Shown here piece after piece: positions 1-64,000 of a stretch of 64,000 nt of DNA. Origin of the DNA: Actinomycetota bacterium (lineage in GTDB: Bacteria; Actinomycetota; Acidimicrobiia; IMCC26256; PALSA-610). Location: the NCBI GenBank assembly GCA_003134555.1, contig PLBO01000103.1, forward strand, positions 19,251 through 83,250. Reading direction: 5' to 3'. The position numbers were made by a program, and so were the translations under genes. Within the stretch, counting starts at the first letter, position 1, and every line of letters begins with the position of its first letter. The notes below the pieces were generated by a model. That model saw only the letters and a list, made by a program, of their open reading frames with translations. It had not been told where the DNA came from and did not search any database.

Positions 1-1414
1 CGAGCACGGTACCGACGCGACCGATCATGCCCGGGCTGTCGTCGTTGTGCACGACGAGCATGTGTCGCGCCGGCGGCAGATCGACCTGGTGGCCGTCGAT
101 CGCCACGATGCGCGGCGCCTGGTGCTTGCCGAACAACGTTGCCGCGACGTGCGTGCCCTGATCGCCGCGAACCACGATGAGATTGACGTAGTCGCGCGCG
201 TCGGACGACTTCGTCTCGCGCACCGAGATGCCGCGTTGCTCCGCGATCTGCGGCGCGTTGACGAACGACACCGGCTCGGTGACGACGGGAGCGAGCACAC
301 CCTTCAACACCGACAGGGTGAGCACGCGGCAGTCGTAGTCGGCAATCTCGCCTTCGTACTCGATATTGAGCGTCGAGGGCGCGCCTCCGGCGAGGCCGGT
401 GAACAGGCGCCCGACCCGCTCGGCCAGCGGCAGGAAGGGGCGCACGCTCTCGGACGCCTCGGACGCAGCGACGTTGACCGCGAACGGCACGAAGTCGCCG
501 CGTAACGCGAGGATCACCTGCTCCGCGATCGTCTCGCCCGCCTTGTCCTGCGCCTCGGCGGTCGACGCACCCAGGTGCGGCGTGACGACGACGTTGTCCA
601 ACGCGAACAACGGCGACTCGGTGGTCGGCTCCTTGGTGAAGGTGTCGATCGCGGCGCCGCCGAGTCGCCCGTCGGCGATCGCAGCTGCCAGCGCGTCCTC
701 GTCGACGATGCCGCCGCGGCCCGCGTTGACGAGACGCAGGCCGGGTTTGGCGTGGGCGAGCACCGACGCATTGACGAGCCCGACCGTGTCGGGAGTCTTC
801 GTGGCGTGAATGGAGACGAAGTCGCAGATCTCCATCAGCTCCTCGACCGTGGAAACGAGCGCGACGCCGAGCTGGCGCGCCCGGTCGGCGCTGACGAACG
901 GGTCGTACGCGACGAGCCGCATCCCGAACGAATGCGCGCGTTGCGCGACCAGCACGCCGACGCGCCCGAGGCCGACGATGCCGAGCGTCTTGCCGTGCAG
1001 CTCGACGCCTTCCCATTTCGAACGGTTCCAGGCGCCGGCCTTCAAGTCGGCGTTGGCCTGGGGAACGTTGCGCGCCTGCGCGAGCAGCAACGCGAGCGTG
1101 TGCTCGGCGGCCGACAAGACGTTCGACTGGGGCGCGTTGACGACCATTACGCCTCGCCGCGTCGCCTCGGCGACGTCGACGTTGTCGAGCCCGATACCGG
1201 CCCGCCCGACGACGACCAGATCAGCCGCCGCCTCGAGCACGTCGGCCGTGACCTGGGTCGCGCTGCGGATCACGAGCGCCTGCGCGCCTTTCACGGCTTC
1301 GAGCAGCGCCTCGGGGGAGAGGCCGGTCTGCACGTCGACGTCGAGCCCGGCCGTACGCATGGCGACGAGCCCGCGCTCGGCGAGAGGTTCGGAGACGAGA
1401 ACACGCGCTGCCAT
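1..1414 (-). CDS. serA: D-3-phosphoglycerate dehydrogenase; gene starts at 1414 and its 3' end runs off the left edge
   Basis: Absent from the ORF track because there is no stop inside the window. Manual translation from ATG 1414 gives MAARVLVSEPLAERGLVAMRTAGLDVDVQTG... It has the Rossmann segment LHGKTLGIVGLGRVGVLVAQRA and an ACT-domain-like end ...MLVVHNDDSPGMIGRVGTVL at the window edge. Confidence 0.85.
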   Translation of the reverse strand, partial: MAARVLVSEPLAERGLVAMRTAGLDVDVQTGLSPEALLEAVKGAQALVIRSATQVTADVLEAAADLVVVGRAGIGLDNVDVAEATRRGVMVVNAPQSNVLSAAEHTLALLLAQARNVPQANADLKAGAWNRSKWEGVELHGKTLGIVGLGRVGVLVAQRAHSFGMRLVAYDPFVSADRARQLGVALVSTVEELMEICDFVSIHATKTPDTVGLVNASVLAHAKPGLRLVNAGRGGIVDEDALAAAIADGRLGGAAIDTFTKEPTTESPLFALDNVVVTPHLGASTAEAQDKAGETIAEQVILALRGDFVPFAVNVAASEASESVRPFLPLAERVGRLFTGLAGGAPSTLNIEYEGEIADYDCRVLTLSVLKGVLAPVVTEPVSFVNAPQIAEQRGISVRETKSSDARDYVNLIVVRGDQGTHVAATLFGKHQAPRIVAIDGHQVDLPPARHMLVVHNDDSPGMIGRVGTVL

Positions 1415-1432
1415 CGCCCCGAGGGTAGACGC

Positions 1433-2635
1433 CTACGAGAGCAGGTCGGCGATCCGGCGCACCCCTTCACCGAGATCGTCGTCGCCGAGCGCGAACGACA
1501 ACCGGGCGTAGCCCGGCGCGCCGAACGCCTCGCCGGGAACGACCGCGACCTTCGCGACGTCGAGCAACAGTTCGCTGAGGTCGAGGGTCGTCTTCGGAGT
1601 ACGGCCCGCGATCTCGCGGCCGAGCACGCCTTCGAAGGAGGGGAAGCAATAGAACGCGCCCTGCGGCGCCGGCACGCTCACACCGTCGATCTTCGACAAG
1701 AGCTCGTACATCGTCCGCCCGCGCCGCGCGAACGCCTCGCGCATCTCGGCCACGGCCGACAGGTCGCCGCTCACCGCGGCGAGCGCGGCCGCCTGTGCGA
1801 CGTTCGAGACGTTCGAAGTCGATTGCGATTGCAGGTTGATCGCCGCTGCGGTCACGTCGTCCGGCCCGATCATCCATCCCACGCGCCAGCCGGTCATCGC
1901 ATAGGTCTTCGCGACGCCGTTCAGGATCACGCAACGATCCATGAGCTCGGGCACGAGACCCGGCATCGACGAGAACACGTGGCCGTCGTAGGTGAGGTGC
2001 TCGTAGATCTCGTCGGTGACGACCCAGATGCCACGATCGAGCGCCCACCGGCCGATGGCCTCGACCTCCTCGGGCGGATAGACCACGCCCGTCGGGTTGC
2101 TCGGCGAGACGAACAACAGCACCTTGGTGCGCGGCGTCCACGCCGCGTCGAGCTGGTCGACGGTGACGCGGAACCCGCCGGCCTCGGAGGTCGGTAGCAC
2201 GACCGGTACGCCTCCTCCGAGGGTGATCACCTCGGGGTACGACGTCCAGTACGGCGCGGGCACCAGCACCTCGTCGCCTTCGTTGCACAGCACCTGGAAC
2301 GTGTTGTAGACGGCGTGCTTCCCACCGTTCGTGACGACGACCTGCGCGCCGGAGCAGTCGACTCCGGAGTCGCGCTTGGTCTTGACCGCGATCGCCTCGC
2401 GCAGCTCGGGCAGACCCGGTGTCGGCGAATAGTGGTGGTAGCGCGGCTCGCGGCACGCCGCGATCGCGGCCTCGACGACGTTTGCGGGAGTCGGAAAGTC
2501 GGGCTCGCCGGCCCCGAAGCCGATGACGTTCTCACCCGCGGCCTTCAGCGCCTTGGCCTTGGCATCGACGGCGAGGGTCGCGGATTCCTGGATGGCGGCG
2601 ATACGAGCCGAGATTCGAGAGGGTGACCTGGCCAC
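1433..2635 (-). CDS. Class I PLP-dependent aminotransferase (aspartate/aromatic type)
   Basis: 400-aa ORF with a GTG start. Motifs [10 protein letters not shown] and the PLP-lysine segment [16 protein letters not shown]. Its stop lies 18 nt before the serA start on the same strand. Confidence 0.9.
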
Positions 2636-2727
2636 GGACCCATGGTGGCACGTCGGCGCGCCCGGACCCGAGCCGTTTCGGCCGCGAGCCTTCGCCCGGG
2701 AAGGGGTTCCGCCTAGCCTGGACGCCC

Positions 2728-4077
2728 ATGCGCCGCCCTTGCCGCTTCGCCGCGTTCGGCGCGGCGACGGTTGTCGTCGGGATGATCACCGCCACGACGA
2801 TCAGTCCGATGCTCACGGGCACCGCGGCGGCCGCGGGCCTCCCGTCGCCCAAGGCCGACATCGTCGTCGACGCCGGAACCGGGCGAATCCTGATCGGCGA
2901 CCAGATCCACCAGGCGATACATCCCGCGAGCACCGCGAAGATCATGACCGCGCTCACCGCGGTCGAGCGCCTGTGCCCGGGCGCGAAGGTGACGGCCAAC
3001 GCGCGAGACGCGAGCGTCGAGACGATGCGGATAGGGCTCCCGGTAGGCCAGCCGTGGCCGATCGAGCAGATCATGCCGTCGATGATGATGGTCTCCGCGA
3101 ACGACGCGGCGTATGCGGTCGCCGAGAGCATCGGCGGCAGCCTCGACGGGTTCGCGACCAATATGGCCGCGACCGCACGCCAGATCGGCCTGCGTGACAG
3201 CACCCTCGGCGATCCCGCCGGGCTCGACGACAACACGTCGTACAAGGGCGGCCCGTACATGAGCGCGTACGACCTCGCGGTCGCGACGCGCAACGCGCTC
3301 GCGGTGCCGGAGATCGCGAAGTGGGCCGCCATGCACGAGTACTCGTTCGTGGATCCGGCGGGCGTCCAACATCATCTGGTCAACCACAACAGGATGCTGC
3401 CGGGTGGGGGTTACGACTACCCGGGAGCGATCGGCTTCAAGACCGGTTTCACCAACCGTTCGCAACACGCGCTGGTAGCCGCGGCGACCCGCAACGGACG
3501 CACGCTGATCGTGGTCATCCTCGGTGCGCCCGACGCTGGCTACGTCGAGGCCGCGTCGCTGCTCGACGCGGGCTTCGCGACCCCACCCGACGCGCGCGGA
3601 ACGGGCCAGACCCTGCCGACCGTCGCCATCTCGCGGTGCGCGGCGCGCGCCGCCGATCAGGCCGCGTTCGCGAAGCTCGGCCTGTCGAACAACCCGGCCA
3701 CACAGACCGCCGTGACCGTTCCGGACGTCATCCCCGTCCTCAACTCGCCGCCGCTCGCGGCCACCGCGAGCACACACCCGCGGGCCACCTCGCCGAGCGC
3801 CAAGCATCACTCTCCGGGTCTCCTGCGCCCGCGCAACCTCATCATCGTGTTGTTGCTCTTGTCGGCGATCTTGATCGCCTTCCGACGGCGCGCGGTGAAG
3901 CGGCAACGGATGGTGCGGCTCGCGCGGCGCCGGCAACGCAACAGCGCGATGCGCAGCGGCGGCTTGCCGGTCGTCGACGGCCGCTATCGCACGGGAACTC
4001 GCATCGGTCCGCCGGTCGATTCACACGTCCGGGTGCGTCCGGTGCAGCGGTCGACCGGTCGGCGCGGCACCGCCTGA
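2728..4077 (+). CDS. D-alanyl-D-alanine carboxypeptidase (S11 PBP5/6 type) with a C-terminal TM anchor and basic tail
   Basis: Motifs SxxK (STAK), SxN (SAND) and KTG (KTGFT). Signal-like N-terminus [20 protein letters not shown] from ATG 2728; the track ORF begins earlier at 2623. TM segment [15 protein letters not shown] is followed by an Arg-rich tail. Confidence 0.85.
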
Positions 4078-4110
4078 TTCGACGCGTCTCGCGCGACAGA
4101 GCGTCGGGCC

Positions 4111-4914
4111 CTACCAGGGCATCGACACGCCGCCGTTGGGGCGTTCGATCTGACCGGTAATGAACGCGGCCGCTTCGGAGACGAGGTACAAGAAGGCGCG
4201 GGCGACGTCCTCGGCCTCACCGGCGCGCCCCAGGGGCGCCATCGCTCCGGCGCGCTTGTGATATTGCTCGAGCTTCTCGGGCACGACGTTGCCGTCGGCG
4301 TCGGTGAAGTTATGCCGCGAGAAGTTCGTGAGGATCATGCCCGGCGCGATCGCGTTCACGCGGATGCCGTTGCGACCGACCTCGGTCGCGAGCGTCTTGG
4401 TGAGCATCGCAACCGCGGCCTTCGTCATGCCGTAGCACGCGAGCGTCGGCGCGGGCGTGTCGATCGCACCCGACGAGATGTTGACGATGTTGCCGGAGCC
4501 CTGCGGGATCATGTGACGGATCGCCGCCTGGCAGCCGTAGAAGACGCTCTTGAGATTGATCGACAGGATCCGTTCGAACTCTTCGTCGGTGCAGTCGGCG
4601 ACCATCTTGTTGTGCGGGATGCCGGCGATGTTTCCCATGATGTCGACGCGACCGAACTCGGACTGGGCGCGGTCGACGAGGGCGTCGACGTCGGCGCGCC
4701 GGGTGACGTCGACGCGTTGAGTCCGCGCGTTGCCGCCCTCGGCCGCGATCTCGTCGGCGGTGATCTGCGCGCCGGCCTCGTCGATGTCGCCGCCGACGAT
4801 CGTCGCGCCGGCCGCCGAGAGCATCTGCGCCGACGCCTTGCCGATCCCGCTCGCGACGCCGGTCAGCACCGCGACCTGGCCCGACAAGTCGAACAGATCC
4901 TGCACGCGTGTCAC
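4111..4914 (-). CDS. Short-chain dehydrogenase/reductase (SDR)
   Basis: Motifs LTGVASGIGKA (TGxxxGxG) and YGMTK (YxxxK). Start placed at GTG 4914, preceded by GAAAGG. The Arg-rich 36-aa extension in the track ORF is unlikely to be real. Confidence 0.85.
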   Translation of the reverse strand: MTRVQDLFDLSGQVAVLTGVASGIGKASAQMLSAAGATIVGGDIDEAGAQITADEIAAEGGNARTQRVDVTRRADVDALVDRAQSEFGRVDIMGNIAGIPHNKMVADCTDEEFERILSINLKSVFYGCQAAIRHMIPQGSGNIVNISSGAIDTPAPTLACYGMTKAAVAMLTKTLATEVGRNGIRVNAIAPGMILTNFSRHNFTDADGNVVPEKLEQYHKRAGAMAPLGRAGEAEDVARAFLYLVSEAAAFITGQIERPNGGVSMPW

Positions 4915-5025
4915 GAGAACCCTTTCGATCGTTCCGGCGAGAACCGGTCGGAGCCTACGCAACCGGCTCGAGACCCTGCCCACACGGTGGCCGGTGCGCC
5001 GCCCGCACAACGAATCGCCCACAAT

Positions 5026-5050
5026 GTGCAGGTGAACCGGGTGCAGGTGA
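5026..5050 (+). repeat. Tandem 15-bp direct repeat GTGCAGGTGA(A/T)C(C/G)GG x2 just upstream of the ccdA start
   Basis: GTGCAGGTGA occurs at 5026-5035 and 5041-5050. The repeat ends 11 nt before GTG 5061. Confidence 0.6.
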
Positions 5051-5060
5051 TCGGGAATCC

Positions 5061-5849
5061 GTGACGGTGCTCCTCGCGCTCGGCACTCGCATCAGCGACG
5101 TCAACGTGCTCGCGTATCTCGCCGCGTTCGGCGGCGGCGTGGTGTCGTTCCTCTCGCCGTGCGTCCTGCCCCTCGTTCCCGGCTATCTCTCCATGGTGAC
5201 CGGTCTCGACCTGGTCGAGCTCGAAGATCAGCCACGGGTGCACGCTCGGCGCATCGTCACCACGACCGCGGTGTTCGTCGCCGGGTTCGGCGCCGTGTTC
5301 GTCGCGTGGGGATTGTCGGCCACCGCGCTCAGCGGGCTGTTGCGGGATCACCAGAGCATCCTCACGCGCCTTTCCGGCACGCTCATGCTCGCGATGGCCC
5401 TGTTCCTTCTCGGCTCGCTGTTCCTGCGCGCGCCGTGGCTGTATCAGGAGAAACGATTTCATCCTCGACTCGGACGCTTCGGCATCGCCGCGCCGGCGGT
5501 CGCAGGTGTGGCCTTCGGTTTCGGCTGGTCGCCGTGCATCGGCCCCATCCTCGGTTCGATACTCGGCATCGCCGCCAACCAGCACCGGGTCTGGGCGGGC
5601 GGAACGCTGCTCGCCGTCTATTCGCTCGGCCTCGGACTGCCGTTCCTGCTCACCGGCCTGCTCCTCGGCCGGCTCGGCGGCGCGCTCGGCTGGGTCAAGC
5701 GCCACTTCGTGTTCATCGTCGGCGGCTCCGCGGTGGTCATCGGCGCCTTCGGTCTGCTGCTGATGTTCGACGAGCTCTCGCGCTTGAGCGTGAACCTGCA
5801 GACGTGGCTCACCGACGCGCACCTCAAATGGTTGGTCGAGCTCGGCTAG
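5061..5849 (+). CDS. ccdA: Cytochrome c biogenesis / thiol-disulfide transporter CcdA (DsbD family)
   Basis: Polytopic membrane protein with the two conserved Cys segments FLSPCVLPLVPGYL and GWSPCIGPILG. Start set at GTG 5061 (VTVLLALG...); the track ORF starts at 4908. Confidence 0.85.
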   Translation: MTVLLALGTRISDVNVLAYLAAFGGGVVSFLSPCVLPLVPGYLSMVTGLDLVELEDQPRVHARRIVTTTAVFVAGFGAVFVAWGLSATALSGLLRDHQSILTRLSGTLMLAMALFLLGSLFLRAPWLYQEKRFHPRLGRFGIAAPAVAGVAFGFGWSPCIGPILGSILGIAANQHRVWAGGTLLAVYSLGLGLPFLLTGLLLGRLGGALGWVKRHFVFIVGGSAVVIGAFGLLLMFDELSRLSVNLQTWLTDAHLKWLVELG

Positions 5850-5865
5850 CTCTCGTTGCCACGCG

Positions 5866-6384
5866 TCAACCCTCTTGTGGCGCGCTCTCCGGCACTTCCA
5901 TCAGTGGTTGGCGAATCAGCTCGACCTGGATCCCGTCGGGATCCTTGAAGTACACCGACTCCTTGATCCCGCGGTCGGGTCCGATGTACGCGACGCCCGC
6001 GTCGTCGAGCCTGCTCTTCAGCTTCTCGAAGGTTTCGGGCGTCACCGAGATGGCGACGTGCTGCACACCGCCGAGTCCTTCGGGCACGGGCTCGAGACCC
6101 AGGCCGGGAAAGTCGAAGAACGCGAGCATGTTGCCCGCGCCGATGTCGAAGAAGAAGTGGGACGAGCCTTCGTAGTCGCGGTTCTCGAACAGCTCGACCA
6201 GCGGGAAACCGAGCACGTCCTGGTAGAAGGCAATCGTGCGTTCGGGATCGGCACAGATCAATGCGAGGTGATGCACGCCGCCACCGTTCGACGCCTCACG
6301 TTTCTCCGCGGGACGCAGGTAACGTGCGCGCAGCTCCGCGCGCCGCTCCGCCAGGGCCGTCAGGTCGCGTTCGAGAGTCGCCAT
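5866..6384 (-). CDS. VOC/glyoxalase-family protein
   Basis: C-terminal 172 aa of the 491-aa track ORF: MATLERDL...GVHHLALICADPERTIAFYQDVLGFPLVE...GGVQHVAISV. The upstream part of that ORF is antisense to the LLM gene. Confidence 0.8.
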   Translation of the reverse strand: MATLERDLTALAERRAELRARYLRPAEKREASNGGGVHHLALICADPERTIAFYQDVLGFPLVELFENRDYEGSSHFFFDIGAGNMLAFFDFPGLGLEPVPEGLGGVQHVAISVTPETFEKLKSRLDDAGVAYIGPDRGIKESVYFKDPDGIQVELIRQPLMEVPESAPQEG

Positions 6385-6462
6385 GCGTTCATCATCGCGC
6401 GAGGCTCCACCTATGAGAACCGTGCGAACGCAGCGGAGCCAGGTTGGCGCAGCGAGGGAACC

Positions 6463-7371
6463 ATGAATATCGGCGTGTCGTTGCGGAGTGGATACGCGCC
6501 GATGGATGCGCGCCTCGGCGCCCGCTGGATGGTCGAGAGGGCGAAAGCTGCCGCCGAGGCGGGCCTCGACAGCCTCTTCGTCGGCGATCACCACAACGTC
6601 CCGGTGCCCTACTACCAGAACGTCCCCGTCCTCGGTCGCCTGCTCGCGGAGTGGGACGACCGCCCGGCTGGGGCGTTGTTCCTCTTGCCGTTGTGGCATC
6701 CGGTGCTGCTCGCGGAACAGATCGGCACCCTGGCCGCGATCGCCGAGGGCCCGTTCATCATGCAGTGCGCGGTTGGCGCGGGCGAGGAGCAGTTCCGCGT
6801 GTTCGGCACGTCCTTGCGGGAGCGGGCGACGCGCTTCGAGGCCGCGCTCGACATCGTGCGTGCGCTGTGCCGGGGCGAGTCGGTCACGGTCGTCGACGCA
6901 CCGTGGACGATCGACCGGGCCCACATCTCGCCGATCCCCCCGGAGCCGCTCGAGGTCTGGATCGGCGCCGCGTCTCCGCGCGCCATCGATCGCGCCGCCC
7001 GTCTCGGTGACGCCTTCCTGATCGGCCCGGAAGCGACACCGACCGAGGTGACGTCGCTCGTTCAGAGCTACCGGGAGGCGTGCGCGCGTCACGGCCGCGA
7101 GCCAACCCGAATCGCGGTGCGCCGCGACATGCACGTCGCCGCCACCGACGAAGAGGCGGCCGCCGTCGCGGATCCGATCGTCGCACGTGGTTACCGCGGC
7201 TTCGACCCGTCGGCGGTCGTCGTGGGCGGTCCGAGCCGCGTGGCCGACGCGTTCACGGCCCTGCAGGCATCCGGCTGCACCGACGTCATCGTTCGCCACC
7301 TCGCCGACGACCAGGAGCCGGTGTTGCGGTCGTTCGAGCAACTCGCAACCGTCCGAGCCCAGCTCCGGTGA
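6463..7371 (+). CDS. Luciferase-like monooxygenase (LLM) family flavin/F420-dependent oxidoreductase
   Basis: 302 aa from ATG 6463: MNIGVSLRSG...GLDSLFVGDHH... This is a typical LLM TIM-barrel N-terminus. Confidence 0.8.
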   Translation: MNIGVSLRSGYAPMDARLGARWMVERAKAAAEAGLDSLFVGDHHNVPVPYYQNVPVLGRLLAEWDDRPAGALFLLPLWHPVLLAEQIGTLAAIAEGPFIMQCAVGAGEEQFRVFGTSLRERATRFEAALDIVRALCRGESVTVVDAPWTIDRAHISPIPPEPLEVWIGAASPRAIDRAARLGDAFLIGPEATPTEVTSLVQSYREACARHGREPTRIAVRRDMHVAATDEEAAAVADPIVARGYRGFDPSAVVVGGPSRVADAFTALQASGCTDVIVRHLADDQEPVLRSFEQLATVRAQLR

Positions 7372-7448
7372 GTCCCGAATGATCCACCCGACCCGCCGAA
7401 CGCGAGGGCAAAGGGGCGCCTGAGCGGCGCGCGCGGCAAGCTTGCACC

Positions 7449-8588
7449 GTGGAACTCCTCTGGATCGACGCTCCCGCCGACCTGGCCGAGCTCGTCCAGA
7501 CCCTCGCCGACGAGCCGCTGTACGCGCTCGACACGGAGTTCCACGGCGAGCGGTCGTACTGGCCGCACCTGGCGCTGATCCAGATCGGATGGCCCGACGG
7601 CGTCGCCCTGGTCGACCCGCTCACCGTCGACGTCGCACCCCTCGGCGAGCTCCTGGCGGGAGGCGGCTGCATGGTCGCGCACGCGGCCGATCAGGATCTG
7701 ACGATCCTCGAGCGCGCGTGTGGCTGCGCGCCGTCGAAGTTGTTCGACACGCAGGTCGCCGCGGGCTTCATCGGTATGGGAACACCCTCTTTGGCCGCGA
7801 CCGTCGAGAAGCTGCTCGGCACCCGGCTCACCAAAGGCGACCGGCTCACCGATTGGACGCGCCGTCCTCTACGCGCCGAGCAGCGCGTGTACGCGGCGGC
7901 CGACGTCGAGCATCTCCTGGCGTTGCACGACGAGCTCGTGCGGCGGCTCGAAGCGATCGGCCGGCTCGAGTGGGCAACCGACGAGTGCGAGGGGCGGCGC
8001 AAGCGCATCCGCACGCGGCCCGACCCCGAGACCGCATGGTGGCGGATCAAGGGGGCGCGGCAGCTGCGCGGCAACGGGCGCGGCGTCGCGCAGACGGTCG
8101 CGGCGTGGCGCGAACGAACGGCCGAGGTTCTCGACGTACCGTCCCGCTACGTGCTCTCCGACCTCGCCCTGGCTGGTGTCGTCCAGCGCCCTCCGCGCAA
8201 CCGCGACGACCTCACCGGCGTCCGCGGAATCGACGGGCGGTTGCGCGACAACACCGCCAAGGAGTTGCTCGACGCGATCGCGGCCGGCCTCGAGCTCGAT
8301 TCGTCGCAACTGCGGCTCCCCGAGTCCGACCGGATCGACCGGTCGCTCGCACCGGCCGTCACCGTTTTGGGCGCGTGGCTCGCACAGCGCGCGTCCGAGC
8401 TCGATCTCGATCCCGCACTGCTCGCGACCCGTGCCGAGCTCACCCAGATGTTGCAGGATCGTCCGAGCCGCCTGGCGATGGGCTGGCGAGCCGATCTGGT
8501 CGGTGAGCCGCTGCAACGACTGCTGCGCGGCGACGCCGCGCTCAGGTTGCGCGACGGCGGGCGCCGGATCGAACTGGAGGACGAGTAG
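7449..8588 (+). CDS. rnd: Ribonuclease D (DEDD 3'-5' exonuclease plus HRDC)
   Basis: Motifs LYALDTEF, HAADQDL and LFDTQVAAGF. GTG start. 379 aa. Confidence 0.85.
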   Translation: MELLWIDAPADLAELVQTLADEPLYALDTEFHGERSYWPHLALIQIGWPDGVALVDPLTVDVAPLGELLAGGGCMVAHAADQDLTILERACGCAPSKLFDTQVAAGFIGMGTPSLAATVEKLLGTRLTKGDRLTDWTRRPLRAEQRVYAAADVEHLLALHDELVRRLEAIGRLEWATDECEGRRKRIRTRPDPETAWWRIKGARQLRGNGRGVAQTVAAWRERTAEVLDVPSRYVLSDLALAGVVQRPPRNRDDLTGVRGIDGRLRDNTAKELLDAIAAGLELDSSQLRLPESDRIDRSLAPAVTVLGAWLAQRASELDLDPALLATRAELTQMLQDRPSRLAMGWRADLVGEPLQRLLRGDAALRLRDGGRRIELEDE

Positions 8589-8608
8589 TCGAAGGTAGCG
8601 TCGCACGC

Positions 8609-9370
8609 ATGGCCCGATTCAAGGTTGGCGTGCAACTCCATCCGCAAGCGACGACCGTCGAGCAATTGCGGTCGGCATGGAACGCGGCCGACGCGCTCGA
8701 GGTCGACAGCATCTGGCTCTGGGACCATTTCTATCCGCTCTACGGCGATCCTGATGCCGCGCATTTCGAGGCGTACACGTTGTTGGCCGCGATGGCGGCC
8801 GACACCCGTCATGCGCAGCTCGGCGCTCTCGTCACGTCCAACTCGTACCGCAATCCGAGCTTGCTCGCCGACATGTCACGCACGATCGACCACGTCAGCG
8901 ACGGTCGGTTCGTGCTCGGTATCGGCTCCGGTTGGTTCGACCGCGACTATCGCGAATACGGATACGAGTTCGGGACCGCACCCTCACGTTTGCGCGACCT
9001 GAGGCGCGATCTGCCGATCATCATGGACCGCCTCAGCCGCCTGGAACCGCCGCCGCGCGGCCGGCTGCCGATCCTGATCGGCGGGAGCGGCGAGAAGGTG
9101 ACATTGCGGCTCGTCGCGGAATACGCCGACGCGTGGAACACCTTCGGACCGCCCGAGAACTTCGCGCAGAAGAACCGCGTTCTCGACGATTGGTGCGCGC
9201 GCCTCGACCGCAGGCCGAGTCAGATCGAGCGCACGGTCGCCATAAATCCCACCGAGGTCGACACGTGGCCCGCGTATCTCGATGCGGGTGCAGACCACTT
9301 GATCGTGATGGTCGGACCACCTTTCGACCTCGCGCCGGTGGAACAACTCTTGCGCGCCGCCCGCGACTGA
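8609..9370 (+). CDS. LLM-class (probably F420-dependent) oxidoreductase
   Basis: 253 aa: VDSIWLWDHFYP...RFVLGIGSGW...LPILIGGSGEKVTLRLVAEYADAWN. Confidence 0.8.
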   Translation: MARFKVGVQLHPQATTVEQLRSAWNAADALEVDSIWLWDHFYPLYGDPDAAHFEAYTLLAAMAADTRHAQLGALVTSNSYRNPSLLADMSRTIDHVSDGRFVLGIGSGWFDRDYREYGYEFGTAPSRLRDLRRDLPIIMDRLSRLEPPPRGRLPILIGGSGEKVTLRLVAEYADAWNTFGPPENFAQKNRVLDDWCARLDRRPSQIERTVAINPTEVDTWPAYLDAGADHLIVMVGPPFDLAPVEQLLRAARD

Positions 9371-9464
9371 CCGACTTCTCGGCCTTCTCGCCGTTTCGCC
9401 TGCGCAATCGCGTCTCGGCCCCCGACGTCGGGATCGCCGCGTGCCGCGAGCCCCCGGCTGGAGG

Positions 9465-10586
9465 TCAGTTGGAGACGGGAGTGTCCGCGAGCACCTCGCC
9501 GATCCGGAGCAGCTCCGGAGTGGCCGACCCGAGCGAGAACTCGTAGCGCTTCAGCCAGAGGAAGTAGCGGTGGATCGGGAAGTCGACGTCGATGCTGATC
9601 CCGCCGTGGATGTGCAGGGCGGCGTGGCCGATTCGGTTACCGCCGTCGGCGGCCCAGAACTTCGCCGTCGCGACCTCGAGCGGGTCGTCACGCCCTTCGT
9701 CGAGGTGGGTCGCCGCCTGCAGCATCGTGAGCTCGATCGCCTGATTGTCGATGTAGCAGTCGGCCATGCGCTGCCCGACGGCCTGGAAGGTTCCGATCTG
9801 GCGGTCGAACTGCTTGCGCTCCGTCGTGTAGTGCGCGGTCAGCCGAAGCGCCTTGTCGGCGACACCGGAGACGACGGCACAAGAGGCGACCATCGTGCGA
9901 TTGAGCGCGAACGCGAGGATCTCGCTCCCCTGTTCGGGGGTTCCGAGCCGCGCGTCGTCACCGACGCGCACGCCGTCGAGCCGGAGCTCGAACAGGGGCT
10001 CGTGGTTCATGACCTGCTGGCGTTCCAAGGTGACGCCGGTCGCGTTGATGGGGACGAGGAACACACCGACACCGTCGTGGACGCGCGCCGGGACCACGAC
10101 GAGCTCGGCCGCGGTGGCGCCCGGGACACTCCCCTTCAACCCGTCGAGCCGCCAGCCGTCGCCGTCGCGCGTCGCGGTCGTTGCCGGCCGTTCCGGCTCG
10201 CTGCCGTACTCGACGAGCGCGGCGGTGAGCAGTAGTTCGCCGGCGACGACCTTCGAGAGAACTGCGCGTTGCGCGTCGGTTCCGAAGCGGGCGATCGGCA
10301 GCGCCGCGCTGACGAGGGTGGGGATCATCGGGAGCGGTGCCACGTTGCGTCCGACCTCACGCAACACCATGCACAGATCGAGGAAGCCGAAGCCGAGCCC
10401 GCCGACGGTTTCCGGCAGCGCGATACCGAGCAGGTTCGCCTTCGCGAACTCACGCCAGGTGTCGAGGTCGTACCAGTCGTCGGAACGGTCGCGTTCCTTC
10501 AGGTGCTGCAACGTCATCCGGTCTTCGAGGATGCGCGCGGCCAGCCCGGCGAGCTCCTGCTGTTCCTCGGAAAGTGCGAAGTCCAT
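9465..10586 (-). CDS. Acyl-CoA dehydrogenase family protein (second gene of an adjacent pair)
   Basis: 373 aa starting MDFALSEEQQELAG..., with an ACAD-like fold. AGGAGA Shine-Dalgarno. Its start lies 15 nt after the upstream ACAD stop. Confidence 0.85.
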   Translation of the reverse strand: MDFALSEEQQELAGLAARILEDRMTLQHLKERDRSDDWYDLDTWREFAKANLLGIALPETVGGLGFGFLDLCMVLREVGRNVAPLPMIPTLVSAALPIARFGTDAQRAVLSKVVAGELLLTAALVEYGSEPERPATTATRDGDGWRLDGLKGSVPGATAAELVVVPARVHDGVGVFLVPINATGVTLERQQVMNHEPLFELRLDGVRVGDDARLGTPEQGSEILAFALNRTMVASCAVVSGVADKALRLTAHYTTERKQFDRQIGTFQAVGQRMADCYIDNQAIELTMLQAATHLDEGRDDPLEVATAKFWAADGGNRIGHAALHIHGGISIDVDFPIHRYFLWLKRYEFSLGSATPELLRIGEVLADTPVSN

Positions 10587-10601
10587 GGTTCGTCTCCTGG
10601 G

Positions 10602-11780
<1,179 letters not shown>

Positions 11781-11817
11781 CTGGCCTCCGCCATTCCTCG
11801 ACCCAACGGTCACGGGA

Positions 11818-11831
11818 TAGAACGTGTTCCA
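11818..11831. promoter_or_regulatory. KstR-type TetR operator candidate TAGAACGTGTTCCA
   Basis: Matches the mycobacterial KstR consensus TnnAACnnGTTnnA at every fixed position. Lies 38-51 nt upstream of the ACAD start (11780) in the divergent ACAD/PBP intergenic region. Confidence 0.5.
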
Positions 11832-11935
11832 TCTTCGTCCTCGGGCGGCAGGCGTGTCGAACGGGGTCGCTTTCCGGGCCGCGTGAGCCCGAGGCGCCAC
11901 CGGCGCCGGCTCCCGCTGGGCCAGACTTGCCGCCC

Positions 11936-13840
11936 ATGAAACGCGCTCTGGTCTTCTTCGCGGTGCTCCTGGTCGTCGCCGCCGGCATCGTGGGCATCGT
12001 CCTCGCGAAGACCCACACCGCCAAGGTGACGCTCCCGAGCCGCGAGGTCGACACCTTCCTGCACGCGTGGGGCCGCAGCGACCCGGTCGACATGGCCGCG
12101 TTCCTCGACTCCCCGCCCGCCGACCTCGGCACTGCGGCGTCGAGCCTGGCGGAGGCGGTTCCGGGCAGCACCGCGACCTATACGCGCACCGACCTCTCCG
12201 GCACCGCGACCGAGGCGCTCGCGATGTACAACGCGAAGGTCACGCTCAAGGGCCTGGGCGCGATCGAGTGGAACGGATCGCTCCCGCTCGTCCACTCGAA
12301 GGCGGGCTGGCGCATCACCTGGAATCCGAACGATCTCTATCCCGGGCTCGGCGCGGGCCGGCATCTGACGGTTACGCACGTGTGGCCGAAGCGCGCGCCG
12401 ATCGTGGCCGCGGACGGCACCGTCCTGGTGGGCAACCAGGAGGTCGTGAAGGTCGGGCTCGAGCCCGACCACATCAAATCCCCGGCCGACCTCGCGGCCG
12501 TCAAGTTCGGGATGAAGTCGCTGCTCGACGTCGACCCCGCGACGATCGACAAGGTGCTGCACCAGCCGGGCGTGCGTCCGAACTACTTCCTCCCGGTCAT
12601 CACGATCTCGCGGGTTCCGGCCGACCGCTACAAGCGCATCCACGATTCGCTGATACCGATCAACGGCATCATCTTCCGAGCCGGCCAGGGCGTGGTCGCC
12701 CTGGATCGTGCTCTCTCGGCGCAGATCCTCGGTGACGTCGGCGACGTCACCGCCGAGGGGCTGAAGAAGCTCGGTGCGCCGTACGCCGCGGGCGACCAGG
12801 TCGGGCTCTTCGGTCTCGAAGCGGCTTACGAGAAGCGGCTCGCCGGATCTCCGAGCAACGACGTCGTGATCGTCGACAACAAGGGCACCACGGTCCGCAC
12901 GATCAAGCGTTTCGCCGGCAAGCCCGCCCAACCGGTGCGGATCACGATCGATCCCACGATTCAGAAGGCCGCGGAAGCCGCGCTCGCGGGAGTGACCGGG
13001 AACAACGCTGCGCTCGTCGCGATCGAACCGGCGACGGGCGCGATCCGCGCCGTCGTCTCGAAGCCCGACGGCGGATTCAATCGGGCGCTGGCGGGCACGT
13101 ACCCACCGGGTTCGACCTTCAAGGTCATCACGTCGGCGGCTTTGCTCGCCGCGGGCGCCACGGGATCCACGTCCGCGCCGTGCCCGCCGAAGATCAACAT
13201 CGGCGGCCGGAATTTCGCGAACTTCGAAGGCGAGGCGTCGGGCGCGCTCGATCTCGCCGCCGCATTCGCGATCTCGTGCAACAACGCGTTCCTCCGCCTG
13301 GCCGATCCGCTCCCCGCGGACGCGCTCGGGAAAGCCGCGGCTTTGTTCGGATTCAACGCGCACTGGTCGCTCGGTATCGACGCGGCCGGCGGCTCGTACC
13401 CGAAGCCGAGCGATCGCGCCGAGCGCGCCGCATCCGCGATCGGACAGGGGCGCGTGCTCGCGAGCCCGGTGCAGATGGCGTCGGTCGCGGCCACAGTCGC
13501 GAACGGGCGGTGGCGGGCACCGACCCTCGTCTCGGAGCCGGTCGCGGCGCCACCTCCGGCGGTCGCAGCACTCGACCCCCGCGTGGTCTCGACGCTCAAG
13601 TCGTTCATGGCGAGCGTCACCCGGACCGGTGGAACCGCGGCCGGGGCGGGCCTGCCGCCCAACACGTTCGGCAAGACCGGTACGGCCGAGTTCGGCAGCG
13701 CGAACCCACCGCACACCCACGCGTGGTTCATCGGCTTCCGCGGTGAGCTCGCATTCGCGGTGATCGTCGAGGACGGCGGCGTGGGCGGGCGCGTCGCGGC
13801 CCCACTGGCCGCCGGCTTCCTCAACGCCCTGCCGCGGTGA
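11936..13840 (+). CDS. Class B penicillin-binding protein (NTF2-like MecA_N domain, dimerisation domain, transpeptidase)
   Basis: Motifs SxxK (STFK), SxN (SCN) and KTG (KTGTAE). N-terminal TM helix. ATG at 11936; the track uses TTG 11927. Confidence 0.88.
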   Translation: MKRALVFFAVLLVVAAGIVGIVLAKTHTAKVTLPSREVDTFLHAWGRSDPVDMAAFLDSPPADLGTAASSLAEAVPGSTATYTRTDLSGTATEALAMYNAKVTLKGLGAIEWNGSLPLVHSKAGWRITWNPNDLYPGLGAGRHLTVTHVWPKRAPIVAADGTVLVGNQEVVKVGLEPDHIKSPADLAAVKFGMKSLLDVDPATIDKVLHQPGVRPNYFLPVITISRVPADRYKRIHDSLIPINGIIFRAGQGVVALDRALSAQILGDVGDVTAEGLKKLGAPYAAGDQVGLFGLEAAYEKRLAGSPSNDVVIVDNKGTTVRTIKRFAGKPAQPVRITIDPTIQKAAEAALAGVTGNNAALVAIEPATGAIRAVVSKPDGGFNRALAGTYPPGSTFKVITSAALLAAGATGSTSAPCPPKINIGGRNFANFEGEASGALDLAAAFAISCNNAFLRLADPLPADALGKAAALFGFNAHWSLGIDAAGGSYPKPSDRAERAASAIGQGRVLASPVQMASVAATVANGRWRAPTLVSEPVAAPPPAVAALDPRVVSTLKSFMASVTRTGGTAAGAGLPPNTFGKTGTAEFGSANPPHTHAWFIGFRGELAFAVIVEDGGVGGRVAAPLAAGFLNALPR

Positions 13841-13871
13841 CCCGCCCGCACCTGGTCGATATCCTGGCCGG

Positions 13872-14660
13872 ATGACGACGTCGGGGGCTCGGGTCGTTTT
13901 CAGGCCGGTCGCGATCGCGATCGCGGCGCTCGTGTTCGCGCTCGTCATCAGCGCGTGCGGGTCGTCGGGCGGACACCAGGCGAGCGCGCCGGCACCCGTC
14001 GTCTCGTCGACGACGAAGGCGACGTCGACCACCACGACGACACTCGCGAAAGCGAAGCGCTTCGACCCGACGAAGCCGATCGACCTCGGGGGAACACCCG
14101 GCGTCACGCCGGCCGAGCAGCATCGCGCCGAGCAGTTGCTCCGCACCACGATCGTCGACCTCAAGAAGTACATCGACCCCTCCGCGGCGATGGCCGCCGG
14201 ATATCGCTCCATCGGCGACGCGGCCACCGGCGACGAGCACTTCGTCAACTGGTCGACCGTCGACGACGGCCACATCCTCGACCCGGCACGACCCGAGTCG
14301 TTGGTATACGAGTACCGCGGCGGCAAGCAGCAGATCGCGGCGGCGATGTTCATGTTGCCGTTCGGCAGCCGCTTCACGGACGCACCCGACGTCGGCGGCG
14401 CGCTCACGCAGTGGCACGTGCACGCCGACCTCTGCTTGACGAACAGCACGGTCCAAAAGACGCTGTCGGGGCTCGTCGCAATCGACGGCGTGTGCCCGTC
14501 GGGGTCGTCGAAGGCCGGCAACACCCCGATGCTGCACGTCTGGGTCGTGCCCAATGCCTGCGGACCGTTCGCCGCCCTCGAAGGTGTCGGCGCCGGCCAG
14601 GTGCCGGCCGGACAGACCAAGCTCTGCGACACCGCGCACGGCGGGACCTCGTCCGGCTGA
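13872..14660 (+). CDS. Secreted lipoprotein of unknown function
   Basis: Signal peptide with lipobox ...ALVISACGSSGG and a Ser/Thr-rich linker. Conserved-looking His/Cys segments QWHVHADLC and MLHVWVVPNAC. Lies 31 nt downstream of the PBP. Confidence 0.7.
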   Translation: MTTSGARVVFRPVAIAIAALVFALVISACGSSGGHQASAPAPVVSSTTKATSTTTTTLAKAKRFDPTKPIDLGGTPGVTPAEQHRAEQLLRTTIVDLKKYIDPSAAMAAGYRSIGDAATGDEHFVNWSTVDDGHILDPARPESLVYEYRGGKQQIAAAMFMLPFGSRFTDAPDVGGALTQWHVHADLCLTNSTVQKTLSGLVAIDGVCPSGSSKAGNTPMLHVWVVPNACGPFAALEGVGAGQVPAGQTKLCDTAHGGTSSG

Positions 14661-14666
14661 GACGGC

Positions 14667-15701
14667 TCAGCGATCGCTCGACGCGAGGACCCGCGGTCGC
14701 AATCCCATTGTGGCCAGCATGGCGCGGTCGGAGGCGTGGTCGGCGCACGGCGTCGTCGCGGTGAGCATCATGTTGCGCTCACTCGAGAAGATCGAGTTCG
14801 CGCCGGCGAGGAAACACAGCGCCTGATCGGCGAAGCTCATCAGGTGCCGGCCGGCCGCGATGCGAACCACCGACGTGGGCATGAGCATGCGCGCGGCCGC
14901 GATCATGCGGACCGTCTCGTGGATCTCGACGTCGTCCGCGTCTTGGAGCGGAGTACCCGGGACACGCGACAACACGTTGATCGGCACCGATTCCGGATGG
15001 GGGTCGAGGGTAGCCAACCGCTGCAGGAACGAGATGCGGTCGGCGACCGATTCGCCCATGCCGATGATCCCGCCGCAACACACCGTGATGTTCGTCGTGC
15101 GCAGGTTGTCGATCGTGTCGAGGCGCTCCTGGTAGGTCCGGGTCGTGATCACCGAGTCGTAGTACTCGGGTGACGTGTCGAGGTTGTGGTTGTAGGCGTA
15201 GAGGCCGGCTTCGTCGAGGCGGCGCGCCTGGTCGGCGGTGAGCATGCCGAGCGTGGCACACACCTCGAGCCCGAGATCGTTGACCTGGCGCACCATGTCG
15301 AGCACCCGGTCGAACTGCGCGTTGTCCTTCACGTCGCGCCAGGCGGCACCCATGCAGAACCGGGTGACACCTTTGGCCTTCGCGCGCTTGGCCGTGCGCA
15401 CGACCTCGTCGACGACCATGAGCGGCTCGGGCTTGACGCCAGTGTCGTTGTGCACCGACTGCGAGCAATAGCCGCAGTCCTCGGGGCACGCCCCGGTCTT
15501 GATCGACAGCAGCTGGTTCACCTGCACGACTTCGGTGTCGTGGAACTCTTGGTGCACCTGGCCGGCACGGCGGATCAAGTCCAGGAGCGGCAGCTCGAAG
15601 AGCGCCTGCACCTCGTCGATCGTCCAGTCACTTCTCACTGCGTCGGTCATGCGACGAGAGGCTATTCGGATCGCCACCCGACCCGGCAATGCCGGGGTCA
15701 C
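14667..15701 (-). CDS. bioB: Biotin synthase (radical SAM)
   Basis: Motifs [11 protein letters not shown] (CxxxCxxC) and [11 protein letters not shown] 15701 overlaps the SDR stop (GTGA). An alternative ATG start is at 15650. Confidence 0.9.
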
Positions 15702-16528
15702 GCGTCGCCGAAGCCTTCGGGCATGAGGACGGTCGGATCGATCTGGCCGGTGAACAATCCGCCTTTGAAGCCACCGTCGCAGTCGAACTGCAAGCCGGTG
15801 ACGAACGATGAACGCGGACTGTTGAGGAACACCATGGGCCAGGCCTGCTCGTCGGCAACCGCATGGCGACCGAGGGGAACCGGGAAGTCATCCATGTACT
15901 TCTTGCCCACGGCCTTCTCGAACTCGGGCATCATCGGCGTGTCGGTCGGACCGGGATTCACGCAGTTGATGCGGATCCCGTCCTTGGCGAGGTTGAACGA
16001 ACGAAACGCGGTGTACGCGTTGATGGCTTCCTTCGAAAGCCCGTACGCGTTCGCCAGCTCCTTGGGGTGTTCCTCGCACCACGCACGCGCCGCGGCGAAG
16101 TCGGGGGTGAGCACGAGCCCGAACAGCAGCTCCATGTTCTGCATCCATCCGATCCCCGCGGTCGACGCGATACTCGCGATAGACGAGCCCTCGATCATGA
16201 GCGGGATCACCGACTCGGTCACCTGACGAAGTCCGCAGAAGTTGACGAGCATGACGTCGAGGTCGGGGAACGTGTTCGGCAGACCGGCGCAGTTGAAGAG
16301 CGCGTTCACGATCTTGCCGATCTTGCGGACCGTCTCGTCGATCTGTGCGGGGTCGCGCAGGTCGCACTGACTGAAGCTCGCCAGCCCGGTCACCTCGGGC
16401 TTCTTGATGTCGATCGCGTGCACCTCGGCACCGAGATCCACGAGGATCTGCGCGGTCGCCGCGCCCATCCCCGACGCCGCGCCCGTCACGATCACGCGCT
16501 TGCCCTCGTACTGCAGCACGTCGCTCAT
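15698..16528 (-). CDS. SDR-family oxidoreductase
   Basis: Motifs [11 protein letters not shown] and YGLSK. 276 aa. Lies 3 nt after the ferredoxin stop. Confidence 0.85.
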
Positions 16529-16531
16529 CCG

Positions 16532-16723
16532 TCAATCCTCCAAGGAAATGGCTCGTTCGGGGCAGTTCTCGGCGCCGATGCGCGCCTGTTCGGCGAGTGC
16601 GCCGTCGACCGCGGAGACGACGATCTCGCAGTGGCCGAAGTCGTCGGGCGCGAAGACGTCGGGCGCCAGCACATAGCAGCGACCATGACCGACGCAGAGG
16701 TCGGGATCGACACGCACCTTCAC
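16532..16723 (-). CDS. Small ferredoxin (3Fe-4S type, CxxHxxC...CP)
   Basis: 63 aa with CVGHGRC...CPERAI. This is typical of actinobacterial P450-type ferredoxins. Confidence 0.8.
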   Translation of the reverse strand: MKVRVDPDLCVGHGRCYVLAPDVFAPDDFGHCEIVVSAVDGALAEQARIGAENCPERAISLED

Positions 16724-16797
16724 CGCGACTCTCCTTCTCGTTCGCGACTCGTGACGCGCGACGCGCCGCCGGGCGGCGTGTGCACGGCCGAGATCCT

Positions 16798-17964
16798 ATG
16801 CTCCGGGCCGTGTGGCCCCGCACGTCGGTCTCGGTGTGTCTCGTCGCGCTCGCCGCGACGGCATGCAGTAGTGGCGGCGGCAACCACTCGAGCGCGCCAC
16901 CGGCGGCGTCCACGACCACGACGGTTCCCGGCTACCGACTCGACAGCACTTTGCGCCTCGATCAGGTGCAGGTTCTGGGGTCGCACAACAGCTACCACGG
17001 TCGCCCGTACCCACAGGTGCTCGCCGCGCTGCGCAACGGGAATGCCGGGCTCGCGCTGACTCTCGACTACGCGCACGCACCGCTGCCCCGCCAATTCGCG
17101 CTCGGCGTACGCCAGATCGAGCTCGACGTGTGGTCGGATCCGCTCGGGGGCAAGTACGCCCGGCCGTCGTTTCCGATCCAGGTCGGTGTACGCCTGCTCG
17201 ACAACCCCGTGATGCGCACGCCCGGCTACAAGGTCATCCACCAGGCCGACGTCGACACGAACTCGACGTGTCTCACCTTCGTCTCGTGCATCCGGCTCGT
17301 CCGCGCGTGGTCGGATGCGCACCCGGGCCACGTGCCGATCGACATCCACGTCGAGATGAAGGACGATCGCGTGACCGAACCGATGTTCGCCGCACTTGAG
17401 CGCGAGATCCGCTCGGTGTTCGCCCGCGATCAGATCGTCACGCCCGACGACGTGCGCGGCAACGCCCCCACGTTGGGGCAAGCAGTCCGCGCGCACGGGT
17501 GGCCGACGCTCGGCGCGGTCAGGGGCAAGGTGTACTTCACTCTCGACAACGAGTCGGTCCGCGACGCCTACCTGAGCGGTCACCCGTCGCTGCGCGGTCG
17601 TCTGCTCTTCACGCCGTCGTCGCCCGGTCAAGACGATGCCGCGTACGCGAAGTTGAACGATCCGATCGCCGACGCGCCGCGGATCAAAGCCGCGCTGGCC
17701 GCGCACATGATCGTGCGCACCCGCGCCGACGCCGACACGTTCGCCGCCCGGGCGAACGACACGCACATGGAGCGAGCGGCGCTGACTGGTGGCGCGCAAC
17801 TCGTGAGCACCGACTACGAGCAGCCCGACCCGACCATCGGCAACGGCTACGTGGTGCGCATCCCCGGCGGAACACCGGCGCGCTGTGATCCCGTTAGCGG
17901 ACCACCCGATTGCAAACCGACCGACGTCGAGGATCCGGCGCGGCTGACGGTCAAAGTTCGCTGA
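16798..17964 (+). CDS. PLC-like phosphodiesterase (Ca2+-dependent PI-PLC-like) lipoprotein
   Basis: From ATG 16798: MLRAVWPRTSVSVCLVALAATACSSGG (lipobox), then VLGSHNSYH and IELDVW. The track ORF begins at 16597 with an Arg-rich shadow extension. Confidence 0.75.
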   Translation: MLRAVWPRTSVSVCLVALAATACSSGGGNHSSAPPAASTTTTVPGYRLDSTLRLDQVQVLGSHNSYHGRPYPQVLAALRNGNAGLALTLDYAHAPLPRQFALGVRQIELDVWSDPLGGKYARPSFPIQVGVRLLDNPVMRTPGYKVIHQADVDTNSTCLTFVSCIRLVRAWSDAHPGHVPIDIHVEMKDDRVTEPMFAALEREIRSVFARDQIVTPDDVRGNAPTLGQAVRAHGWPTLGAVRGKVYFTLDNESVRDAYLSGHPSLRGRLLFTPSSPGQDDAAYAKLNDPIADAPRIKAALAAHMIVRTRADADTFAARANDTHMERAALTGGAQLVSTDYEQPDPTIGNGYVVRIPGGTPARCDPVSGPPDCKPTDVEDPARLTVKVR

Positions 17965-18841
17965 CCCAATCGCGCGTCTCGACGATCTCGCGGACACGCC
18001 GGAGAAATGCACCTGCGTAGGCGCCGTCGAGTGCGCGATGGTCGAACGCGCAGCAGAGATGACCGATCGGCGCGATGCCGATCCGGCCGTCGGCGCCGGC
18101 GACCACCTGCTTGGAGACGCCGTCGGTCGCGAGGATCCCGACCTGGGGCCGATTGATGACCGGGAACGAGATCCACGTGCCCGACGCACCGGGGTTGGTG
18201 ATCGTGAACGTGCCGCCCGCGAGGTCGTCGGGCACGAGCTTTCGGGCGCGAGCGCGGGAGGCGACGTCGCGGATCGCCGAGCCGAGCGCGCGCAGGCGCA
18301 GGCCGTCGGCGTCGTGCACCACCGGCACGACGAGTCCTTGGAAGTCGAGGTCGACCGCGATCCCGAGGTGTACGACCCGGTGCAGCACGACGGACAAGCC
18401 GTCGTCGGTCGTCGTGGCGTTCATCCGCGGGAACTCGCGGAGCGCGTCGATCACGGCCCGGGCGACGAACGGCAACGCGGTGAGGCCTCCGGCCCGGCGC
18501 GCGGTCTCGATCGCTCCGTAGTCGGCCGCGACGACCTCGAGCGCGTGCGGAATAATCCGCTTCGACGCGACCAGCCCGATTGCGGTCCGGCGTCGGACAT
18601 TGTCGAACGGCACGACCTCGTCGCGAACGCCACCGGGTGCACCACCGGCTGAGGCGAGGACATCGGCGCGCGTAACCCGGCCACCGGTGCCCCGGCCGAG
18701 TAGCGACGCCGGATCGACGCCGAGCTCGCGTGCGAGATTGCGCACCGCGGGCGACAGGAAACGGCCGGTGTCGCGCGCGGCGCGCCGGCGCCAAGGGAGG
18801 GTCTCGGACTGCGTCACCGCGACCCAGGCTAGGTCGTACAC
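17951..18841 (-). CDS. 2-oxoacid dehydrogenase E2 acyltransferase with E3-binding and catalytic domains only (no lipoyl domain)
   Basis: PSBD-like segment LSPAVRNLARELGVDPASLLGRGTGGRVTRADV, then the catalytic domain with DHRALDG. Start is GTG 18841 (GGAGGG upstream) or GTG 18817. The rest of the 810-aa track ORF is antisense to the E1 gene. Confidence 0.8.
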   Translation of the reverse strand: MYDLAWVAVTQSETLPWRRRAARDTGRFLSPAVRNLARELGVDPASLLGRGTGGRVTRADVLASAGGAPGGVRDEVVPFDNVRRRTAIGLVASKRIIPHALEVVAADYGAIETARRAGGLTALPFVARAVIDALREFPRMNATTTDDGLSVVLHRVVHLGIAVDLDFQGLVVPVVHDADGLRLRALGSAIRDVASRARARKLVPDDLAGGTFTITNPGASGTWISFPVINRPQVGILATDGVSKQVVAGADGRIGIAPIGHLCCAFDHRALDGAYAGAFLRRVREIVETRDWVSEL

Positions 18842-18850
18842 TGCCCTCCA

Positions 18851-20974
18851 GTGCACGACGCCGCACTCGACCGATCGCTCAACGCAAACCTCGACGAAGC
18901 GCTCGACGACTTCCGCCTCGCGCTGGTGTCGCGCTTTTGCGACGACCGCGAGATCGCGCTCCGCCAGCAGAACCGCGCCTTCTTCCAGATCTCGGGCGCC
19001 GGGCACGAGGCATTGCTGCTCGGCCTCGCTCGCTCCCTGCGCGCCGGCTACGACTGGTTTTTCCCCTACTACCGCGATCGTGCGCTCGCATTGGCCCTCG
19101 GGGTCACTCCCCTCGAGATGTTGATGCAAGCGGTCGGGGCGGCGGCCGACCCCGCATCGGGCGGCCGGCAGATGCCCTGTCATTGGGGTTCGGCCCGACT
19201 CAACATCGTCAGCCAGACCTCGGTCACCGCGAGCCAGTGCCTGCCCGCGGTCGGTTGTGCGGAGGCGGCTCGGTACATCGGCCGGCGTCCGCACCTGCCG
19301 GGCTGCACCGCGCACGGCGACGAGGTGACGTACGTGTCGCTCGGCGAGGGCGCGACCTCCGAAGGCGAGTTCTGGGAATCGCTCAACACGGCGACCCGTC
19401 TCCATCTCCCGGTGCTGTTCGTCGTCGCCGACAACGGCTACGCGATCTCGGTGCGATCGACCGATCAGCATCCCGCTCCGATCTCGGAGATGGTGCGGGG
19501 CATCCGCGGGCTGCACGTCGTGAACATGGACGGTTGCGACTACTTCGAGGTACGCAGCAAAGGTGCCAACGCGATCGCGCACGTGCGCGCGGGCGCGGGT
19601 CCGTGCCTCGTGCACGCGCTCGTCACGCGTCCCTATTCGCACTCGCTCTCCGACGACCAGAAGAAGTACCGTGCGGCAGAGGAGCTCGACGACGAGCGCG
19701 AGCGCGACCCGATCACGCTCCTCGAACAACGACTCCTCGCGGCGGGAGCGCTGACCGTCGAGACCGCCGAGCAGATGCGCGCGGAGGCCAAGGAGACGGT
19801 GCGCGCGGCGGCCGAGGCCGCGCTCGCGCTGCCGCGGCCCGCGCCCGCGTCGGTGACGGATCACGTGTTCGGGCCGATGCCGGTGCAGACCGACCCCGGC
19901 GAGCCGGTCGCGAAGGCCGCCGACGACACTCAAGGCGTCGACGACGCCGTCGAGCCCGCCGTCGTCACGTTCGGTGAGGCGATCCGTCTCACGTTGCACG
20001 AGCAGATGGCGCGCGACGAACGAATCCGTGTCTTCGGCGAGGACGTGGCCGACGCCGATCCGCACGTCATCGACGAGGTGCCCGGTAAGGGCGGAGTGTT
20101 CGGCATCACGTTCGGCCTCCAGCGCGCGTTCGGAGACGCGCGCTGCTTCAACACGCCGCTGGCGGAGGCGAACATCATCGGCCGCGCAGTAGGGCAGGCA
20201 ATGCGCGGACTCCGGCCGTGCGCCGAGATCCAGTTCTTCGACTATGTGTGGCCGGCGATGAATCAGCTGCGGTCGGAGGCGGCGACGACGCGCTGGCGCT
20301 CGAACGGCGCGTTCACCTGCCCCATGGTCGTGCGCATCCCGATCGGCGGATACCTCCAGGGCGGCGCGCTGTACCACAGCCAATCAGGCGAATCCATCTT
20401 CGCCCATACCCCCGGACTCCTGATCGCGTTTCCCTCCCGCGCTCGAGACGCGGCCGGGTTGTTGCGCACGGCGTTCCGCTGCGACGATCCCGTGCTCTTC
20501 CTCGAGCACAAGCACCTGTACCGACAGGGCTACAACCGCGATCCGATGCCGCCCGACGACTGGATGCTGCCGTTCGGCAAAGGCGCGTACATATCGCGCG
20601 GGGATCGTGCAACCGTCGTGACGTGGGGCGCGACCCTGCACCGCGCCCAGCTCGCCGTGAAGGAGTTGGGCGACGACGCCGGCATCGAGATCATCGACCT
20701 GCGCACCATCGTGCCGTGGGACCGCGAGATCGTGGCCGAGTCGGTGCGCAAGACAGGTCGAGTGCTCGTTTTGCACGAGGACACGCTCACATGCGGGTTC
20801 GGCGCGGAGATCGCGGCGTTCGTCGCCGACGAGTGCTTCGAGCACCTCGACGCGCCGGTCTGGCGCCTCGCCGCCACCGACGTGTTCTGCGCGTACGAGC
20901 CTGCCCTCGAGAGTGCGATCCTCCCGCAGGTCGGCGACATCGAACGCGATCTACGCGCCCTTCTCGCCTACTGA
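18851..20974 (+). CDS. Fused E1 alpha-beta component of a TPP-dependent 2-oxoacid (branched-chain/acetoin-type) dehydrogenase
   Basis: 707 aa. The alpha part has the TPP motif GEGATSEGEFWESLN...LPVLFVVADNGYAISV. The beta part has FGEDVAD...FNTPLAEANIIG. GTG start. Confidence 0.85.
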   Translation: MHDAALDRSLNANLDEALDDFRLALVSRFCDDREIALRQQNRAFFQISGAGHEALLLGLARSLRAGYDWFFPYYRDRALALALGVTPLEMLMQAVGAAADPASGGRQMPCHWGSARLNIVSQTSVTASQCLPAVGCAEAARYIGRRPHLPGCTAHGDEVTYVSLGEGATSEGEFWESLNTATRLHLPVLFVVADNGYAISVRSTDQHPAPISEMVRGIRGLHVVNMDGCDYFEVRSKGANAIAHVRAGAGPCLVHALVTRPYSHSLSDDQKKYRAAEELDDERERDPITLLEQRLLAAGALTVETAEQMRAEAKETVRAAAEAALALPRPAPASVTDHVFGPMPVQTDPGEPVAKAADDTQGVDDAVEPAVVTFGEAIRLTLHEQMARDERIRVFGEDVADADPHVIDEVPGKGGVFGITFGLQRAFGDARCFNTPLAEANIIGRAVGQAMRGLRPCAEIQFFDYVWPAMNQLRSEAATTRWRSNGAFTCPMVVRIPIGGYLQGGALYHSQSGESIFAHTPGLLIAFPSRARDAAGLLRTAFRCDDPVLFLEHKHLYRQGYNRDPMPPDDWMLPFGKGAYISRGDRATVVTWGATLHRAQLAVKELGDDAGIEIIDLRTIVPWDREIVAESVRKTGRVLVLHEDTLTCGFGAEIAAFVADECFEHLDAPVWRLAATDVFCAYEPALESAILPQVGDIERDLRALLAY

Positions 20975-22372
20975 GAGATCGAGGATCAGGCTCTCCCGCT
21001 CGGGCCCCAGGACCGGCGGCCCGGGACGGTTCGCCCGGTCTTCGTACGCGGCCAGGACCTCGCCCACGATCTCGGCGTCGGCCATCAGCGCGTCGGGAGT
21101 GGCCAACAGGTTGAACCACCGCAGGAACGCCCGGAACACGACGGGCGATGTGCGCATCGCCGGGAGGAGTCCCTCGCGGAAGACGGCTTGCATGAAGGCC
21201 CGCGGATCTTCGGACGGCAGCTCTTCGAGCAGCGCACGAGCCTGTGCATCCTGCAGCACCGCGGAACGGAACCACGGCACCAGCTCGCGTTCGGTGAATG
21301 CCGCGAAGGCACGGGCGGAGCCGTCGAGATCGTCGGCGTGCTCGCGAAGCGCATCCGCCAGACCGAACGCGTGCACGAAGGCGAGACTGCAGCCTCGACC
21401 GTAGAGCGGATTCGTACACACCGCCGCGTCGCCGACCGCGACGAAACCGTGCACCAAGGGCGAACCGTCACCGTCGACGAGGGACCGGTACCGATTGCGC
21501 AGCCCCGCCATGACGTGCACGCCGGTGATCGGATCAGACACACCGTCGACGCGCCAGGGCGCGGTCGCAACGAGCGAACGGGCGACCGTCTCGAAGCCCG
21601 CCGAAGCGGCCAACGCGCGGCGCATCTCCTCGTCGTGGCTCTCGATCGCGTAGGTGATCGAGAAGGTCCGGTTGTCGCCGAGAAAGATCGCGTACTTGAG
21701 GTAGCCGAGATCAGCCGCAGTCGGTCCGACGTAAGGAGGCGCCTCGACGCCGTCTCGGACGCGGTAGAAGCGCGAGAAGTAGACGATGCCGCTCTCGTGC
21801 AGCTCCTCGCGAACCGGTGCGGCGCCTATCGCGGTGAGCCAGTCGGCGGACGACGAGCGCGGACCGCGGGCGTCGACCACCAGATCGGCCCGCGCTCCGT
21901 CGACACCGACGACTTGCGGGATCGGTCCCGACCGCGCGTCGAGGGTGCCGGCCGCGATACCGTGCCGGAGCTCGACACCCGGCTCCTCCAACACGAGCTT
22001 CTGTAACACCCATTCGAAGGTGGTGCGGCGGCACGCGAGCGCGACGAGCTCGTCGTCGCCCGGACGAGGCAACCGGTCGGTGAGCGTCGGAGGTAGGTGC
22101 TCCGTGAACGCGATCTCCGTCGCGCCCGCGTCGAGGAGCGCGTCGAGAACGTCGGGCGCGCGATCGCGCAAGAGGTTGCGCAGGCGGGCGAGGAAAGCGT
22201 GCGAATGGCGCACCTGTGGCGCCCCGGTGCGCTCCCACGCGAACGCGGCCTCGGCGTCGGCCGGCATCGGAGTGTCGTCGCGTTCGAGAACGGTCACTTC
22301 GTGTCCGTACCGCGCGCACGCGAGCGCGGTCGCGAGACCCGCGATCCCGCCGCCCACAACGATGATTCGCAC
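20951..22372 (-). CDS. FAD-dependent oxidoreductase/monooxygenase
   Basis: VRIIVVGGGIAGLATALACARYGHEVTVLERD (GxGxxG beta-alpha-beta). Start at GTG 22372, preceded by GAGGAGG. The track start is 22396. Confidence 0.8.
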   Translation of the reverse strand: MRIIVVGGGIAGLATALACARYGHEVTVLERDDTPMPADAEAAFAWERTGAPQVRHSHAFLARLRNLLRDRAPDVLDALLDAGATEIAFTEHLPPTLTDRLPRPGDDELVALACRRTTFEWVLQKLVLEEPGVELRHGIAAGTLDARSGPIPQVVGVDGARADLVVDARGPRSSSADWLTAIGAAPVREELHESGIVYFSRFYRVRDGVEAPPYVGPTAADLGYLKYAIFLGDNRTFSITYAIESHDEEMRRALAASAGFETVARSLVATAPWRVDGVSDPITGVHVMAGLRNRYRSLVDGDGSPLVHGFVAVGDAAVCTNPLYGRGCSLAFVHAFGLADALREHADDLDGSARAFAAFTERELVPWFRSAVLQDAQARALLEELPSEDPRAFMQAVFREGLLPAMRTSPVVFRAFLRWFNLLATPDALMADAEIVGEVLAAYEDRANRPGPPVLGPERESLILDLSVGEKGA

Positions 22373-22432
22373 CGAACCTCCTCGGGGCGTGCCCACAGCC
22401 TCCGGGCGAGGGTATCTACAGCGGGCCGCAGG

Positions 22433-22714
22433 TCACGGACACGAGCACGGGATAGCGCTGCAGCGCGGGCAGCCCGACCGGTAACGGGCAGCCGCGTCGT
22501 CGAGAGACAGGCCGAGCTGATCGGTCAACGAAGCCAACCAGGCCAGAACGTCGCCGACCTCGTGGAGCTGCTCGTCGCGCGTGCCTTTGCGGACGGCTCG
22601 CGCCAGCTCGCCGAGCTCCTCCGCGAGCCACGCAACCGTCGCGTCGATGCCGCGGGCGCGATCGCGCGCGCCGAAGGTGCCGGCCATCAATTCCTGGAAC
22701 TCGTCGAGCTGCAT
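22433..22714 (-). CDS. MazG-like nucleotide pyrophosphohydrolase domain protein with a Cys-rich tail
   Basis: 93 aa with WLAEELGELARAV and VGDVLAWL. C-terminal GCPRCSAIPCSCP. Lies 13 nt after the ACAD stop. Confidence 0.75.
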   Translation of the reverse strand: MQLDEFQELMAGTFGARDRARGIDATVAWLAEELGELARAVRKGTRDEQLHEVGDVLAWLASLTDQLGLSLDDAAARYRSGCPRCSAIPCSCP

Positions 22715-22727
22715 GACCGCCCCTTCG

Positions 22728-23948
22728 CTACGACGGAAGCTCCCGGAACGGCGTGTCCTTGCCGGGCCGCGGCTCGCTCGGCAGCCCGAGCACCCGCTCG
22801 CCGATCACGTTGCGCTGGATCTGCTCGGTGCCGCCGCCGAGGCGGCTGCTCCACTGCCCCAGAAACTGCTGCTGCCAGTAGCCGTGCTGGATCGCGTCGT
22901 CGTCGTAGAGCATCGACTCCGCGCCTTGGAGCGTCATCACCAGATCGCCGTCGTACTCGAGCCGGCGCGACGCGGCGAGCTTGACCACCGAGGCCTCCGG
23001 ACCGAGGCCCTGGTCCTTGCGGCTCCGCGCGCGCCAGCCGAGCCATTTGATGAGCTGCAAGCGGGTGTAGCTGCGGGCGAGCTCCTGCCGCACCACGGGA
23101 TCGTCGTCGGCACCGCAACGCTTCGCGAGCGCGACCAGATCGCGAAAGCCCACCCGCCCCCCGCTGCCGATCAACGCCCGCTCGTTCGAGAGCATCGTGT
23201 TCGCCACGCGCCAGCCACCGCCGAGGGGGCCGACGCGCATCGAGTCGGGAATGCGGACGTCGGTGAGGAAGACCTCGTTGAAATGCGACGCGCCGGTGAT
23301 CTGGCGCAGCGGCCGCACGTCGATTCCCGGGGTGCGCATGTCGAGCAGGAACGCGGTGATGCCCTTATGCTTCGGCGCGTCGGGATCACTGCGCGCGAGG
23401 AGCAGACCCCAGTCGCTGTAGTGCGCGCCGGACGTCCACACCTTCTGGCCGTTGACGGTCCACTCGTCGCCGTCGCGCTCGGCGCGCGTTCTCAACCCGG
23501 CGAGGTCGGAGCCCGCGCCCGGTTCGGAGAACAGCTGGCACCAAACGTCGTCGCCGCGCAACATCGCGGGCAGGAATCGCTCCTGCTGTTCGGGCGAACC
23601 CCACACGATGATCGTGGGCCCGGCCATGCCGATGCCGACTGCGAAGACACCGACCGCCGCGTTGTAGTGCGATTGCTCCTCGTTGAAGATGCGCTGCTGC
23701 CATCCCGGTCCGCCGCGCCCGCCCGCCTCGACCGGCCACGTAATTCCGGTCCAACCACCCTCGTAGAGGACGCGCTGCCACTCCTTGCACGCGCCGACGT
23801 GTAACGCGTCGGCCTCGGGGCTGCCGTCACCCGGCATGTACGAGTGGTCGGACTGCTCACCTGCCTCGCGGCGCTTCGCGTGCGCGTCGAGCCACGCCCG
23901 CACCTCGACCCGGAACGCGCGCTCCTCGTCGGTTTCCTCGAAGTCCAC
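22728..23948 (-). CDS. Acyl-CoA dehydrogenase
   Basis: 406 aa with ...FSEPGAGSDLAGLRTRAERDGDEWTVNGQKVWTS...GGGTEQIQRNVIGE. GTG start 3 nt after the SDR stop. Confidence 0.88.
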   Translation of the reverse strand: MDFEETDEERAFRVEVRAWLDAHAKRREAGEQSDHSYMPGDGSPEADALHVGACKEWQRVLYEGGWTGITWPVEAGGRGGPGWQQRIFNEEQSHYNAAVGVFAVGIGMAGPTIIVWGSPEQQERFLPAMLRGDDVWCQLFSEPGAGSDLAGLRTRAERDGDEWTVNGQKVWTSGAHYSDWGLLLARSDPDAPKHKGITAFLLDMRTPGIDVRPLRQITGASHFNEVFLTDVRIPDSMRVGPLGGGWRVANTMLSNERALIGSGGRVGFRDLVALAKRCGADDDPVVRQELARSYTRLQLIKWLGWRARSRKDQGLGPEASVVKLAASRRLEYDGDLVMTLQGAESMLYDDDAIQHGYWQQQFLGQWSSRLGGGTEQIQRNVIGERVLGLPSEPRPGKDTPFRELPS

Positions 23949-23951
23949 CGT

Positions 23952-24746
23952 TCAACCGCCCAACACGGAGCCGTAGTCGGGGCCGCGCCGAAGCTGATGG
24001 CCGCCGTCGATCCCGAACATCTGACCCGTGACCCACGTCGACTCCGGGCCCGCGAGATAGCGCACCGCCGCGGCGATGTCGTCGACGGTGCCCACGCGGG
24101 ACACGGGCATGTTCGCGTAGTAGCTGTCGAGGATCGGTCCACCGGCCGTGATGAAGCTCATGAGCTCGGTGTCGACGATGCCCGGCTGCACCGCGTTCAC
24201 GCGGATGTCGTGCTCACCCAACTCGTCGGCCGCGCACTTCACGAGCATCTCGATCCCGGCCTTGCTCGCGCAGTACGCGCTCATGAACCGGTGCGTCGTG
24301 TGACCCGCGATCGACGACATGCCCACGATCGAACCGCCACCACCGCGCATCATCACCGGAGCCGCGTGCTTGATGCAGAGGAACGTTCCGACCAGATTCA
24401 GGTCGACCGTCGCGCGCCATCCGTCGGCGTCCGACGCGACGATCGGGCCGCCGTGCAACGAGCCGCCCGCGCACGCGAACAGCACGTCGAGGTTGCCGGT
24501 CGGTTGCGTCGCCGTCGCCACCGCCCGCTCGACGTCGGCTTCGTCGGTCACGTCGCACACCGCGTACTGAACCGTGACACCCGGCGCCGCCGCGGCGATC
24601 TCCCCGACTGCTGCCGCGAGGCGCGTCTCCGTGCGGCCCGCGATCGTCACGTGGGCCCCGTCGGTCGCGAACCTCCGAGCGCAGCCGAAGCCGATGCCGC
24701 TGCCGCCGCCCGTGACGAGCGCGGCCATCCCCTCCATGCCGGGCAC
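23952..24746 (-). CDS. SDR (3-oxoacyl-reductase-like)
   Basis: Motifs VTGGGSGIGFG and YCASK. 264 aa. Confidence 0.85.
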   Translation of the reverse strand: MPGMEGMAALVTGGGSGIGFGCARRFATDGAHVTIAGRTETRLAAAVGEIAAAAPGVTVQYAVCDVTDEADVERAVATATQPTGNLDVLFACAGGSLHGGPIVASDADGWRATVDLNLVGTFLCIKHAAPVMMRGGGGSIVGMSSIAGHTTHRFMSAYCASKAGIEMLVKCAADELGEHDIRVNAVQPGIVDTELMSFITAGGPILDSYYANMPVSRVGTVDDIAAAVRYLAGPESTWVTGQMFGIDGGHQLRRGPDYGSVLGG

Positions 24747-24755
24747 CGCGCGCCC

Positions 24756-24959
24756 TCAGGAAATGTCGACGATGGTGATTGCCTGCTTCGGGCAGACCCG
24801 GACCGCTTCCTCGCACTTGGCACGCAGCTCGTCGGGCGGTTCCTCCTGGAGCACGTACAAGAAGTCGTCGTCGCGCACCTCGAACACCTCGGGCGCGGCG
24901 GCCATGCACAACGCATTGCTCTCGCACTTGTCGAAGTCGACGACAACCCGGAAGCTCAT
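24756..24959 (-). CDS. Small ferredoxin (3Fe-4S type)
   Basis: ATG 24959 is preceded by GGGAGGAA. MSFRVVVDFDKCESNALC...VCPKQAI. First gene of the Fdx-SDR-ACAD-MazG string. Confidence 0.8.
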   Translation of the reverse strand: MSFRVVVDFDKCESNALCMAAAPEVFEVRDDDFLYVLQEEPPDELRAKCEEAVRVCPKQAITIVDIS

Positions 24960-25054
24960 GGGTTCCTCCCGTTCTCGATGACGGGCGGCACCGTATCGCA
25001 CGGGCCTCAGGCGGTTTCGAGCGTCGGCGCGGCGCCTGCTAGAAGAAGCGGACG

Positions 25055-25546
25055 ATGTTCGACGATCTGCTCGACGCCAACCGGCGCTACCAGACCGACT
25101 TCCACGATTCTGGCGTGGCGGGCGTCGCGGCGAAGAGTCTCGCGGTACTCACCTGTATCGACTCGCGCATCGATCCTCTTGCGCTGCTCGGCCTGCGGGC
25201 GGGCGACGCGAAGATCATCCGCAACGCCGGGGCGCGGGTGACCGGCGATGCCTTGCGCTCGCTCGTGATCGCCGTGAACCTGCTCGGCGTGACCCGTGTC
25301 TGTGTGGTGCAGCACACAGACTGCGCCATGGTCGGCTCGACCGACGACGAGGTGCGTGCCCGCATCGAAGCGGTGCGCGGCGTCGATGCTGCGGGCTGGG
25401 AATTCCTGGCGAGCCGCGACCAGATGGCGACGTTGCGCGACGACATCGCGCTCATCGCGTCCTGCCCGCTGTTGCCTCCCGACCTCCACGTCGGCGGGTT
25501 CATCTTCGACGTGCACAGCGGTGATCTGGTACCCGTGAACTTCTGA
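25055..25546 (+). CDS. Beta-class carbonic anhydrase
   Basis: Motifs CIDSR (CxDxR) and HTDCAM (HxxC). 163 aa. Confidence 0.85.
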   Translation: MFDDLLDANRRYQTDFHDSGVAGVAAKSLAVLTCIDSRIDPLALLGLRAGDAKIIRNAGARVTGDALRSLVIAVNLLGVTRVCVVQHTDCAMVGSTDDEVRARIEAVRGVDAAGWEFLASRDQMATLRDDIALIASCPLLPPDLHVGGFIFDVHSGDLVPVNF

Positions 25547-25589
25547 CACCGCTCCCGCAGGCGTCGCTCACGGCGCTAGTTTCCCCGAG

Positions 25590-26324
25590 ATGAGCGACGC
25601 GAACATTTCCGGACAGGACGTCACAGTCGAAACCGCCGACGGGCCGATGCGTCTCTACGAGGCGAAGCCGCCGGGCGAGGCCCGGGGCGCGATCGTCGTC
25701 ATCCAGGAGGCTTTCGGCGTCAACCCGCACATCGAGGACGTGACCAGGCGCGCCGCGGCGGCCGGATATCACGCGGTCGCACCCGACCTCTTCCATCGAT
25801 CGGGGCCGGGCGCGATCGTCGAGTACGGCAACTTCGAGAAGGTCATGGAGTACTTCAAGGACGTGTGGGGCGACGAGGCCATCCTCACCGACGTCGATGC
25901 GGCGCTCGCCCATTTGCGCGCGGCGGGGCACGCCGACAGCCGCATTGGCATCGTCGGGTTCTGCTTCGGTGGACGGGTCTCGTTCCTGGTCGCACTACGG
26001 CGCGCGCTCGGCGCCGCCGTCGGCTTCTACGGCGGTGGCATCGTCACCGGCCGCTTCCCGCAGTTCCCGCCGTTGGTGAGTGAGATCGCGTCGTTGCAGG
26101 CGCCGTGGCTGGGCCTGTTCGGCGACCAGGACGCTTCGATTCCGGTCGAAGACGTCGAGCAACTACGCGAAGCGCTGCGCGCGGCCAAGGTCGCCACCGA
26201 GATCGTGCGCTACCCGGACGCCGGCCACGGGTTCCATTGCGATCGTCGGGACGACTACCGGCCCGACGACGCGGCCGATGCGTGGCGCCGCGCACTCGAT
26301 TGGTTCGCATCGCACCTCCACTGA
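25590..26324 (+). CDS. Dienelactone hydrolase family protein
   Basis: 244 aa with an alpha/beta-hydrolase pattern: IVVIQEAFGVNPHIEDV...GIVGFCFGG...YPDAGHGF. Confidence 0.8.
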   Translation: MSDANISGQDVTVETADGPMRLYEAKPPGEARGAIVVIQEAFGVNPHIEDVTRRAAAAGYHAVAPDLFHRSGPGAIVEYGNFEKVMEYFKDVWGDEAILTDVDAALAHLRAAGHADSRIGIVGFCFGGRVSFLVALRRALGAAVGFYGGGIVTGRFPQFPPLVSEIASLQAPWLGLFGDQDASIPVEDVEQLREALRAAKVATEIVRYPDAGHGFHCDRRDDYRPDDAADAWRRALDWFASHLH

Positions 26325-26363
26325 CAACGGCGGCTGCACCGACGGCTGCGTAGGCTGCGGCGG

Positions 26364-27311
26364 ATGGCTCCGTCCGCCCGCCTGCGCGCCGCCCTCGCCG
26401 CGATCGACGACGCGAACCGGGCCGATCCCACGATCGTCACCGTGCGCGATCGCACCGGGCCCAAGGAGATCATTCACGCCGATCTCGTGACCGAATGGGT
26501 ACTCCGCCTCCGGCCCGATGCCGACGACGCGCTGCTGCTCGCGGCGCGCGGGCACCACTTCCGCCGCTGGACGGTGCCGCGCGCGAGCTATCCCGAGGGG
26601 CGCGCCGGCTACCTGCGCTGGCGCAAGGACCTGCACGGGCAGCACGCGCGCGAGCTCGGGGTCGTGCTCGGCGATGCGGGCTACGACGAGGCGACGATCG
26701 CGCGCGTGCAGTCGATCGTGCGCAAGGACGGTCTGGCTCGCGCCGGCGAGCACGACGACGTGCAGGTGCTCGAGGACGCGCTGTGTCTCGTGTTCCTCGA
26801 GACCCAGCTCGTCGACATCGCGGCCCGACTCGACCCCGCGAAACTGCCGGGCGTGATCACGAAGACCGCGCACAAGATGAGTGCGGCCGGGCTCGCCCAG
26901 ATCGCTCACGTCCCGCTCGGGCCGGGCGCGCATCGGATCCTCGACGAGGCCTTCGCGCGCGACGTCGTGCAGCGCTATCTCGACGGTCTCGCCGCCGCCG
27001 ACTGGGCCGCGGTGAGCGCATCCCTCGCCCCCGACGTCGAGCGCATCGGCCCGTATCGCGACATTTTCCGTGGACGCCGGGAGTACGCCGACTTCCTGCA
27101 GAACACCGTCAGCGCGCTGTCGGGCTACGAGCTCGTGATCGCCGGCATGATCGCCGACGGCAATCGCGTCGCGGTCGAGCTGAGCGAGACGGTCGACGAC
27201 GGTGATGCCCGGTTGCATACCGACGAGACGGTCGTGTTCGACGTCGCCGGCGGTCTGATCGCGCGCGTGGCCGTCTACCTCCAGACCTCCGAGCGCCGGG
27301 AGCCGGGGTAG
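26364..27311 (+). CDS. DUF4202 domain fused to a SnoaL/NTF2-like domain
   Basis: The N-terminal half has LLAARGHHFRRWTVPRASYPEGRAGYLRWRKDLH (DUF4202 signature as I recall it). The C-terminal ~115 aa (VVQRYLDGLAAADWAAV...VAVYLQ) is NTF2-like. Confidence 0.7.
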   Translation: MAPSARLRAALAAIDDANRADPTIVTVRDRTGPKEIIHADLVTEWVLRLRPDADDALLLAARGHHFRRWTVPRASYPEGRAGYLRWRKDLHGQHARELGVVLGDAGYDEATIARVQSIVRKDGLARAGEHDDVQVLEDALCLVFLETQLVDIAARLDPAKLPGVITKTAHKMSAAGLAQIAHVPLGPGAHRILDEAFARDVVQRYLDGLAAADWAAVSASLAPDVERIGPYRDIFRGRREYADFLQNTVSALSGYELVIAGMIADGNRVAVELSETVDDGDARLHTDETVVFDVAGGLIARVAVYLQTSERREPG

Positions 27312-28487
27312 ATGACCGAACCCGTCTGCGCGCTCGACCTCGCGCGCCTGCGCCGCGACCGCGTCGCGAAGCTCGACGACGCGATGGAGGCCGCCGGCGT
27401 CGACACCGTCGTGCTCTGCGCGCAGCAGAACGTCTCGTACGCAACGGGCACGCGTGTTCCGGCCGCCGACCACGTGCGGGCCTCGTGGTGGCGCGCGGTT
27501 GCGGTGCTCGAGCTGGGCGCACCGTGGCCTCACCTCTACACCGACTTCCCCGAAGGCGCGCCCGACGATCTGCCCGATGAATTCCTGCACCGCGCGATCG
27601 AGGTCGAGACCGCGGCAGGCGCGCGCGAGCTCACGGACAAGATCGGTGGAGGCCGGTTGGCGATCGACGACGCGCCGTTCCCGCTCTGGGACGCGCTCCG
27701 ACCGCGCGAAGTCGTCGACGCGAGCGCGGTGCTCGCGCCCGCGAAGCTTACGAAGACCCCGGACGAGCTCGAATGCATTCGCCAGGCGCAGGCTGTGAAC
27801 GAGCAGGCGATGCGTGCCGTGCGGCCGCTCGCAGTTCCGGGCGCCCGCGCCACCGATCTCTCGGGCGCTTTCCTGCAGGCGATCGCCGAGCTCGGCGCGA
27901 CCGCGAACACCGTCGACCCGGTGTTCCAGGTGATGCCACGGTCGGTTGCCGATGGGCCGTACAGCGTCACCGGCGAACCGGTCTTCCCGATCCCCACCCG
28001 CGCCTCGGAACTGGGTGCGGGCGACGTGATGTGGATCGACTCCGGCATCAACCTACACGGCTACGCGTCGGACTTCGGCGCAACATGGATCGTGGGACGC
28101 GAAGTCGACGACGTCGAACGCGATCAGTTCGCGCGCTGGCGCGCGATCGTCGACCGCGCGTTGCATCGGGTGATGCCGGGTGCGACGGCCGCCGACCTCG
28201 TCGAGGCCGCCGGACTCGATCACGGTCGCCGTCCCTGGCTCTCGTACTTCTACCTGGCGCACGGGATCGGTACCGACAGCGCCGAGATGCCCTTCGTCGG
28301 GACCGACCTCGGCGACGCGTTCGACGCCGCGCTGACGCTGCAGCCCGGCATGGTGCTCGTGTTCGAACCCGTCGTTTGGGACGACGGCCGCGCCGGACAT
28401 CGCTCCGAGGAGATCGTCGCAGTGTCTGCCGACGGGTACGTGCGGCTCTCGGCGCGCGCCGAGCTCGACGAGGGCGCAGCCTCGTGA
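27312..28487 (+). CDS. M24-family metallopeptidase/hydrolase (Xaa-Pro peptidase / creatinase-like)
   Basis: 391 aa. Putative metal ligands are present by eye (WIDSG, ASDFG, AHGIG, VFEPV, SEEIV). ATG lies immediately after the upstream stop. Confidence 0.8.
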   Translation: MTEPVCALDLARLRRDRVAKLDDAMEAAGVDTVVLCAQQNVSYATGTRVPAADHVRASWWRAVAVLELGAPWPHLYTDFPEGAPDDLPDEFLHRAIEVETAAGARELTDKIGGGRLAIDDAPFPLWDALRPREVVDASAVLAPAKLTKTPDELECIRQAQAVNEQAMRAVRPLAVPGARATDLSGAFLQAIAELGATANTVDPVFQVMPRSVADGPYSVTGEPVFPIPTRASELGAGDVMWIDSGINLHGYASDFGATWIVGREVDDVERDQFARWRAIVDRALHRVMPGATAADLVEAAGLDHGRRPWLSYFYLAHGIGTDSAEMPFVGTDLGDAFDAALTLQPGMVLVFEPVVWDDGRAGHRSEEIVAVSADGYVRLSARAELDEGAAS

Positions 28488-29461
28488 GCCGGCTCGCGGC
28501 GTGCATCGACCTGATGGCGCGCGACGCGCTCGACGTGCTCGTGCTCGGACGAGAGGCGAACGCGCGGACCGTCACCGAAGTCTCCCGCCTCTGGCTGGCG
28601 GGGACTCGGCCGTTCTCCCCCGGTTGTGTGGTCGTCCGGCGAACTGCCGCCGTGCATGTTCTCGCCAACACCGACGCGGTCGTCGAGTCTGGCTTCCCCG
28701 TCGAGCGTCTCTACGGCATCACCTGGAATCCGGAAAAGCTGCTCGCCGCGCTCGGTGCGATCGACGGGCTGCAAGACGCCCGGCGCGTCGCGGTCGACGG
28801 GATGACTCCGATGATGAGCGCGCTGCTCGCGGGCGCGATGCCCGCGGCCGAAGTAGTCGACGCCGGACCGTTGTTCGCGGAGCTTTGGAGCGTGCCCGAC
28901 CCAGAGAAGCGCGCGGGTGTCGAGGGCGCGGCGACGGTGGCCGGATGCGGGCTCGGCGCGATGGTCACCGCACTCCGGCCCGACGTGACACCCCGCGAGC
29001 TACGGGGTGTCTGTGCGGCGGCATTCGCGTCGCAAGGCGTCACGACGCCTGCCTTCGAGGCGGTGGCGGCCCCGCTCGACGACAGCTCGTCGACATGGTT
29101 GCCACCCGAGCGCGCCTTCGTCGACGGCGAGCCGGTCGGGTTGCGCGCCGGCGCGCTGCACGACGGCTGGGAGGCATCGCTCGCGCGCACATACGTCGTC
29201 GGGTCGCCGTCGATCGAACAGCCCGCGCCCGCGGGGTGGGACGAGCTCGTGGCCGCGTGCGTCGCAGGCGCGAGCGTGGGCGACCTCCGCCGGCGTGGAG
29301 CCGTCGTCCACGGCGCCGGCCGCGGCGTCGAACCGTGGCCCGACAGCCTGGTCGTGGCGCCCGGGCTCATGATGGCGCTGGAGTACCGCAACGGCGCCAG
29401 ACTCCGCCAGGACATCCTCCGCATCACCGACCGCCACCCGGTGGTCATCACCACCCCCTGA
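28484..29461 (+). CDS. M24-like paralog with degenerate metal site (probable non-catalytic partner)
   Basis: GTG 28484 overlaps the upstream stop (GTGA). It has the creatinase-like N-domain and pita-bread region, but the Asp/Asp ligand positions read LRAGAL / WEASL by eye. Confidence 0.65.
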   Translation: MSRLAACIDLMARDALDVLVLGREANARTVTEVSRLWLAGTRPFSPGCVVVRRTAAVHVLANTDAVVESGFPVERLYGITWNPEKLLAALGAIDGLQDARRVAVDGMTPMMSALLAGAMPAAEVVDAGPLFAELWSVPDPEKRAGVEGAATVAGCGLGAMVTALRPDVTPRELRGVCAAAFASQGVTTPAFEAVAAPLDDSSSTWLPPERAFVDGEPVGLRAGALHDGWEASLARTYVVGSPSIEQPAPAGWDELVAACVAGASVGDLRRRGAVVHGAGRGVEPWPDSLVVAPGLMMALEYRNGARLRQDILRITDRHPVVITTP

Positions 29462-29465
29462 CAAA

Positions 29466-29590
29466 TTTCTTGCCAACAGTTCGCAAGGAAAGTGACCGGC
29501 GGCGTCCGTTTTCTTGCCAACAGTTCGCTGAGAAAGTGACCCCAAGCGCCGGTTTTCCGCGCAACAGTTGCGCGGGAAGCGGGGTTAGGG
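29466..29590. repeat. Three tandem 44-bp-period units with a palindromic core centred on AACAGTT (site A)
   Basis: Core centres lie at 29478, 29522 and 29566. Units 29466-29497 and 29510-29541 are 29/32 identical. The third core is a perfect 19-bp palindrome CCGCGCAACAGTTGCGCGG (29557-29575). The segment is AT-richer than its surroundings and fills the whole gap between convergent genes. Confidence 0.9.
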
Positions 29591-30379
29591 GTTGATCTGG
29601 TTGCGGCCTCGTTCGACGATCTTCATGCGCCGCGACTCGATGCTCGCGGGGTCGAAGCCAGGGCCTTCCCAATCGCGGCTCACCCGGGCCTCGATCTTCC
29701 AGCCTTCGTCGACCGTCGTGCCCGTCACCTCGTCGTAGGTGCGAATCATGCGGCGCACGCCGAGTTGGTCGTTCGACACGATGTCGGCCGCGAGCTTCCG
29801 GCAGTGGGGCAACAGCTCCTCGTGCGGAACCACCTCGTTGACGAGCGACCACTCGTACGCGGTCTGCGCGTCGAGATAGTTGCCCGTGACGCTCATCTGC
29901 TTCGCGCGCGCCACGCCGATGCGCTGCGCGAGCAACACCGTCAGGCCCCAGCCCGGCATCACGCCGACGCGCGCGTGGGTGTCGGCGAAGCGGGCGCGAT
30001 CCGACGCGATGATGAAGTCGCAGTTGAGCGCGACCTCGAAACCGCCGGTCACCGCGACCCCGTTGACCGCGCCGATCAACGGCTTGGTGTGGGGCGGCAG
30101 CGCGCCGCGGAACGTGTCGCGGCTCTCCGCGACTCCGCCGAAGCTCTCGCCTTGCTGCACCTGTCCCGAGCCGAACTCCTTGAGATCGACACCCGCCGAG
30201 AACGCGGGATCGGCGCCTGTGAGGATCAGCACGTCGACGTCGTCGTCGGTGTCGCAGCGCGTGATCGCCGCGGGGAGCTCACGCCGGATGTCGCGATTCA
30301 GCGCGTTCCGCTGATCGGGACGATTCAGCGTGATGACCGCGACCCGGTCGGCGATGTCGATGAGGACGACGTCGCTCAC
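29585..30379 (-). CDS. Enoyl-CoA hydratase/isomerase (crotonase)
   Basis: Motifs GADPAFSAGVDLKEF and GAVNGVAVTGGFEVALNCDF. GTG 30379 overlaps the upstream stop (GTGA). Rare TAA stop at 29585-29587. Confidence 0.88.
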   Translation of the reverse strand: MSDVVLIDIADRVAVITLNRPDQRNALNRDIRRELPAAITRCDTDDDVDVLILTGADPAFSAGVDLKEFGSGQVQQGESFGGVAESRDTFRGALPPHTKPLIGAVNGVAVTGGFEVALNCDFIIASDRARFADTHARVGVMPGWGLTVLLAQRIGVARAKQMSVTGNYLDAQTAYEWSLVNEVVPHEELLPHCRKLAADIVSNDQLGVRRMIRTYDEVTGTTVDEGWKIEARVSRDWEGPGFDPASIESRRMKIVERGRNQINP

Positions 30380-31614
30380 GACGCGCCCCGATAGTCGAAC
30401 GCGACCTTGATCGCGCCCGAGTCGTCCTGCGTGGCGAGCGCGGTGAAGGCGTCTCGCCAGTCTTCGAGCGAGAAGGTGTGGGTCAGCATGCCGGTGAGAT
30501 CGATCCGGCCCGACGACACGAGGTCGAGATAGTGCTGGATGCCGTGCTTGCGCACGCCCTCGACGTCCTCGAAGCCGAAAGCGTTCGAGCCGACCATCGA
30601 GATCTCCTTGAAGTAGAGCGGAGTGTCTTCCCACCACGTCGGTCCGTGCACGCCGGCCTTGACGAGCGTGCCGCGCGCCTTGAGCACCCGGGTGCCGACC
30701 TCGAAGGTCTCCTGCTTGCCGACGGTGTCGTAGACGACGTCGATAAAACCGGGGAACGCCATCGGGAGGCCGTCGCTGGCGCGCAGCACTCCGCCCGACC
30801 ATGCGGCCGCTTCCTCGATCACCTGCAGCGCGGGGGTGTGCCCGATCACCTTCGCGCCGAGCTTGCGGGCCAGCGCGGCCTGCGCCTCGAAGCGGGCGAC
30901 GACGAGTACTTCGACATCGGGATAGAGCGCGCGCAAGATCGCGGTTGCGCACGTTCCCAGCGCGCCCGCGCCGTAGACCATCACCTTTCCGCCCGGCGTC
31001 GGCGGGTGGCGGGTGATCGAGTGCAGCGACACCGCGAACGGGTCGGCGAAGACCGCGAGCTCGTCGGAGACGTTGTCGGGCACTGTGAAGAGCTGCGAGT
31101 CGTGCGCCGACATCACCTGCGCGTAGCCGCCGTTGACGTCACGCGCGGTACCGATGTGGATGCCGGGCGGGATCGGTCCGACGTCGAAGGAGTAGCAGAG
31201 GCTGAAATCACCTACTGCGCACGCCGGGCACAGTGGCGACACGCCGCGCGGACCGCACGAGAGCCACGGGTTCAGCACCACGCGGTCGCCCGTCTGCAAT
31301 CCCTCGGCCTCGGGACCGACCGCGACGACGTCGGCGACGACCTCGTGACCGAGCACCTGCGGAAGCGAGAAGAACCCCTTCATGGGGTTGTCGGGCGAGC
31401 CCACCTCGCCCCAATCCATGAACACCTGCTTCGAATCCGACCCGCAGATCCCGGTGAGCCGCGGTCGGGTCACCACCCAGTCGGGCCCGAAGAAACCGGG
31501 CTCGTCCATGTCGACGAGCTTCATCGGCGTGTGCGCGAGGCTGTGCAGCAGGCGGTTGTCGGTGTCGGGTTCCGGTACGGGTTCGGGCTTCACGCCGTAG
31601 AGCAAGGCTTTCAT
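30376..31614 (-). CDS. Zinc-type medium-chain dehydrogenase/reductase (alcohol dehydrogenase family)
   Basis: 412 aa with GICGSD and GHE catalytic-Zn ligands, the structural Cys cluster CGPRGVSPLCPACAVGDFSLC, and the Rossmann segment VYGAGALG. Confidence 0.85.
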   Translation of the reverse strand: MKALLYGVKPEPVPEPDTDNRLLHSLAHTPMKLVDMDEPGFFGPDWVVTRPRLTGICGSDSKQVFMDWGEVGSPDNPMKGFFSLPQVLGHEVVADVVAVGPEAEGLQTGDRVVLNPWLSCGPRGVSPLCPACAVGDFSLCYSFDVGPIPPGIHIGTARDVNGGYAQVMSAHDSQLFTVPDNVSDELAVFADPFAVSLHSITRHPPTPGGKVMVYGAGALGTCATAILRALYPDVEVLVVARFEAQAALARKLGAKVIGHTPALQVIEEAAAWSGGVLRASDGLPMAFPGFIDVVYDTVGKQETFEVGTRVLKARGTLVKAGVHGPTWWEDTPLYFKEISMVGSNAFGFEDVEGVRKHGIQHYLDLVSSGRIDLTGMLTHTFSLEDWRDAFTALATQDDSGAIKVAFDYRGAS

Positions 31615-31647
31615 GGCGCGGACGGTACACGCCCCGACATCACATCG

Positions 31648-32436
31648 TCACTCCGGCGCGAGTTGCACCTCGAGCCGCGCGGCCACTTCTCGATACCGGC
31701 TCACCGGAATGAGGTGCACGCCGTCGAACGCGCGGGATTCGCGGACACCTTCGACGAGATCACACGCCAACTCGACGCCGGCCTTCGGATCGCGCTCGAT
31801 CGCGCGCAGCCACGCGTCGGGTACCGCGAGCTGCGGAATCTCGGTGCTGATCTTGCGCCCCATGGCCGCGCTCGGAACGACCATGACGCCCGCGTAGACC
31901 GGGCCGTCGAAGTCGATGCCGGCCCGCCACTCGAGCAGTTCCGAAAGCGAGAATCGCACCTGTGCGAACAGGAAGTCGGCCTCGCGCTTCCACGCCGGCA
32001 GCGCTCCGGCACCGGCCGACACTCCGGCGCGGAACGGACGCTCGCCCGTGTAATCGTGCGTTGCCGGAAAGGTCCGCAGCTCGCGCATCATCGACTGCAC
32101 GGTGAGCTGACCGGTGCGCGCGCCCAGGCTCGGACGGTCGCCGTACACGAACAGAAACTGATCGACGCCGTAGGCGGCCGCGGTCAGGAGGTCGCGGCGG
32201 AACCCGAGCAGATTGCGATCGCGGGCGTTCAGACAGGCGATCGACCGGCCGCCCATGCGCTCGACCTCGTGCGCGACCGCGACACTCGACACCGTCGCGC
32301 GGCCGATGTGGTTGTCGGGGATCAGGAACGCGGAAGCCACTTTGCTGAGCACGCCGATCTGGTGGCGCACGTGCATCAGGTCGGGGCGCGTCGGCGGTTC
32401 CACCTCGCACACGACCTCGAAGGCGCGCCCCGTCAC
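31648..32436 (-). CDS. Methylenetetrahydrofolate reductase-like protein (MetF family)
   Basis: 262 aa with FEVVCEVEPP...LIPDNHIGRATVSS...CLNARDRN...FLFVYGD, an MTHFR-like TIM-barrel pattern. Confidence 0.65.
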   Translation of the reverse strand: MTGRAFEVVCEVEPPTRPDLMHVRHQIGVLSKVASAFLIPDNHIGRATVSSVAVAHEVERMGGRSIACLNARDRNLLGFRRDLLTAAAYGVDQFLFVYGDRPSLGARTGQLTVQSMMRELRTFPATHDYTGERPFRAGVSAGAGALPAWKREADFLFAQVRFSLSELLEWRAGIDFDGPVYAGVMVVPSAAMGRKISTEIPQLAVPDAWLRAIERDPKAGVELACDLVEGVRESRAFDGVHLIPVSRYREVAARLEVQLAPE

Positions 32437-32442
32437 GATCGG

Positions 32443-32673
32443 TCAGCTCTCGTCGCGCGCCGCGAGTTTGCGGTCGCGGATGGCGCCGAAGAGCAGCGCG
32501 AGGCCGAACAGACCGACGATCACGCCGATCACGAGCCACAAGACCTCGCCGCTCATGAACGAACCGCCGAGCGCGCCGGAACCCTGCGCGATCCACACAC
32601 CTCCGATCACGAGGAGGATGACCCCGACGATCCTCCGAGTTCGCATCGTTTGGCGTTGCCCGGCGCCGGGCAT
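32443..32673 (-). CDS. Small two-TM membrane protein
   Basis: RRIVGVILLVIGGVWIAQG...VLWLVIGVIVGLFGLALLFGAI. ATG 32673 overlaps the upstream stop (ATGA). An alternative ATG is at 32646. Confidence 0.55.
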   Translation of the reverse strand: MPGAGQRQTMRTRRIVGVILLVIGGVWIAQGSGALGGSFMSGEVLWLVIGVIVGLFGLALLFGAIRDRKLAARDES

Positions 32674-33524
32674 CAGATCGTGAAGGCCATGTTGTCGACG
32701 ATCCGGTCGCCGAGCGCGATATCGCCTTCGACGCGCACGACCCCGCGTTCCCGAGCGTGCGCCCCCGTCCAACGCCCGCCGGCGAGACGCGCGAACGTGC
32801 GCCGGTCGGTCGTGATGCGAACGGACGGATCGGCCGGCACGTCGTCGAGCAACACCGCGCGGCCCTCGGGCGGCACCGAGATCGCGGCGACGATCTCCGG
32901 CGATCCTTCGACTGCGAACACCACAGTGCTGCCAACCGGCGCGCCCGCCTTCTTCCCGACGATGTAGCCGAGGCCCTTGGGCGGGATGCGCGCGAGCGAG
33001 AGGTCGGCAACCGGTCCCTCCAGGAAGCCCGGGAGGTCGATCGCCTCACGGATGTCCTGGTCGTGATACCAGCAGTCGAAGACGCGGATCGCCATGAACT
33101 GCCGGTACGGGCCCGGCCCTTCGGGCGTGAAACCTTCGGCGTCCCATTGCGCCGTGCTCATCGAGCGCAACGCGTCGAGCCGGCGCCCGGTGACGCCACG
33201 GAACTCGTCGAGCAGCTTCTGTCCGTCCCAACCGCGATACGCCGCGATCCAGTGCTCGTTCGCCCTGCCGATGTCGTTGCGCACGTGTGGCGCGTCGGCG
33301 GCGGCCTCGGAGGTCGACGGTTGCTCGCCCGACAACATGCGCTCCGTGCCGATCATGTGCGCGACGTTGTCGAACACCGACCAGCCCGGACAATCGGTGG
33401 GCGTTATCCATTGGTCGGCGGTGAGGCCATCGCAGATCTCGGCGACGTCGGTCCACACCTCTTCCAGGCGGAGAATCAGCGGCTCGGTCATGCGCGCACG
33501 GTAGTCCGCGATACGGCTTCCCAT
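32673..33524 (-). CDS. Mycothiol-dependent maleylpyruvate isomerase (MDMPI/DinB-like, TIGR03083-type) family protein
   Basis: N-terminal DinB-like segment ...DQWITPTDCPGWSVFDNVAHMIG... 283 aa. ATG 33524 is preceded by GGAG. Confidence 0.75.
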   Translation of the reverse strand: MGSRIADYRARMTEPLILRLEEVWTDVAEICDGLTADQWITPTDCPGWSVFDNVAHMIGTERMLSGEQPSTSEAAADAPHVRNDIGRANEHWIAAYRGWDGQKLLDEFRGVTGRRLDALRSMSTAQWDAEGFTPEGPGPYRQFMAIRVFDCWYHDQDIREAIDLPGFLEGPVADLSLARIPPKGLGYIVGKKAGAPVGSTVVFAVEGSPEIVAAISVPPEGRAVLLDDVPADPSVRITTDRRTFARLAGGRWTGAHARERGVVRVEGDIALGDRIVDNMAFTI

Positions 33525-33530
33525 AAACGG

Positions 33531-33543
33531 CTCCCTGAGGGAG
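33531..33543. promoter_or_regulatory. 13-bp palindrome CTCCCTGAGGGAG between divergent start codons
   Basis: A perfect palindrome. Read on either strand it supplies GGGAG/GGAG at Shine-Dalgarno distance from ATG 33524 (minus strand) and GTG 33553 (plus strand). Confidence 0.6.
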
Positions 33544-33552
33544 ACTGCCGAT

Positions 33553-34227
33553 GTGCCCGAGTCGCTGACCTTCTACTTCGACCCGATGTGCCCGTACGCG
33601 TTCCAGACGTCACTCTGGATCCGCGACGTGCGACGACAGCGCGACCTCGACGTCACGTGGCGGTTCTTCTCCCTCGAAGAGGTCAACCTCGTCGCGGGCA
33701 AACGGCACCCGTGGGAACGTCCTTGGTCGTACGGCTTCGGGCAGATGCGGGTCGGTGCGCTGATCCGCCGCGAGCTCGGCAACGACGCGCTCGACCGCTG
33801 GTACGCGGCGATCGGCAACGCGTTCTTCTTCGATGGTCTCAAGACGCACGTTCCCGACGTGCACGCCCGCGTCATCGCCGACGCCGGGTTCGACCCGTCG
33901 TTCGTCGAACGCGCGGTTGGCGACGATTCCACGCTCGCCGAAGTCCGCGACGAGCACCAGGACGCGGTCGCCCGCTACGGCGCACACGGCGTACCAACGC
34001 TCGTGCTCGAGCGCGGATACGCGGTCTACGGTCCGGTCGTCGTGCCCGCGCCCACCGGCGACGACGCGGTCGCGCTCTGGGATCTCGTGCGTTCGATGGA
34101 ACGGTTCCCGCAGCTGTACGAGCTGCGCCACCCGAAGACGATGGGCGATCTCACAACGGTCGCGGAGCACTTCCGCACGTATCTCACGACCCGCGACTGG
34201 CAGACGGTCGAGAATCCGGCGCCGTAG
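33553..34227 (+). CDS. DsbA-like thioredoxin-fold protein of the Rv2466c (mycothiol-dependent reductase) family with a monothiol CPYA site
   Basis: FYFDPMCPYAF compares with FWFDPLCPWCW in Rv2466c as I recall it. GVPTLVL...YGPVV...ALWD...FPQLYELRHPKT parallels the Rv2466c C-terminal half. Confidence 0.7.
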   Translation: MPESLTFYFDPMCPYAFQTSLWIRDVRRQRDLDVTWRFFSLEEVNLVAGKRHPWERPWSYGFGQMRVGALIRRELGNDALDRWYAAIGNAFFFDGLKTHVPDVHARVIADAGFDPSFVERAVGDDSTLAEVRDEHQDAVARYGAHGVPTLVLERGYAVYGPVVVPAPTGDDAVALWDLVRSMERFPQLYELRHPKTMGDLTTVAEHFRTYLTTRDWQTVENPAP

Positions 34228-34230
34228 CCG

Positions 34231-36651
34231 TCACGCGTCGTCGCGGGGCGGCGCGATCGCGACGACCCGCTGCAGTCCCCCCGGGCACACCTTCGAGCCA
34301 CCGCCATCGCGTGACGCGGCGCGCACGCCCTGCCCGGGCACGACGAGACACGCGTCGGCGGCGAGGAAGGCGAGCGTGTCGGCGGCCGGCGTCATCGCAA
34401 CCAGAGGTCCGCGCGCCTTGTCGATCTTCGCCGCCTTGAGGCCCGAGCCACCTCGAGTCTGCACCGGGAATTCGTCTACCTCGGTGCGCTTGGCGAAACC
34501 CTGCTCGGTCGCGATCACGACGAGCTCGCCGTCGGCGGCGGCGCACCCGCCGATCACCCGGTCGTCGCCCTTCAGGCGGATGCCGCGGATACCGCCGGCC
34601 GACCGGCCGACCGGGCGGACGTCGCCCTCGGCGAAGCGGATGCCCTGCCCGTTGGCGGAAAGGAGCAACAGCTCGTAGTCGTCCCAACCGGGGAACACGG
34701 CGACGACGCGCTCGTCGGCGGCCAGCTTCATCGCCACGATGCCGTTCTGGCGTCCGGACGCTTCGGTGAACTCGCTGAGCGCAGTGCGCTTCACTCCGCC
34801 CGTCGAGGTCACGAACACGAGGTTCGGGTGATCCTCGTGCAACCGCGCGTCGAGCACGGCCACGACCTGCTCACCGTCGCCGAACTGGAAGAGATTCTGC
34901 GCGGCGCTCAGCTTCTCCTTCGGCAGCTCGTGCACCGTGGCCCGGTACGCGCGCCCGCGGTCGGTGAAGAACAGGAGCCCAGAAAGCGCGGTGGTATCGA
35001 TCGCCTGCGCGACCGCGTCGCGATCGCCCGGGTTCGCGACGAGCGACTTCCGGGTGCGCGCGGGCACGGCGCGCACGTAGCCGCGCGCGGTCACGGTGGT
35101 CACGTAGGGCTCGTCTTCGACGAGCGCGACGACGTCGAGCGCGCCCGCATCGTCGCTCATGATCGGGGTCCGGCGCGGCGCCTTGTGGGCGTCGCGGATG
35201 GCGACGAGCTCCTCCCGGATGACGCCCATCAGCACGTCGTGCTTGGCCAGGATGCCGCGCAGCTGCTTGACCGTCGCCTCGAGCTCCTTGCGTTCCTTGT
35301 CGAGCTCCGCCCGGCCGAGCTGCGTGAGCCGCCCGAGCGGCATGTCGAGGATGTGGTTGGCCTGGATCTCCGAGAAACCGAAGCGCTTGTCCATCAACGC
35401 GCTGCGCGCCGCGGCGCGATCCTTCGACGCGCGGATCGCCTTCACGATCGCGTCGATCATGTCGAGCGCCTTCACCAGGCCCTCGACGATGTGCAGGCGA
35501 TCCTGGGCCTTCTGCAGGCGGAACTTGCTTCGTCGGGTCACGACGACCACTTGATGATCGAGCCAGTGCTGCAGAGCTTCGGAGAGCGTGACCGTTCGGG
35601 GAACGTCGTCGACGAGCGCGACCATGTTGACCGGGAAGGTGCTCTGCGCCGCCGTGTGCTTGAAGAGATTGTTCAGCACGATCTGCGGGTTCGTGTCGGG
35701 ACGAAGCTCGATGACGAGACGGGTCTTCCCCTGCCCGGACTCGTTGCGGATGTCGCGCACGCCGTCGATCTTGCCGGCGAGCACGAGCTCCGTCAGCTTT
35801 CCCGAGATCGCGTCGACGCTCGTCTGGAACGGAACCTCGGTGAGCACGATCGCCTGACCGCCGCGGCGCGGGAGCTCCTCGATCTCGTGGACCGCGCGCA
35901 CGCGGATGGTGCCGCGCCCGGTTCGGAACGCGTCCTTGATCCCGTCGTCACCCATGATGAGGCCGCCGGTCGGGAAGTCGGGACCCTTCACGATGCGCAT
36001 CAGCTCCGAGAGCGTGACGTCGGGCTTGTCGATCAACTTCACGGCCGCGTTGCACACCTCGGCGAGGTTGTGGGGCGGGATGTTGGTGGCCATTCCGACC
36101 GCGATGCCCTGCGCGCCGTTCACCAACAGGTTGGGAAACCGCGCCGGGAGGACGACGGGTTCGGTACGCGAGCCGTCGTAGTTCGGCTCGAAATCGACGG
36201 TTCCCTCGTCGATACCGGCGAGCAGCTCCATCGCGAGCGGCGACAGGCGACACTCGGTGTAGCGCGACGCCGCGGGCGGATCGGACGGCGATCCGAAGTT
36301 CCCGTGCTTGTCGATCAACGGCGCGGTCAGCGAGAAAGGCTGGCCCATCCGGACGAGCGCGTCGTAGATCGCGGTGTCGCCGTGCGGGTGGTAGTTGGCC
36401 ATGACCTCACCGACGACGCGCGCGCACTTGACGAACGGTCGATCGGGCCGGAGGTTCGAGTCGTGCATCGCCCAGAGGATGCGGCGGTGGACGGGCTTCA
36501 ACCCGTCGCGGACGTCGGGTAGCGCGCGCTGGACGATGACGCTCATCGCGTACTCGAGGAACGCGCCCTCGACTTCTTCCTGCAGCGTGCGCGTCGGAAT
36601 CTCCGACGGCGGCTCGAGAGTCAGTTGGTTGGTCGTGGTCCGACGGGCCAT
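34231..36651 (-). CDS. parC: Type IIA topoisomerase subunit A (GyrA/ParC family; ParC-like, no GyrA box seen)
   Basis: 806 aa with EYAMSVIVQRALPDVRDGLKPVHRRILW and a beta-pinwheel C-terminal domain. The region after ...TARGYVRAV lacks a QRRGGKG-type GyrA box. GGAGA Shine-Dalgarno, 12 nt after the subunit B stop. Confidence 0.85.
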   Translation of the reverse strand: MARRTTTNQLTLEPPSEIPTRTLQEEVEGAFLEYAMSVIVQRALPDVRDGLKPVHRRILWAMHDSNLRPDRPFVKCARVVGEVMANYHPHGDTAIYDALVRMGQPFSLTAPLIDKHGNFGSPSDPPAASRYTECRLSPLAMELLAGIDEGTVDFEPNYDGSRTEPVVLPARFPNLLVNGAQGIAVGMATNIPPHNLAEVCNAAVKLIDKPDVTLSELMRIVKGPDFPTGGLIMGDDGIKDAFRTGRGTIRVRAVHEIEELPRRGGQAIVLTEVPFQTSVDAISGKLTELVLAGKIDGVRDIRNESGQGKTRLVIELRPDTNPQIVLNNLFKHTAAQSTFPVNMVALVDDVPRTVTLSEALQHWLDHQVVVVTRRSKFRLQKAQDRLHIVEGLVKALDMIDAIVKAIRASKDRAAARSALMDKRFGFSEIQANHILDMPLGRLTQLGRAELDKERKELEATVKQLRGILAKHDVLMGVIREELVAIRDAHKAPRRTPIMSDDAGALDVVALVEDEPYVTTVTARGYVRAVPARTRKSLVANPGDRDAVAQAIDTTALSGLLFFTDRGRAYRATVHELPKEKLSAAQNLFQFGDGEQVVAVLDARLHEDHPNLVFVTSTGGVKRTALSEFTEASGRQNGIVAMKLAADERVVAVFPGWDDYELLLLSANGQGIRFAEGDVRPVGRSAGGIRGIRLKGDDRVIGGCAAADGELVVIATEQGFAKRTEVDEFPVQTRGGSGLKAAKIDKARGPLVAMTPAADTLAFLAADACLVVPGQGVRAASRDGGGSKVCPGGLQRVVAIAPPRDDA

Positions 36652-36663
36652 CGCGTTGTCTCC

Positions 36664-38664
<2,001 letters not shown>

Positions 38665-38678
38665 TCAGGGGCGCCCGC

Positions 38679-40760
38679 TCAAGGCCGGCTCGCCAGGAAC
38701 TCCTCGACACCGTCCGGGCGGATCGGCGGTCCGAACGCCGGGCCGGTGCCGAAATCGCAGCCGAGCTCGCGCAGCCGGCGAGCGTGCGCGTCGTCGTGCA
38801 CCCCGAAGGCGACGACGACGCGCCCGAGTGCGCGCGCGTACGCGACGATCGCGGCGAGCAACGCGGAACCTGCATCGTCGGTGTCGCCCGGGCTGCTCGA
38901 CTCGCCGGCGTCGCACACGGCCGCGACGAGCGGTCCGGCAATCGTCATCGTCGGCGCCGGCAAGCGGCGCAGCTGTTCGAGCGACGACACCGCGGAGCCG
39001 AAGTCTCGCAACGCCACTCCGACGCCCAGCTCGTCGAGCGCGACAACCACACGCGACGCCGCTTCGAGGTCGTGGGCGACGGCCGCCTCGGGAATGCCGA
39101 GCCAGCACAACGACGGCGCGGCCCCGCTGCGCACGAGCATGTCGCGGACGAGCTCGGGCAGGACGGGCGAGAGCGCTCCCGCGCGGGTGAGCGTGAGACT
39201 CAGTCCGGGAACGATCGCCGCCGGCGGCCGGCGCTGCCAATCAGCGATCTGCGCGAGCACCGTGCGCACGAGCGCGACGTCGAGCGCGCGCGACATACCG
39301 GCATCGTCGACGACGCGAGCGATCGTGTCCGCCGATTCGCGCACTCCCGCGCTCTCCCAGTCGACCGTGCAATCGAATCCGACGACGCCGGCGCCGCCCA
39401 GATGCACGAGCGGAGAGCACATGATCGGAAGTCGGGGCTGATCGAGCAGCCGACCCACACTGCGGGCAATGCGGCGCGCTTTGGCGAGCTGGCGCCGGAG
39501 CTCGTCGTCGAACATCTCGACGCGACCGCGACCCATCCGCTTGGCGCGATACGCGGCGATGTCGGCGTTCGACAGCAGCTGGTCGATCGACACCGGGTCG
39601 TCGCCCGACGTGCCGGCGATACCGATGCTCGCACCGACCAACATCTCGTGACCGTGCACGTCGTACGGCTCGTGCAGCACCCCGATCAGACGCTCAGCGA
39701 GCTGCAGTGCGTGCGGGTGCGCGGGCCGGTCGAGCTCCGGGCAACACACGACGAACTCGTCACCGCCGAGCCGCACACAAATGTCACCGCCGCGCAATGC
39801 ATCGCGCAATCGCTTGGCGACCTGCACGAGCAGCTCGTCGCCGGCCGCGTGCCCGAGCATGTCGTTGACGCGCTTGAAGCCGTCGAGATCGATGTACAGC
39901 AGCGATACACCCGGACCGCCGCGCCTCGTCCGTGCGAGCGCGGTGGTCAACTCCTCGACGAGCAGCGCGCGGCTACCGAGGCCGGTGAGCCGGTCGTGTG
40001 TCGCGTCGTGCTCGAGCCGCTCCTCCAACCGCTTGCGCTCGGTGACGTCCTCGAGCGTCCCGAGAAAGCCCGTCACTCGTCCGTCGGGCTCGCGTCGGGC
40101 CGCCGACCGCATGCTCACCCATCGAGAGTGACCCTCCGGCAGGTCGATGCGGAACTCGCGTGCCGACGCGTCGTCGGTTCCGACTCCGCCGTCGATCGCG
40201 ATCGCCGAAGCCCAACCGCGGCCCAACGCCTCGCGGGCCGACATACCGGTCAGGCGTTCGAACGCCGGATTGACGAAGGTGCAACGGTCGTCGAGATCGA
40301 CGTCGAAGATGCCGATCGGGCTCTCGCCCACGAGGGTTCGCCACCGAGCCTCGCGGTCGAACAACGTCTGGTCGACCGCGCGCACGATCGTTCCTCGCAC
40401 ATCCGGGTGATCCTGCAGATTGCGGAACACGAGGGTCATGTCGTGCCACCCGTCGTGCTCGTTGAAGACGCGTACTCGCGCGTCGACGTCGACGCCCGGC
40501 GCGTCGCGGCTCCGGTCGAGCGCGTCGACGACCGTTCGTTGATCGTCCTGATGAACCCACTCGATGATGCGGAGGTTCTGGTCGCCGAGGCGCGAGAAGC
40601 CGGCGTACGCGCCGAGACGACCGAGCATGATCCGTGGGCGGAGATCGGGGCCGAGGATCGCGACCGCGTCGGCCAGAGCACGGACGACTTCAGGGTCGCG
40701 TACGTCGAGCGGCTCGGCATCCGCTCCTTCGGGCGCGGCAAACTGAGGAGCATCTGCCAT
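38679..40760 (-). CDS. PAS-GGDEF-EAL signalling protein (intact GGDEF with I-site, degenerate EAL)
   Basis: Start at ATG 40760 (MADAPQF...). PAS-like segments. RGGDICVRLGGDEF (RxxD then GGDEF). The C-terminal EAL-like domain reads DCT for EAL, RDFGS for DDFGT and FGVH for EGVE. Confidence 0.8.
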   Translation of the reverse strand: MADAPQFAAPEGADAEPLDVRDPEVVRALADAVAILGPDLRPRIMLGRLGAYAGFSRLGDQNLRIIEWVHQDDQRTVVDALDRSRDAPGVDVDARVRVFNEHDGWHDMTLVFRNLQDHPDVRGTIVRAVDQTLFDREARWRTLVGESPIGIFDVDLDDRCTFVNPAFERLTGMSAREALGRGWASAIAIDGGVGTDDASAREFRIDLPEGHSRWVSMRSAARREPDGRVTGFLGTLEDVTERKRLEERLEHDATHDRLTGLGSRALLVEELTTALARTRRGGPGVSLLYIDLDGFKRVNDMLGHAAGDELLVQVAKRLRDALRGGDICVRLGGDEFVVCCPELDRPAHPHALQLAERLIGVLHEPYDVHGHEMLVGASIGIAGTSGDDPVSIDQLLSNADIAAYRAKRMGRGRVEMFDDELRRQLAKARRIARSVGRLLDQPRLPIMCSPLVHLGGAGVVGFDCTVDWESAGVRESADTIARVVDDAGMSRALDVALVRTVLAQIADWQRRPPAAIVPGLSLTLTRAGALSPVLPELVRDMLVRSGAAPSLCWLGIPEAAVAHDLEAASRVVVALDELGVGVALRDFGSAVSSLEQLRRLPAPTMTIAGPLVAAVCDAGESSSPGDTDDAGSALLAAIVAYARALGRVVVAFGVHDDAHARRLRELGCDFGTGPAFGPPIRPDGVEEFLASRP

Positions 40761-40808
40761 CGGGGTTGCATCGACATCAACGGCGCCAACCCTTATAGCG
40801 TCCCTCCC

Positions 40809-41264
40809 ATGACGACGAACTTCGCTACTCCCCAGGACCTCCTCGGCGCCGTCGGCGCCGACCTCGGCGTGACCGACTGGGTCACGATCACCCAGGACCA
40901 GATCGACAAATTCGCGGAAGCCACCCTCGACAACCAGTGGATCCACGTCGACACCGAGCGCGCCAAGGCAGGCCCCTTCGGGACCCCCATCGCCCACGGG
41001 TACCTGACGATGTCGCTGGCGGCCTATTTCCTCTCCCAGCTCGTGCACGTCAGCGGCATCTCGATGGGCATCAACTACGGCGCCGACAAGGTCCGGTTCC
41101 CGGCGCCCGTGCCCGTCAACTCCCGGGTCCGGGCCAAGGGCGAGCTGATCGAGGCCAAAGAGGTGACCGGCGGAGTACAGGCGACAACGCGCATCACCAT
41201 GGAGCGCGAGGGCGGCGACAAGCCGGTCGCGATCGTCGAGTCGATCTCGCGGTACCTCACGTGA
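40809..41264 (+). CDS. MaoC-like (R)-specific enoyl-CoA hydratase / dehydratase
   Basis: 151 aa hot-dog fold: DNQWIHVDTERAKAGPFGTPIAHGYL. Confidence 0.82.
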   Translation: MTTNFATPQDLLGAVGADLGVTDWVTITQDQIDKFAEATLDNQWIHVDTERAKAGPFGTPIAHGYLTMSLAAYFLSQLVHVSGISMGINYGADKVRFPAPVPVNSRVRAKGELIEAKEVTGGVQATTRITMEREGGDKPVAIVESISRYLT

Positions 41265-42055
41265 GCGTGCTCGACGAGTTCCGCCTCGACGGCAAGGTCG
41301 CGATCGTCACGGGTGCCGGGCGTGGCATCGGCGCGTCGATCGCGCGCACTTTCGCCGATGCGGGTGCGAACATCGTGCTCACCGCGCGCACGAAGGACCA
41401 GCTCGACGAGGTCGCGGCCGACGTGCGCGCGACCGGCCGGGAAGCGCTCGTCATCCCTGCCGACGTCAACGAGAACGACGTGCTCGAGGAGATCGTCGAG
41501 CGTACGGTGGCCGAGCTCGGGCGGATCGACATCGTTGTGAACAACGCGGGGGGAACGATGCCCCGGCCGTTCCTCGACACCAGTCCCGGATTCTTCGAGC
41601 GGTCGTTCCATTTCAACGTGACGACGGCATTCGTGCTCAGCAAGGCCGCGGCCCCGCACCTGCTCGCGAGCGGCGCGGGCTCGATCGTCAACATCTCCTC
41701 CGCGATCGGACGACTTCGCGACCGCGGGTTCGTCGCGTACGGCACCGCGAAAGCCGCATTGTCACACATGACGCGGCTCACGGCGGCCGACCTCGCGCCG
41801 AAGGTCCGGGTCAACGCGATCGCGGTCGGCTCGATTGCGACGAGCGCGCTCGAGACCGTGCTCGACAATCCCGAGATCCGCGACGAGATGGTGCGGCGCA
41901 CGCCGTTGAAGCGGCTCGGACGCCCCGAGGACATCGCGCTGTGCGCGCTCTACCTCGCGTCACCGGCCGGCAGCTTCGTAACCGGCAAGCTGTTCGAGGT
42001 CGACGGAGGTCTCGAAGAGGCGAACCTCGATCTCGGTCTCCCCGATCTCACCTAG
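41261..42055 (+). CDS. SDR-family oxidoreductase
   Basis: GTG 41261 overlaps the MaoC stop (GTGA). Motifs VTGAGRGIGAS and YGTAK. Confidence 0.85.
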   Translation: MSVLDEFRLDGKVAIVTGAGRGIGASIARTFADAGANIVLTARTKDQLDEVAADVRATGREALVIPADVNENDVLEEIVERTVAELGRIDIVVNNAGGTMPRPFLDTSPGFFERSFHFNVTTAFVLSKAAAPHLLASGAGSIVNISSAIGRLRDRGFVAYGTAKAALSHMTRLTAADLAPKVRVNAIAVGSIATSALETVLDNPEIRDEMVRRTPLKRLGRPEDIALCALYLASPAGSFVTGKLFEVDGGLEEANLDLGLPDLT

Positions 42056-42067
42056 CCGTTCCGGAAA

Positions 42068-42430
42068 TCAGCCGTCGAGGATGGCGTGGACCTGGTCGGG
42101 GAGACTGAAGCCGTTCTCGCCGGGGCCCCACGGAATCGCGGCGACGACGGCGTCGATCGCGACCGGGCCGTACACGTGGGGGAATTCGCCGGCGAAGGAA
42201 TCGGACGACGGCTCCCACCGCAACTCGCTCGTCAGCAGCGCCGGATCGACACAGAGCAGGACGAGATCGGGAACGTCTCGGTAGAACCAGTCGGCTACGT
42301 GATTCACCTGCGTCGGCAGCGAGCAGTGGATGAACCCTTCGGTATCCAGGCTGGGCGCGCGGTACTGACCGGCGTCACGCGCCGCTTCCCACTCGGGCGC
42401 GGTCGTGATGTGGAAGATGAGGCGGGTCAC
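42068..42430 (-). CDS. DUF952 family protein
   Basis: 120 aa from GTG 42430: VTRLIFHITTAPEWEAARDAGQYRAPSLDTEGFIHCS... The rest of the 399-aa track ORF is antisense shadow. Confidence 0.7.
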   Translation of the reverse strand: MTRLIFHITTAPEWEAARDAGQYRAPSLDTEGFIHCSLPTQVNHVADWFYRDVPDLVLLCVDPALLTSELRWEPSSDSFAGEFPHVYGPVAIDAVVAAIPWGPGENGFSLPDQVHAILDG

Positions 42431-42487
42431 GAGCGCCGAGCCTAGGCACGAATGCACTCCCCGGCCTCGGCGGTACCTTGACCGGCG

Positions 42488-43531
42488 ATGGCCGCGTACG
42501 CACTGCTCCTCCGTCCGGCTGCGAATCGCCTCTACAGCAAGGGCGCGGCCGCGCTGAACACGGCCGAGCTCTCGGTGCTCAACGAGTGCGTGTTGAAGGG
42601 CTCGTTGCACGCCGTCGAGCCGACGGTCATCGGTGGCGTCGATTACGTGCGCTTCGAAGCCGACGACGCCATGTCCGGCGACGATGTCGAACACCTCTCC
42701 AATCTGTCGTCGGCCTTCGCGTTGTTCCAGATCGACGACGGCGGGCGGCTCGTGCCGGTCGCGCTCGATCCCGTCGCCCATCTCGACGACGACCTCCTCA
42801 CGATCCAGCGCTACAAGGGCAAGACCAACGAACAGTTCACGAAGCTGCTCTTCAACGTGACACTCGCGGCGTCGGCCCACGCCACCGATTGGCCGAGCCG
42901 CCGGCTCCGCGTGCTCGATCCTCTGTGCGGGCGCGGAACGTCGCTGAATCAAGGCCTCGTCTACGGCTTCGACGTCGACGGCATCGAGATCGAGCGCACC
43001 GCCTACGATGCGTACCGCACGTTCTTCGTCAACTGGCTGAAGGACAAGCGCTACAAGCACCAGGTGCACACCATGCCGCTGCGACGCGACGGCAAGGTCG
43101 CCGGCCGCAGGCTGGAGGTGGTCTTCGGCCGCGACAAGGACGAGTACAAGGCCGACGACGTCCAGCGCGTCCGGCTCGTCAACGACGACACGACGCAAGC
43201 CGGCGAGCACTACCGCAAGCCGATCTTCGATGCGGTGATCGCCGACCTGCCCTACGGCGTGCAGCACGGCAGCCGGAGCCGCCCCGACGCGCGCACCCGA
43301 CGCCCGGAAGAGCTGCTGGACTCTGCGCTCGACGGCTGGATCGGGGCGATGAAGGCCGGGGCGGCGATGGGGTTGTCGTGGAACACGAAGGTGCTGGCGC
43401 GCGACGCGCTCGTCGAGCTACTCGGTCGCCATGGTCTCGCGCCGTGCACCGGCGACGCGTGGGATCAGTTCTCACATCGTGTCGACCACGCGATCACGCG
43501 CGACCTCGTCGTCGCGACGAAACCCGCTTAG
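42488..43531 (+). CDS. SAM-dependent nucleic-acid methyltransferase (UPF0020/Trm11-RlmL-like, DLPYG motif IV)
   Basis: 347 aa with motif I VLDPLCGRGTS and motif IV IADLPYG. The N-terminal ~140 aa may be a THUMP/ferredoxin-like RNA-binding module. Confidence 0.7.
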   Translation: MAAYALLLRPAANRLYSKGAAALNTAELSVLNECVLKGSLHAVEPTVIGGVDYVRFEADDAMSGDDVEHLSNLSSAFALFQIDDGGRLVPVALDPVAHLDDDLLTIQRYKGKTNEQFTKLLFNVTLAASAHATDWPSRRLRVLDPLCGRGTSLNQGLVYGFDVDGIEIERTAYDAYRTFFVNWLKDKRYKHQVHTMPLRRDGKVAGRRLEVVFGRDKDEYKADDVQRVRLVNDDTTQAGEHYRKPIFDAVIADLPYGVQHGSRSRPDARTRRPEELLDSALDGWIGAMKAGAAMGLSWNTKVLARDALVELLGRHGLAPCTGDAWDQFSHRVDHAITRDLVVATKPA

Positions 43532-43532
43532 C

Positions 43533-44711
43533 TCAAATCCGCGGCTGCGAGAGCGCCAGCCCGTTCTCGCGCATCACGAGCCTGATCTCGTCCTCCGAGA
43601 AATTGGGGAGATCGTCGACGAACGACTTCGGGTCGGCGAGGCCCTCGGCGTGCGGGTAGTCGGAACCGAAGATCATCTGGGTCGCGCCCAGCTCGTCGCG
43701 CAGCTCTTGGAGATCGTCCTCGTAATACGGCGAGACCCACAGGTGGTCCTGCACCTGCTCGACCGGATCGACGCCTTCATAGGCGCCGGGAATCTGGCCG
43801 AACGACTTCTTCAACGCCTTCAGCAGGAGCCCGACCCATTCCGATCCGCTCTCGATGGTGGCAACCCGCAGGTTCGGATGTCGGCGCAGCACGCCGTGAC
43901 ACGCGAGCGCGGCGACGGTGTCGTAGATCGGGCGATGGCCACCGGTCACGCTGCGGAACGGGTCGGCGCGGAACGCCTGGAAGTCGCCGCCACCTCCCCA
44001 CTCGTCGGCGTAGCGGTTGTAACCCGCGTCGCCCGAGTGGTACGCGGCCAGGACGCCGGCCTCGGTGATACGCGCCCACATGCGGTCGTACATCGGATCG
44101 CCCGGACTGCGCGAGAAGCCGGGGCCGCGCACCGGTCCGGAGCGCATCACCACGACGTGGGCGCCGTTCGCGAGCGCGTACTCGACCTCTTGCTCCGCAC
44201 GGACCGGATCCTGGAGCGCGATGTAGGGCGCGGCATAGATGCGATCGGCGTAGTTGAACGTCCAGTCGTCGAGCATCCACTCGTTGAACGCGTGGAACAC
44301 GTCGTGCAGGGCGTCGGGGTCGTGCAGCAGCGCTTCCTCGACACCAACGCCGAGCGTCGGGAACAAGAAGCACCCCTGCATTCCCTGCGTGTCCATCAGC
44401 CGGACGCGCGCGGCCGGGTCGCGGTACGCGGGATTGATCGGCTCCAACTCACCGAACGCAGCGCGTATGTCGTCTCCGGCTTGCTTGCCGCGGAAGTACT
44501 CGTCGAGGCAGCCGGGGCGCGCGACCGGGTCGAACGTGGGGTTCGGGATGAAGCGAAAGATCTTGTTGTCGACGATCATCCGGTGCTTGCCGTCGATGTC
44601 GGCCCATTGCACCAACTTCGATCGGTGCTTCGGGAGATGCCGGATGAAGGCGTCGGTCGCCTCGTAGTAGTGGTTGTCGGCGTCGAACACGTCGAAATCG
44701 ACGGTACCCAT
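43533..44711 (-). CDS. Amidohydrolase-2 (ACMSD/LigW-type metal-dependent hydrolase/decarboxylase) family protein
   Basis: ATG 44711 is preceded by GGAGG. MGTVDFDVFDADNHYYE...IFGSDYPHAEG. Confidence 0.82.
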   Translation of the reverse strand: MGTVDFDVFDADNHYYEATDAFIRHLPKHRSKLVQWADIDGKHRMIVDNKIFRFIPNPTFDPVARPGCLDEYFRGKQAGDDIRAAFGELEPINPAYRDPAARVRLMDTQGMQGCFLFPTLGVGVEEALLHDPDALHDVFHAFNEWMLDDWTFNYADRIYAAPYIALQDPVRAEQEVEYALANGAHVVVMRSGPVRGPGFSRSPGDPMYDRMWARITEAGVLAAYHSGDAGYNRYADEWGGGGDFQAFRADPFRSVTGGHRPIYDTVAALACHGVLRRHPNLRVATIESGSEWVGLLLKALKKSFGQIPGAYEGVDPVEQVQDHLWVSPYYEDDLQELRDELGATQMIFGSDYPHAEGLADPKSFVDDLPNFSEDEIRLVMRENGLALSQPRI

Positions 44712-44735
44712 GGCCACCTCCGCGACTCGCGCGAT

Positions 44736-44752
44736 CTAGAACGCCATTCTAG
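44736..44752. promoter_or_regulatory. Inverted repeat CTAGAA-N5-TTCTAG in an AT-rich patch upstream of the amidohydrolase
   Basis: CTAGAACGCCATTCTAG lies 25-41 nt upstream of ATG 44711 and immediately after the ligase TAG stop (44754-44756). The half-site TAGAAC resembles KstR-type half-sites but with different spacing. Confidence 0.5.
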
Positions 44753-44753
44753 T

Positions 44754-46172
44754 CTATCCGGTCAAGCGCTCGGCTCGCAGCGCGGAGCGGCGGAGCTTGC
44801 CCGCGTCGTCGCGCAGCGGCTCGGTCGTGAACTCGAACGTGCGCGGGATCTTGTAACGGACCAGGCGTTCGGCCAGGTGGGCCCGCAATTCGTCGAGGTC
44901 GATCGGCGAGCCGTCGTCGGTCTGCACGATCGCGTGCACCACGTTGCCGAGATCGTCGTCGGGCAGACCGATCACCGCGCACGACCGCACGCGGGCGTGC
45001 TCGTCGAGCGCCGCTTCGATCTCGGCGGGATAGATGTTCGCTCCCCCGGCGAGGATCATGTCGGTCTGGCGGTCGCTCAGGTAGAGATAGCCGTCGGCGT
45101 CGACGGCACCCATGTCGCCGAGCGACTCCCAACCGCCCTCGATACGCCGGGCCTCTGCGCCGACATAGCGGTACGTCCGCACGTTCTCGTCGTCGGACGG
45201 TCGCATGAAGACCTCGCCGACCTCGCCCGGGTCGGCGATCGAGCCGTCCGGACGCAGCACCTGGAACTGGGCGACGTTCACGCGGCCGACCGATCCCCGA
45301 TGTTGCAACCACTCGACGCCGGTGATGATCGTCGCGGCCTGCGCCTCGGTACCGCCGTAGAGCTCCCAGATCGTCTCCGCGCCCAACCAGTTGATCCACT
45401 CCTCCTTGAGCCACGGTGGGCACGGAGCCGCGAGGTGCCACACCGTTTTCAACGACGACACGTCGTAGCGATCGCGCACCTCGGGTGGAAGTTTCGAGAT
45501 GCGCGCCATCATCGTCGGCACCACGTACATCGAATCGGGGTGGTAGCGGTCGACGAGCTGGAGTGTGCGCTCCGCGTCGAACTTCCCTCCGAGAGCAACG
45601 TGGTTGCCCGCGAGCAACGCCGTCATCGTCCAGATGAACGGACCGTTGTGGTACAGCGGCCCGGGCATCACGTGCGTGCCGTTCAGCTGCATGCCGAGCA
45701 GCGGCGCCGCGTCGGGATCGATCAGGCTCGGCTGGTTCGCGAGGATCAGCTTGGGCCGGCCGGTCGAGCCGCCCGACGTCATCGCCTTGTACGGGTTCGA
45801 CACGGCTTCCGGCAACGGCGCGTCGTCGAACCCGTCGACGTCGAGCTCCGCGTCCACGACGACGCGCGGCTCTGCGAGCTCGATGATCGCGTCGAGCTCG
45901 CGCGCGGGCAGCCGGGCCGAGACGGGCTGCGGGACCGCGCCCAGCTTCCAGCACGCGATGGTCGTCGCGACGAACGCGACACCGTTCGGCAGGGCGATCG
46001 TCACGAGATCGTCCTGACCGACGCCCTTCGACGCGAGTGTTCGGGCCGTGCGGTTCGCGAGCGTCTCGAGCTCGGCACGCGTCACCGTGTGTTGCTCGTA
46101 GGTGAGGGCCGGATGGTCGGGATCGGACGCGACGTGGTCGGCGAGCCGTTGCGGGTACGAGATCAGGGCCAC
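44754..46172 (-). CDS. Acyl-CoA synthetase (AMP-forming ligase, FadD/bile-acid-CoA-ligase-like)
   Basis: Motifs TSGGSTGRPK and LGDMGAVDADGYLYLSDR. Start tentatively at GTG 46172 (VALISYPQRL...), which overlaps the upstream small ORF by 10 nt. The track ORF extends to 46349. Confidence 0.82.
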   Translation of the reverse strand: MALISYPQRLADHVASDPDHPALTYEQHTVTRAELETLANRTARTLASKGVGQDDLVTIALPNGVAFVATTIACWKLGAVPQPVSARLPARELDAIIELAEPRVVVDAELDVDGFDDAPLPEAVSNPYKAMTSGGSTGRPKLILANQPSLIDPDAAPLLGMQLNGTHVMPGPLYHNGPFIWTMTALLAGNHVALGGKFDAERTLQLVDRYHPDSMYVVPTMMARISKLPPEVRDRYDVSSLKTVWHLAAPCPPWLKEEWINWLGAETIWELYGGTEAQAATIITGVEWLQHRGSVGRVNVAQFQVLRPDGSIADPGEVGEVFMRPSDDENVRTYRYVGAEARRIEGGWESLGDMGAVDADGYLYLSDRQTDMILAGGANIYPAEIEAALDEHARVRSCAVIGLPDDDLGNVVHAIVQTDDGSPIDLDELRAHLAERLVRYKIPRTFEFTTEPLRDDAGKLRRSALRAERLTG

Positions 46173-46414
46173 GACCGTGATTCTGACGCGCCGCCGCACC
46201 GCCGGACAGCCGACTTCAACCAACGGAGCATCGACAGCTCGTCGCAGCATCCGCAGCACGCGTCGAGATGGGCGGCGATCACGAGCATCGTGGTGGCGTC
46301 GCATTCGCAGTCGACGTACCAATCGATGACCGCGAGCACCTCGACGCACGAGGGTTCAGCGGAGAGCACGGGAGTTCGAACCCGCGAACCGGGCCGCAGA
46401 TTCCCCTCTGTCAT
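46163..46414 (-). CDS. RsrA/RshA-like zinc-binding (ZAS, HxxxCxxC) anti-sigma factor, orphan
   Basis: Manual translation gives MTEGNLRPGSRVRTPVLSAEPSCVEVLAVIDWYVDCECDATTMLVIAAHLDACCGCCDELSMLRWLKSAVRRCGGASESRSWP. The C-x26-H-x3-C-x2-C spacing is identical to RsrA C11/H37/C41/C44. High GC3. An alternative GTG start is at 46369. In the track it is hidden as the tail of ORF 46163..46873. Confidence 0.7.
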   Translation of the reverse strand: MTEGNLRPGSRVRTPVLSAEPSCVEVLAVIDWYVDCECDATTMLVIAAHLDACCGCCDELSMLRWLKSAVRRCGGASESRSWP

Positions 46415-46427
46415 AGGGTCTGGCGCT

Positions 46428-47204
46428 ATGCAGACTTCCGTGAGCCCCCTCGCCGGGTCGTCGGCGCTCGTGACCGGCGGCGCCTCCGGCCTGGGCGAGG
46501 CGACCGCGCGGCGCCTGGCCGGCGCGGGGGCGACGGTTGTGATCCTCGACCGCGACCAGGCCAAGGGCGAACAGGTCGCCGCCGAGATCGAAGGGAAGTT
46601 CGCGCCCGCCGACGTCACGAGCGAGGACGACGTCTCAGCCGCAGTCGCCGCCGCGACCGCGCTGGCACCGCTGCGCACATGCATCCATTGCGCCGGTATC
46701 GGCTGGGCCGAGCGAACGCTCAACCGCGCGGGCGACCCGCACTCCCTCGACACCTTCCGCAAGGTCCTCGAGATCAACCTGATCGGAACCTTCAACGTGC
46801 TCCGGCTCGCGGCGTCCGGCATGTCGGGGAACGACCCGAACGAACAGGGCGAACGGGGCGTCATCGTGAACACCGCGTCGATCGCCGCGTACGACGGTCA
46901 GATCGGACAGGCCGCGTACTCGGCGTCGAAGGGCGGCGTGGTGTCGCTCACGCTGACCGCGGCCCGAGATCTCGCCGCGGCCGGCATCCGCGTCTGCACG
47001 ATCGCACCCGGGCTCGTCGACACGCCGCTGCTCGGCGGTCTGCCGGCCGACGCGCGCGACGCGCTCGCGCAGTCGGTGCTGTTCCCGAAGCGACTGGGCG
47101 ATCCCGACGACTTCGCCTCGCTCGCAGTCGAGATCGTTCGCAACGGCTACCTCAACGGCGAGGTGATCCGTATGGACGCGGGCATCCGAATGCCACCAAA
47201 GTAG
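46428..47204 (+). CDS. SDR, HSD10/3-hydroxyacyl-CoA dehydrogenase type II-like
   Basis: ATG 46428. Motifs VTGGASGLGEA, YSASK and C-terminal NGEVIRMDAGIRMPPK. The track shows it only as the end of a 1257-aa shadow ORF. Confidence 0.85.
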   Translation: MQTSVSPLAGSSALVTGGASGLGEATARRLAGAGATVVILDRDQAKGEQVAAEIEGKFAPADVTSEDDVSAAVAAATALAPLRTCIHCAGIGWAERTLNRAGDPHSLDTFRKVLEINLIGTFNVLRLAASGMSGNDPNEQGERGVIVNTASIAAYDGQIGQAAYSASKGGVVSLTLTAARDLAAAGIRVCTIAPGLVDTPLLGGLPADARDALAQSVLFPKRLGDPDDFASLAVEIVRNGYLNGEVIRMDAGIRMPPK

Positions 47205-47208
47205 AGCC

Positions 47209-48420
47209 ATGCATCCGACACGCGACGACATCGATCTGCTCGACGGCAGCTTCTACGTCGACGATCCGCACGAGAAGTACACGTGGATGCGCGAGAACGC
47301 GCCCGTGTACTTCGACGCCCGGAACGGCGTATGGGGAATCGCGTCGTACGCCGCGCTCCTCGCGATGGAGAAGGATCCCGCGACGTTCTCCAACGCCGGT
47401 GGCATCCGACCCGACAACGGCCCGATCCCGATGATGATCGACATGGACGACCCGGAACACTGGAAGCGGCGCAAGCTCGTGAACAAGGGCTTCACGCCGC
47501 GCCGCGTGCGCGACAGCGAGCAGAGGATCCGCGACGTCTGCGACGCGATCATCGACCAGGTCTGCGAACGGGGCGAGTGCGACTTCGTGAACGACGTCGC
47601 GGCGCCGCTGCCGATGATCCTGATCGGCGACATGCTCGGAGTCGAACCCGACGATCGCAGCGATCTGCTCCAGTGGTCGGACGACATGGTGAGCGCGCAG
47701 AGCGGCAACGCCACCGAGGAGCAATGGCTGAAGGCGATGCAGGCCATGGAGGGGTACACGGCCTTTTGCACGCACGCAGTCGCGCAACGGCAAGCCCAGC
47801 CGACCGACGACCTCATGAGCGTGCTGGTGCACGCGGAGGTCGACGGCGATCGGCTCAGCCCCGACGACGTCCTGTACGAATCGCTACTGATCCTCGTCGG
47901 GGGCGACGAGACGACGCGCCACGTCATCAGCGGCGGCGTCGAGCAGCTGCTCCTGCATCCCGACCAACGCAAACTGCTCGTCGACGATCCGTCGAAGATC
48001 ACGGTCGCGGTCGAGGAGATGCTGCGCTGGGTCACGCCGATCAAGAACATGTGCCGCACGGTCACGCGCGATACAGAGTTCATGGGTCAGCCCATGACAA
48101 TCGGGCAGAAATGCATGTTGCTGTTCGAGTCGGCCAATCGCGACGAGACGCGGTTCGACGAGCCGTTCCGGTTCGACGTGGAGCGCCAACCGAACGAGCA
48201 TCTCGCGTTCGGGTTCGGGTCCCACTTCTGCCTCGGACAGGCGCTGGCCCGGCTCGAGCTGAAGGTGATGTTCGAGCAACTCCTGTTGCGATTGCCCGAC
48301 CTCGAGCTCGCCGCCGATCCGGCCGAGTTGCCGCGCCGGCGCGCGAACTTCATCAGCGGCCTCGAGTCGATGCCCGTGCGGTTCACCCCGAGCCGGCCCT
48401 TGTCGAGGAGCTCGGTGTGA
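47209..48420 (+). CDS. Cytochrome P450
   Basis: Heme loop FGFGSHFCLGQALARLE and ExxR (EEMLRW). 403 aa. Lies 4 nt after the SDR stop. Confidence 0.9.
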   Translation: MHPTRDDIDLLDGSFYVDDPHEKYTWMRENAPVYFDARNGVWGIASYAALLAMEKDPATFSNAGGIRPDNGPIPMMIDMDDPEHWKRRKLVNKGFTPRRVRDSEQRIRDVCDAIIDQVCERGECDFVNDVAAPLPMILIGDMLGVEPDDRSDLLQWSDDMVSAQSGNATEEQWLKAMQAMEGYTAFCTHAVAQRQAQPTDDLMSVLVHAEVDGDRLSPDDVLYESLLILVGGDETTRHVISGGVEQLLLHPDQRKLLVDDPSKITVAVEEMLRWVTPIKNMCRTVTRDTEFMGQPMTIGQKCMLLFESANRDETRFDEPFRFDVERQPNEHLAFGFGSHFCLGQALARLELKVMFEQLLLRLPDLELAADPAELPRRRANFISGLESMPVRFTPSRPLSRSSV

Positions 48421-48851
48421 ACAACCGGGAACTGGTCGAGAAGCTCTGGGCCGACCTCTACCGCCGCGATTTCGACGCGGTCGGTGCCGCGTTCGCCGAC
48501 GACGGCGAGTACACCGACGTGCCGACCCCGGCCGACGACGTCGCGCGCGGTCCCGCCCAGATCGCGGCGCGCCTCCGCTTGGGTCTGGAGCCGCTCTCGG
48601 CGATCTCGCACGACGTGCGCGCGATCATCGCCGAAGGTGACACCGTCGTCACCGAGCACGTCGAACACTGGGAATGGCCCACGGGCGAGCGCGCGTCGCT
48701 TCCCTTCGTGTCGATGCACGAGGCGCGTGACGGCGAGTTGGTGCGCTGGTGGGACTACTGGGACCTCGCCACGCTGATGAACTCGGCGCCCGCGTGGTGG
48801 GTCGAGCACATCATGAACGAGTCGGCGCGCATCGGGCTGCGAGGCGCCTGA
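48417..48851 (+). CDS. Limonene-1,2-epoxide hydrolase-like / SnoaL NTF2-fold protein
   Basis: GTG 48417 overlaps the P450 stop (GTGA). 144 aa with ...GELVRWWDYWDL..., which is LEH-like. Confidence 0.7.
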   Translation: MNNRELVEKLWADLYRRDFDAVGAAFADDGEYTDVPTPADDVARGPAQIAARLRLGLEPLSAISHDVRAIIAEGDTVVTEHVEHWEWPTGERASLPFVSMHEARDGELVRWWDYWDLATLMNSAPAWWVEHIMNESARIGLRGA

Positions 48852-48856
48852 TCTTC

Positions 48857-49744
48857 ATGCCGACCGCGCAACCGGGCATCTTCGCCCAGGGCACCCGTTC
48901 GCACCGCCACCTCGAGTTCGACACGAACGCCGGGGTCGCACCCGGCGAGGTGTTGGATGCAATGCGAGGCCTGCGTCAACCCTCGGTGACCGCGGGTGGC
49001 GCCAACATCGTGGTCGGATTCCGACCGTCGCTGTGGAACCGTCTCCACCCCGGCACCGCGGGTATCGACGACTTCGAGCTCCCCGCGCTCGACGGGTTGG
49101 CGCGCACCCAGCACGACGTCTGGGTCTGGACCCACGGAACCGGCGAAGACGTCATGCTCGACGTCGCGCGCGCGGTCGCCGCGATGCTCGCCCCGGTCGC
49201 GAGCTTGCAGACTGATCTTGCCGGCTTCGTGTACCACGACGGTCGCGATCTCACGGGCTTCATCGACGGCACGGAGAATCCACCGGTCGAGGAAGCCAAC
49301 TCGGTCGCAGTCGTCCCGGCGGGACAACCGGGCGCCGGCGGCTCGTTCGCGATCACGCAACGCTGGATCCACGACCTCGCGAGGTTCCACGCCCTCCCGG
49401 ACGACGACCAGCAACGCGTCTTCGGCCGGACGAAGCTCGACAGCGTCGAGCTCGACGCGACGGCCAAGCCCGCGACCGCGCACATCGCCCGGGTCGTGAT
49501 CGAGGAGGACGGTGCGGAGCTCGAGATCTACCGGCGGAGCGTTCCCTACGGTCGAGTCGCCGAGCTCGGTCTCTACTTCGTCGCGTTCAGCGCCGATCAC
49601 ACGCGCTTCGAGAAGATGCTCCGCCGCATGTTCGGGCAGGCGGGCGACGGGCTGCACGACCAGCTCACCGATTTCTCCCGGCCCGTCAGCGGTTCGGCGT
49701 ACTTCGTCCCGTCGATCGAAGCGATGGGCGACGTCTTCGGATGA
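48857..49744 (+). CDS. Dye-decolorizing (DyP-type) heme peroxidase
   Basis: MPTAQPGIFAQGT... with GFIDGTENP (GxxDG motif). 295 aa. Confidence 0.82.
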   Translation: MPTAQPGIFAQGTRSHRHLEFDTNAGVAPGEVLDAMRGLRQPSVTAGGANIVVGFRPSLWNRLHPGTAGIDDFELPALDGLARTQHDVWVWTHGTGEDVMLDVARAVAAMLAPVASLQTDLAGFVYHDGRDLTGFIDGTENPPVEEANSVAVVPAGQPGAGGSFAITQRWIHDLARFHALPDDDQQRVFGRTKLDSVELDATAKPATAHIARVVIEEDGAELEIYRRSVPYGRVAELGLYFVAFSADHTRFEKMLRRMFGQAGDGLHDQLTDFSRPVSGSAYFVPSIEAMGDVFG

Positions 49745-49748
49745 AGCC

Positions 49749-50039
49749 ATGATCCTCGTCGACCGCCCGCGCTGGCCCGCGCACGGCACCCGCTTCGCGC
49801 ATCTCGTGAGCGACGCGTCGCTCGACGAGTTGCACGCGTTCGCAGACGCGCTCTCGTTGCCGCGGCGGCTGCGCTTCCACAACGACCACTACGACGTCCC
49901 CGAGCGCTGGTGGCAGCTCACCGTCGACCTCGGTGCGCAGGTGGTTTCCACCCACGAGCTGGTCCGCCGCATCCGCGCCGCGGGACTGCGCGCTCGGCCT
50001 ACTTCGGCTGGAACCGCACCGCGCCGTCGAGCCGGATGA
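49749..50039 (+). CDS. DUF4031 family protein
   Basis: MILVDRPRWPAHGTRFAHLVSDASLDELHAFADALSLPRRLRFHNDHYDVPERWW... Lies 4 nt after the DyP stop. Its 3' end overlaps the convergent SDR by 41 nt. Confidence 0.7.
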   Translation: MILVDRPRWPAHGTRFAHLVSDASLDELHAFADALSLPRRLRFHNDHYDVPERWWQLTVDLGAQVVSTHELVRRIRAAGLRARPTSAGTAPRRRAG

Positions 50040-50766
50040 CCTCGCCGTTGAGGTAGCCGTTCTCGACGATGTGCTGCGCGAGAGCCGCGTACTCGTCGGG
50101 CCGGCCCAGCCGCTTCGGGAACGGAACATTCGCGGCGAAGACGTCGCGCATCGCTTCCGGCACCATCATCATCGGTGGCGTCGCGATCGTTCCGGGCGCG
50201 ATGGTGCAGACCCGCACCCCGACCGACGAGAGGTCGCGCGCGGCGATGATCGTCATCCCTATGACGCCCGCCTTGGCCGAGCCGTAGGCGACCTGACCGA
50301 TCTGCCCTTCGTACCCGGCAATCGACGCGGTGAGCACGCACACGCCGCGCTCGCCACCCTCGTCGGCATCGTTCTTCGCCATCGCCGCCGCCGCCAGCCG
50401 GAGCATGTTGAACGAGCCAACCAGGTTCAGCTCGACGACGCGCCGAAACGCGTCGAGGTCGTGGGGTGTTCCGTCGCGCGCGAGCGTGCGGGCCGCGATC
50501 CCGCCACCACCACAGTGCACGCAGATCGCAAGCCGGCCGCGATCCGCGGCCGCTTCGACCGCGGCGGTCACCTCGCCCTCGGAGGTGACGTCGCAGCGGA
50601 CGAAACGATCCGAGCCCCCCAGTTCAGTCGCGACCGCACGACCGCGCTCCTCCGCGATGTCGGCGACGATCACGGTCGCGCCCGCCGCGTGCAGACGCCG
50701 GGCCGTCGCCTCACCCAGCCCGGAGGCAGCACCCGTTACGAGCGCGACGTTGCCGGCAATTTCCAC
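49999..50766 (-). CDS. SDR, HSD10/3-hydroxyacyl-CoA dehydrogenase type II-like (paralog of 46428..47204)
   Basis: GTG 50766 is preceded by AAAGGAGA. Motifs VTGAASGLGEA, YGSAK and C-terminal NGEVIRLDGAVRFQPK. Confidence 0.85.
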   Translation of the reverse strand: MEIAGNVALVTGAASGLGEATARRLHAAGATVIVADIAEERGRAVATELGGSDRFVRCDVTSEGEVTAAVEAAADRGRLAICVHCGGGGIAARTLARDGTPHDLDAFRRVVELNLVGSFNMLRLAAAAMAKNDADEGGERGVCVLTASIAGYEGQIGQVAYGSAKAGVIGMTIIAARDLSSVGVRVCTIAPGTIATPPMMMVPEAMRDVFAANVPFPKRLGRPDEYAALAQHIVENGYLNGEVIRLDGAVRFQPK

Positions 50767-51815
50767 AGCTCGTCTCCTTTCTCCGCGATGCGGTCGACCA
50801 GCGTTCGTTCTCCCGCGCAGACCACGTACTCGACGTTCCGCAGATGCGAGACCCGCCCGACCTTCTTGCCATCGGGATTGTGGATGCCGATCTGGGCCCC
50901 GACATAGCGCCGAGATTCGAACGCGAGCGTCGCCACGACGCCGCCGCGCGCCCGGCAGGCCGCTTCGAGCGCGTCGATCTCCACCCACGACTCGTTGTTG
51001 TACGACACGACGACGAGCTCGGCGTCGACGTCGCGGATGATGCCCAGGAGCGCGTCCGGCATCGCCCGGCGGTCGTTGAACACGCTCTTGGTCGACGCGT
51101 CGCGCGCGTCGACACGCTTGCAGGCAACTCCGTAGTGCTCGGGCGCGTCCCACGCAACCAGCGTCTCCCACACGTGGTAGTTCGTGAAGTAGCGGTGTTG
51201 GTTGTACGGCGGGTCGAGATACGCGAGGTCGAAGGGCCCCAGAGTTCGCACCGCGTCGACTGCGTCGGCCCGCAGCGCGACTCCGGGACCCGGCACGAAT
51301 TCCGGGACGCGCAGCGCGATCGGCCGGTAGGAGCGATCGGCCCACGCCTTGACGTACGCCATCTGCACGCCGGTCGTGGAGTCGACCCGATCCGCGGCTT
51401 CGATGAGACTCGTCAGCAACAGCGGATACATCCAGCTCTCGCGGTAGTCGCACTCGATCGCGTCGCGCATCGCGTCGATCCGCCGGCCGTTGTCGGGCTG
51501 GAAGAAACGAGACCGAATGCAAAACGTCTCGGTGAAATAGCCGTCGACCCCGGGTCGGTTCGACAGGTCGACGAGCGCGGCTTCGAGTGCTTCGATGTCG
51601 GCCGGCTCGCCGTCGAGCGCGACGTAGCACTCGGCGAACACTTCGGCGTAGCGGGCCGTGTCGACCGCGGTGACGTGCGCACCCCGGCGCTTGAGCTCCT
51701 GGGCGACGCGCGTCGTGCCGGTAAAGAGGTCCAACGCCCGCCGCGCGCCCGCGACCGTCGCGATCGCGCCCAGGACCGGAACCAGCCGTCGTTTCGAACC
51801 GAGGTACTTGATCAC
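50736..51815 (-). CDS. Dam-like (D12 class, alpha-type) N6-adenine DNA methyltransferase, solitary
   Basis: N-terminal IKYLGSKRRL, motif I LDLFTGTT, motif IV LDPPYNQHRY, then VVVSYNN. Start tentatively at GTG 51815. The stop lies 31 nt inside the downstream SDR ORF. Confidence 0.8.
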   Translation of the reverse strand: MIKYLGSKRRLVPVLGAIATVAGARRALDLFTGTTRVAQELKRRGAHVTAVDTARYAEVFAECYVALDGEPADIEALEAALVDLSNRPGVDGYFTETFCIRSRFFQPDNGRRIDAMRDAIECDYRESWMYPLLLTSLIEAADRVDSTTGVQMAYVKAWADRSYRPIALRVPEFVPGPGVALRADAVDAVRTLGPFDLAYLDPPYNQHRYFTNYHVWETLVAWDAPEHYGVACKRVDARDASTKSVFNDRRAMPDALLGIIRDVDAELVVVSYNNESWVEIDALEAACRARGGVVATLAFESRRYVGAQIGIHNPDGKKVGRVSHLRNVEYVVCAGERTLVDRIAEKGDELWKLPATSRS

Positions 51816-51844
51816 GTCGAGCGGCGAGCGTAGGCGGCTCCAGG

Positions 51845-52927
51845 TCAGTACACGATGATGCTGCGCGCGACCTCGCCCGCCTGCATCGCCCGGAACGCGT
51901 CGTTCAACTCCTCGAGCGCGATTCGGCGGGTTACGAGTGCGTCGAGATCGAGCCGCCCGGCCTGCTGGAGCCGGACGATCTCGGGGAAGTCGCGGGCCGG
52001 ATCGGTCGACCCGTAGACGCATCCGCGCAGCGTCTTGGCCCCGACCATGAGCTGCATCGCGCCGAACTTCACCATGTCGCTGAAACTTCCGGCGCCGACG
52101 ACCGTGCAGGTGCCCGCCCGACGCGTCATCTCGAACGCGGCTTCGATCGTGTCGGAGCGACCCACGACCTCGAACACGTGGTCGGCGCCTCTTCCCGCGG
52201 TGAGCTCGCGCACCGCCGCGACCGGGTCGGTGCCCGACGCGTCGACGACGTCGGTCGCACCGCATCTTCGGGCCAGCACGAGCTTGGACGCGACACGATC
52301 GACCGCGATGATCGGCGCCGCGCCGGCCAGGCGCGCGCCCTGAACCGCGGCCAGGCCGACCCCGCCGCAGCCGATCACCGCGACGCTCGCGCCCGGCTCC
52401 ACGTGCGCGCTGTTGCACACCGCGCCGACACCCGTCACGACCCCGCACCCGACGAGAGCCGCGAGCTCGAACGGGAACTCCGGGTCGATCTTCACGCAGG
52501 CCCGCTCGGGAACGATCGTCTCCTCGCCGAAGGTTGCGGTTCCAAACGCGGCGAGAAACGCCGTGCCGTCGGAGGCCGTCGCGTAGGGAGACGCGAACGC
52601 GTGATCGAGCCCGTGCTCGCACAGCTCGGGATGGTCCCGGAGGCAAAAGAAGCATGCGCGGCACGGCGCGACCCACGCGAGCACGACGTGATCGCCCGGT
52701 TCGACGGTCGTGACATCGGCGCCCGTGCCGATCACCACGCCCGCGCCTTCGTGTCCCAGCACCGCCGGCAATGGGTGCGGAATCGTGCCGTCTTGGATCG
52801 ACAGGTCGGAGTGGCACACACCACTCGCGGCAACGCGCACGTGCACGTCGCGCGGCCCGAGGGCACGGAGGCGGAGATCTTCGACCGTGAACGCGTCGCC
52901 GGTGCCTCGCAGCACCGCGGCTTTCAC
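51845..52927 (-). CDS. Zn-dependent alcohol dehydrogenase (class III-like MDR)
   Basis: GTG 52927 overlaps the P450 stop (GTGA). Motifs GVCHSD, GHEGAG and GCGGVG. Confidence 0.88.
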   Translation of the reverse strand: MKAAVLRGTGDAFTVEDLRLRALGPRDVHVRVAASGVCHSDLSIQDGTIPHPLPAVLGHEGAGVVIGTGADVTTVEPGDHVVLAWVAPCRACFFCLRDHPELCEHGLDHAFASPYATASDGTAFLAAFGTATFGEETIVPERACVKIDPEFPFELAALVGCGVVTGVGAVCNSAHVEPGASVAVIGCGGVGLAAVQGARLAGAAPIIAVDRVASKLVLARRCGATDVVDASGTDPVAAVRELTAGRGADHVFEVVGRSDTIEAAFEMTRRAGTCTVVGAGSFSDMVKFGAMQLMVGAKTLRGCVYGSTDPARDFPEIVRLQQAGRLDLDALVTRRIALEELNDAFRAMQAGEVARSIIVY

Positions 52928-54132
52928 GACTCGACCGCGAAGCGGAGGTGCAGATTCTCGGATTGGCGGATGCCCGGGGAGAACGAGATCGTCGTCTCGG
53001 GCGCGAGCTCGTAGTCGGGCACGCGGCGGTGGAACTCCTCCAGCGCGACGGTCAACTCGAGCCGGGCGAGATGCGAGCCGAGGCACCGGTGGGGACCGCC
53101 GCCGAATGCGAGATGACGGTTCGACTCGCGATCGAAACGTACGTCGGACGCATCTTCGAACTCGGCGCGGTCGCAATTCGCGGCGCCGATGAGCAACGTT
53201 GCGCCGTCGCCCGCCCGGAGTTGCACGCCGCCGATCTCGAAATCCTGCGCGACGATGCGGGGCACCATCATCACCGGTGTCTGGTGCCGCAACAGCTCCT
53301 CGACCGCGCCCGCGACGAGCGAACCGTCGTCGACAAGTGCGCGGCGTCGTTCGGGGTGCTGCGCGAGGAACACGATCATGCAGTCGAGCGTGGCGGTAAC
53401 CGTGTCGAGGCCGCCGAGCAGCAACAGGTGCGTCGTTCCCAACAGTTCGGCGTGGGTCAGCGGCCGGCCTTCGACCTCACCGTGCACGAGCGTGCTCAGC
53501 AACCGGTCGTCGGGATGGGCGCGCTTCTCTTCGATCTTGCCCTGGAAGTACGCCTCGATCGCCTTACCGGCGGCTTCGCGTTTCTGCTCCATCTCCTCGA
53601 TCGTGTCGCCCTGCGGCCGGATCGTGTCGTCGCGCCACGCGAGGAACTGCGGCAGGTCGTCCTGGGGCAGGCCCATCAGCGCGAGGAAGATCGTCGACGG
53701 CAGCGGCGTGGCGAAGTCCTCGTGGAAGTCGCACGCGCCGTTGGCCGCGAACTCGTCGATGATCTCGTTGACGAGAAGGCGCGCCTCCGGTTCGAGGTCG
53801 GCCATCCGCTTGGGCGAGAACTGCGGGTCGAGCAGGCGCCGGTACTTCGCGTGATCGGGCGGATCGACCGACAGCGGGATGAGCGGCACGTCGTTTCCGA
53901 TCTTGACGACGTCCTTCGACGAGAACACCTCGGGATGCTTGAGTGCCCAGAGCACGTCGTCGTAGCGCGACAGCGTCACGCTGTAGCCGCCGAACATGCC
54001 CGGCGCGCGTGCGACCGGACAACGATCGTGCAGGTCGTGGTACACCGGCTGCGGGTCGTCGGCACAGCGCTGCGAGAAGACCGCGGACATCGGGTCTTCG
54101 TCGCCGGTGGGAACGGCTTCGTCGGCGTACAT
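52924..54132 (-). CDS. Cytochrome P450
   Basis: ATG 54132 is preceded by AAGGAG. Heme loop FGGGPHRCLGSHLARLE and ExxR (EELLRH). Confidence 0.9.
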   Translation of the reverse strand: MYADEAVPTGDEDPMSAVFSQRCADDPQPVYHDLHDRCPVARAPGMFGGYSVTLSRYDDVLWALKHPEVFSSKDVVKIGNDVPLIPLSVDPPDHAKYRRLLDPQFSPKRMADLEPEARLLVNEIIDEFAANGACDFHEDFATPLPSTIFLALMGLPQDDLPQFLAWRDDTIRPQGDTIEEMEQKREAAGKAIEAYFQGKIEEKRAHPDDRLLSTLVHGEVEGRPLTHAELLGTTHLLLLGGLDTVTATLDCMIVFLAQHPERRRALVDDGSLVAGAVEELLRHQTPVMMVPRIVAQDFEIGGVQLRAGDGATLLIGAANCDRAEFEDASDVRFDRESNRHLAFGGGPHRCLGSHLARLELTVALEEFHRRVPDYELAPETTISFSPGIRQSENLHLRFAVES

Positions 54133-54166
54133 CAATGCTCCTTGCGGGGGGTGTGGAGCTCGAGGC

Positions 54167-55354
54167 TCACGGTTGTTGCAGCGCTTCGGGCACCGCGTGG
54201 CGGAACAGCTTGGAGGCGTTCTCCCACGTGACCTTGCGGACGACATCCGCCGGCACGTCGCGCAATGCGGCCGTCGCGTTGGGTTGCGTGTCGGGCCACG
54301 TGGAATCGGCGTGCGGGTAGTCGCTCTCGAGACAGATGCGGTCGACGCCGATGTGGTCTCGGAGCGCGAACGTGGATCCGATGTCGATCGTGCAGAACCA
54401 GAAATTGCGTCGCAGCGCTTCGGTCGGCGAGATGTCGGTGGCCGCCCAACCGTGCGAGCCGACGGCCGAGTGATCGAGCACGTAGTCGATCCGATCGATC
54501 AGCATCGGCACCCAGCTGATGCCGCCTTCCGAGAACGCGATCTTGATCTTCGGAAAGCGGGTGGGAACCTGGGCCCAGAGCCAGTCGGCCGCGGTGACGA
54601 GCGCGTTGACCGGGAACAAGCTGGTGTAGAGCTCGAGCGGCGCACCCGGCGAACGGGCCGCGGTCCACGACGACGAGCCATTGTGCAGGCAGACGACCGT
54701 CTCCGTCTCTTCGCACGCGCGCAGGAACGGGTCCCAGTGCGTATCGATCATCGGCGGGAGCTGCAGGTCGACCGGGTTCTCCGGGAAGCTCACTGCCTTG
54801 AACCCGCGCTCGGCGTTGCGCCGCACGTCGGCGGCCGCGACCTGCGGATCGACCACCCAGGCGAGCTGCAACGGGATCACGCGATCGGGATGCGGCCCGG
54901 CCCACTCGTCTATGTGCCAGGCGTTCCACGCGCGCAACGCCGCCAGTCCGAGCTCCGGATCCTTGCTCTTCGCGAAGATCGTGCCCGCGAACCCGGCGAT
55001 GAGCGAAGGAAAGCAGAGCGACGCCAACACGCCGTCGAGATTCATGTCGGCGACGCGGGCTTCGATGTCGTAACAGCCGCGGCGCATCTCGTCGAAGCGC
55101 GCCGGTTCCATGCTCCACTCGGCCTTGGGCCGGCCCGCGACCGCGTTGAGACCGACCTGCGGGTAGAAGTTGTCCTCGTAGATCCACGTCTCCCGGCCGT
55201 CGTCGAGGGTCACGACGCGGGGCGCTCGCTCCTGCAACGCCGACGGAAGCCGCCCCTCGAAGCAGTGCGCGGGCTCGATCAGGTGGTCGTCGACCGAGAT
55301 GATCGTGTAGTTGCGGACGCGCGGCTCGGGATCCGGAAGGAAGGTCGCGGTCAT
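54167..55354 (-). CDS. Amidohydrolase-2 family protein
   Basis: ATG 55354 overlaps the TetR stop (ATGA). ...ISVDDHLIEP...CLESDYPHADS. Confidence 0.82.
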   Translation of the reverse strand: MTATFLPDPEPRVRNYTIISVDDHLIEPAHCFEGRLPSALQERAPRVVTLDDGRETWIYEDNFYPQVGLNAVAGRPKAEWSMEPARFDEMRRGCYDIEARVADMNLDGVLASLCFPSLIAGFAGTIFAKSKDPELGLAALRAWNAWHIDEWAGPHPDRVIPLQLAWVVDPQVAAADVRRNAERGFKAVSFPENPVDLQLPPMIDTHWDPFLRACEETETVVCLHNGSSSWTAARSPGAPLELYTSLFPVNALVTAADWLWAQVPTRFPKIKIAFSEGGISWVPMLIDRIDYVLDHSAVGSHGWAATDISPTEALRRNFWFCTIDIGSTFALRDHIGVDRICLESDYPHADSTWPDTQPNATAALRDVPADVVRKVTWENASKLFRHAVPEALQQP

Positions 55355-55911
55355 CGGCGGCCGACGCCTTCGATGCAGAAGCGCTGCAGGTAGCGCGCAA
55401 GCTCGTGCGTGTCGGCGACGCGGCCGACCACGACGTCGTCGATACCGTCGAGCAGCACCGCGAACATCGTGCGCGCGTCGCGTTTCGGATCGTCGGAGTC
55501 GATGTAGCGCGCGAGCAGGTCGACGAGCGGGGCCAGCGCGTCGCGCAATTCGTCTTCGTGGAACTCCGTGAGGCGCCGACGCTCTCGCACGAGAACACCC
55601 GCATAGCCGGTCGCTTCCGCGGGCGTGAGCATGTCGAAGAGCTCGAACACGTAGGCGCGCAGGGCGTCGGTTCCGGTGCGCGTGCCGATGCGCTCGGCGA
55701 GGATGTCGGCGCCGATCCGGCTGTCCTCCGCGAGGAGCGCGATGAGCAGGTCGTCCTTGCTGCGGAAGCACGAATAGAACGCCTTGAGCGAAACGCCTGC
55801 CCGCATGGCGAGCTGCGCAACCGTGAAGGCTGCGCTGCCCGTCTCGTTCGCCAAGACCCGGGCCGACGCCACGAGCCGCTGCGGACGGTCGGGCTCTTCC
55901 GAGAACGCCAT
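55351..55911 (-). CDS. TetR-family transcriptional regulator
   Basis: N-terminal HTH FTVAQLAMRAGVSLKAFYSCFRSKDDLL. 186 aa. Confidence 0.88.
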   Translation of the reverse strand: MAFSEEPDRPQRLVASARVLANETGSAAFTVAQLAMRAGVSLKAFYSCFRSKDDLLIALLAEDSRIGADILAERIGTRTGTDALRAYVFELFDMLTPAEATGYAGVLVRERRRLTEFHEDELRDALAPLVDLLARYIDSDDPKRDARTMFAVLLDGIDDVVVGRVADTHELARYLQRFCIEGVGRR

Positions 55912-55935
55912 TCTCCCAGCCTAGACCCCTAGTAA

Positions 55936-56003
55936 TCCACCAAACAGTTTGGCGCGAAAACCGCTCCACGCGCCGGTTTTCCACCAAACAGTTTGGCGCG
56001 AAA
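55936..56003. promoter_or_regulatory. Two identical 24-bp direct repeats, each with a perfect 13-bp palindrome CCAAACAGTTTGG (site B); candidate TetR operators
   Basis: TCCACCAAACAGTTTGGCGCGAAA occurs at 55936-55959 and 55980-56003 (period 44 bp). The repeats lie 25-92 nt upstream of the TetR ATG (55911) and directly after the TAA stop of the thiolase-like gene (56011-56013). Confidence 0.75.
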
Positions 56004-56010
56004 TGGGGGG

Positions 56011-57156
56011 TTAGGCGGGCTGGGAGCGGAGGATGCCCATCGCGAAGTACTGGGCGCCGCCGCCGTAGGCCTGGGCGAGCGCGGTGCGCGCGCCGTCGAC
56101 CTGATGCTCACCGGCGAGCCCCCGCACCTGGAGCGCGGCCTCGGCGAACCGCAGCATCCCCGACGCGCCGATCGGGTTCGACGACAACACGCCGCCCGAC
56201 GCGTTCACCGGGAACGAGCCGGTCAGCTCGGTGTCGCCGCTCTCGACCATCTTCCAGCCCTCGCCGGGGCCGGCGATGTCGTGACCCTCGAGCCACATCG
56301 GCTCGTACCAGCTGAAGGGCACGTACAGCTCGGCGACGTCGATCTCCTGACGCGGAACACTGATCCCGGCCTGGCGGTACACGTCGTGCGCGCACTCCAC
56401 GCCCGCGAGCGGGCGAACGGGATCGCGCCCGGGGAAGGCACCGAGCTCGCTGCGGACGGCCGTCGCCGCGACCCACGCGGCCGGCTTCGACGCGCGCTTG
56501 CCGTTCGCCTCGTTGGTGAGCACGACCGCGCACGCGCCGTCGGACGACGGGCACGACTCGAGGAACCGCAGCGGGTCCCACAACATCGCCGATTCCTTCA
56601 CCTTCTCGATGCTGATGTCGGCCAGTTTCAGGTGCGCGTAGGGATTCTTGAGCGCGTTGAGGCGGTCTTTCACCGCGACCTGCCAGCCGATGTACTCGGG
56701 CGCGCCGGTCTTCTCGATGTACGCGCGGATCCACGGCGCGAACGCGCCGCCGGCACCGATGCCGCGACTGCGCCCGCCCGCCAGACCCCACTGCGCGTTG
56801 CCCTCGCTCTGCTTCTCCCACGAGATCGCGAGCACCCGTTCGTGGATGCGCGACTCGACGAGGTGCGCACCGACGATGAACGTCGAACCGCCGACGCTGC
56901 CCGCGGTGTGCACCCGCAGCATCGGCTTGCCCGCGCCGCCCAGCGCGTCGGCGAGGAACAGCTCCGGCTGCACGATCCCTTCGAACGCGTCGGGAGCCTT
57001 ACCGATGACGATCGCGTCGATGTCGGCCCAGGTGCACTCCGCGTCGTCGAGCGCCCGCGTCGCCGCCTCGCGCAACAACCCGGGGATCGAGACGTCGTCG
57101 CGCCGCTTCTTGTGGTGCGTCTGCCCGACGCCGATGACCGCGCACTGTTCCGCCAT
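56011..57156 (-). CDS. Thiolase-fold (SCP-x/Ltp-like) protein lacking the canonical Cys nucleophile
   Basis: ATG 57156 with a GGAGGG Shine-Dalgarno. MAEQCAVIGVGQT... The expected NxxC(A/S)(S/G)G position reads VHTAGSVGGST. C-terminal GGVLSSNPIGASG has Asn where His is expected. TAA stop. Confidence 0.8.
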   Translation of the reverse strand: MAEQCAVIGVGQTHHKKRRDDVSIPGLLREAATRALDDAECTWADIDAIVIGKAPDAFEGIVQPELFLADALGGAGKPMLRVHTAGSVGGSTFIVGAHLVESRIHERVLAISWEKQSEGNAQWGLAGGRSRGIGAGGAFAPWIRAYIEKTGAPEYIGWQVAVKDRLNALKNPYAHLKLADISIEKVKESAMLWDPLRFLESCPSSDGACAVVLTNEANGKRASKPAAWVAATAVRSELGAFPGRDPVRPLAGVECAHDVYRQAGISVPRQEIDVAELYVPFSWYEPMWLEGHDIAGPGEGWKMVESGDTELTGSFPVNASGGVLSSNPIGASGMLRFAEAALQVRGLAGEHQVDGARTALAQAYGGGAQYFAMGILRSQPA

Positions 57157-57158
57157 GA

Positions 57159-58217
57159 TCAGTCGCCCTCCATCAGGCACACCAGGTTGTGTTGCAGGAC
57201 CTGGCCGCCGGTCGCGTGCGCGAGTCCGCGGCTCGCGCTCCCCTCGACGATGCGCCGGGCGACCTCGACGATCCGCACGAGTCCGGTCGCCATGACCGGA
57301 TTGGCGGCGAGAGGTCCGCCGGACGGGTTCACGTTCGCGTCGGCGTCGACTCCCAACGCGTCGCGCAAGATCAGCTCCTGAGGGCTGAACGTCGACGACA
57401 GCTCGATGACGTCGAGTGGTCCGCCGTCGTAGCCCGCCTTGCGTGCGGCAAGTGCGGTCGAAGTCGACGTCGTCAGGTCGCGCATCCCCGGCTGGTGCAC
57501 CTCGATGCGGTGGTCGAGACCACGGATCCACGCGGGCCGCTTGCACAGCGCCCGCGCGCGATCGCCGCGCGCCAGCACGACCGCGACGGCGCCGTCGGAG
57601 ATCGGGGGAAGATCGTGTTTGCGCAATGGCGCACGCACGTACGGCTCGGCGAGCAGCTCGTCGACCGAGAAGTCGCCCGCGACCTGCGCGTTCGGATTGT
57701 CCTTGGCGTTGCGCCGGCTGCGCACGACCACGTTCGCGAAGTCGCGCTCGGTCGCCTTGCCCGCATCGAGCAGCGCGCGCGCCTGGATGCCGGCGAGCGA
57801 CGCGGGATCGACGCCGAGTGGCGCGAGGTAATACGGATCGAGTTGTTGCGCCCACATCTCTTCGGGCTTCGACGGCGACGACTTACCCGAGCCGAACACG
57901 AGCGCGGTGTCGATGTCGCCGTGCTGCAGCCGCACCCACGCTTCGTACATTGCCCACGCGCCGTCCATCTCGACGTGCGACTCCGAGATCGGAGGCCACG
58001 CGCCCGCAGCCTCGAGGTTCGACACGAAGGCGAAAGGACCGCCCGTGAGGTAGTCGCAGCTGCCCGCGCACGTGAACCCGACCTCGCGCCGGTCGAGGCC
58101 GGCGCGCTGCAGTGCTTCGGTGACGATCGGAACCAGCAGCTGCACTTCGCTCTCGCGCGCACGTCGCGTTGACGGCGTCTGCGCGTAGCCGACGACGGCG
58201 ATGTCTGTAGCGGCCAT
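57159..58217 (-). CDS. Thiolase-fold protein, second paralog, also without the canonical Cys
   Basis: ATG 58217 overlaps the upstream stop (ATGA). MAATDIAVVGYAQT... The nucleophile position reads VEMDGAWAM. C-terminal NPSGGPLAANPVMATG. Confidence 0.8.
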   Translation of the reverse strand: MAATDIAVVGYAQTPSTRRARESEVQLLVPIVTEALQRAGLDRREVGFTCAGSCDYLTGGPFAFVSNLEAAGAWPPISESHVEMDGAWAMYEAWVRLQHGDIDTALVFGSGKSSPSKPEEMWAQQLDPYYLAPLGVDPASLAGIQARALLDAGKATERDFANVVVRSRRNAKDNPNAQVAGDFSVDELLAEPYVRAPLRKHDLPPISDGAVAVVLARGDRARALCKRPAWIRGLDHRIEVHQPGMRDLTTSTSTALAARKAGYDGGPLDVIELSSTFSPQELILRDALGVDADANVNPSGGPLAANPVMATGLVRIVEVARRIVEGSASRGLAHATGGQVLQHNLVCLMEGD

Positions 58218-58762
58218 CAGAAGATGTGCTCCTCGTACTCGGCGCGGTCCTTGTCGGGCTCTCCGCTCGGCTCGAACGCGTCGATGACCGACGACACGCT
58301 CCCCCACCCGCGGTTCGAAACGCCCTCGGCGCTCCGCTCGCTCTTCGGCTTCCACACCGCGCGCAACCGCATCCCGGATCGGAGCTTGTCGTGCGGCACC
58401 CCGACGACTTCCTGGCCGCCCAGGTTGCTGTCGGAGCCGTCGAGCAGCACCGACGCGTACACGAACGGCTCGGTCTCCGTTTGGCCGTAGTACGCGACCG
58501 GCGTGATGATCGTGAACCCCGTGAGCGTGCCGTGGTCGCCGACCTCGACCTCGTCGGCGTCGGTCGTGGGCACGACGCAGATCGGACAGTAGCCCTTGCC
58601 GGGCACGTACACCCGGCCGCAGGAAGGGCACTTGTGACCGACGATGCGGCCGTCGATCAACGCGTCGACGTAGCGCTCGAGGATCGGGGTGAGCTCCTCG
58701 GAGTACGTCAGCGAGACGAGGTGCTCCATGACGAGGTTCTCTTTGGGAGTGCTCGTGCTCAT
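58217..58762 (-). CDS. DUF35 OB-fold protein with intact Zn ribbon
   Basis: ATG 58762 overlaps the upstream stop (ATGA). GHKCPSCGRVYVPGKGYCPICV (CxxC...CxxC) followed by an OB fold. Confidence 0.8.
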   Translation of the reverse strand: MSTSTPKENLVMEHLVSLTYSEELTPILERYVDALIDGRIVGHKCPSCGRVYVPGKGYCPICVVPTTDADEVEVGDHGTLTGFTIITPVAYYGQTETEPFVYASVLLDGSDSNLGGQEVVGVPHDKLRSGMRLRAVWKPKSERSAEGVSNRGWGSVSSVIDAFEPSGEPDKDRAEYEEHIF

Positions 58763-59196
58763 GATGCGGGCTCCCAGCACGCGAGGTCGTCGATCATGTT
58801 GTGCGGCTCGGCCCGCCAGCGCGGCTGCACGCGCATGCCCGTCGACATCCGGTCGATGCTGCCGGCGTCGACCGCATGCACCATCGCCGTGGCGGCGCCG
58901 TCGGGTGTGACGAGCGCGAACGCGAAGGGACGGTCGAGGGGGTGCTTCGGGGTCGGTTCGTCGACCCATGTCCACGACGTGACGGTCCCCTGCGGGCCGA
59001 CCTCGACGAGCTCGTCGAGTGCGTCGCCGGTATTCGGGTCGTACTCCAAGGGTGGAACGAGCACCTTGCCGGCGCGCGTCCGGATGCCGAGGATGCGGTG
59101 CTCGCGCAAACCGGAGAGGAACGCGCCGACCACCGGCCCGAGCGTGCGCGAATAGGGGAACTCGAGAGTGCTCTCGACGATGCGCGGTTGACTCAT
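58759..59196 (-). CDS. DUF35 OB-fold protein, Zn-ribbon cysteines lost
   Basis: 145 aa. The ribbon-equivalent region reads RILGIRTRAGKVLVPPLEYDPNTGD (no Cys). It is followed by the OB-fold segment GTVTSWTWV. Confidence 0.72.
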   Translation of the reverse strand: MSQPRIVESTLEFPYSRTLGPVVGAFLSGLREHRILGIRTRAGKVLVPPLEYDPNTGDALDELVEVGPQGTVTSWTWVDEPTPKHPLDRPFAFALVTPDGAATAMVHAVDAGSIDRMSTGMRVQPRWRAEPHNMIDDLACWEPAS

Positions 59197-59205
59197 GCCC
59201 CGAAG

Positions 59206-60678
59206 CTAACCATCCGCCGCGAGCGCCGCATGTTCGGCGAGCAACCGCTTGTCGACCTTGCCCACCGACGTCAACGGGAGCGCGTCGACCACGACGAGAC
59301 GATCGGGCGCCTTGTAGTCGGCCAGCGCGGCCTGGCAGAAGGTCCGGAGATCGTCCAACGCGGGCGACCGTTCGTCCGCAGGTGTGCCGGCGGGCACGAC
59401 GAAGGCGACGCCGATCTCTCCGAGCACGGGATCGGCTACGCCCAACACCGCGACCTGCGCGACCGCATCGTGCTCCGACAGCACGCGCTCGACCTCCGCC
59501 GGGTACACGTTGTATCCACCGCGGATGTACATCTCGCTGCGCCGGCCGACGAGGGTCAGATAGCCCCGCTCGTCGAAGCAGCCGAGGTCGCCGGTCGTCA
59601 GCCAACCGTCGGCTCCCAACACCTCGGCCGTGCGATCCGGGTCCTGCCAGTAGCCCCGCATCACGGCTTCCGATCGACAGCGGACGCGTCCGACGGCGCC
59701 GGCCGGGCAGGTCCGGCCGTCGTCGTCGACGACGTCGAGCTCGACGTTCACCCGCGCCCGGCCGACCGTCTGCGAGATCACCTCCGGGGAGTCGCCCGGC
59801 ACCGTTCCGGTCGTGATCGCGGCCTCCGTGCTCGTGTAACCGATCACGACCGGACACCCGAGCCTTTGCTCCATCTCGCGCACGAGCTCGGGAGGCACAG
59901 TCGCGGCGCCAGTCCCCGCGATCCGGAGAGATGTGAGGTCGCGGCGCGCGAAGTCGGGATGGTCGAGCACGAGCCGCCACTGTGTCGGCACCCCCTGACC
60001 GACGGTGACGCGTTCGCGCACCATCAGACGGAGCGCGTCGACCGCGCTCCACGGTGTCGGCGTGATCACGGTCGTGATCACGTTGTCGATCTCCTCCCAC
60101 GGACGCGACATGAACGCGACGTGCGCGAAGGGAAGCGGCGCGAGCCGCACGTCGTATCGCGCGCCCATCGCGCCCGCACCGACCGCGACGGCTCGAAGGT
60201 TGCGATGGTCGAACACCGCGCCCTTCGGCATGCCCGTCGTGCCACTCGTCCAGACGATCGCGACGGCGTCGTCGGGTTCGACGCGCGGGAGATCGACTGG
60301 CGGCTCGTACGTATACGCCGCGCGCACTGCGTCGAGATCGGTGTCTCGTATGACGACGCGTGGACGCGTGCGTTCGAGGATGCTTGCGATATCCGGCGGG
60401 CCCAGCCGCGTGTTGATACCGGTCGTGATCGCTCGTAGGCGCATCGCCGCCTGGTAGCAGACGGCGTAGTCGATCGACGACGGCACGAGCAGCGCGATCA
60501 CGTCACCCGGCCGTACGCCCCGATCGGCGAAGAACGAGGCGACGCCGTCGGCGGCGCGGTCCCACTGCGCGAACGTGAGCCGGCGATCGACTTCGACGAA
60601 CGCGGCACGATCCGGATGCTCGGCCGAGACCTTCCTCAGCAGCTCCACAGTCGTCCGGGGCGGGCTCAACGGTGCCAA
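59206..60678 (-). CDS. Acyl-CoA synthetase (AMP-forming ligase)
   Basis: Motifs TSGTTGMPKG, TGDLGCFDERGYLTLVGR and KVDKRLL. The start is uncertain: TTG 60678, TTG 60669 or GTG 60648. The track ORF extends to 60978. Confidence 0.82.
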   Translation of the reverse strand: MAPLSPPRTTVELLRKVSAEHPDRAAFVEVDRRLTFAQWDRAADGVASFFADRGVRPGDVIALLVPSSIDYAVCYQAAMRLRAITTGINTRLGPPDIASILERTRPRVVIRDTDLDAVRAAYTYEPPVDLPRVEPDDAVAIVWTSGTTGMPKGAVFDHRNLRAVAVGAGAMGARYDVRLAPLPFAHVAFMSRPWEEIDNVITTVITPTPWSAVDALRLMVRERVTVGQGVPTQWRLVLDHPDFARRDLTSLRIAGTGAATVPPELVREMEQRLGCPVVIGYTSTEAAITTGTVPGDSPEVISQTVGRARVNVELDVVDDDGRTCPAGAVGRVRCRSEAVMRGYWQDPDRTAEVLGADGWLTTGDLGCFDERGYLTLVGRRSEMYIRGGYNVYPAEVERVLSEHDAVAQVAVLGVADPVLGEIGVAFVVPAGTPADERSPALDDLRTFCQAALADYKAPDRLVVVDALPLTSVGKVDKRLLAEHAALAADG

Positions 60679-60713
60679 CGTAGCTGCGCCGTCGCGAGTA
60701 CCGTTTCCGCCCG

Positions 60714-61334
60714 ATGCCCTCCTCGAAAGAAGCGCGCACGCGCCAGAACCGGCAGAAGGAGCGCGTCGCCGCGCAGCTCGCAGAACGCAGTCGGGTGCAG
60801 CGCCAGCGCCGCCGGGTGGGTGCGGTGGCCGGTGTGATCTCGATCGTGATCGTCGCCGGGGTCGGATACGCGCTCGGCAGCGGCGGCAACGGTCCCGATG
60901 TCGCCGTGTCTCCCACCACGTTGCCGGCCAAGACCTGCGTTGGACTGAAGGATCCGCTGCCGAAAGGCGCGCCCGCAATGCCGCTCACTCCCGGGCCGCC
61001 CCCCACGTCACTGGCGACCCGCGACCTCAAGGTCGGCACCGGCGCGGTCATACCGAAGAACGCCAAGGTCATGATGAACTACGTCGGCGTGGCCTGCTCG
61101 ACCGGCAAGATCTTCGATTCGTCGTACTCGCACAACCAGACGTTCGCCGCCGACCTCTCGAGCGCGGGCCACCTCATCGTCGGCTGGCAACAAGGAATCC
61201 CCGGCATGAAGATCGGCGGCGTGCGCCTCCTCTCGATCCCCGCCGACCTCGCGTACGGCGCCGCGGGCAGTCCGCCCGCGATTGCGGCCGACGAGCCGCT
61301 CTACTTCCTCGTCGAGGCCGTCAAGCTCGGCTGA
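60714..61334 (+). CDS. Membrane-anchored FKBP-type peptidyl-prolyl cis-trans isomerase
   Basis: N-terminal basic region plus the TM helix VGAVAGVISIVIVAGVGYAL. FKBP core VMMNYVGV...GKIFDSSY...VGWQQGIPGMKIGGVRLLSIPADLAYG. Confidence 0.85.
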   Translation: MPSSKEARTRQNRQKERVAAQLAERSRVQRQRRRVGAVAGVISIVIVAGVGYALGSGGNGPDVAVSPTTLPAKTCVGLKDPLPKGAPAMPLTPGPPPTSLATRDLKVGTGAVIPKNAKVMMNYVGVACSTGKIFDSSYSHNQTFAADLSSAGHLIVGWQQGIPGMKIGGVRLLSIPADLAYGAAGSPPAIAADEPLYFLVEAVKLG

Positions 61335-61365
61335 CGTTCGGCTCCGACGGCGCCACAGGCACGCG

Positions 61366-61653
61366 TCAGTCGTCCGGTGCGGACAGGTCGATCAACCCGG
61401 ACGCCGCGGCGAGCGCGACGGCGCGTCGGGCCGCTTTGTCGTACGCCGCGGCGAAGTAGTGCTCTGCGATCGTCTCCCGCCCGGGAAGCGGGGGCGGTCC
61501 GAGCGACCGGATCATCGCCGCGGGGTCGTCGGGAGAGCGGACGAGCGGCATCGGCTCGTCGCCGGTGCCGACACCTTCCCAGAAGTCGCGACGCGGTGCG
61601 GGCTTGCGGCGCGGGCTCGACCGGGTGGAGGCGCGGCGGCGCGGCGGGCTCAT
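61366..61653 (-). CDS. Hypothetical small protein translationally coupled to the SNF2 helicase
   Basis: ATG 61653 overlaps the helicase TGA (ATGA). 95 aa. Arg/Pro-rich N-terminus, then ...IRSLGPPPLPGRETIAEHYFAAAYDKAARRAVALAAASGL. High GC3. Confidence 0.55.
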   Translation of the reverse strand: MSPPRRRASTRSSPRRKPAPRRDFWEGVGTGDEPMPLVRSPDDPAAMIRSLGPPPLPGRETIAEHYFAAAYDKAARRAVALAAASGLIDLSAPDD

Positions 61654-64000
61654 GCTCTCACCCCGTCGTCCGACTCGAGCAGATCTTCGGTGAGCAGCGC
61701 CTCGGGCCGCATACCGAGCGCGAGGCGGAGCTGGTCCTGGTCGAGATCGGCGAGCGAGCTCGACTTCGGCAACACGAGATCCGCGATCCGGCGCTTGCCC
61801 GCCACGACTTCCTCGACCCGTTCGTCGACGGTCCCGGGGCAGATCAGGCGATGAGAGATGACGGTGCGGGTCTGACCGATGCGCCACGCGCGATCACGGG
61901 CCTGGTCTTCCACGGCGGGGTTCCACCAACGGTCGTAGAGAACTACATGACTGGCAGCAGTGAGGTTGAGGCCGGTGCCGCCGGCCTTCAACGACAACAC
62001 GAGCGCGCGCGGCCCGTCGCCCCCTTGGAAGTCGGAGATGATCTGGTCGCGTGCCGTACGCGTCAACCCGCCGTGGTAGCAGGCCACCGGGGTTCCGGTG
62101 CGTTTCGTGAGATGGTCGGCCAAGCGAATGCCCCATTGCGCGAAGTGTGTGAACACGAGAACGCTTTCGCCCGCGGCGAACACCGCGTCGACGATCTCCT
62201 CGAGGCGCGAGAGCTTGCCCGACCGACCCGCGAGCGGAAGGTCGTCGCCTTTGTACGCGGCGGGATGGTTGCAGATCTGCTTGAGCGCGGTGATCGCGGC
62301 GAGGATCTGGCCGTTGCGGGCCTTGCTGCCTTCGGGAAGCGCGGCGCCGGTGACCAAGGTGTCGAGCAACGCTTGATACAGACCGATCTGCTCGGCTGTC
62401 ATCGCGCAACGGTCGAGCTCGTCGATCTGGTCGGGGAGCTCCGCCGCGATCATCGGCTCGGCCTTCGTGCGCCGGAACACGAGGATGCCGTTGAGCGCGC
62501 GCATCGCCTCTTCGGCCTCGACGCGCGCGGCACGACCGTCGCTCGAGAGTCGCGCGATGAACTGCGGGCGCGGACCGACGAGCCCGGGGTTCGCGAAGTC
62601 GAGGATCGCCCACAGGTCGCCGAGACCGTTCTCGATCGGCGTACCGGTGAGCGCGATCCGCGTTCTCGCCGGAATACGCCGCAACTGCTGCGACGTGTCG
62701 TTGGCCGGATTCTTGATCGCCTGCGCTTCGTCGAGGACCACCTTCGACCACGACACCGCCGCGATCGCGTCGATGTCGCGCACTGCGGTTCCGTAGGTGG
62801 TGACGACGACGTCGGCGTTGGCGACCTCCGCCGCGATCTCTTCGGCCACGGCGCGATTCGCGCCATGGTGCACGACGACGCGCAGACCGGGCGTGAAGCG
62901 CGCGGCCTCGGCCGTCCAGTTGCCGACGACCGCCGGCGGCGCGATCACCAGTGCCGGACCGGAGCCCTTGCCGGCGAGCAGATCGGCGAGCATCGTGGGC
63001 GTCTTCCCGAGGCCCATGTCGAGCGCGAGGCAGCCGCCGAGCCCGGCCTTGCCGAGGAAGCCGAGCCACGCGAGCGCCTCGGCCTGGTAGCTCCGCAACT
63101 CACCGACGAAGCCGACCGGCGTTCCCGCGGGCACCGACGAAACGTCGGACGCGGCGGCGAGAAGCTCGGCCGCCCAACCGCCACCGACTACTGAGACACC
63201 GCCCGCGAGCGACGAGGCTTCGATACCGAGCGCGAGACGGAGTGCCTGCGCGCCCGAGAGTTGCTTCGTGTCCGCACGTTCGGCCAGTGCGTCCGCGGCG
63301 GCCTGCAGATCGGCGCGGTCGACCGCCACCCAGCGTCCGCCCGAGCGGATGAGCGGGCGCGCCTCTCTGGCCAAACGGGCGATGTCGGCGGCTGTCAACT
63401 CGACGTCGTCGAACACGGCCGACCAGCGAACGTCCGCAAGCTGGTTCGCGCCGACCACCGACTCCGACGCGTCGACGAACACGCGCAGCGACGCCGTAGG
63501 CCGGCGCCGCGACAATGCCGGGACGCGCACGTCGAAGCCGGCCGCCTCGAGCTGCGGGCCGGTGGTCGCCATGAGGTCCCACGCCTCGTCCTGGCTCAGG
63601 ATGACCTCGCCGCGCCGCGTCCCGCCCGGCCTCAACAACGCCGGAAGCATGCGCTCCAGTCGCGTGAGCTCGTCCTCGAGGTGCGGCCGGACCGCACCCG
63701 CGTTCACGATCGCCTGCTCGATCGGAAGCTGCTCACCGCGCGCGCCGGTGGCGAACACCGCGAGATGCCAGGCCTTCGCGTCGTCGGGCGGATCGAGCCG
63801 GACGATCAATCGTCCGCGCTCCCCTGTCACCGAGCGTCCCCAACGCTCGATGCGCGTCGCGACATCGCCCGCGAGACGGGTCGGCGCGTCGAACGCGGTG
63901 CCGTCGAGCCGCCCGAGGAACGCCTCCGCCACATCGGTGGCGGTGCGAACGTTGGGAGGTGGGGCCGGCGTCTCGAGCTGGCGCGCACCGTCGCGACAGA
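61650..64000 (-). CDS. SNF2-family helicase (HelZ-like); N-terminus beyond the right edge
   Basis: Motif I LALDMGLGKT, motif II LDEAQAIKN and C-terminal helicase lobe ...LSLKAGGTGLNLT...QARDRAWRIGQ. The frame stays open from 63932 to 64000, so the gene is 5'-truncated by the window. Confidence 0.88.
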   Translation of the reverse strand, partial: CRDGARQLETPAPPPNVRTATDVAEAFLGRLDGTAFDAPTRLAGDVATRIERWGRSVTGERGRLIVRLDPPDDAKAWHLAVFATGARGEQLPIEQAIVNAGAVRPHLEDELTRLERMLPALLRPGGTRRGEVILSQDEAWDLMATTGPQLEAAGFDVRVPALSRRRPTASLRVFVDASESVVGANQLADVRWSAVFDDVELTAADIARLAREARPLIRSGGRWVAVDRADLQAAADALAERADTKQLSGAQALRLALGIEASSLAGGVSVVGGGWAAELLAAASDVSSVPAGTPVGFVGELRSYQAEALAWLGFLGKAGLGGCLALDMGLGKTPTMLADLLAGKGSGPALVIAPPAVVGNWTAEAARFTPGLRVVVHHGANRAVAEEIAAEVANADVVVTTYGTAVRDIDAIAAVSWSKVVLDEAQAIKNPANDTSQQLRRIPARTRIALTGTPIENGLGDLWAILDFANPGLVGPRPQFIARLSSDGRAARVEAEEAMRALNGILVFRRTKAEPMIAAELPDQIDELDRCAMTAEQIGLYQALLDTLVTGAALPEGSKARNGQILAAITALKQICNHPAAYKGDDLPLAGRSGKLSRLEEIVDAVFAAGESVLVFTHFAQWGIRLADHLTKRTGTPVACYHGGLTRTARDQIISDFQGGDGPRALVLSLKAGGTGLNLTAASHVVLYDRWWNPAVEDQARDRAWRIGQTRTVISHRLICPGTVDERVEEVVAGKRRIADLVLPKSSSLADLDQDQLRLALGMRPEALLTEDLLESDDGVRA

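Follow-up and report, generated by a model that had tools for sequence, protein, structure and literature searches.

Phased head-to-tail palindromes beside stop codons in uncultured soil Actinomycetota: a probable low-copy, REP-like or MITE-like repeat family

The MIRU-VNTR of Mycobacterium tuberculosis are tandem repeats of 40-100 bp in intergenic regions whose unit number varies between relatives; MIRUs are non-palindromic and contain small ORFs which overlap with the genes on either side. Plasmid centromeres such as sopC of the F plasmid are built from head-to-tail repeats of ~43-44 bp, each with an inverted repeat, and form one long array near the par genes. Palindromes are also the typical operators of TetR regulators. 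MITEs such as Correia/NEMIS and RPE are small, non-coding, dispersed elements with inverted ends, which show presence/absence polymorphism and may supply stop codons to neighbouring genes. The REP and BIME elements of Proteobacteria are extragenic imperfect palindromes of ~35 nt which lie in clusters downstream of genes or between convergent genes, differ in presence and number among related genomes, and form hairpins with compensatory changes; the roles proposed for REPs are in mRNA 3'-end stability and in termination (PMC3733652, PMC3337134). A GTAG or CGTC end tag defines two REP superfamilies (PMC3733652). TRIT is a conserved palindrome of an actinobacterial lineage which lies at or overlaps the stop codon, is bidirectional and does without canonical U-tract logic; reports of it are confined to Mycobacterium, where a genome has 147 copies, and periodic arrays were not described (PMC3152330). 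TRIT marks the well-defined 3' ends of some mRNAs (PMC3384566).

In this work we analyzed a stretch of 64,000 nucleotides, referred to as the window, in which a preliminary description had flagged a periodic palindrome array between two convergent genes. This array, here named U, is composed of three head-to-tail 44-bp units which occupy the 123-nt gap 29462-29584 between the two stop codons:

29459..29461, plus strand: TGA stop of the M24-like gene (28484-29461), with a CCC codon before the stop, 4 nt ahead of U1
29466..29509, plus strand: unit U1, imperfect palindrome TTTCTTGCC-AACAGTT-CGCAAGGAAA at 29466-29491, then an 18-nt linker
29510..29553, plus strand: unit U2, with a degraded right arm (CGCTGAGAAA)
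29554..29584, plus strand: terminal unit U3, TTTCCGCGC-AACAGTT-GCGCGGGAAG and the G-run GCGGGG, directly abutting the hydratase stop
29585..29587, minus strand: TAA stop of the enoyl-CoA hydratase gene (29585-30379), with a CCC codon before the stop, adjoining the G-run of U3 and reading TTA on the plus strand

The AACAGTT cores lie at 29475-81, 29519-25 and 29563-69, and the exact 44-bp spacing of their centres (29478, 29522 and 29566) that had been claimed is borne out both by these positions and by TRF, which reported a 44-bp-period array at 29466-29569 (2.4 copies) with a score of 122, the top score in the window. The remaining details of that description stood up equally well. Units U1 and U2, given as 29/32 identical, do differ at 3 of 32 positions (AAG versus TGA) and are 80% identical over 44 nt; the perfect 19-bp palindrome of U3 is present at 29557-29575 in a 9+1+9 arrangement, CCGCGCAAC-A-GTTGCGCGG; the array is indeed richer in AT than its surroundings, with 58.4% GC versus 73.6% and 67.8% in its flanks and 68.7% in the window; and it fills the stop-to-stop gap between the M24-like and crotonase (hydratase) genes, from the TGA at 29459-61 to the TTA at 29585-87.

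The heptamer AACAGTT occurs eight times in the window, where 0.94 occurrences would be expected, and none of 100 shuffles reached this count. Three of the copies are in coding sequence and have no flanking arms; the other five belong to array U and to a second array, V (55934-56010), which had been overlooked in the preliminary description and has two units with a period of 44 bp (AACAGTT at 55943 and 55987):

55351..55911, minus strand: TetR/AcrR gene, with array V in its upstream region (context only)
55934..55977, plus strand: unit V1, AATCCACCA-AACAGTT-TGGCGCGAAA and linker, 23 nt from the TetR start codon and overlapping the presumed TetR promoter
55978..56010, plus strand: unit V2, TTTCCACCA-AACAGTT-TGGCGCGAAA and the G-run TGGGGGG, running up to the stop of the thiolase-like gene
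56011..56013, minus strand: TAA stop of the thiolase-like (Thiolase_C_1) gene (56011-57156)

All five units of the window match TTTC-N5-AACAGTT-N6-GAAA in the same orientation. The similarity of about 80% between 29546-29590 and 55970-56016 which had been estimated by eye survived proper alignment, 37 of 47 aligned columns being identical (79%), with a local alignment score of 27 for the U/V segment versus a maximum of 13 among 3000 random window segments. It had also been remarked that the shared GGGGTTAGG includes the stop codon, and this proved to be a wider property, as TAA stops and CCC as the last codon are strongly over-represented in genes adjacent to arrays (see below). A search of a plasmid collection with the window gave no meaningful match, and hence no sign that the window is a known plasmid.

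The distribution of the element was addressed with the two-unit pattern AACAGTT-N6-GAA-N20-TTC-N5-AACAGTT, which has 20 specified bases and for which ~1 chance match is expected in the 596 Gb genome collection. Among genome contigs 19 stretches matched, 18 of them in eight MAGs whose labels read Actinomycetota, Actinomycetes or Acidimicrobiia, with one to six loci of strict tandem matches per MAG. Twenty metagenome contigs matched as well, of which 16 are high-GC soil contigs carrying 15 distinct arrays (two being duplicates of each other). A Prevotella repeat (L017) with a 44-bp period and another symmetry, TAACA-GTT-TGTTA, was set aside as a chance match, and so were the low-GC contigs L032, L036 and L041. 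Viral contigs yielded a single, unrelated low-GC match to the two-unit pattern (L045, the same as L036) and none to the 20-base consensus unit. A genome-wide pattern search had been proposed in the preliminary description; the scans of public genomes and metagenomes produced 34 further arrays. Together with the two in the window these make 36 arrays of two to four units each, which could be aligned in register and comprise 85 distinct units; if loci found through orthology are included, arrays have one to five units, arranged head to tail.

Palindrome and HMM scans of ~400 kb of array flanks detected no further arrays and no solitary units, which suggests that the family is low-copy; the one solitary unit that is known (L058/L059) was found only through orthology. 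The window organism is related to the Acidimicrobiia MAG SMAG_U4302, with syntenic orthologues 81-85% identical, and the sources of the TetR and hydratase homologues label them Acidimicrobiia or Actinomycetota. In the window as a whole no match to an Rfam family attained the gathering score, the flagged locus giving only chance-level matches at E>2, and neither array locus showed a sigma-70-like promoter. A literature search with the unit sequence returned unrelated primers only, and full-text searches that combined Actinobacteria with REP and RAYT, or with tandem palindromic terminators, retrieved nothing relevant. The family is apparently undescribed and specific to a lineage of uncultured, high-GC soil Actinomycetota of the Acidimicrobiia type.

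The family unit is an imperfect palindrome of ~35 nt, CCGrwwTTCC-NNCC-AAC-A-GTT-GGNN-GGGAAwyCGG, with ~17 nt on each side of a central A, and a linker of ~9 nt beyond the palindrome completes the 44-nt unit (45 bp in some arrays). Some members elsewhere (L018, L016 and L029) have a small GC hairpin and T4-5 in the linker. At the outer ends of the arrays there is a C-run, in the first left arm, and a G-run, in the last right arm, and these touch or overlap the flanking stop codons. We examined the structure in the alignment of 85 units with a symmetric 17-pair model and 500 shuffles. Standard pairs were found in 69.8% of the cells versus 65.8±0.8 in the shuffles (0/500 as high), and in 33-47% when partners were slid by 1-3 columns; changes on both sides of a pair were found in 109 cells versus 77±6 in the shuffles. 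In a separate permutation of the right arms, 333 Watson-Crick pairs were counted versus 273±9 after permutation. The stem types TGCC/GGCA, TCCC/GGGA, CACC/GGTG, TTGCC/GGCAA and CGCGC/GCGCG recur in different genomes. The potential to form a hairpin is kept by compensatory changes. The unit owes its direction to two marks: an A at the centre, which 81 of the 85 units have, and a T·G pair at ±10, which 55 of the 85 have and which is in no case mirrored. It should be noted that the invariance of AAC-GTT is partly due to ascertainment, since the search pattern required the core, and that the cores GACTGTT and ATCTGTT are present in arrays reached via protein orthology.

The plus-strand RNA of array U folds into one long hairpin of U1 and U2 followed by a hairpin of U3 (MFE -64.1 kcal/mol, z=-3.96), while the minus-strand fold is less exceptional (z=-1.9); two neighbouring units can fold together in this way because each is near-palindromic. 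Fold energies showed no preference for the transcribed strand (11/18, p=0.42), and the G·U count (48) compared with the A·C count (85) likewise does not favour the strand that reads AACAGUU.

All 36 arrays are intergenic. In the 29 for which the context could be classified there were 11 stop/start, nine stop/stop, seven start/stop and two start/start arrangements, so that 27 of 29 abut a stop codon. Divergent contexts are depleted in this set (p=0.013), so that divergent promoter regions are avoided. The gap between array and stop codon is mostly 0-8 nt, the array sometimes overlapping the last codon, and downstream start codons are tens to hundreds of nucleotides away. TAA stops were present in 12 of 32 array-adjacent genes versus 17 of the 327 remaining genes at those loci (odds ratio 10.9, p=6e-7), and CCC was the last codon in 10 of 32 versus 7 of 327; part of these counts comes from orthologous sites and is thus not independent. 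The enrichment of TAA and CCC points to element ends which overlap or shape the ends of genes. One could speculate that a TA target-site duplication is the source of the TAA excess, yet several arrays abut a TGA without TA. A Pfam scan of 30 genes beside 19 arrays revealed no common theme; the neighbours include RecO/UppS, a class I aminoacyl-tRNA synthetase, GlnA (glutamine synthetase), PGI, WhiB, a histidine kinase, PilB (pilus ATPase), ComEA, MerR, luciferase-like oxygenases, thiolases, amidohydrolases and hydratases. With respect to the upstream gene, arrays occur in both orientations (11 versus 7).

The dynamics of the element could be followed at orthologous sites. The preliminary description had suggested that the intergenic region of array U be compared in related genomes, and this was done via hydratase orthologues with conserved synteny at the hydratase/M24 convergent site, which holds 0, 1, 3, 3 or 5 units:

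Window, hydratase/M24 site: 3 units
L058/L059, hydratase identity 92%: a solitary unit, in a gap of 36 nt
L060, hydratase identity 91%: 3 units, whose centres are T, A and T
L061, hydratase identity 89%: 5 units of 45 bp
L062, hydratase identity 86%: no unit, 10-nt gap

Both stop codons are at identical aligned positions in all of the loci compared, indicating that the element sits exactly between two pre-existing stops. Since close relatives carry no unit or a single one, any function of the array at this site is not essential. The reverse situation was found elsewhere in the window, where a site lacks the element which is present in SMAG_U4302:

25547..25589, no strand: empty site; the carbonic anhydrase and dienelactone hydrolase genes are separated by 43 nt here, and a 4-unit array occupies the orthologous gap of SMAG_U4302 (L007)

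The flanking carbonic anhydrase and dienelactone hydrolase orthologues of the window and L007 are 85% and 81% identical. MAG BP_122 carries near-identical 2-unit arrays at two separate loci (L009 and L021). At the 3' end of the aminoacyl-tRNA synthetase gene (L011, L020) and between uppS and recO (L012, L023) arrays are present at orthologous sites in two species each; such arrays differ in unit number or orientation, the uppS-recO pair being in opposite orientations.

These data make it probable that the arrays represent a lineage-specific, low-copy family of dispersed palindromic repeats of the REP/BIME type (or MITE type) which expands and contracts in tandem. The element would have been copied to new intergenic sites, and its units would then have been gained or lost through slippage or unequal exchange between repeats. 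Copies would survive only right after stop codons, where they harm neither coding sequence nor promoters. Being transcribed as part of the 3' UTR, the hairpins would probably constitute 3'-end structures, by analogy with REPs and TRIT, and could shield the mRNA from exonucleases or damp read-through between convergent genes, as has been proposed for both. The enzyme which copies the element probably recognises a folded single strand, as the maintenance of the hairpin together with the directional marks (the centre A and the T·G pair) suggests that a folded single strand is what the copier, or another user, sees. Such 3'-end hairpins, which recall TRIT, would probably be a by-product of the repeat family. 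As a counterpoint to a mobile repeat, the retention of sites across species and the conservation of the unit could mean a selected function.

REPs are resembled in several properties: these are short palindromes with a stem-loop, extragenic and downstream of coding regions, clustered, polymorphic between relatives, and with compensatory changes in the hairpin. The differences concern organization, conservation and number. Units here follow one another head to tail at a constant period of 44-45 bp, whereas REPs form inverted doublets or the alternating units of BIMEs; the loop is the most conserved part here and the stem is variable; and the family appears low-copy, with one to six strict tandem matches per MAG versus tens to hundreds of REPs per genome, and resides in an actinobacterial lineage rather than in Proteobacteria. 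The tags GTAG, CTAC, CGTC or GACG were each found in only 3-6 of the 85 units, at scattered positions. A phmmer search of the six-frame ORFs from 402 kb surrounding the arrays with E. coli RayT as the single query, which is a weak test, gave a best E of 0.35, and none of the 30 Pfam-scanned array neighbours is a transposase. Nor are the arrays REPINs, in which two inverted REPs make up one long hairpin, as their units all point the same way, head to tail, sharing the centre A and the side of the T·G. The REP/MITE-like family which the preliminary description had considered is therefore upheld as regards dispersal and polymorphism, with the 34 further arrays, but not as regards a canonical REP: because it appears low-copy, lacks the REP tags and no RAYT gene was found in the regions searched, we regard the family as REP-like.

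MITEs are resembled in that the element is small, non-coding and dispersed, has inverted ends (the C-run and the G-run), is polymorphic for presence and absence and may supply stop codons to its neighbours. The interior differs, being a tandem array of variable length; no target-site duplication was definable in the comparison of filled and empty sites (L007 versus the window), and no parent IS was identified. With MIRU-VNTR the arrays share an intergenic position and a unit number which varies between relatives, a resemblance in behaviour only that implies no sequence relationship. MIRUs differ in their lack of palindromes and in their ORFs, whereas each unit here is a hairpin, the period of 44 bp is not divisible by three, and the variation is between species-level relatives. 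The F-plasmid sopC repeats have nearly the same length, head-to-tail arrangement and inverted repeats, but sopC is a single long plasmid array, whereas the present arrays are many, short and chromosomal, with unrelated neighbours and covarying stems. TRIT, which could be compared by description, is matched in its palindromic nature, actinobacterial host, bidirectionality, lack of canonical U-tract logic, confinement to one lineage and stop-codon position, the arrays too occupying a narrow window at the stop; it is unlike the present family in that the latter is much rarer per genome, is organized in 44-bp arrays and is hosted outside Mycobacterium.

This likeness raises the alternative that the arrays are a selected 3'-end module of the TRIT kind, which would end or insulate transcription in both directions just past the stop, with extra units adding efficiency and dispersal being secondary; a protein reading the invariant loop and the stem base would perhaps be an optional part of it. 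The narrow distance to the stop, with occasional overlap of the last codon, would suit such a module, as would the nine of 29 arrays lying between convergent genes with only two in divergent regions, a near-palindrome able to work in either direction, conservation of core and flanks between species while the stem covaries, and retention at orthologous sites in different species. TRIT itself shows the same combination of palindrome, narrow stop position, bidirectionality and restriction to one lineage (PMC3152330). A terminator or roadblock module was also among the candidates of the preliminary description, and has the closeness to stops and the depletion from divergent regions on its side, with the missing U-tract and the array-free relatives against it. 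We nevertheless hold a selected module to be rather unlikely. Neither locus has a hairpin-plus-U-tract terminator, terminator-like sites numbering zero at 29200-29900 and zero at 55700-56300. The same convergent site holds no unit or just one in close relatives, and one TetR orthologue has no array; the mixed orientation and the fold energies without transcribed-strand preference also argue against it, and the density of arrays is too low for a general terminator. Even for TRIT, predictions of this type overlap only 2-4% of the 3' ends mapped by Term-seq in M. tuberculosis (bioRxiv 10.1101/2022.06.01.494293). A further proposal, for which we see a small chance, is that the unit is the cis element of a clade-specific system, its hairpin (invariant loop, T·G mismatch, TAA-CCCC ... 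GGGG-TTA ends) being recognised as folded ssDNA or RNA by a dedicated enzyme. Such an enzyme might be a new HUH-type or other mobiliser which targets stop codons, or a factor which ends transcription or translation-coupled events at the stop, with unit number tuning the effect on convergent genes.

Two further readings place a protein on duplex DNA. In one, the units would be phased targets of one dedicated DNA-binding protein, for instance a roadblock or a nucleoid protein, with four helical turns per unit placing all sites on the same face of the helix. The invariant AAC-A-GTT centre, the TTCC/GGAA flanks at fixed distances and the 44-45 bp period of all arrays agree with this, and plasmid centromeres like F sopC share the design. 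The core invariance is partly ascertainment, however, with GACTGTT and ATCTGTT cores occurring in orthologous arrays; stem positions covary rather than stay conserved; the conserved T·G asymmetry would be meaningless in duplex DNA; an exact period is expected from recent tandem duplication without selection; and the number of units ranges from 0 to 5 at one orthologous site, all of which makes phased duplex sites very improbable. In the other reading the arrays are operators of the TetR/AcrR regulator encoded at 55351-55911, with array V serving autoregulation and array U as a remote site. What speaks for it is the position of array V, 23 nt upstream of the TetR start and overlapping the presumed promoter, and the presence of arrays upstream of TetR orthologues at 95%, 91% and 83% identity, one of which has a different upstream gene. 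TetR-upstream arrays were thus found in four lineages and are absent in a fifth: the orthologue at 82% identity (L054/L055) has no array, although its TCTAKGCTGGGAGA-ATG leader is conserved. Orthologous arrays have wholly different stems (e.g., GCGCCAAAC versus TTTGCCAAC), three of them (95%, 91% and 83%) having differing stem types and two a 45-bp period; array U faces no start codon; none of the 30 scanned neighbour genes at 19 other arrays is a TetR; and 34 other arrays adjoin unrelated genes. The remote TetR sites which the preliminary description had listed as a candidate were accordingly not borne out, and operator function as an explanation of the family was rejected as scarcely credible, although array V may influence the TetR promoter which it overlaps.

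If the reading as a dispersed, REP-like repeat family is correct, it brings an actinobacterial member, of the Acidimicrobiia type, to the few interspersed palindromic repeats on record for bacteria, knowledge of which comes mostly from Proteobacteria. Its unusual traits are the strictly phased head-to-tail arrays, a loop and one mismatch which are kept while the stem drifts, and the ten-fold excess of TAA stops, with the final CCC codon, at neighbouring genes. As the pattern parallels that of TRIT, which is itself unexplained, it may help to explain how 3' ends are marked in high-GC actinobacteria, which lack classical terminators.

For annotation, the arrays should not be labelled operators or CRISPRs. 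A CRISPR array was rejected on the basis of spacers, which here are 18 nt between 26-nt cores (~9 nt beyond the 35-nt palindrome) and mutually similar, versus the ~26-72 nt unique spacers expected; one to five units per array and many loci per genome do not fit either. Integron attC sites were discarded as well, since cassettes are absent and the core departs from RYYYAAC/GTTRRRY. Variation in unit number between related genomes may complicate short-read assembly at the arrays. Strain-level VNTR behaviour was also set aside, as three of three independent assemblies of the same strain carry 3 units each.

Genes that border the arrays of 44-bp AACAGTT-centred palindromes differ from other genes in how they end. 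Across the gene ends of all loci, a TAA stop closes 12 of the 32 array-adjacent genes as against 5% of genes elsewhere, and CCC is the final codon in 10 of these 32 as against 2% elsewhere. Examples of array-adjacent gene ends in the window are the following:
29456-29461, gene end adjacent to an array
29585-29590, gene end adjacent to an array
56011-56016, gene end adjacent to an array

At L052, one of the loci carrying an orthologue of the TetR gene, GCTAACCC occurs twice (GCTAACCCAGAGCTAACCCC) between the thiolase TGA and the first unit (1375-1405), and this duplication ahead of the first unit suggests that TAACCCC is part of the element end. The last codon and stop of the adjacent gene may be supplied or reshaped by the element, or the element may target TA in stop codons.

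The centre base of the units is not uniform. In four arrays from other genomes or metagenome contigs (L007, from the Acidimicrobiia MAG SMAG_U4302, L013, L019, and L034) the last unit has T at its centre (AACTGTT) and the other units have A, while at L060 (10790-10908), which carries the orthologous hydratase site of the flagged array, the centres alternate T, A, T. Because T-centred units occur among A-centred ones, single units may invert, or arrays may be assembled from units of both orientations. An intergenic 44-bp tandem repeat of about seven units (unit TCTAACAGTTTGTTACGAAAAATACAGCCTTAGTTGTTCTTCTT) located upstream of a gene in the Prevotella MAG contig CAKQSF010000004.1 (L017, 2290-2640) also matched the search pattern; it was judged to be unrelated, having the symmetry TAACA-GTT-TGTTA and a GC content of 45%.

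Immediately 5' of the TetR ATG lies GGTCTAGGCTGGGAGA (window 55912-55933, minus strand), which is kept upstream of TetR in all orthologues (L049, L050, L052, and L054), array present or absent, the L054 version being TCTATGCTTGGGAGA. Since TAGGCT, which matches the actinobacterial -10 form TANNNT, is only 6 nt 5' of the ATG, the sequence suggests a TetR transcript that is leaderless or has a very short leader. At the TetR orthologue lacking an array (L054, 9960-9990, and L055), about 5 kb of other genes, including an MFS transporter, GH30, and PNPOx, separate the thiolase from TetR. The short gap upstream of TetR holds TTCCACGTTGGCGCG, which resembles the repeat unit minus its centre CAAACAGT and may be what remains of a palindrome that has been lost.

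The flagged array has a minus-strand pair of GyrB-like (650 aa) and GyrA-like (806 aa) genes (window 34231-38616) a few kb away, and this pair adjoins a PAS-GGDEF-EAL gene. This order is kept in L058, L060, and L062, which are among the loci with the orthologous hydratase site; in L060 and L062 the genes are called as several separate pieces, perhaps because the assemblies contain frameshifts. The window also encodes a Dam-like N6-adenine methyltransferase (PF02086, MethyltransfD12; 50736-51815, minus strand) without a visible restriction partner; in all orthologous loci (L050, L052, and L054) too, it lies within a conserved cluster that comprises P450, alcohol dehydrogenase, amidohydrolase, and SDR genes.

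What the first reader, a model, noticed from the sequence alone, without database searches (positions are those of the whole stretch)
55936..56016. Same repeat family as twin perfect palindromes upstream of a TetR gene, abutting a second TAA stop
TCCACCAAACAGTTTGGCGCGAAA occurs twice with 24/24 identity (55936-55959 and 55980-56003), again with a 44-bp period. Each copy contains the perfect palindrome CCAAACAGTTTGG. The copies lie 25-92 nt upstream of the TetR start and between two co-directional gene strings: ligase-DUF35-DUF35-thiolase-thiolase, then TetR-amidohydrolase-P450-ADH-MTase-SDR. This is the natural place for TetR autoregulatory operators. An additional inverted repeat AAAACCG...CGGTTTT bridges the two cores. 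The upstream thiolase-like gene ends in TAA inside the shared flank GGGGTTAGG, as the crotonase does at site A. I did not notice a TAA stop on any other gene whose stop I checked in this GC-rich window. That raises the possibility that the element contributes or selects the stop codon, through insertion at gene 3' ends.
Basis: partly seen in the sequence, partly recalled or inferred. Interest (0 to 1): 0.6.

Follow-up and report, generated by a model that had tools for sequence, protein, structure and literature searches.

The report
Dispersed palindromic repeat, not TetR operator
The twin palindromes upstream of the TetR gene are two units of a hairpin-forming intergenic repeat with a 44-bp period that occurs at many unrelated loci in uncultured Actinomycetota, so they are most likely REP/BIME-like repeat DNA and not this repressor's own operators.

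Summary
There are two 24/24 identical copies 44 bp apart, each with a 6+1+6 palindrome. They lie between a thiolase-like gene (TAA stop) and a TetR gene, both on the minus strand, and belong to the same family as the three units at 29466-29578.

The operator reading is not supported. The same units occur in related metagenomic genomes next to unrelated genes: rpsT, thyX, biotin carboxylase, SDRs, and convergent 3' ends. No TetR is present at those loci. Copy number differs between 95-96 % identical genomes (2 versus 5 units). Two TetR orthologues with a nearly invariant helix-turn-helix have no intact unit upstream. All ten TetR loci keep a different palindrome, GAGAAT-N3-GTTCTC, over the start codon, which is a better operator candidate.

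Two-unit arrays fold as one long hairpin (z -5 to -8), and the arms covary. The TAA idea is partly right. Array-adjacent stops are enriched for TAA (4/15 independent loci versus 1/87) and are followed by CCC. However, the stop is at the same codon position in an orthologue that has no intact unit.

One lead emerged. Two homologous AbiEi-HTH/Vsr-like nuclease genes, in different genomic contexts, are each flanked by inverted arrays.

Verdict: an undescribed REP/BIME- or MIRU-like family of moderate interest.

The parts
55976..56004 (-). Repeat unit B1 (thiolase-proximal). On the minus strand it reads ATTTC-GCGCC-AAAC-T-GTTT-GGTGG-AAAAC.
   Evidence: best profile hit in the window, 25.1 bits
55932..55961 (-). 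Repeat unit B2 (TetR-proximal). It has the same core as B1. Its centre lies about 35 nt upstream of the TetR ATG.
55962..55975 (.). Spacer between the two units. Together with the unit ends it forms the weak inverted repeat AAAACCG (55957-55963) / CGGTTTT (55974-55980). In other loci this spacer is a GC-rich hairpin.
56005..56013 (-). TAA stop of the thiolase-like gene (56011-56013) followed directly by a C-run (CCCCCC on the minus strand). This is the recurrent 'stop + CCC' flank of the arrays.
55920..55931 (-). Distal flank GGGGTCTAGG (minus strand). It pairs with GCCTAACCCC at the other end in the predicted long hairpin.
   Evidence: MFE -53.7 kcal/mol, z -5.0
55918..55923 (-). TAGGCT, a TANNNT -10-like hexamer that ends 6 nt before the TetR ATG. 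Its position is conserved in orthologues as TAGGCT, TATGCT, TACAAT or TAAAAT. It is the inferred promoter of a leaderless TetR operon.
   Evidence: inference, because the consensus scan reported no sigma-70 site
55901..55915 (.). Palindrome GAGAAT-GGC-GTTCTC overlapping the TetR start codon (55909-55911). It is a candidate for the true TetR operator.
   Evidence: unique exact match in the window; present in 10/10 TetR loci, including the two without repeats
55351..55911 (-). TetR/AcrR-family regulator gene (186 aa).
56011..57180 (-). Thiolase-like (Thiolase_C_1) gene whose TAA stop abuts the array.
29462..29584 (-). Site A array of three units (29466-29491, 29510-29535, 29553-29578) with a 44-bp period. 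It fills the gap between convergent genes. The M24-peptidase-like gene ends with TGA at 29459-29461, and the crotonase gene ends with TAA at 29585-29587.

Best explanation
The two palindromes are units of a dispersed, non-coding, hairpin-forming intergenic repeat family in a clade of uncultured Actinomycetota (Acidimicrobiia-like MAGs).

Anatomy. A unit is about 27 nt: (T/A)TTYC, a 4-6 nt arm, CC-AAC-[A/T]-GTT-GG, the complementary arm, then GAAAAC. Units are separated by a spacer of about 17 nt, which gives a 42-45 bp period. Arrays hold 2 to 5 or more units. They are bracketed by a C-run and a G-run and usually abut the neighbouring stop codons.

Shown here. (1) The family occurs at many unrelated loci. 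(2) It persists at orthologous positions, while unit number, unit type and the orientation of the central base change quickly, in a VNTR-like way. (3) The arms covary. (4) Two-unit arrays are predicted to fold as one long hairpin.

Inferred. (a) The arrays expand and contract by slippage or unequal exchange, and flip by intrastrand template switching. (b) At site B the roughly 90-nt hairpin between the thiolase stop and the TetR start acts, if it acts at all, as an intercistronic RNA/DNA structure, as REP/BIME clusters do in E. coli. That would mean partial termination or insulation, 3'-end protection of the upstream mRNA, or an RNase III target. (c) The TetR operon starts from its own TANNNT -10 as a leaderless transcript. 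(d) The TetR most likely autoregulates through the GAGAAT-N3-GTTCTC palindrome over its start codon, not through the repeats.
For: - Family at unrelated loci: L015 (helicase / YegS-like / ThyX) and L045 (amidohydrolase). Seventeen high-GC metagenome loci lie next to rpsT, 3-hydroxyisobutyrate dehydrogenase, glyoxalase, ABC/ArsR, PhzF, biotin carboxylase, SDRs, ECH and M24 genes.
- Orthologous persistence with turnover: site B has 1-4 intact cores in 8 lineages. L071 is 95-96 % identical to the window but carries about 135 extra nt, which is three more units. Site A orthologues L129 and L128 have 5 or more units and 2 units respectively.
- Covariation: 72.8 % of cells are paired against 66.3 % in shuffles. 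The covariation score is 0.253 against 0.136 (0/500 shuffles reach it), and slid controls score 0.13 or less. An independent script gave the same result.
- Long hairpins: z scores of -5.0 to -8.3 for 8 of 19 arrays.
- Against operator status: L133 and L134 have no intact unit although the HTH is conserved. The start-codon palindrome is conserved in 10/10 loci.
- The REP analogy for function rests on bioRxiv 10.64898/2026.03.23.713779 and on PMC3184786.
Against: - No transcript data exist, so the RNA-level role is inference only.
- The hairpin at site B lacks a U-tract, and the consensus scan found no terminator or sigma-70 promoter there.
- Unit polarity is not tied to the direction of transcription. 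This argues against a strand-specific RNA function.
- Copy number per genome is unknown and may be low. There are 2 arrays in 64 kb, and the narrow pattern gave only one hit per genome in two GTDB genomes. High copy number is a normal REP criterion.
- The last unit sits at a nearly constant distance of about 35-38 nt from the TetR ATG in 6 of 7 lineages with an intact TetR-proximal core. A promoter or regulatory contribution at this locus therefore cannot be excluded.
- The start-codon palindrome is partly coding (MAFS/MTFS), so its conservation could reflect protein-level constraint.
Confidence: 0.7

Rival explanations
1. One reading: the twin palindromes are tandem autoregulatory operators bound by dimers of the adjacent TetR, and site A is another operator site of the same regulon.
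For: The palindromes lie 25-92 nt upstream of the TetR start. Units are retained upstream of the TetR in 8 of 10 orthologous loci, with the last core about 35-38 nt from the ATG in most. Tandem palindromic operators are typical of TetR-family repressors (general knowledge).
Against: - Site A lies between convergent 3' ends.
- At least 14 other loci have no TetR and no functional coherence.
- The arms covary instead of being conserved.
- Unit number and sequence differ between 95-96 % identical genomes.
- L133 and L134 lack intact units although the recognition helix is nearly invariant.
- A better-conserved palindrome overlaps the start codon in all loci.
Confidence: 0.1
2. The units are the cognate DNA sites of an AbiEi-type winged-helix / Vsr-like (DUF559, REase_MTES_1575) nuclease. 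Either that gene, flanked by inverted arrays, is the autonomous element and the dispersed doublets are its non-autonomous derivatives (analogous to RAYT and REPIN, or to an IS and its MITEs), or the nuclease gene homes into arrays.
For: - In L127 a 312-aa gene is flanked on both sides by inverted arrays.
- Its 68 %-identical homologue P0122 was found by protein similarity alone. It is flanked in the same way on L135, in a different genomic context.
- 21/23 homologues match REase_MTES_1575 and 13/23 match AbiEi domains.
- The AlphaFold model (pLDDT 93) matches the AbiEi antitoxin 6y8q at its N-terminus. Its C-terminus matches the homing endonuclease I-Bth0305I catalytic domain 3r3p and the DUF559 protein 3hrl. 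Catalytic-type D/E/D/H residues are invariant.
- Nearly all homologues sit on 1-3.6 kb contigs, as expected if they are bounded by repeats.
Against: - There are only two loci, and L127 was ascertained through its arrays.
- The L135 units are divergent: they share the core and the architecture but do not reach significance with the unit profile.
- A housekeeping-type YegS-like gene in L015 is also flanked by arrays, so double flanking can happen by density alone.
- No such gene lies in the 64-kb window or in the other loci.
- Both kinds of element may simply accumulate in the same 'safe' intergenic spots.
Confidence: 0.2
3. The arrays are locally evolved bidirectional intrinsic terminators or 3'-UTR hairpins, not a mobile or copied repeat family.
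For: Most arrays abut at least one stop codon, and several lie between convergent genes. In L045, L095 and L082 the spacer is a GC-rich hairpin flanked by A- and T-runs.
Against: - Identical arm variants recur at unrelated loci and in different genomes. For example, CTCCACCAACAGTTGTCGGAG occurs in both L015 and L132.
- Arrays also lie in divergent promoter regions (lepA/rpsT in L072, and L124).
- There is no U-tract at site B, and no terminator was called there.
- The context classes are roughly what random intergenic placement would give.
Confidence: 0.08

Closest known systems
REP / BIME clusters and REPIN doublets (Enterobacteria, Pseudomonas)
   Same: Both are short imperfect palindromes confined to intergenic DNA. 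Both cluster with short linkers and occur between convergent genes and inside operons. Doublets fold into one long hairpin, unit orientation can alternate, and positions and numbers vary between strains (PMC3184786; PMC12306157; bioRxiv 10.64898/2026.03.23.713779).
   Different: There is no sequence similarity and no 5' GTAG-type tetranucleotide. The period is a regular 42-45 bp and many arrays are direct repeats. Copy number appears modest. The host is Actinomycetota. No RAYT was seen. The only recurrently associated gene is an AbiEi/Vsr-like nuclease.
MIRU-VNTR loci of Mycobacterium
   Same: Both occur in an actinobacterial host. Both have 40-100 bp units in tandem in intergenic regions, including within operons. 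Both are present at a limited number of loci, show copy-number polymorphism between close relatives, and have ends that touch adjacent genes (PMC3184786).
   Different: MIRUs overlap both the stop and the start codons and carry small ORFs. The units here are strongly palindromic, only abut stops, and have an unrelated sequence.
BOX elements of Streptococcus pneumoniae
   Same: Both are modular intergenic elements with a variable number of tandem sub-units of about 45 nt. Both have strong predicted secondary structure and can affect neighbouring gene expression (PMC3184786).
   Different: BOX elements have distinct boxA and boxC ends, occur in Firmicutes, and have an unrelated sequence.
TetR-family operators (for example the KstR-type TnnAACnnGTTnnA)
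   Same: Both are palindromic sites with an AAC...GTT core upstream of a TetR gene in a lipid or steroid-like catabolic cluster.
   Different: The units here are dispersed at non-promoter and unrelated loci. Their arms covary and their number is unstable. The start-codon palindrome GAGAAT-N3-GTTCTC fits operator behaviour better.
RAYT-REP and IS-MITE partnerships; free-standing homing endonuclease genes
   Same: In both, a nuclease or DNA-binding gene is bracketed by inverted copies of the dispersed repeat, and the repeat variant differs with the protein variant (L127 versus L135).
   Different: The partner here is an AbiEi-wHTH plus Vsr-like PD-(D/E)xK protein, not an HUH Y1 transposase or a DDE transposase. 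The partnership rests on two loci and is untested.

Membership tests
REP/BIME (criteria of PMC12306157) | Extragenic location | tested here: met
   All five window units, and all units in the 17 metagenome loci and in L015 and L045, lie outside confidently called genes.
REP/BIME | Palindromic, forming a stem-loop | tested here: met
   Arm covariation; long-hairpin folds with z down to -8.3.
REP/BIME | Short unit with a common consensus | tested here: met
   Unit of about 27 nt with consensus TTYC-N4-6-CCAACWGTTGG-N4-6-GAAAAC.
REP/BIME | Many copies per genome | tested here: inconclusive
   There are 2 arrays (5 units) in 64 kb. No other array lies in the 20-kb flanks of 8 orthologous loci. A narrow pattern hit two GTDB genomes once each. 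No complete genome could be scanned.
REP/REPIN-RAYT system | Associated RAYT (Y1 HUH transposase) gene flanked by the repeats | tested here: not met
   No Y1_Tnp hit among the window proteins scanned. The flanked gene found is AbiEi/DUF559-like. Whole genomes were not testable.
MIRU-VNTR | 40-100 bp units in tandem, intergenic, with copy-number polymorphism | tested here: met
   Period of 42-45 bp; 2 versus 5 units between 95-96 % identical genomes.
MIRU-VNTR | Unit ends overlap the stop and start codons of flanking ORFs, and the units carry in-frame small ORFs | tested here: not met
   Arrays abut stops (gaps between -6 and +46 nt; 14 of 21 within 3 nt), but the TetR start lies 17 nt or more beyond the last unit. 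No such ORF structure was seen.
MIRU-VNTR | Sequence homology to the mycobacterial MIRU consensus | not tested
   No MIRU sequence was available in the tools. Rfam found nothing.
TetR operator of the adjacent regulator | Site co-occurs with the regulator across orthologues that have a conserved recognition helix | tested here: not met
   L133 and L134 have a nearly invariant HTH but no intact unit in 217 nt and 203 nt upstream.
TetR operator of the adjacent regulator | Sites restricted to promoter regions of regulated genes | tested here: not met
   Site A and several other arrays lie between convergent 3' ends, and the neighbours are unrelated in function.
TetR operator of the adjacent regulator | Direct binding by the protein | not testable with these tools
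   Needs EMSA or footprinting.
Integron attC site | RYYYAAC ... GTTRRRY boundary boxes and a neighbouring integrase or cassette array | tested here: not met
   GCCTAAC is present at site B and GTTAGGC in L061. Other arrays are flanked by TGACCCC, TGAAAA and similar sequences. No integrase was found, and the flanking genes are syntenic housekeeping or catabolic genes.
Intrinsic terminator | GC-rich hairpin followed by a U-tract | tested here: inconclusive
   None was called at site B. Spacer hairpins with T-runs occur in L045, L082 and L095.
CRISPR array | Repeats separated by unique spacers of about 30-40 nt | tested here: not met
   Spacers are about 17 nt and are repeated together with the units.

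The most novel reading that the evidence does not exclude
The repeats are the DNA partner of a previously unrecognised selfish system in Acidimicrobiia-like Actinomycetota. An AbiEi-type winged-helix / Vsr-like (DUF559, homing-endonuclease-like) nuclease gene is bracketed by inverted arrays. The dispersed hairpin doublets, such as the one upstream of this TetR, would be its non-autonomous copies or its homing targets. They would land immediately 3' of stop codons (TRA|CCC). This would be a REPIN-RAYT-like partnership built on a PD-(D/E)xK nuclease instead of an HUH transposase.
Probability: 0.2. Interest if true: 0.7.

Novelty: new member of a known kind. Interest (0 to 1): 0.4.

Why it matters
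- It removes a plausible but wrong regulatory annotation. The palindromes in front of this TetR are repeat DNA. A different, testable operator candidate is available: GAGAAT-N3-GTTCTC over a probably leaderless start.
- It documents a REP/BIME- or MIRU-like family in a poorly studied, uncultured actinobacterial lineage. The family is copy-number variable, so it could serve as a strain marker. It may also tune expression between adjacent genes.
- The enrichment of TAA stops and of a C-run right after the stop is a small, concrete case of a repeat shaping or selecting stop-codon context.
- If the association with AbiEi/Vsr-like nuclease genes holds up, it would point to a new kind of enzyme partner for hairpin repeats.

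Tried and rejected
- Rfam with permissive thresholds on both sites returned only chance-level hits.
- The consensus promoter/terminator scan of 55700-56200 found nothing.
- The GTDB genome scan with TTCN6AACTGTTN5GAAAACSG gave 49 single hits, of which 47 were chance and only L015 and L045 were real. The source genome is not among the species representatives.
- In the metagenome scan, 51 of 68 hits were low-GC chance or unrelated tandem repeats.
- The viral-contig scan returned only low-GC chance hits.
- BLAST of the element and tblastn of the nuclease against plasmids found no match.
- The exact-protein look-up of the TetR returned only identical intergenic regions. The apparent 17-nt gap in L003 was a gene-call artefact.
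- The MAFFT alignment intended to show repeat remnants in L133 was uninformative. Possible remnants were seen by eye only, for example GAGTCCGACAAAGGTTG after the thiolase and CCCGCCGCAGTCTGGCGG upstream of the TetR.
- Two distant TetR orthologues (P0088, P0118) had no retrievable DNA.
- A target-site-duplication model (TA, TNA or YTAR) was considered and rejected, because the two flanks of an array are not direct repeats.
- attC, CRISPR and parS/dif-type sites were considered and rejected on anatomy.
- A PDB sequence search of the TetR found only one weak TetR-family hit.
- A search for further GAGAA-N5-TTCTC sites in the window gave only chance-level one-mismatch matches, at positions inside called genes.
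Full report
**1. The observation**

The sequence is as described. TCCACCAAACAGTTTGGCGCGAAA occurs at 55936-55959 and 55980-56003 with 24/24 identity and 44-bp spacing. The core CCAAAC-A-GTTTGG is a 6+1+6 palindrome found exactly twice in the window; with up to two mismatches the search gave five matches, against a shuffle mean of 0.19, and no shuffle reached five. AAAACCG (55957-55963) and CGGTTTT (55974-55980) bridge the copies.

GC3-based gene calls and Pfam show that all relevant genes are on the minus strand. The upstream string is acyl-CoA ligase, two ChsH2-type DUF35 proteins and two thiolase-like genes; the last of these is 56011-57180 and stops at TAA (56011-56013). The downstream string is TetR (55351-55911), amidohydrolase, P450, ADH, D12 methyltransferase and SDR.

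Site A (29466-29578) has three units with the same 44-bp period. It lies between convergent genes. An M24-peptidase-like gene ends with TGA at 29461, and a crotonase gene ends with TAA at 29585-29587. A third TAA stop exists, on the methyltransferase gene at 50736-51815. AACWGTT occurs eight times in the window, five of them in these two intergenic gaps. A profile of 53 units finds only these five.

**2. A family, not a local feature**

A pattern scan of GTDB species genomes gave mostly chance hits, plus two real loci in Actinomycetota MAGs.
- L015 has an inverted pair between a helicase fragment and a YegS-like gene, and a second array before thyX.
- L045 has three units directly after an amidohydrolase stop.

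A two-unit pattern scan of metagenome contigs returned 17 high-GC loci with clear family members. Their neighbours are unrelated: rpsT (between lepA and rpsT, in two lineages), 3-hydroxyisobutyrate dehydrogenase, glyoxalase, ABC/ArsR, PhzF, biotin carboxylase, SDRs, glutathione peroxidase, hemolysin-III and DUF1345. A TetR gene is present only at orthologues of site B.

TetR homologues are named by their sources as Actinomycetota or Acidimicrobiia MAGs. Rfam, plasmid and viral searches found nothing.

**3. Anatomy**

Oriented on the central T, a unit reads (T/A)TTYC, a 4-6 nt arm, CC-AAC-T-GTT-GG, the complementary arm, then GAAAAC. A spacer of about 17 nt follows, often CCGGCGCG..CGCGCCGG-like. 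The period is 42-45 bp, most often 44.

The arms differ between loci with compensatory changes. Examples are CTCCC/GGGAG, CTGCC/GGCAG, CAAGCC/GGCTTG, CACCC/GGGTG and CGCGCC/GGCGCG. On 50 distinct units, 72.8 % of cells pair against 66.3 % in shuffles. The covariation score is 0.253 against 0.136 (0/500 shuffles reach it), and slid registers score 0.13 or less. A separate script gave the same picture.

Complementarity between the facing arms of adjacent units is as good as within units. ViennaRNA folds two-unit arrays as a single long hairpin with a small GC tip. The z scores are -8.3 (L015), -8.0 (L132, L095), -6.9 (L115, L077), -6.1 (L131) and -5.0 (window site B, -53.7 kcal/mol). Site A is weaker (z -1.9).

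The central base and the asymmetric inner positions flip between copies, and even between orthologues: L128 has AA and L129 has TTTT. This is expected for hairpin-mediated template switching. Polarity does not follow the direction of transcription.

**4. Persistence with rapid turnover**

The thiolase-TetR gap carries units in eight lineages whose TetR is 71-95 % identical. The number of intact cores ranges from 1 to 4, the arms differ, and the gap length ranges from 99 to 235 nt. L071 is 95-96 % identical to the window over the flanking genes, yet has about 135 extra nucleotides, which is three more units of a different subtype. L129 and L128 are orthologues of site A, with 88 % and 85 % nucleotide identity in the crotonase gene. 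They carry 5 or more units and 2 units respectively. This is VNTR-like behaviour.

**5. The TetR-operator hypothesis**

Several lines count against it, beyond the dispersal and the convergent site A.
- In L133 (TetR 65 % identical) two genes are inserted between the thiolase and the TetR. In L134 (67 %) there is no thiolase upstream at all.
- Neither locus has an AACWGTT unit in the 217-nt or 203-nt upstream region, nor a profile hit.
- The helix-turn-helix segment is nevertheless almost invariant.
- All ten TetR loci keep GGAGAATG-N-CRTTCTCC over the ATG (window 55901-55915). It is a perfect 17-mer in L061 and L134. All ten also keep a TANNNT hexamer 6-8 nt upstream of the ATG.

GGGAGA directly abuts the ATG, so it cannot act as a normally spaced Shine-Dalgarno sequence. 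I therefore infer a leaderless transcript whose start is covered by this palindrome, which is the better operator candidate. A similar palindrome, GAGAACCACGTTCTC, lies about 1.1 kb beyond the window end, upstream of the SNF2 helicase gene (L001:775).

Binding of the TetR to the repeats cannot be excluded without experiments. The last unit does sit about 35-38 nt from the ATG in most lineages, so it may contribute -35-region sequence.

**6. Stop codons**

Arrays usually fill the whole gap and abut stops; the gaps range from -6 to +46 nt, and 14 of 21 are within 3 nt.
- Among array-adjacent genes the stop is TAA in 6/21 cases. In loci independent of the window it is TAA in 4/15. Other genes of the same contigs give 1/87 (Fisher p = 1.7e-4 and 1.5e-3).
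- CCC follows the stop in 11/21 cases against 5/87 (p = 3e-6).

TAA is not fixed, however. Site-B orthologues use TAA, TGA or TAG. In L058 a TGA stop is followed by two separate TAACCC(C) copies. In L133, which has no intact unit, the stop is at the same codon position (LRSQSS* against LRSQPA*).

My reading is inference only. T(A/G)ACCCC is the outer edge of the element and the base of the long hairpin. Genome compaction presses it against, or merges it with, the resident stop. Because C at +4 is a poor termination context in E. coli (general knowledge, not checked here), TAA may then be favoured. The element does not create the stop position at site B.

**7. A lead on propagation**

In L127 a 312-aa gene is bracketed by two arrays whose spacers are reverse complements of each other. 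A protein search found 28 homologues, nearly all on 1-3.6 kb contigs. The one whose DNA I could still fetch is P0122, 68 % identical, on L135. Its gene is again bracketed by inverted two-unit arrays with AACTGTT/AACAGTT cores 42 nt apart, and the gene-proximal units are reverse complements of each other. Its neighbour is unrelated to the neighbour in L127.

The family combines AbiEi-type winged-helix domains with REase_MTES_1575/DUF559. A confident AlphaFold model (pLDDT 93) matches the AbiEi antitoxin 6y8q at its N-terminus. Its C-terminus matches the catalytic domain of homing endonuclease I-Bth0305I (3r3p), DUF559 protein 3hrl, and other Vsr-like nucleases. Acidic and histidine residues of catalytic type are invariant.

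This resembles RAYT genes flanked by REPs, or a homing nuclease gene sitting in its target. The caveats are substantial.
- There are only two loci, and one was ascertained through its arrays.
- The L135 units are divergent and not significant with the profile.
- An ordinary YegS-like gene in L015 is also flanked by arrays.
- No such gene is in the window.

**8. Comparison with known systems**

By the criteria listed in PMC12306157 and PMC3184786, the family behaves like REP/BIME clusters or REPIN doublets. It is extragenic, palindromic, short, has a consensus and is clustered. It also behaves like MIRU or BOX arrays, with tandem units of about 45 bp and variable number. It fails or leaves open some membership features.
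- Copy number per genome is unknown.
- There is no RAYT and no GTAG motif.
- There are no MIRU-type overlapping ORFs.

By analogy with E. coli REP325, which is a partial terminator plus mRNA stabiliser inside an operon (bioRxiv 10.64898/2026.03.23.713779), the site-B hairpin may insulate the TetR operon from the upstream operon. That role is untested.

**9. Verdict**

The family assignment is confirmed and greatly extended. The operator interpretation is not supported. The TAA link is partly supported. This is a previously undescribed member of the known class of small intergenic hairpin repeats, as far as the searches show. It comes with one interesting but thinly supported lead, the AbiEi/Vsr-like nuclease partner.

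Noticed in passing
window 50736-51815 (-): A D12-class (Dam-like) N6-adenine DNA methyltransferase gene sits inside the TetR-amidohydrolase-P450-ADH-...-SDR catabolic string. It ends with the window's third TAA stop and overlaps the SDR gene by 31 nt. It is kept at this position in the orthologous loci that extend that far (L001, L002, L055-L061, L131-L133). This is an odd passenger for a catabolic operon.
   Followed up: partly
window 55901-55915; L001:775-789 (about 1.1 kb beyond the window end); L131:563; L132:11: The palindrome GAGAAT-N3-GTTCTC overlaps the TetR start codon in 10/10 orthologous loci. A similar palindrome (GAGAACCACGTTCTC) lies upstream of the SNF2-helicase / LuxR-type regulator region. 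Together they may form a small TetR regulon with KstR-like half-sites.
   Followed up: partly
L127:514-1452 (-) and L135:447-1385 (+): Homologous AbiEi-wHTH / Vsr-like (DUF559) nuclease genes are each bracketed by inverted arrays of the repeat family, in different genomic contexts.
   Followed up: partly
L127:1580-1614: A run of the hexamer GGCTGG (five or more copies) lies immediately next to an array, at the end of the contig.
   Followed up: no
L072:1141-1290 and L130:328-520: Arrays of 3-5 units lie directly upstream of ribosomal protein S20 (rpsT), in two lineages with different unit variants. In L072 the gene on the other side is lepA.
   Followed up: partly
L133:6967-10000 and 15793-16955: In this relative a PLD-like gene and a phosphoesterase gene are inserted between the thiolase and the TetR. 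An encapsulin (Linocin_M18) plus EncFtn pair follows the methyltransferase gene.
   Followed up: no
window 34231-38616 (-): A GyrB-like / GyrA-like type II topoisomerase gene pair lies next to a large MaoC-domain gene, not next to dnaA/dnaN/recF. It could be a second topoisomerase pair.
   Followed up: no
L060 and L131 (gene tables): Several conserved genes are split into fragments in these long contigs. This looks like frameshift errors of long-read assemblies and not real pseudogenes.
   Followed up: no

What the first reader, a model, noticed from the sequence alone, without database searches (positions are those of the whole stretch)
56011..60678. Five-gene ATGA-coupled operon: ligase, two DUF35, and two thiolase-fold proteins that both appear to lack the Cys nucleophile
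Gene order on the minus strand is acyl-CoA ligase, DUF35 without Zn-ribbon cysteines, DUF35 with an intact CxxC...CxxC ribbon, then two thiolase-like genes. The DUF35/DUF35(Zn) and DUF35(Zn)/thiolase-like junctions overlap as ATGA. The ligase/DUF35 and thiolase/thiolase junctions are gaps of 9 and 2 nt. By eye, the position of the acyl-accepting Cys (NxxCxSG) reads AGSVGG in one paralog and MDGAWA in the other. The C-terminal GHP His position reads SNP in one and ANP in the other. Known DUF35/thiolase-fold partnerships include the steroid side-chain retro-aldolase Ltp2-ChsH2(DUF35), benzoylsuccinyl-CoA thiolase BbsAB, and the archaeal thiolase/HMG-CoA synthase/DUF35 complex. I do not recognise a 2+2 set with both thiolase-fold subunits degenerate and one DUF35 ribbon-less as a characterised enzyme. 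It suggests a hetero-oligomeric C-C lyase/aldolase acting on the CoA ester made by the ligase.
Basis: partly seen in the sequence, partly recalled or inferred. Interest (0 to 1): 0.58.

Follow-up and report, generated by a model that had tools for sequence, protein, structure and literature searches.

The report
Split Ltp3/Ltp4-type aldolase operon
This operon encodes an acyl-CoA ligase plus four proteins that match the actinobacterial Ltp3/Ltp4 "aldol-lyase" of sterol side-chain breakdown and its DUF35 partner, so it is a new member of a gene set known from genetics but never studied biochemically.

Summary
Five co-directional genes lie on the minus strand: an acyl-CoA ligase, a DUF35 protein without a zinc ribbon, a DUF35 protein with CxxC...CxxC, and two thiolase-fold paralogs. 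Both paralogs lack the Cys/His/Cys thiolase triad. One detail is wrong: the DUF35(Zn)/thiolase junction is TGATG (1-nt overlap), not ATGA.

The set is not unknown. THL1 and THL2 score above the curated cut-offs of NCBIfam PRK07937 and PRK08313. The Ltp4/Ltp3 pair in a Tsukamurella sterol cluster fits the same two models. That pair sits next to Rv3520c-family and EchA19 genes and a fused double-DUF35 protein at the Rv3521 position.

The order DUF35–DUF35–THL1–THL2 is kept in 78/78 and 72/73 testable loci from several phyla. The two DUF35 genes are fused in 38 of 80 loci. The ligase is not a conserved member.

THL2 keeps an invariant Tyr at the position of the catalytic base of the Ltp2 and Sal steroid aldolases. 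THL1 does not.

Best reading: a heteromeric retro-aldol lyase for a hindered β-hydroxyacyl-CoA, substrate unknown. Reviews already call Ltp3–Ltp4 a "heteromeric aldol-lyase". I found no biochemical or structural study. Verdict: new member of a known kind, moderate interest.

The parts
59206..60678 (-). Acyl-CoA ligase (adenylate-forming). Start codon uncertain: TTG 60678, TTG 60669 or GTG 60648.
   Evidence: Pfam AMP-binding 232 bits plus AMP-binding_C 71 bits. The best NCBIfam hits are all below cut-off: PRK06187 361/476, FadD3 family 333/657, CasG 269/750. The N-terminus was compared with L001. An orthologous ligase is found only in L001 and L009 (75-87% identity).
58759..59196 (-). DUFa: a DUF35 OB-fold protein without a zinc ribbon (145 aa).
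   Evidence: Pfam OB_ChsH2_C at 40 bits and no zf-ChsH2 hit. 63 of 84 homologues have no CxxC. It lies upstream of DUFb-THL1 in 78/78 loci. It is fused to DUFb in 38/80 loci.
58217..58762 (-). DUFb: a DUF35 protein with a CxxC...CxxC rubredoxin-like ribbon plus OB fold (181 aa). It overlaps DUFa by ATGA.
   Evidence: Pfam zf-ChsH2 25.9 bits plus OB_ChsH2_C 37.4 bits. Cys45, Cys48, Cys59 and Cys62 are present here. Only 32 of 85 homologues keep two CxxC motifs; the others carry Asp, Ser or Thr at these positions.
57159..58220 (-). THL1: Ltp4-type thiolase-fold subunit (353 aa). It has no Cys/His/Cys triad and no aldolase Tyr. The loop SHVEMDGAWA is invariant. The start overlaps the DUFb stop as TGATG.
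   Evidence: NCBIfam PRK07937 'lipid-transfer protein' 490 bits against a cut-off of 419. AF2 pLDDT 82, pTM 0.86. Foldseek top hits are the DUF35-partnered thiolase-fold proteins 6ET9, 7YVY, 7PYT, 4YZO, 6OK1 and 9MYR. Invariant residues are listed.
56011..57156 (-). THL2: Ltp3-type thiolase-fold subunit (381 aa) and the probable catalytic aldolase subunit. Gly86 is at the Cys-nucleophile position. Tyr278 (YVPF) is at the Ltp2 Tyr294 position. Asn327 is at the GHP-His position.
   Evidence: NCBIfam PRK08313 589 bits against a cut-off of 514. Pfam Thiolase_C_1 106.8 bits. Alignments to 6HSJ and to TcLtp2 6OK1. R81-G89, Y278-W283 and S320-N327 are at least 97% conserved in 82 homologues.
55940..55996 (.). 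Two copies of the perfect palindrome CCAAACTGTTTGG (55940-55952 and 55984-55996). They lie in the 99-nt gap between the THL2 stop and the TetR start and are a likely TetR operator.
   Evidence: Five matches at up to 2 mismatches against 0.24 expected by chance. Not found upstream of the ligase. Not found with up to 1 mismatch in any fetched locus.
51845..55911 (-). Downstream co-directional neighbour operon: TetR (55351-55911), Amidohydro_2 (54167-55354), P450 (52924-54135), Zn-ADH (51845-52927). It may be functionally linked to the cassette.
   Evidence: Pfam. TetR, Amidohydro_2 and P450 follow the cassette in the same order in close relatives L001 and L009. This arrangement is not conserved in more distant loci.

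Best explanation
DUFa, DUFb, THL1 and THL2 most likely assemble into one heteromeric retro-aldol (C-C) lyase of the Ltp3/Ltp4 type.

Proposed assembly (inferred):
- The usual thiolase-fold homodimer is replaced by a THL1-THL2 heterodimer.
- Each thiolase-fold subunit is clamped by its own DUF35 domain. This would be a heterotypic version of the alpha-beta-beta-alpha Ltp2-ChsH2(DUF35) and Sal-Shy(DUF35) complexes.

Proposed chemistry (inferred):
- No acyl-enzyme can form, because neither subunit has a nucleophilic Cys.
- THL2 (Ltp3-like) supplies an invariant Tyr278 as the general base. It would deprotonate the beta-hydroxyl of a beta-hydroxyacyl-CoA and break the C-alpha/C-beta bond. The products are a short acyl-CoA and a ketone or aldehyde.
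- THL1 (Ltp4-like) lacks this Tyr. It would act as the obligatory partner that shapes the interface and substrate cleft. A second catalytic role for its invariant His82/Glu84/Asp86 loop is not excluded.
- The adjacent ligase would make, or re-activate, a CoA thioester of the pathway.

What is shown and what is not:
- Shown: gene structure, family membership, the residues at catalytic positions, and conservation of the four-gene cassette.
- Inferred: complex formation, stoichiometry, catalysis and substrate.
- The substrate in this Acidimicrobiales-like genome is unknown. It is a branched or otherwise hindered acyl-CoA, possibly but not demonstrably a sterol or isoprenoid side chain.
For: 1. 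Family. THL1 scores 490 bits on PRK07937 (cut-off 419) and THL2 589 bits on PRK08313 (cut-off 514). In Tsukamurella L086 the same two models fit the thiolase pair at 593 and 734 bits. That pair lies beside an Rv3520c-family F420 oxidoreductase (TIGR03559, 423 against 335), an EchA19 equivalog (428 against 400), a 309-aa double-DUF35 protein, a P450 and a 'steroid 3-ketoacyl-CoA thiolase'. The layout recalls the M. tuberculosis ltp4/ltp3 locus; the intergenic Rv3520c/Rv3521 KstR site is documented in PMC1995591.

2. Function of the family. ltp3 and ltp4 are needed for removal of the C24 branch of sterols. They are described as aldol lyases and as a heteromeric aldol-lyase (PMC6593523, PMC10832528, PMC6678751, all citing Wilbrink 2012).

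3. Co-inheritance. DUFa-DUFb-THL1 is present in order in 78/78 loci, and THL2 follows in 72/73. The loci come from Acidimicrobiia, Actinomycetes, Myxococcota, Spirochaetota and Chloroflexota. DUFa and DUFb are fused into one ORF in 38/80 loci.

4. Catalytic residues. THL2 Tyr278 aligns with TcLtp2 Tyr294 of YDHF. THL2 and Ltp2 both have Gly at the Cys-nucleophile position. The catalytic role of Tyr294 is stated in PMC12329534. Y278-V-P-F-S-W is at least 97% conserved.

5. Fold. The THL1 model has a thiolase fold. Its nearest solved structures include the DUF35-partnered complexes 6ET9, 7PYT, 6OK1, 9MYR and 5M3K.

6. Context. Ligase (37/80 loci), acyl-CoA dehydrogenase (31), SDR (37), enoyl-CoA hydratase (14) and P450 (12) genes recur near the cassette. 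In L088 the cassette lies directly beside ChsH2-like, MaoC and Ltp2-like genes; the Ltp2-like gene scores 639 bits to 6OK1.
Against: - No physical or enzymatic data exist for any member of this family in the literature I could search. The heteromer and the aldolase chemistry rest on genetics in Rhodococcus and on analogy with Ltp2 and Sal.
- THL2 lacks the second catalytic residue of both characterised aldolases. Ltp2 Tyr344 corresponds to Asn327. Sal Cys304 and Ltp2 His296 correspond to Pro280. The proton donor and oxyanion hole are therefore unidentified.
- The operon encodes no hydratase. No steroid ring-degradation genes occur anywhere in the 64-kb window.
- In fused lineages the DUFa-DUFb linker is short. 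This may not fit two DUF35 domains on opposite ends of a dimer.
- The window proteins are only 50% (THL1) and 60% (THL2) identical to the sterol-cluster pair. Substrate identity cannot be transferred.
Confidence: 0.68

Rival explanations
1. The complex is bifunctional. THL2 is the aldolase. THL1 carries a second, different active site built from its invariant His82-x-Glu84-x-Asp86 loop, Asn307 and His335. This site could be a hydratase, decarboxylase or isomerase acting on the same CoA ester, which would explain why the operon has no separate hydratase.
For: THL1 is strictly conserved at three of the four classical thiolase catalytic loops. S81, H82, V83, E84, D86, N298, S300, G301, G302, H335 and Q343 are at least 97% conserved or invariant across phyla, although overall identity is only about 55-60%. 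The window operon has no MaoC or crotonase gene.
Against: The N-alpha-3 helix and the loop before it form the dimer interface in thiolase-fold proteins (general knowledge). Conservation there can reflect heterodimer packing alone. Many loci do carry a separate enoyl-CoA hydratase (14/80; L087). No precedent was found. The active-site loops of the THL1 model have low confidence (residues 57-64 and 306-308).
Confidence: 0.13
2. The cassette is the strict functional orthologue of mycobacterial Ltp3/Ltp4. It cleaves the C24-C25 bond of carboxylated, hydrated C24-branched sterol (sitosterol or campesterol) side-chain CoA esters. On this view the organism degrades phytosterols.
For: The proteins belong to the same NCBIfam subfamilies as the sterol-cluster pair. 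L088 places a cassette with split DUF35 genes inside a ChsH2/ChsH1/Ltp2-type side-chain cluster. A P450, an alcohol dehydrogenase and a ligase next to the window cassette could perform terminal oxidation and activation of a side chain.
Against: No KshA, KstD, Hsa, Mce4 or ChsH/Ltp2 genes and no acyl-CoA carboxylase were detected in the 64-kb window. Identity to the sterol-cluster pair is only 50-60%. One MAG carries two cassettes (L034 and L040, both from isolate N_bin.6), so paralogy occurs. Contexts across the 80 loci are heterogeneous.
Confidence: 0.2
3. It is an acyl-transfer or condensing enzyme of the PhlACB or thiolase type. It would carry out thiolysis, Claisen condensation or C-acylation through a non-canonical nucleophile.
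For: PhlACB also combines two thiolase-fold paralogs with a DUF35 protein, and PhlC appears among the PDB hits. THL2 has a conserved Cys202 in CPSSDGA.
Against: There is no Cys at the nucleophile position in either subunit. The GHP His is replaced by Asn in both. From my own knowledge, PhlC and BbsB keep their catalytic Cys. The BbsB equivalog scores only 99.7 bits against a cut-off of 750. Cys202 sits in a CP(T/S)SDGA motif that SCP2-thiolase also shows; to my knowledge it is not a catalytic residue there.
Confidence: 0.05
4. The proteins are non-catalytic. They would act as a lipid carrier or scaffold, or (for the DUF35 proteins) as nucleic-acid-binding OB-fold proteins, as some annotations suggest.
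For: Source names include 'lipid-transfer protein' and 'OB-fold nucleic acid binding domain-containing protein'. One paper speculates that the Rv3521 homologue binds DNA (PMC9782250).
Against: No SCP2 lipid-binding domain is present. The Zn-ribbon and OB domains match the ChsH2-type Pfam models specifically. Catalytic-loop positions are extremely conserved. Gene knock-outs block a specific C-C cleavage step (as cited in PMC10832528 and PMC6678751).
Confidence: 0.03

Closest known systems
Ltp3-Ltp4 (Rv3523-Rv3522; Rhodococcus rhodochrous ltp3/ltp4) with the adjacent Rv3521-type double-DUF35 protein
   Same: The proteins fit the same NCBIfam subfamilies, PRK08313 and PRK07937. The gene order is the same: DUF35, DUF35, Ltp4-like, Ltp3-like. 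The motifs are the same in the Tsukamurella sterol-cluster pair: RVHTAGSVGG, YVPFSW and SSNPIGASG in the Ltp3-like protein, and ESHVEMD(G/A)AWA in the Ltp4-like protein.
   Different: Here the two DUF35 domains are separate genes; 42 of 80 loci are split in this way. A ligase is directly coupled upstream. The genomic context is not a sterol cluster. Identity to the sterol-cluster pair is only 50-60%.
Ltp2-ChsH2(DUF35) steroid side-chain retro-aldolase (PDB 6OK1)
   Same: Both have a thiolase fold without a Cys nucleophile, with Gly at that position. Both keep a Tyr at the first position of the (Y/H)Dxx motif; THL2 Tyr278 corresponds to Ltp2 Tyr294. Both have a DUF35 partner.
   Different: Ltp2 is a homodimer with one kind of DUF35 domain. 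Its second catalytic Tyr344 and its oxyanion His296 are Asn327 and Pro280 in THL2. Sequence similarity is weak: E = 2e-13 for THL2 and 2e-6 for THL1.
Sal-Shy(DUF35) bile-acid aldolase (PDB 9MYR)
   Same: It is a DUF35-clamped thiolase-fold aldolase. It has an amide residue (Gln352) where THL2 has Asn327. The Tyr base is conserved (PMC12329534).
   Different: Sal needs Cys304 of its YDCY motif, and THL2 has Pro at that position. Sal is a homodimer, and its DUF35 domain is fused to a MaoC hydratase.
PhlACB multicomponent acyltransferase (PDB 5M3K)
   Same: It combines two different thiolase-fold paralogs with a DUF35 protein in one complex. From my own knowledge, PhlA has no catalytic Cys.
   Different: From my own knowledge, PhlC keeps a catalytic Cys and performs acyl transfer. 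It has only one DUF35 type. Similarity to the window proteins is only distant.
Benzoylsuccinyl-CoA thiolase BbsAB (PDB 7PXP) and the archaeal thiolase/HMG-CoA synthase/DUF35 complex (PDB 6ESQ/6ET9)
   Same: These are DUF35-partnered thiolase-fold enzymes. They are among the nearest structural neighbours of the THL1 model, with TM 0.81-0.86.
   Different: From my own knowledge, both are true thiolases with catalytic Cys residues. The BbsB equivalog model is far below its cut-off, 99.7 against 750 bits.

Membership tests
Canonical thiolase (EC 2.3.1.9 / 2.3.1.16, including SCP2-type) | Nucleophilic Cys at the N-terminus of helix N-alpha-3 (the CxS motif) | tested here: not met
   THL2 has Gly86, aligned to the Cys of NNNCSTGS in 6HSJ. 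THL1 has a 2-residue deletion at this position (hhalign). Both states are conserved across the family.
Canonical thiolase (EC 2.3.1.9 / 2.3.1.16, including SCP2-type) | GHP histidine and an acid/base Cys (HDCF in SCP2-type, CxG in other thiolases) | tested here: not met
   At the GHP position THL2 reads SNP and THL1 reads ANP. At HDCF THL2 reads YVPF and THL1 reads SSTF. Neither has a Cys in the CxG loop.
Thiolase-fold superfamily | Two-domain alpha-beta-alpha-beta-alpha thiolase fold | tested here: met
   THL2: Pfam Thiolase_C_1 at 106.8 bits against a cut-off of 28. THL1: AF2 pTM 0.86, with Foldseek TM 0.86 and E = 9e-24 to 6ET9.
Ltp4 / Ltp3 subfamilies (NCBIfam PRK07937 / PRK08313) | Whole-protein score above the curated cut-off | tested here: met
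   THL1 scores 490.1 against 419. THL2 scores 588.9 against 514. The Tsukamurella sterol-cluster pair scores 593 and 734 on the same models.
Ltp4 / Ltp3 subfamilies (NCBIfam PRK07937 / PRK08313) | Adjacent pair preceded by an Rv3521-type double-DUF35 protein | tested here: met
   Window order is DUFa, DUFb, THL1, THL2. The same order is found in 78/78 and 72/73 loci. The DUF35 pair is fused in 38/80 loci and in Tsukamurella.
Ltp4 / Ltp3 subfamilies (NCBIfam PRK07937 / PRK08313) | Location in a KstR-regulated sterol catabolic cluster and a role in C24-branched sterol degradation | tested here: not met
   No sterol-cluster genes were detected in the window. The local regulator is a TetR with its own palindromic operator. 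The biological role cannot be tested with these tools.
Ltp4 / Ltp3 subfamilies (NCBIfam PRK07937 / PRK08313) | Direct sequence comparison with M. tuberculosis Rv3521, Rv3522 and Rv3523 | not tested
   I could not obtain the M. tuberculosis sequences. A Tsukamurella locus with Rv3520c-family and EchA19 markers served as proxy.
Ltp2/Sal-type steroid aldolases | Catalytic-base Tyr in the YD(H/C)(F/Y) motif | tested here: met
   THL2 Tyr278 aligns with TcLtp2 Tyr294 and is at least 97% conserved. THL1 does not meet this feature (SSTF).
Ltp2/Sal-type steroid aldolases | Second catalytic residue (Ltp2 Tyr344 or Sal Cys304) and the oxyanion His of YDHF | tested here: not met
   The corresponding THL2 residues are Asn327 and Pro280 (residue roles from PMC12329534).
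Ltp2/Sal-type steroid aldolases | Physical alpha-beta-beta-alpha complex with DUF35 domains | not testable with these tools
   Only gene adjacency, the DUFa-DUFb fusion and rare, possibly artefactual DUFb-THL1 and THL1-THL2 fused gene calls bear on this.
DUF35 (ChsH2 C-terminal type) | OB_ChsH2_C OB fold | tested here: met
   DUFa scores 40.0 bits and DUFb 37.4 bits against a cut-off of 27.1.
DUF35 (ChsH2 C-terminal type) | Cys4 (or Cys3His) rubredoxin-like zinc ribbon | tested here: inconclusive
   DUFb meets it: zf-ChsH2 at 25.9 bits against 23.2, with four Cys residues. DUFa does not: it has no Cys in the ribbon region. Zinc binding itself cannot be tested here.
Benzoylsuccinyl-CoA thiolase BbsB | NCBIfam equivalog NF053628 above its cut-off | tested here: not met
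   THL2 scores 99.7 bits and THL1 44 bits against a cut-off of 750.
Steroid acyl-CoA ligases (FadD3, CasG) | Equivalog score above the cut-off | tested here: not met
   FadD3 family: 333 against 657. CasG: 269 against 750. The protein is a generic adenylate-forming ligase. No FadD19 model appeared among the 25 hits shown.

The most novel reading that the evidence does not exclude
The thiolase-fold homodimer has evolved into an obligate asymmetric heterodimer. One subunit is an Ltp3-like, Tyr-based aldolase. The other is an Ltp4-like subunit whose invariant His-x-Glu-x-Asp loop forms a second, new active site or a composite site shared across the interface. Each subunit is held by its own DUF35 domain. 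In Acidimicrobiia, Myxococcota and Spirochaetota this machine would act on abundant non-steroid branched lipids, not on sterols. The module would then be a widespread, uncharacterised C-C-cleaving step of environmental lipid turnover.
Probability: 0.15. Interest if true: 0.6.

Novelty: new member of a known kind. Interest (0 to 1): 0.36.

Why it matters
- **Rv3521 role.** Comparative evidence assigns a role to Rv3521-type proteins. The papers I could search still list them as conserved hypothetical proteins or speculate that they bind DNA. Here they appear as the dedicated double-DUF35 partner of Ltp4/Ltp3.
- **Scope of the module.** Four components are inherited together (three where the DUF35 genes are fused). 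The module occurs far beyond known steroid degraders.
- **Testable residues.** The analysis names candidates for mutagenesis: THL2 Tyr278, and THL1 His82, Glu84 and Asp86. The enzyme is relevant to phytosterol bioconversion and to M. tuberculosis cholesterol metabolism, and no structure or assay was found for it.
- **For this window.** The finding is a well-conserved catabolic operon, not a new kind of system.

Tried and rejected
- **Fetching M. tuberculosis Ltp3/Ltp4/Rv3521 for direct comparison.** None of these routes gave Mycobacterium sequences: representative search plus cluster look-up gave only 'acetyl-CoA acetyltransferase' names. The genome scan returned the 80 closest loci, none from Mycobacterium. 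A profile built from Actinomycetes-class orthologues returned only MAGs labelled Mycobacteriales. The supplements of PMC6429209 hold no sequences. A tblastn search of PLSDB finally gave Nocardia and Tsukamurella records, and the Tsukamurella locus served as proxy.
- **Wilbrink 2012.** The primary paper is not held in the library. Its conclusions are cited through later papers.
- **Fused gene calls.** Metagenomic DUFb-THL1 calls (P0181, P0256) and THL1-THL2 calls (P0208, P0190) could be Rosetta-stone evidence. I gave them little weight. They are singletons, and the overlapping or closely spaced stop/start junctions make frameshift artefacts likely.
- **TetR operator.** I searched for the TetR palindrome upstream of the ligase and in related loci. 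None was found. There is no evidence that this TetR controls the cassette.
- **Promoter and terminator scan.** It was uninformative: 0 promoters, and terminators at chance level.
- **Structure work not done.** I did not run a third homologue search or an AF2 model for THL2, because the fold was already clear from sequence.
- **Five-gene unit.** The 'five-gene conserved unit' reading was rejected, because the ligase is not orthologous across loci.

Full report
**1. What is in the sequence**

The window is high-GC (about 69%). Its closest relatives are MAGs labelled Acidimicrobiales, Acidimicrobiia or Actinomycetes (L009 is 93% identical in THL1).

Five genes lie head-to-tail on the minus strand between 56011 and 60678:
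- an acyl-CoA ligase at 59206-60678;
- DUFa at 58759-59196 (145 aa);
- DUFb at 58217-58762 (181 aa);
- THL1 at 57159-58220 (353 aa);
- THL2 at 56011-57156 (381 aa).

The ligase start is ambiguous (TTG 60678, TTG 60669 or GTG 60648).

The junctions read directly from the DNA are:
- a 9-nt gap between the ligase and DUFa;
- an ATGA overlap between DUFa and DUFb;
- a TGATG overlap (1 nt) between DUFb and THL1;
- a 2-nt gap between THL1 and THL2.

So only one junction, not two, is ATGA. The genes remain tightly packed and plausibly co-translated.

Pfam gives the following:
- ligase: AMP-binding plus AMP-binding_C;
- DUFa: OB_ChsH2_C only;
- DUFb: zf-ChsH2 plus OB_ChsH2_C;
- THL2: Thiolase_C_1;
- THL1: only sub-threshold thiolase hits.

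An AF2 model of THL1, built from 42 sequences, has pLDDT 82 and pTM 0.86. It is a thiolase fold. Its best Foldseek matches include proteins solved in complex with DUF35 partners:
- the archaeal thiolase of the thiolase/HMGCS complex (6ET9/6ESQ, TM 0.86);
- BbsB (7PYT/7PXP);
- Ltp2-ChsH2(DUF35) (6OK1);
- Sal-Shy(DUF35) (9MYR);
- PhlC (5M3K).

Pyrococcus thiolase 7YVY, Sulfolobus ST0096 (4YZO) and SCP2-thiolases also rank high.

**2. Active-site positions**

HMMER aligns THL2 to zebrafish SCP2-thiolase 6HSJ:
- The nucleophile loop NNNCSTGS corresponds to HTAGSVGG, so the Cys is Gly86.
- ELHDCF corresponds to ELYVPF.
- GHPLGATG corresponds to S-NPIGASG, so the His is Asn327.

A profile-profile alignment of the THL2 and THL1 families has probability 100 and 27% identity:
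- THL1 has a 2-residue deletion exactly at the nucleophile position (SHV--EMDGAWA).
- THL1 reads SSTF at the HDCF position and ANP at the GHP position.
- THL1 has a 17-residue deletion of the loop before NPSGG.

These replacements are not decay. In 82-86 homologues, the following THL2 segments are at least 97% conserved: R81-V-H-T-A-G-S-V-G89, E276, Y278-V-P-F-S-W283, and S320-G-G-V with N327. In THL1, S81-H-V-E-M-D86, N298, S300-G-G and H335 are equally conserved.

**3. What family it is**

NCBIfam places THL1 in PRK07937 'lipid-transfer protein' (490 bits, cut-off 419). It places THL2 in PRK08313 (589 bits, cut-off 514).

I could not retrieve the M. tuberculosis sequences, so I used an annotated Mycobacteriales record found by tblastn in PLSDB. 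Tsukamurella tyrosinosolvens locus L086 carries these genes:
- an LLM F420 oxidoreductase that fits TIGR03559 'F420_Rv3520c' (423 bits, cut-off 335);
- an EchA19 equivalog (428 bits, cut-off 400);
- an AMP-binding ligase;
- a 309-aa 'OB-fold' protein that is a fused DUFa-DUFb;
- two thiolase-domain proteins that fit PRK07937 (593 bits) and PRK08313 (734 bits);
- a P450 and a 'steroid 3-ketoacyl-CoA thiolase'.

This matches my recollection of the M. tuberculosis layout Rv3516 (echA19) ... Rv3520c-Rv3521-ltp4-ltp3. The KstR operator between Rv3520c and Rv3521 is documented in PMC1995591.

The Tsukamurella proteins carry the same motifs as the window proteins: RVHTAGSVGG, YVPFSWF and SSNPIGASG in the Ltp3-like protein, and ESHVEMDAAWA in the Ltp4-like protein. 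Identities to the window proteins are 49.6% (THL1), 59.7% (THL2), 53.7% (DUFa) and 38.9% (DUFb).

The window cassette is therefore a member of the Ltp4/Ltp3 + Rv3521 family, with the double-DUF35 protein split into two genes.

**4. What is known about that family**

Later papers cite Wilbrink et al. 2012, which the library does not hold. They state the following:
- ltp3 and ltp4 encode aldol lyases needed for degradation of C24-branched sterol side chains (PMC6593523, PMC8708139, PMC10832528).
- After C26 oxidation, CoA activation, 24(25)-desaturation, C28 carboxylation and hydration, the C24-C25 bond is cleaved 'by a heteromeric aldol-lyase (Ltp3-Ltp4)'. The resulting carboxylate must then be thioesterified again (PMC6678751).
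- Ltp3 and Ltp4 are 'putative SCP-2 aldolases' upregulated on cholesterol (PMC8204306).
- Rv3521 is listed as a conserved hypothetical protein (PMC6429209). Its S. hirsuta homologue was speculated to bind DNA (PMC9782250).

I found no biochemical or structural study of Ltp3, Ltp4 or Rv3521 in the searchable library. Subscription journals are largely missing from it.

**5. Comparative genomics**

A genome scan with a THL1 alignment returned 80 loci. They come from Acidimicrobiia, Streptomycetaceae, Embleya, Frankia, Blastococcus, Myxococcota, Spirochaetaceae and one Chloroflexota MAG.

- DUFa-DUFb-THL1 occur in this order in 78 of 78 loci with enough upstream sequence.
- THL2 follows directly in 72 of 73 loci. 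The exception, L009, is a fragmented HSP.
- DUFa and DUFb are one ORF in 38 loci and two ORFs in 42. This argues strongly that both act in the same assembly.
- Median identity to the window is 65% for THL2, 59% for THL1, 56% for DUFa and 40% for DUFb.
- DUFa usually lacks the ribbon: 63 of 84 sequences have no CxxC.
- The DUFb Cys4 ribbon is intact in only 32 of 85 sequences. Asp, Ser or Thr replace the Cys residues elsewhere. The 'ribbon-less plus ribbon' pattern is therefore typical but not universal.

The ligase is not part of the conserved unit. An orthologous ligase (75-87% identity) is present only in L001 and L009. Elsewhere ligases of 24-36% identity lie upstream or downstream; 29 of 80 loci have one within 2.5 kb.

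Other recurrent neighbours are acyl-CoA dehydrogenases (31/80), SDRs (37), enoyl-CoA hydratases (14), NMO (12) and P450s (12).

In L088 the split cassette lies directly beside ChsH2-like, MaoC and Ltp2-like genes; the Ltp2-like gene scores 639 bits to 6OK1. The same locus also has a P450, three ligases, SDRs and a pair of ACADs, which makes it a steroid side-chain cluster. Frankia L087 has two crotonases next to the cassette.

**6. Mechanism**

The alignment of an Ltp2 orthologue with 6OK1 gave me the TcLtp2 sequence with its published numbering (Y294DHF, Y344).
- THL2 Tyr278 (YVPF) aligns with the catalytic-base Tyr294.
- Both proteins have Gly at the former Cys-nucleophile position.
- Ltp2 Tyr344 occupies the GHP-His position. 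Sal has Gln352 there and THL2 has Asn327.
- The oxyanion His296 of Ltp2 and the essential Cys304 of Sal correspond to Pro280 in THL2 (residue roles from PMC12329534).

THL2 thus looks like an aldolase with the conserved base, but with a different and unidentified acid and oxyanion arrangement. THL1 lacks the Tyr altogether.

I therefore propose a THL1-THL2 heterodimer in place of the Ltp2 or Sal homodimer. THL2 would be the catalytic subunit, and one DUF35 domain would sit on each subunit. The strict conservation of THL1 His82, Glu84 and Asp86 fits either heterodimer-interface packing or a contribution to catalysis. I cannot separate these two possibilities.

The frequent ligases fit the need to activate the acid before cleavage and/or to re-activate the carboxylate product.

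**7. Context in this window**

After THL2 comes a 99-nt gap holding two copies of the perfect palindrome CCAAACTGTTTGG (55940-55952 and 55984-55996; 0.24 matches expected by chance). Next comes TetR-Amidohydro_2-P450-ADH on the same strand. TetR, Amidohydro_2 and P450 follow the cassette in the same order in L001 and L009.

The rest of the window mixes housekeeping genes with scattered lipid and xenobiotic genes. Housekeeping genes include gyrase/topoisomerase subunits, PBPs and a serA-like gene. The other genes include paired ACADs, luciferase-like oxidoreductases, a second ligase/Amidohydro_2 pair, and P450, SnoaL/LEH-like and DyP genes.

No steroid nucleus-degradation genes, carboxylase or MaoC hydratase were detected. 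The substrate here is therefore open. Transferring the sterol C24-branch function would be an over-reach.

**8. Verdict**

- The interpretation as a hetero-oligomeric aldolase is the best-supported reading. The set is the already named Ltp3/Ltp4 (+Rv3521) module, not an unrecognised enzyme type.
- It is a new member of a known kind.
- Its residual interest lies in the lack of biochemistry for the family, the clear assignment of Rv3521-type proteins as its DUF35 partners, the catalytic asymmetry between the two thiolase-fold subunits, and the broad phyletic spread.

Noticed in passing
window 55940-55996: Two perfect copies of the palindrome CCAAACTGTTTGG lie 44 bp apart, each within a longer direct repeat (TTTCGCGCCAAACTGTTTGGTGGA). 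They sit between the THL2 stop and the TetR start and are a probable TetR operator pair. The palindrome is absent upstream of the ligase and absent (at up to 1 mismatch) from all fetched loci.
   Followed up: partly
window 51845-55911: TetR, Amidohydro_2, P450 and Zn-ADH form a second tightly packed operon, with ATGA and GTGA stop/start overlaps at two junctions. TetR, Amidohydro_2 and P450 are syntenic with the cassette in the close relatives L001 and L009. The role of the PF04909 amidohydrolase (possibly a decarboxylase or hydratase) is unexplained.
   Followed up: partly
window 43533-49744: A second catabolic cluster: Amidohydro_2 (43533-44717), an AMP-binding ligase (44754-46223), a P450 (47209-48420), a SnoaL / limonene-epoxide-hydrolase-like protein (48417-48851) and a DyP-type peroxidase (48857-49744). 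The ligase + Amidohydro_2 + P450 combination recurs in this genome.
   Followed up: no
window 9465-11813: Two adjacent acyl-CoA dehydrogenase genes (373 and 403 aa) lie near two luciferase-like oxidoreductase genes (6058-7371 and 8609-9370). The ACAD pair may form a FadE-type heteromer.
   Followed up: no
window 50736-51815 and 61650-63932: A D12-class N6-adenine DNA methyltransferase with no obvious restriction partner, and an SNF2-family helicase with a DUF3670 domain, flank the catabolic region.
   Followed up: no
P0181, P0256, P0208, P0190 (metagenomic proteins): These gene calls fuse DUFb to THL1, or the THL1 C-terminus to the THL2 N-terminus. They could be real Rosetta-stone fusions or frameshift artefacts at the overlapping or closely spaced stop/start junctions.
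   Followed up: partly
L083 (Mycobacteriales MAG, GCA_035554015.1), 155-11391: The cassette lies beside a P450, a PAPS reductase, a CysN/APS-kinase-like protein, a 3-beta-HSD and an SRPBCC cyclase-like protein. This combination hints at metabolism of a sulfated steroid or lipid.
   Followed up: no
DUFb homologues in loci L002-L086: The four ribbon cysteines of DUFb are often replaced. Cys59 is Asp in 23 of 85 sequences and Cys62 is Asp in 27 of 85. The zinc site is therefore dispensable or remodelled in much of the family.
   Followed up: partly
L034 and L040 (same MAG, isolate N_bin.6): One Acidimicrobiia genome carries two copies of the four-gene cassette in different contexts. Paralogous cassettes, and probably different substrates, therefore exist.
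   Followed up: no
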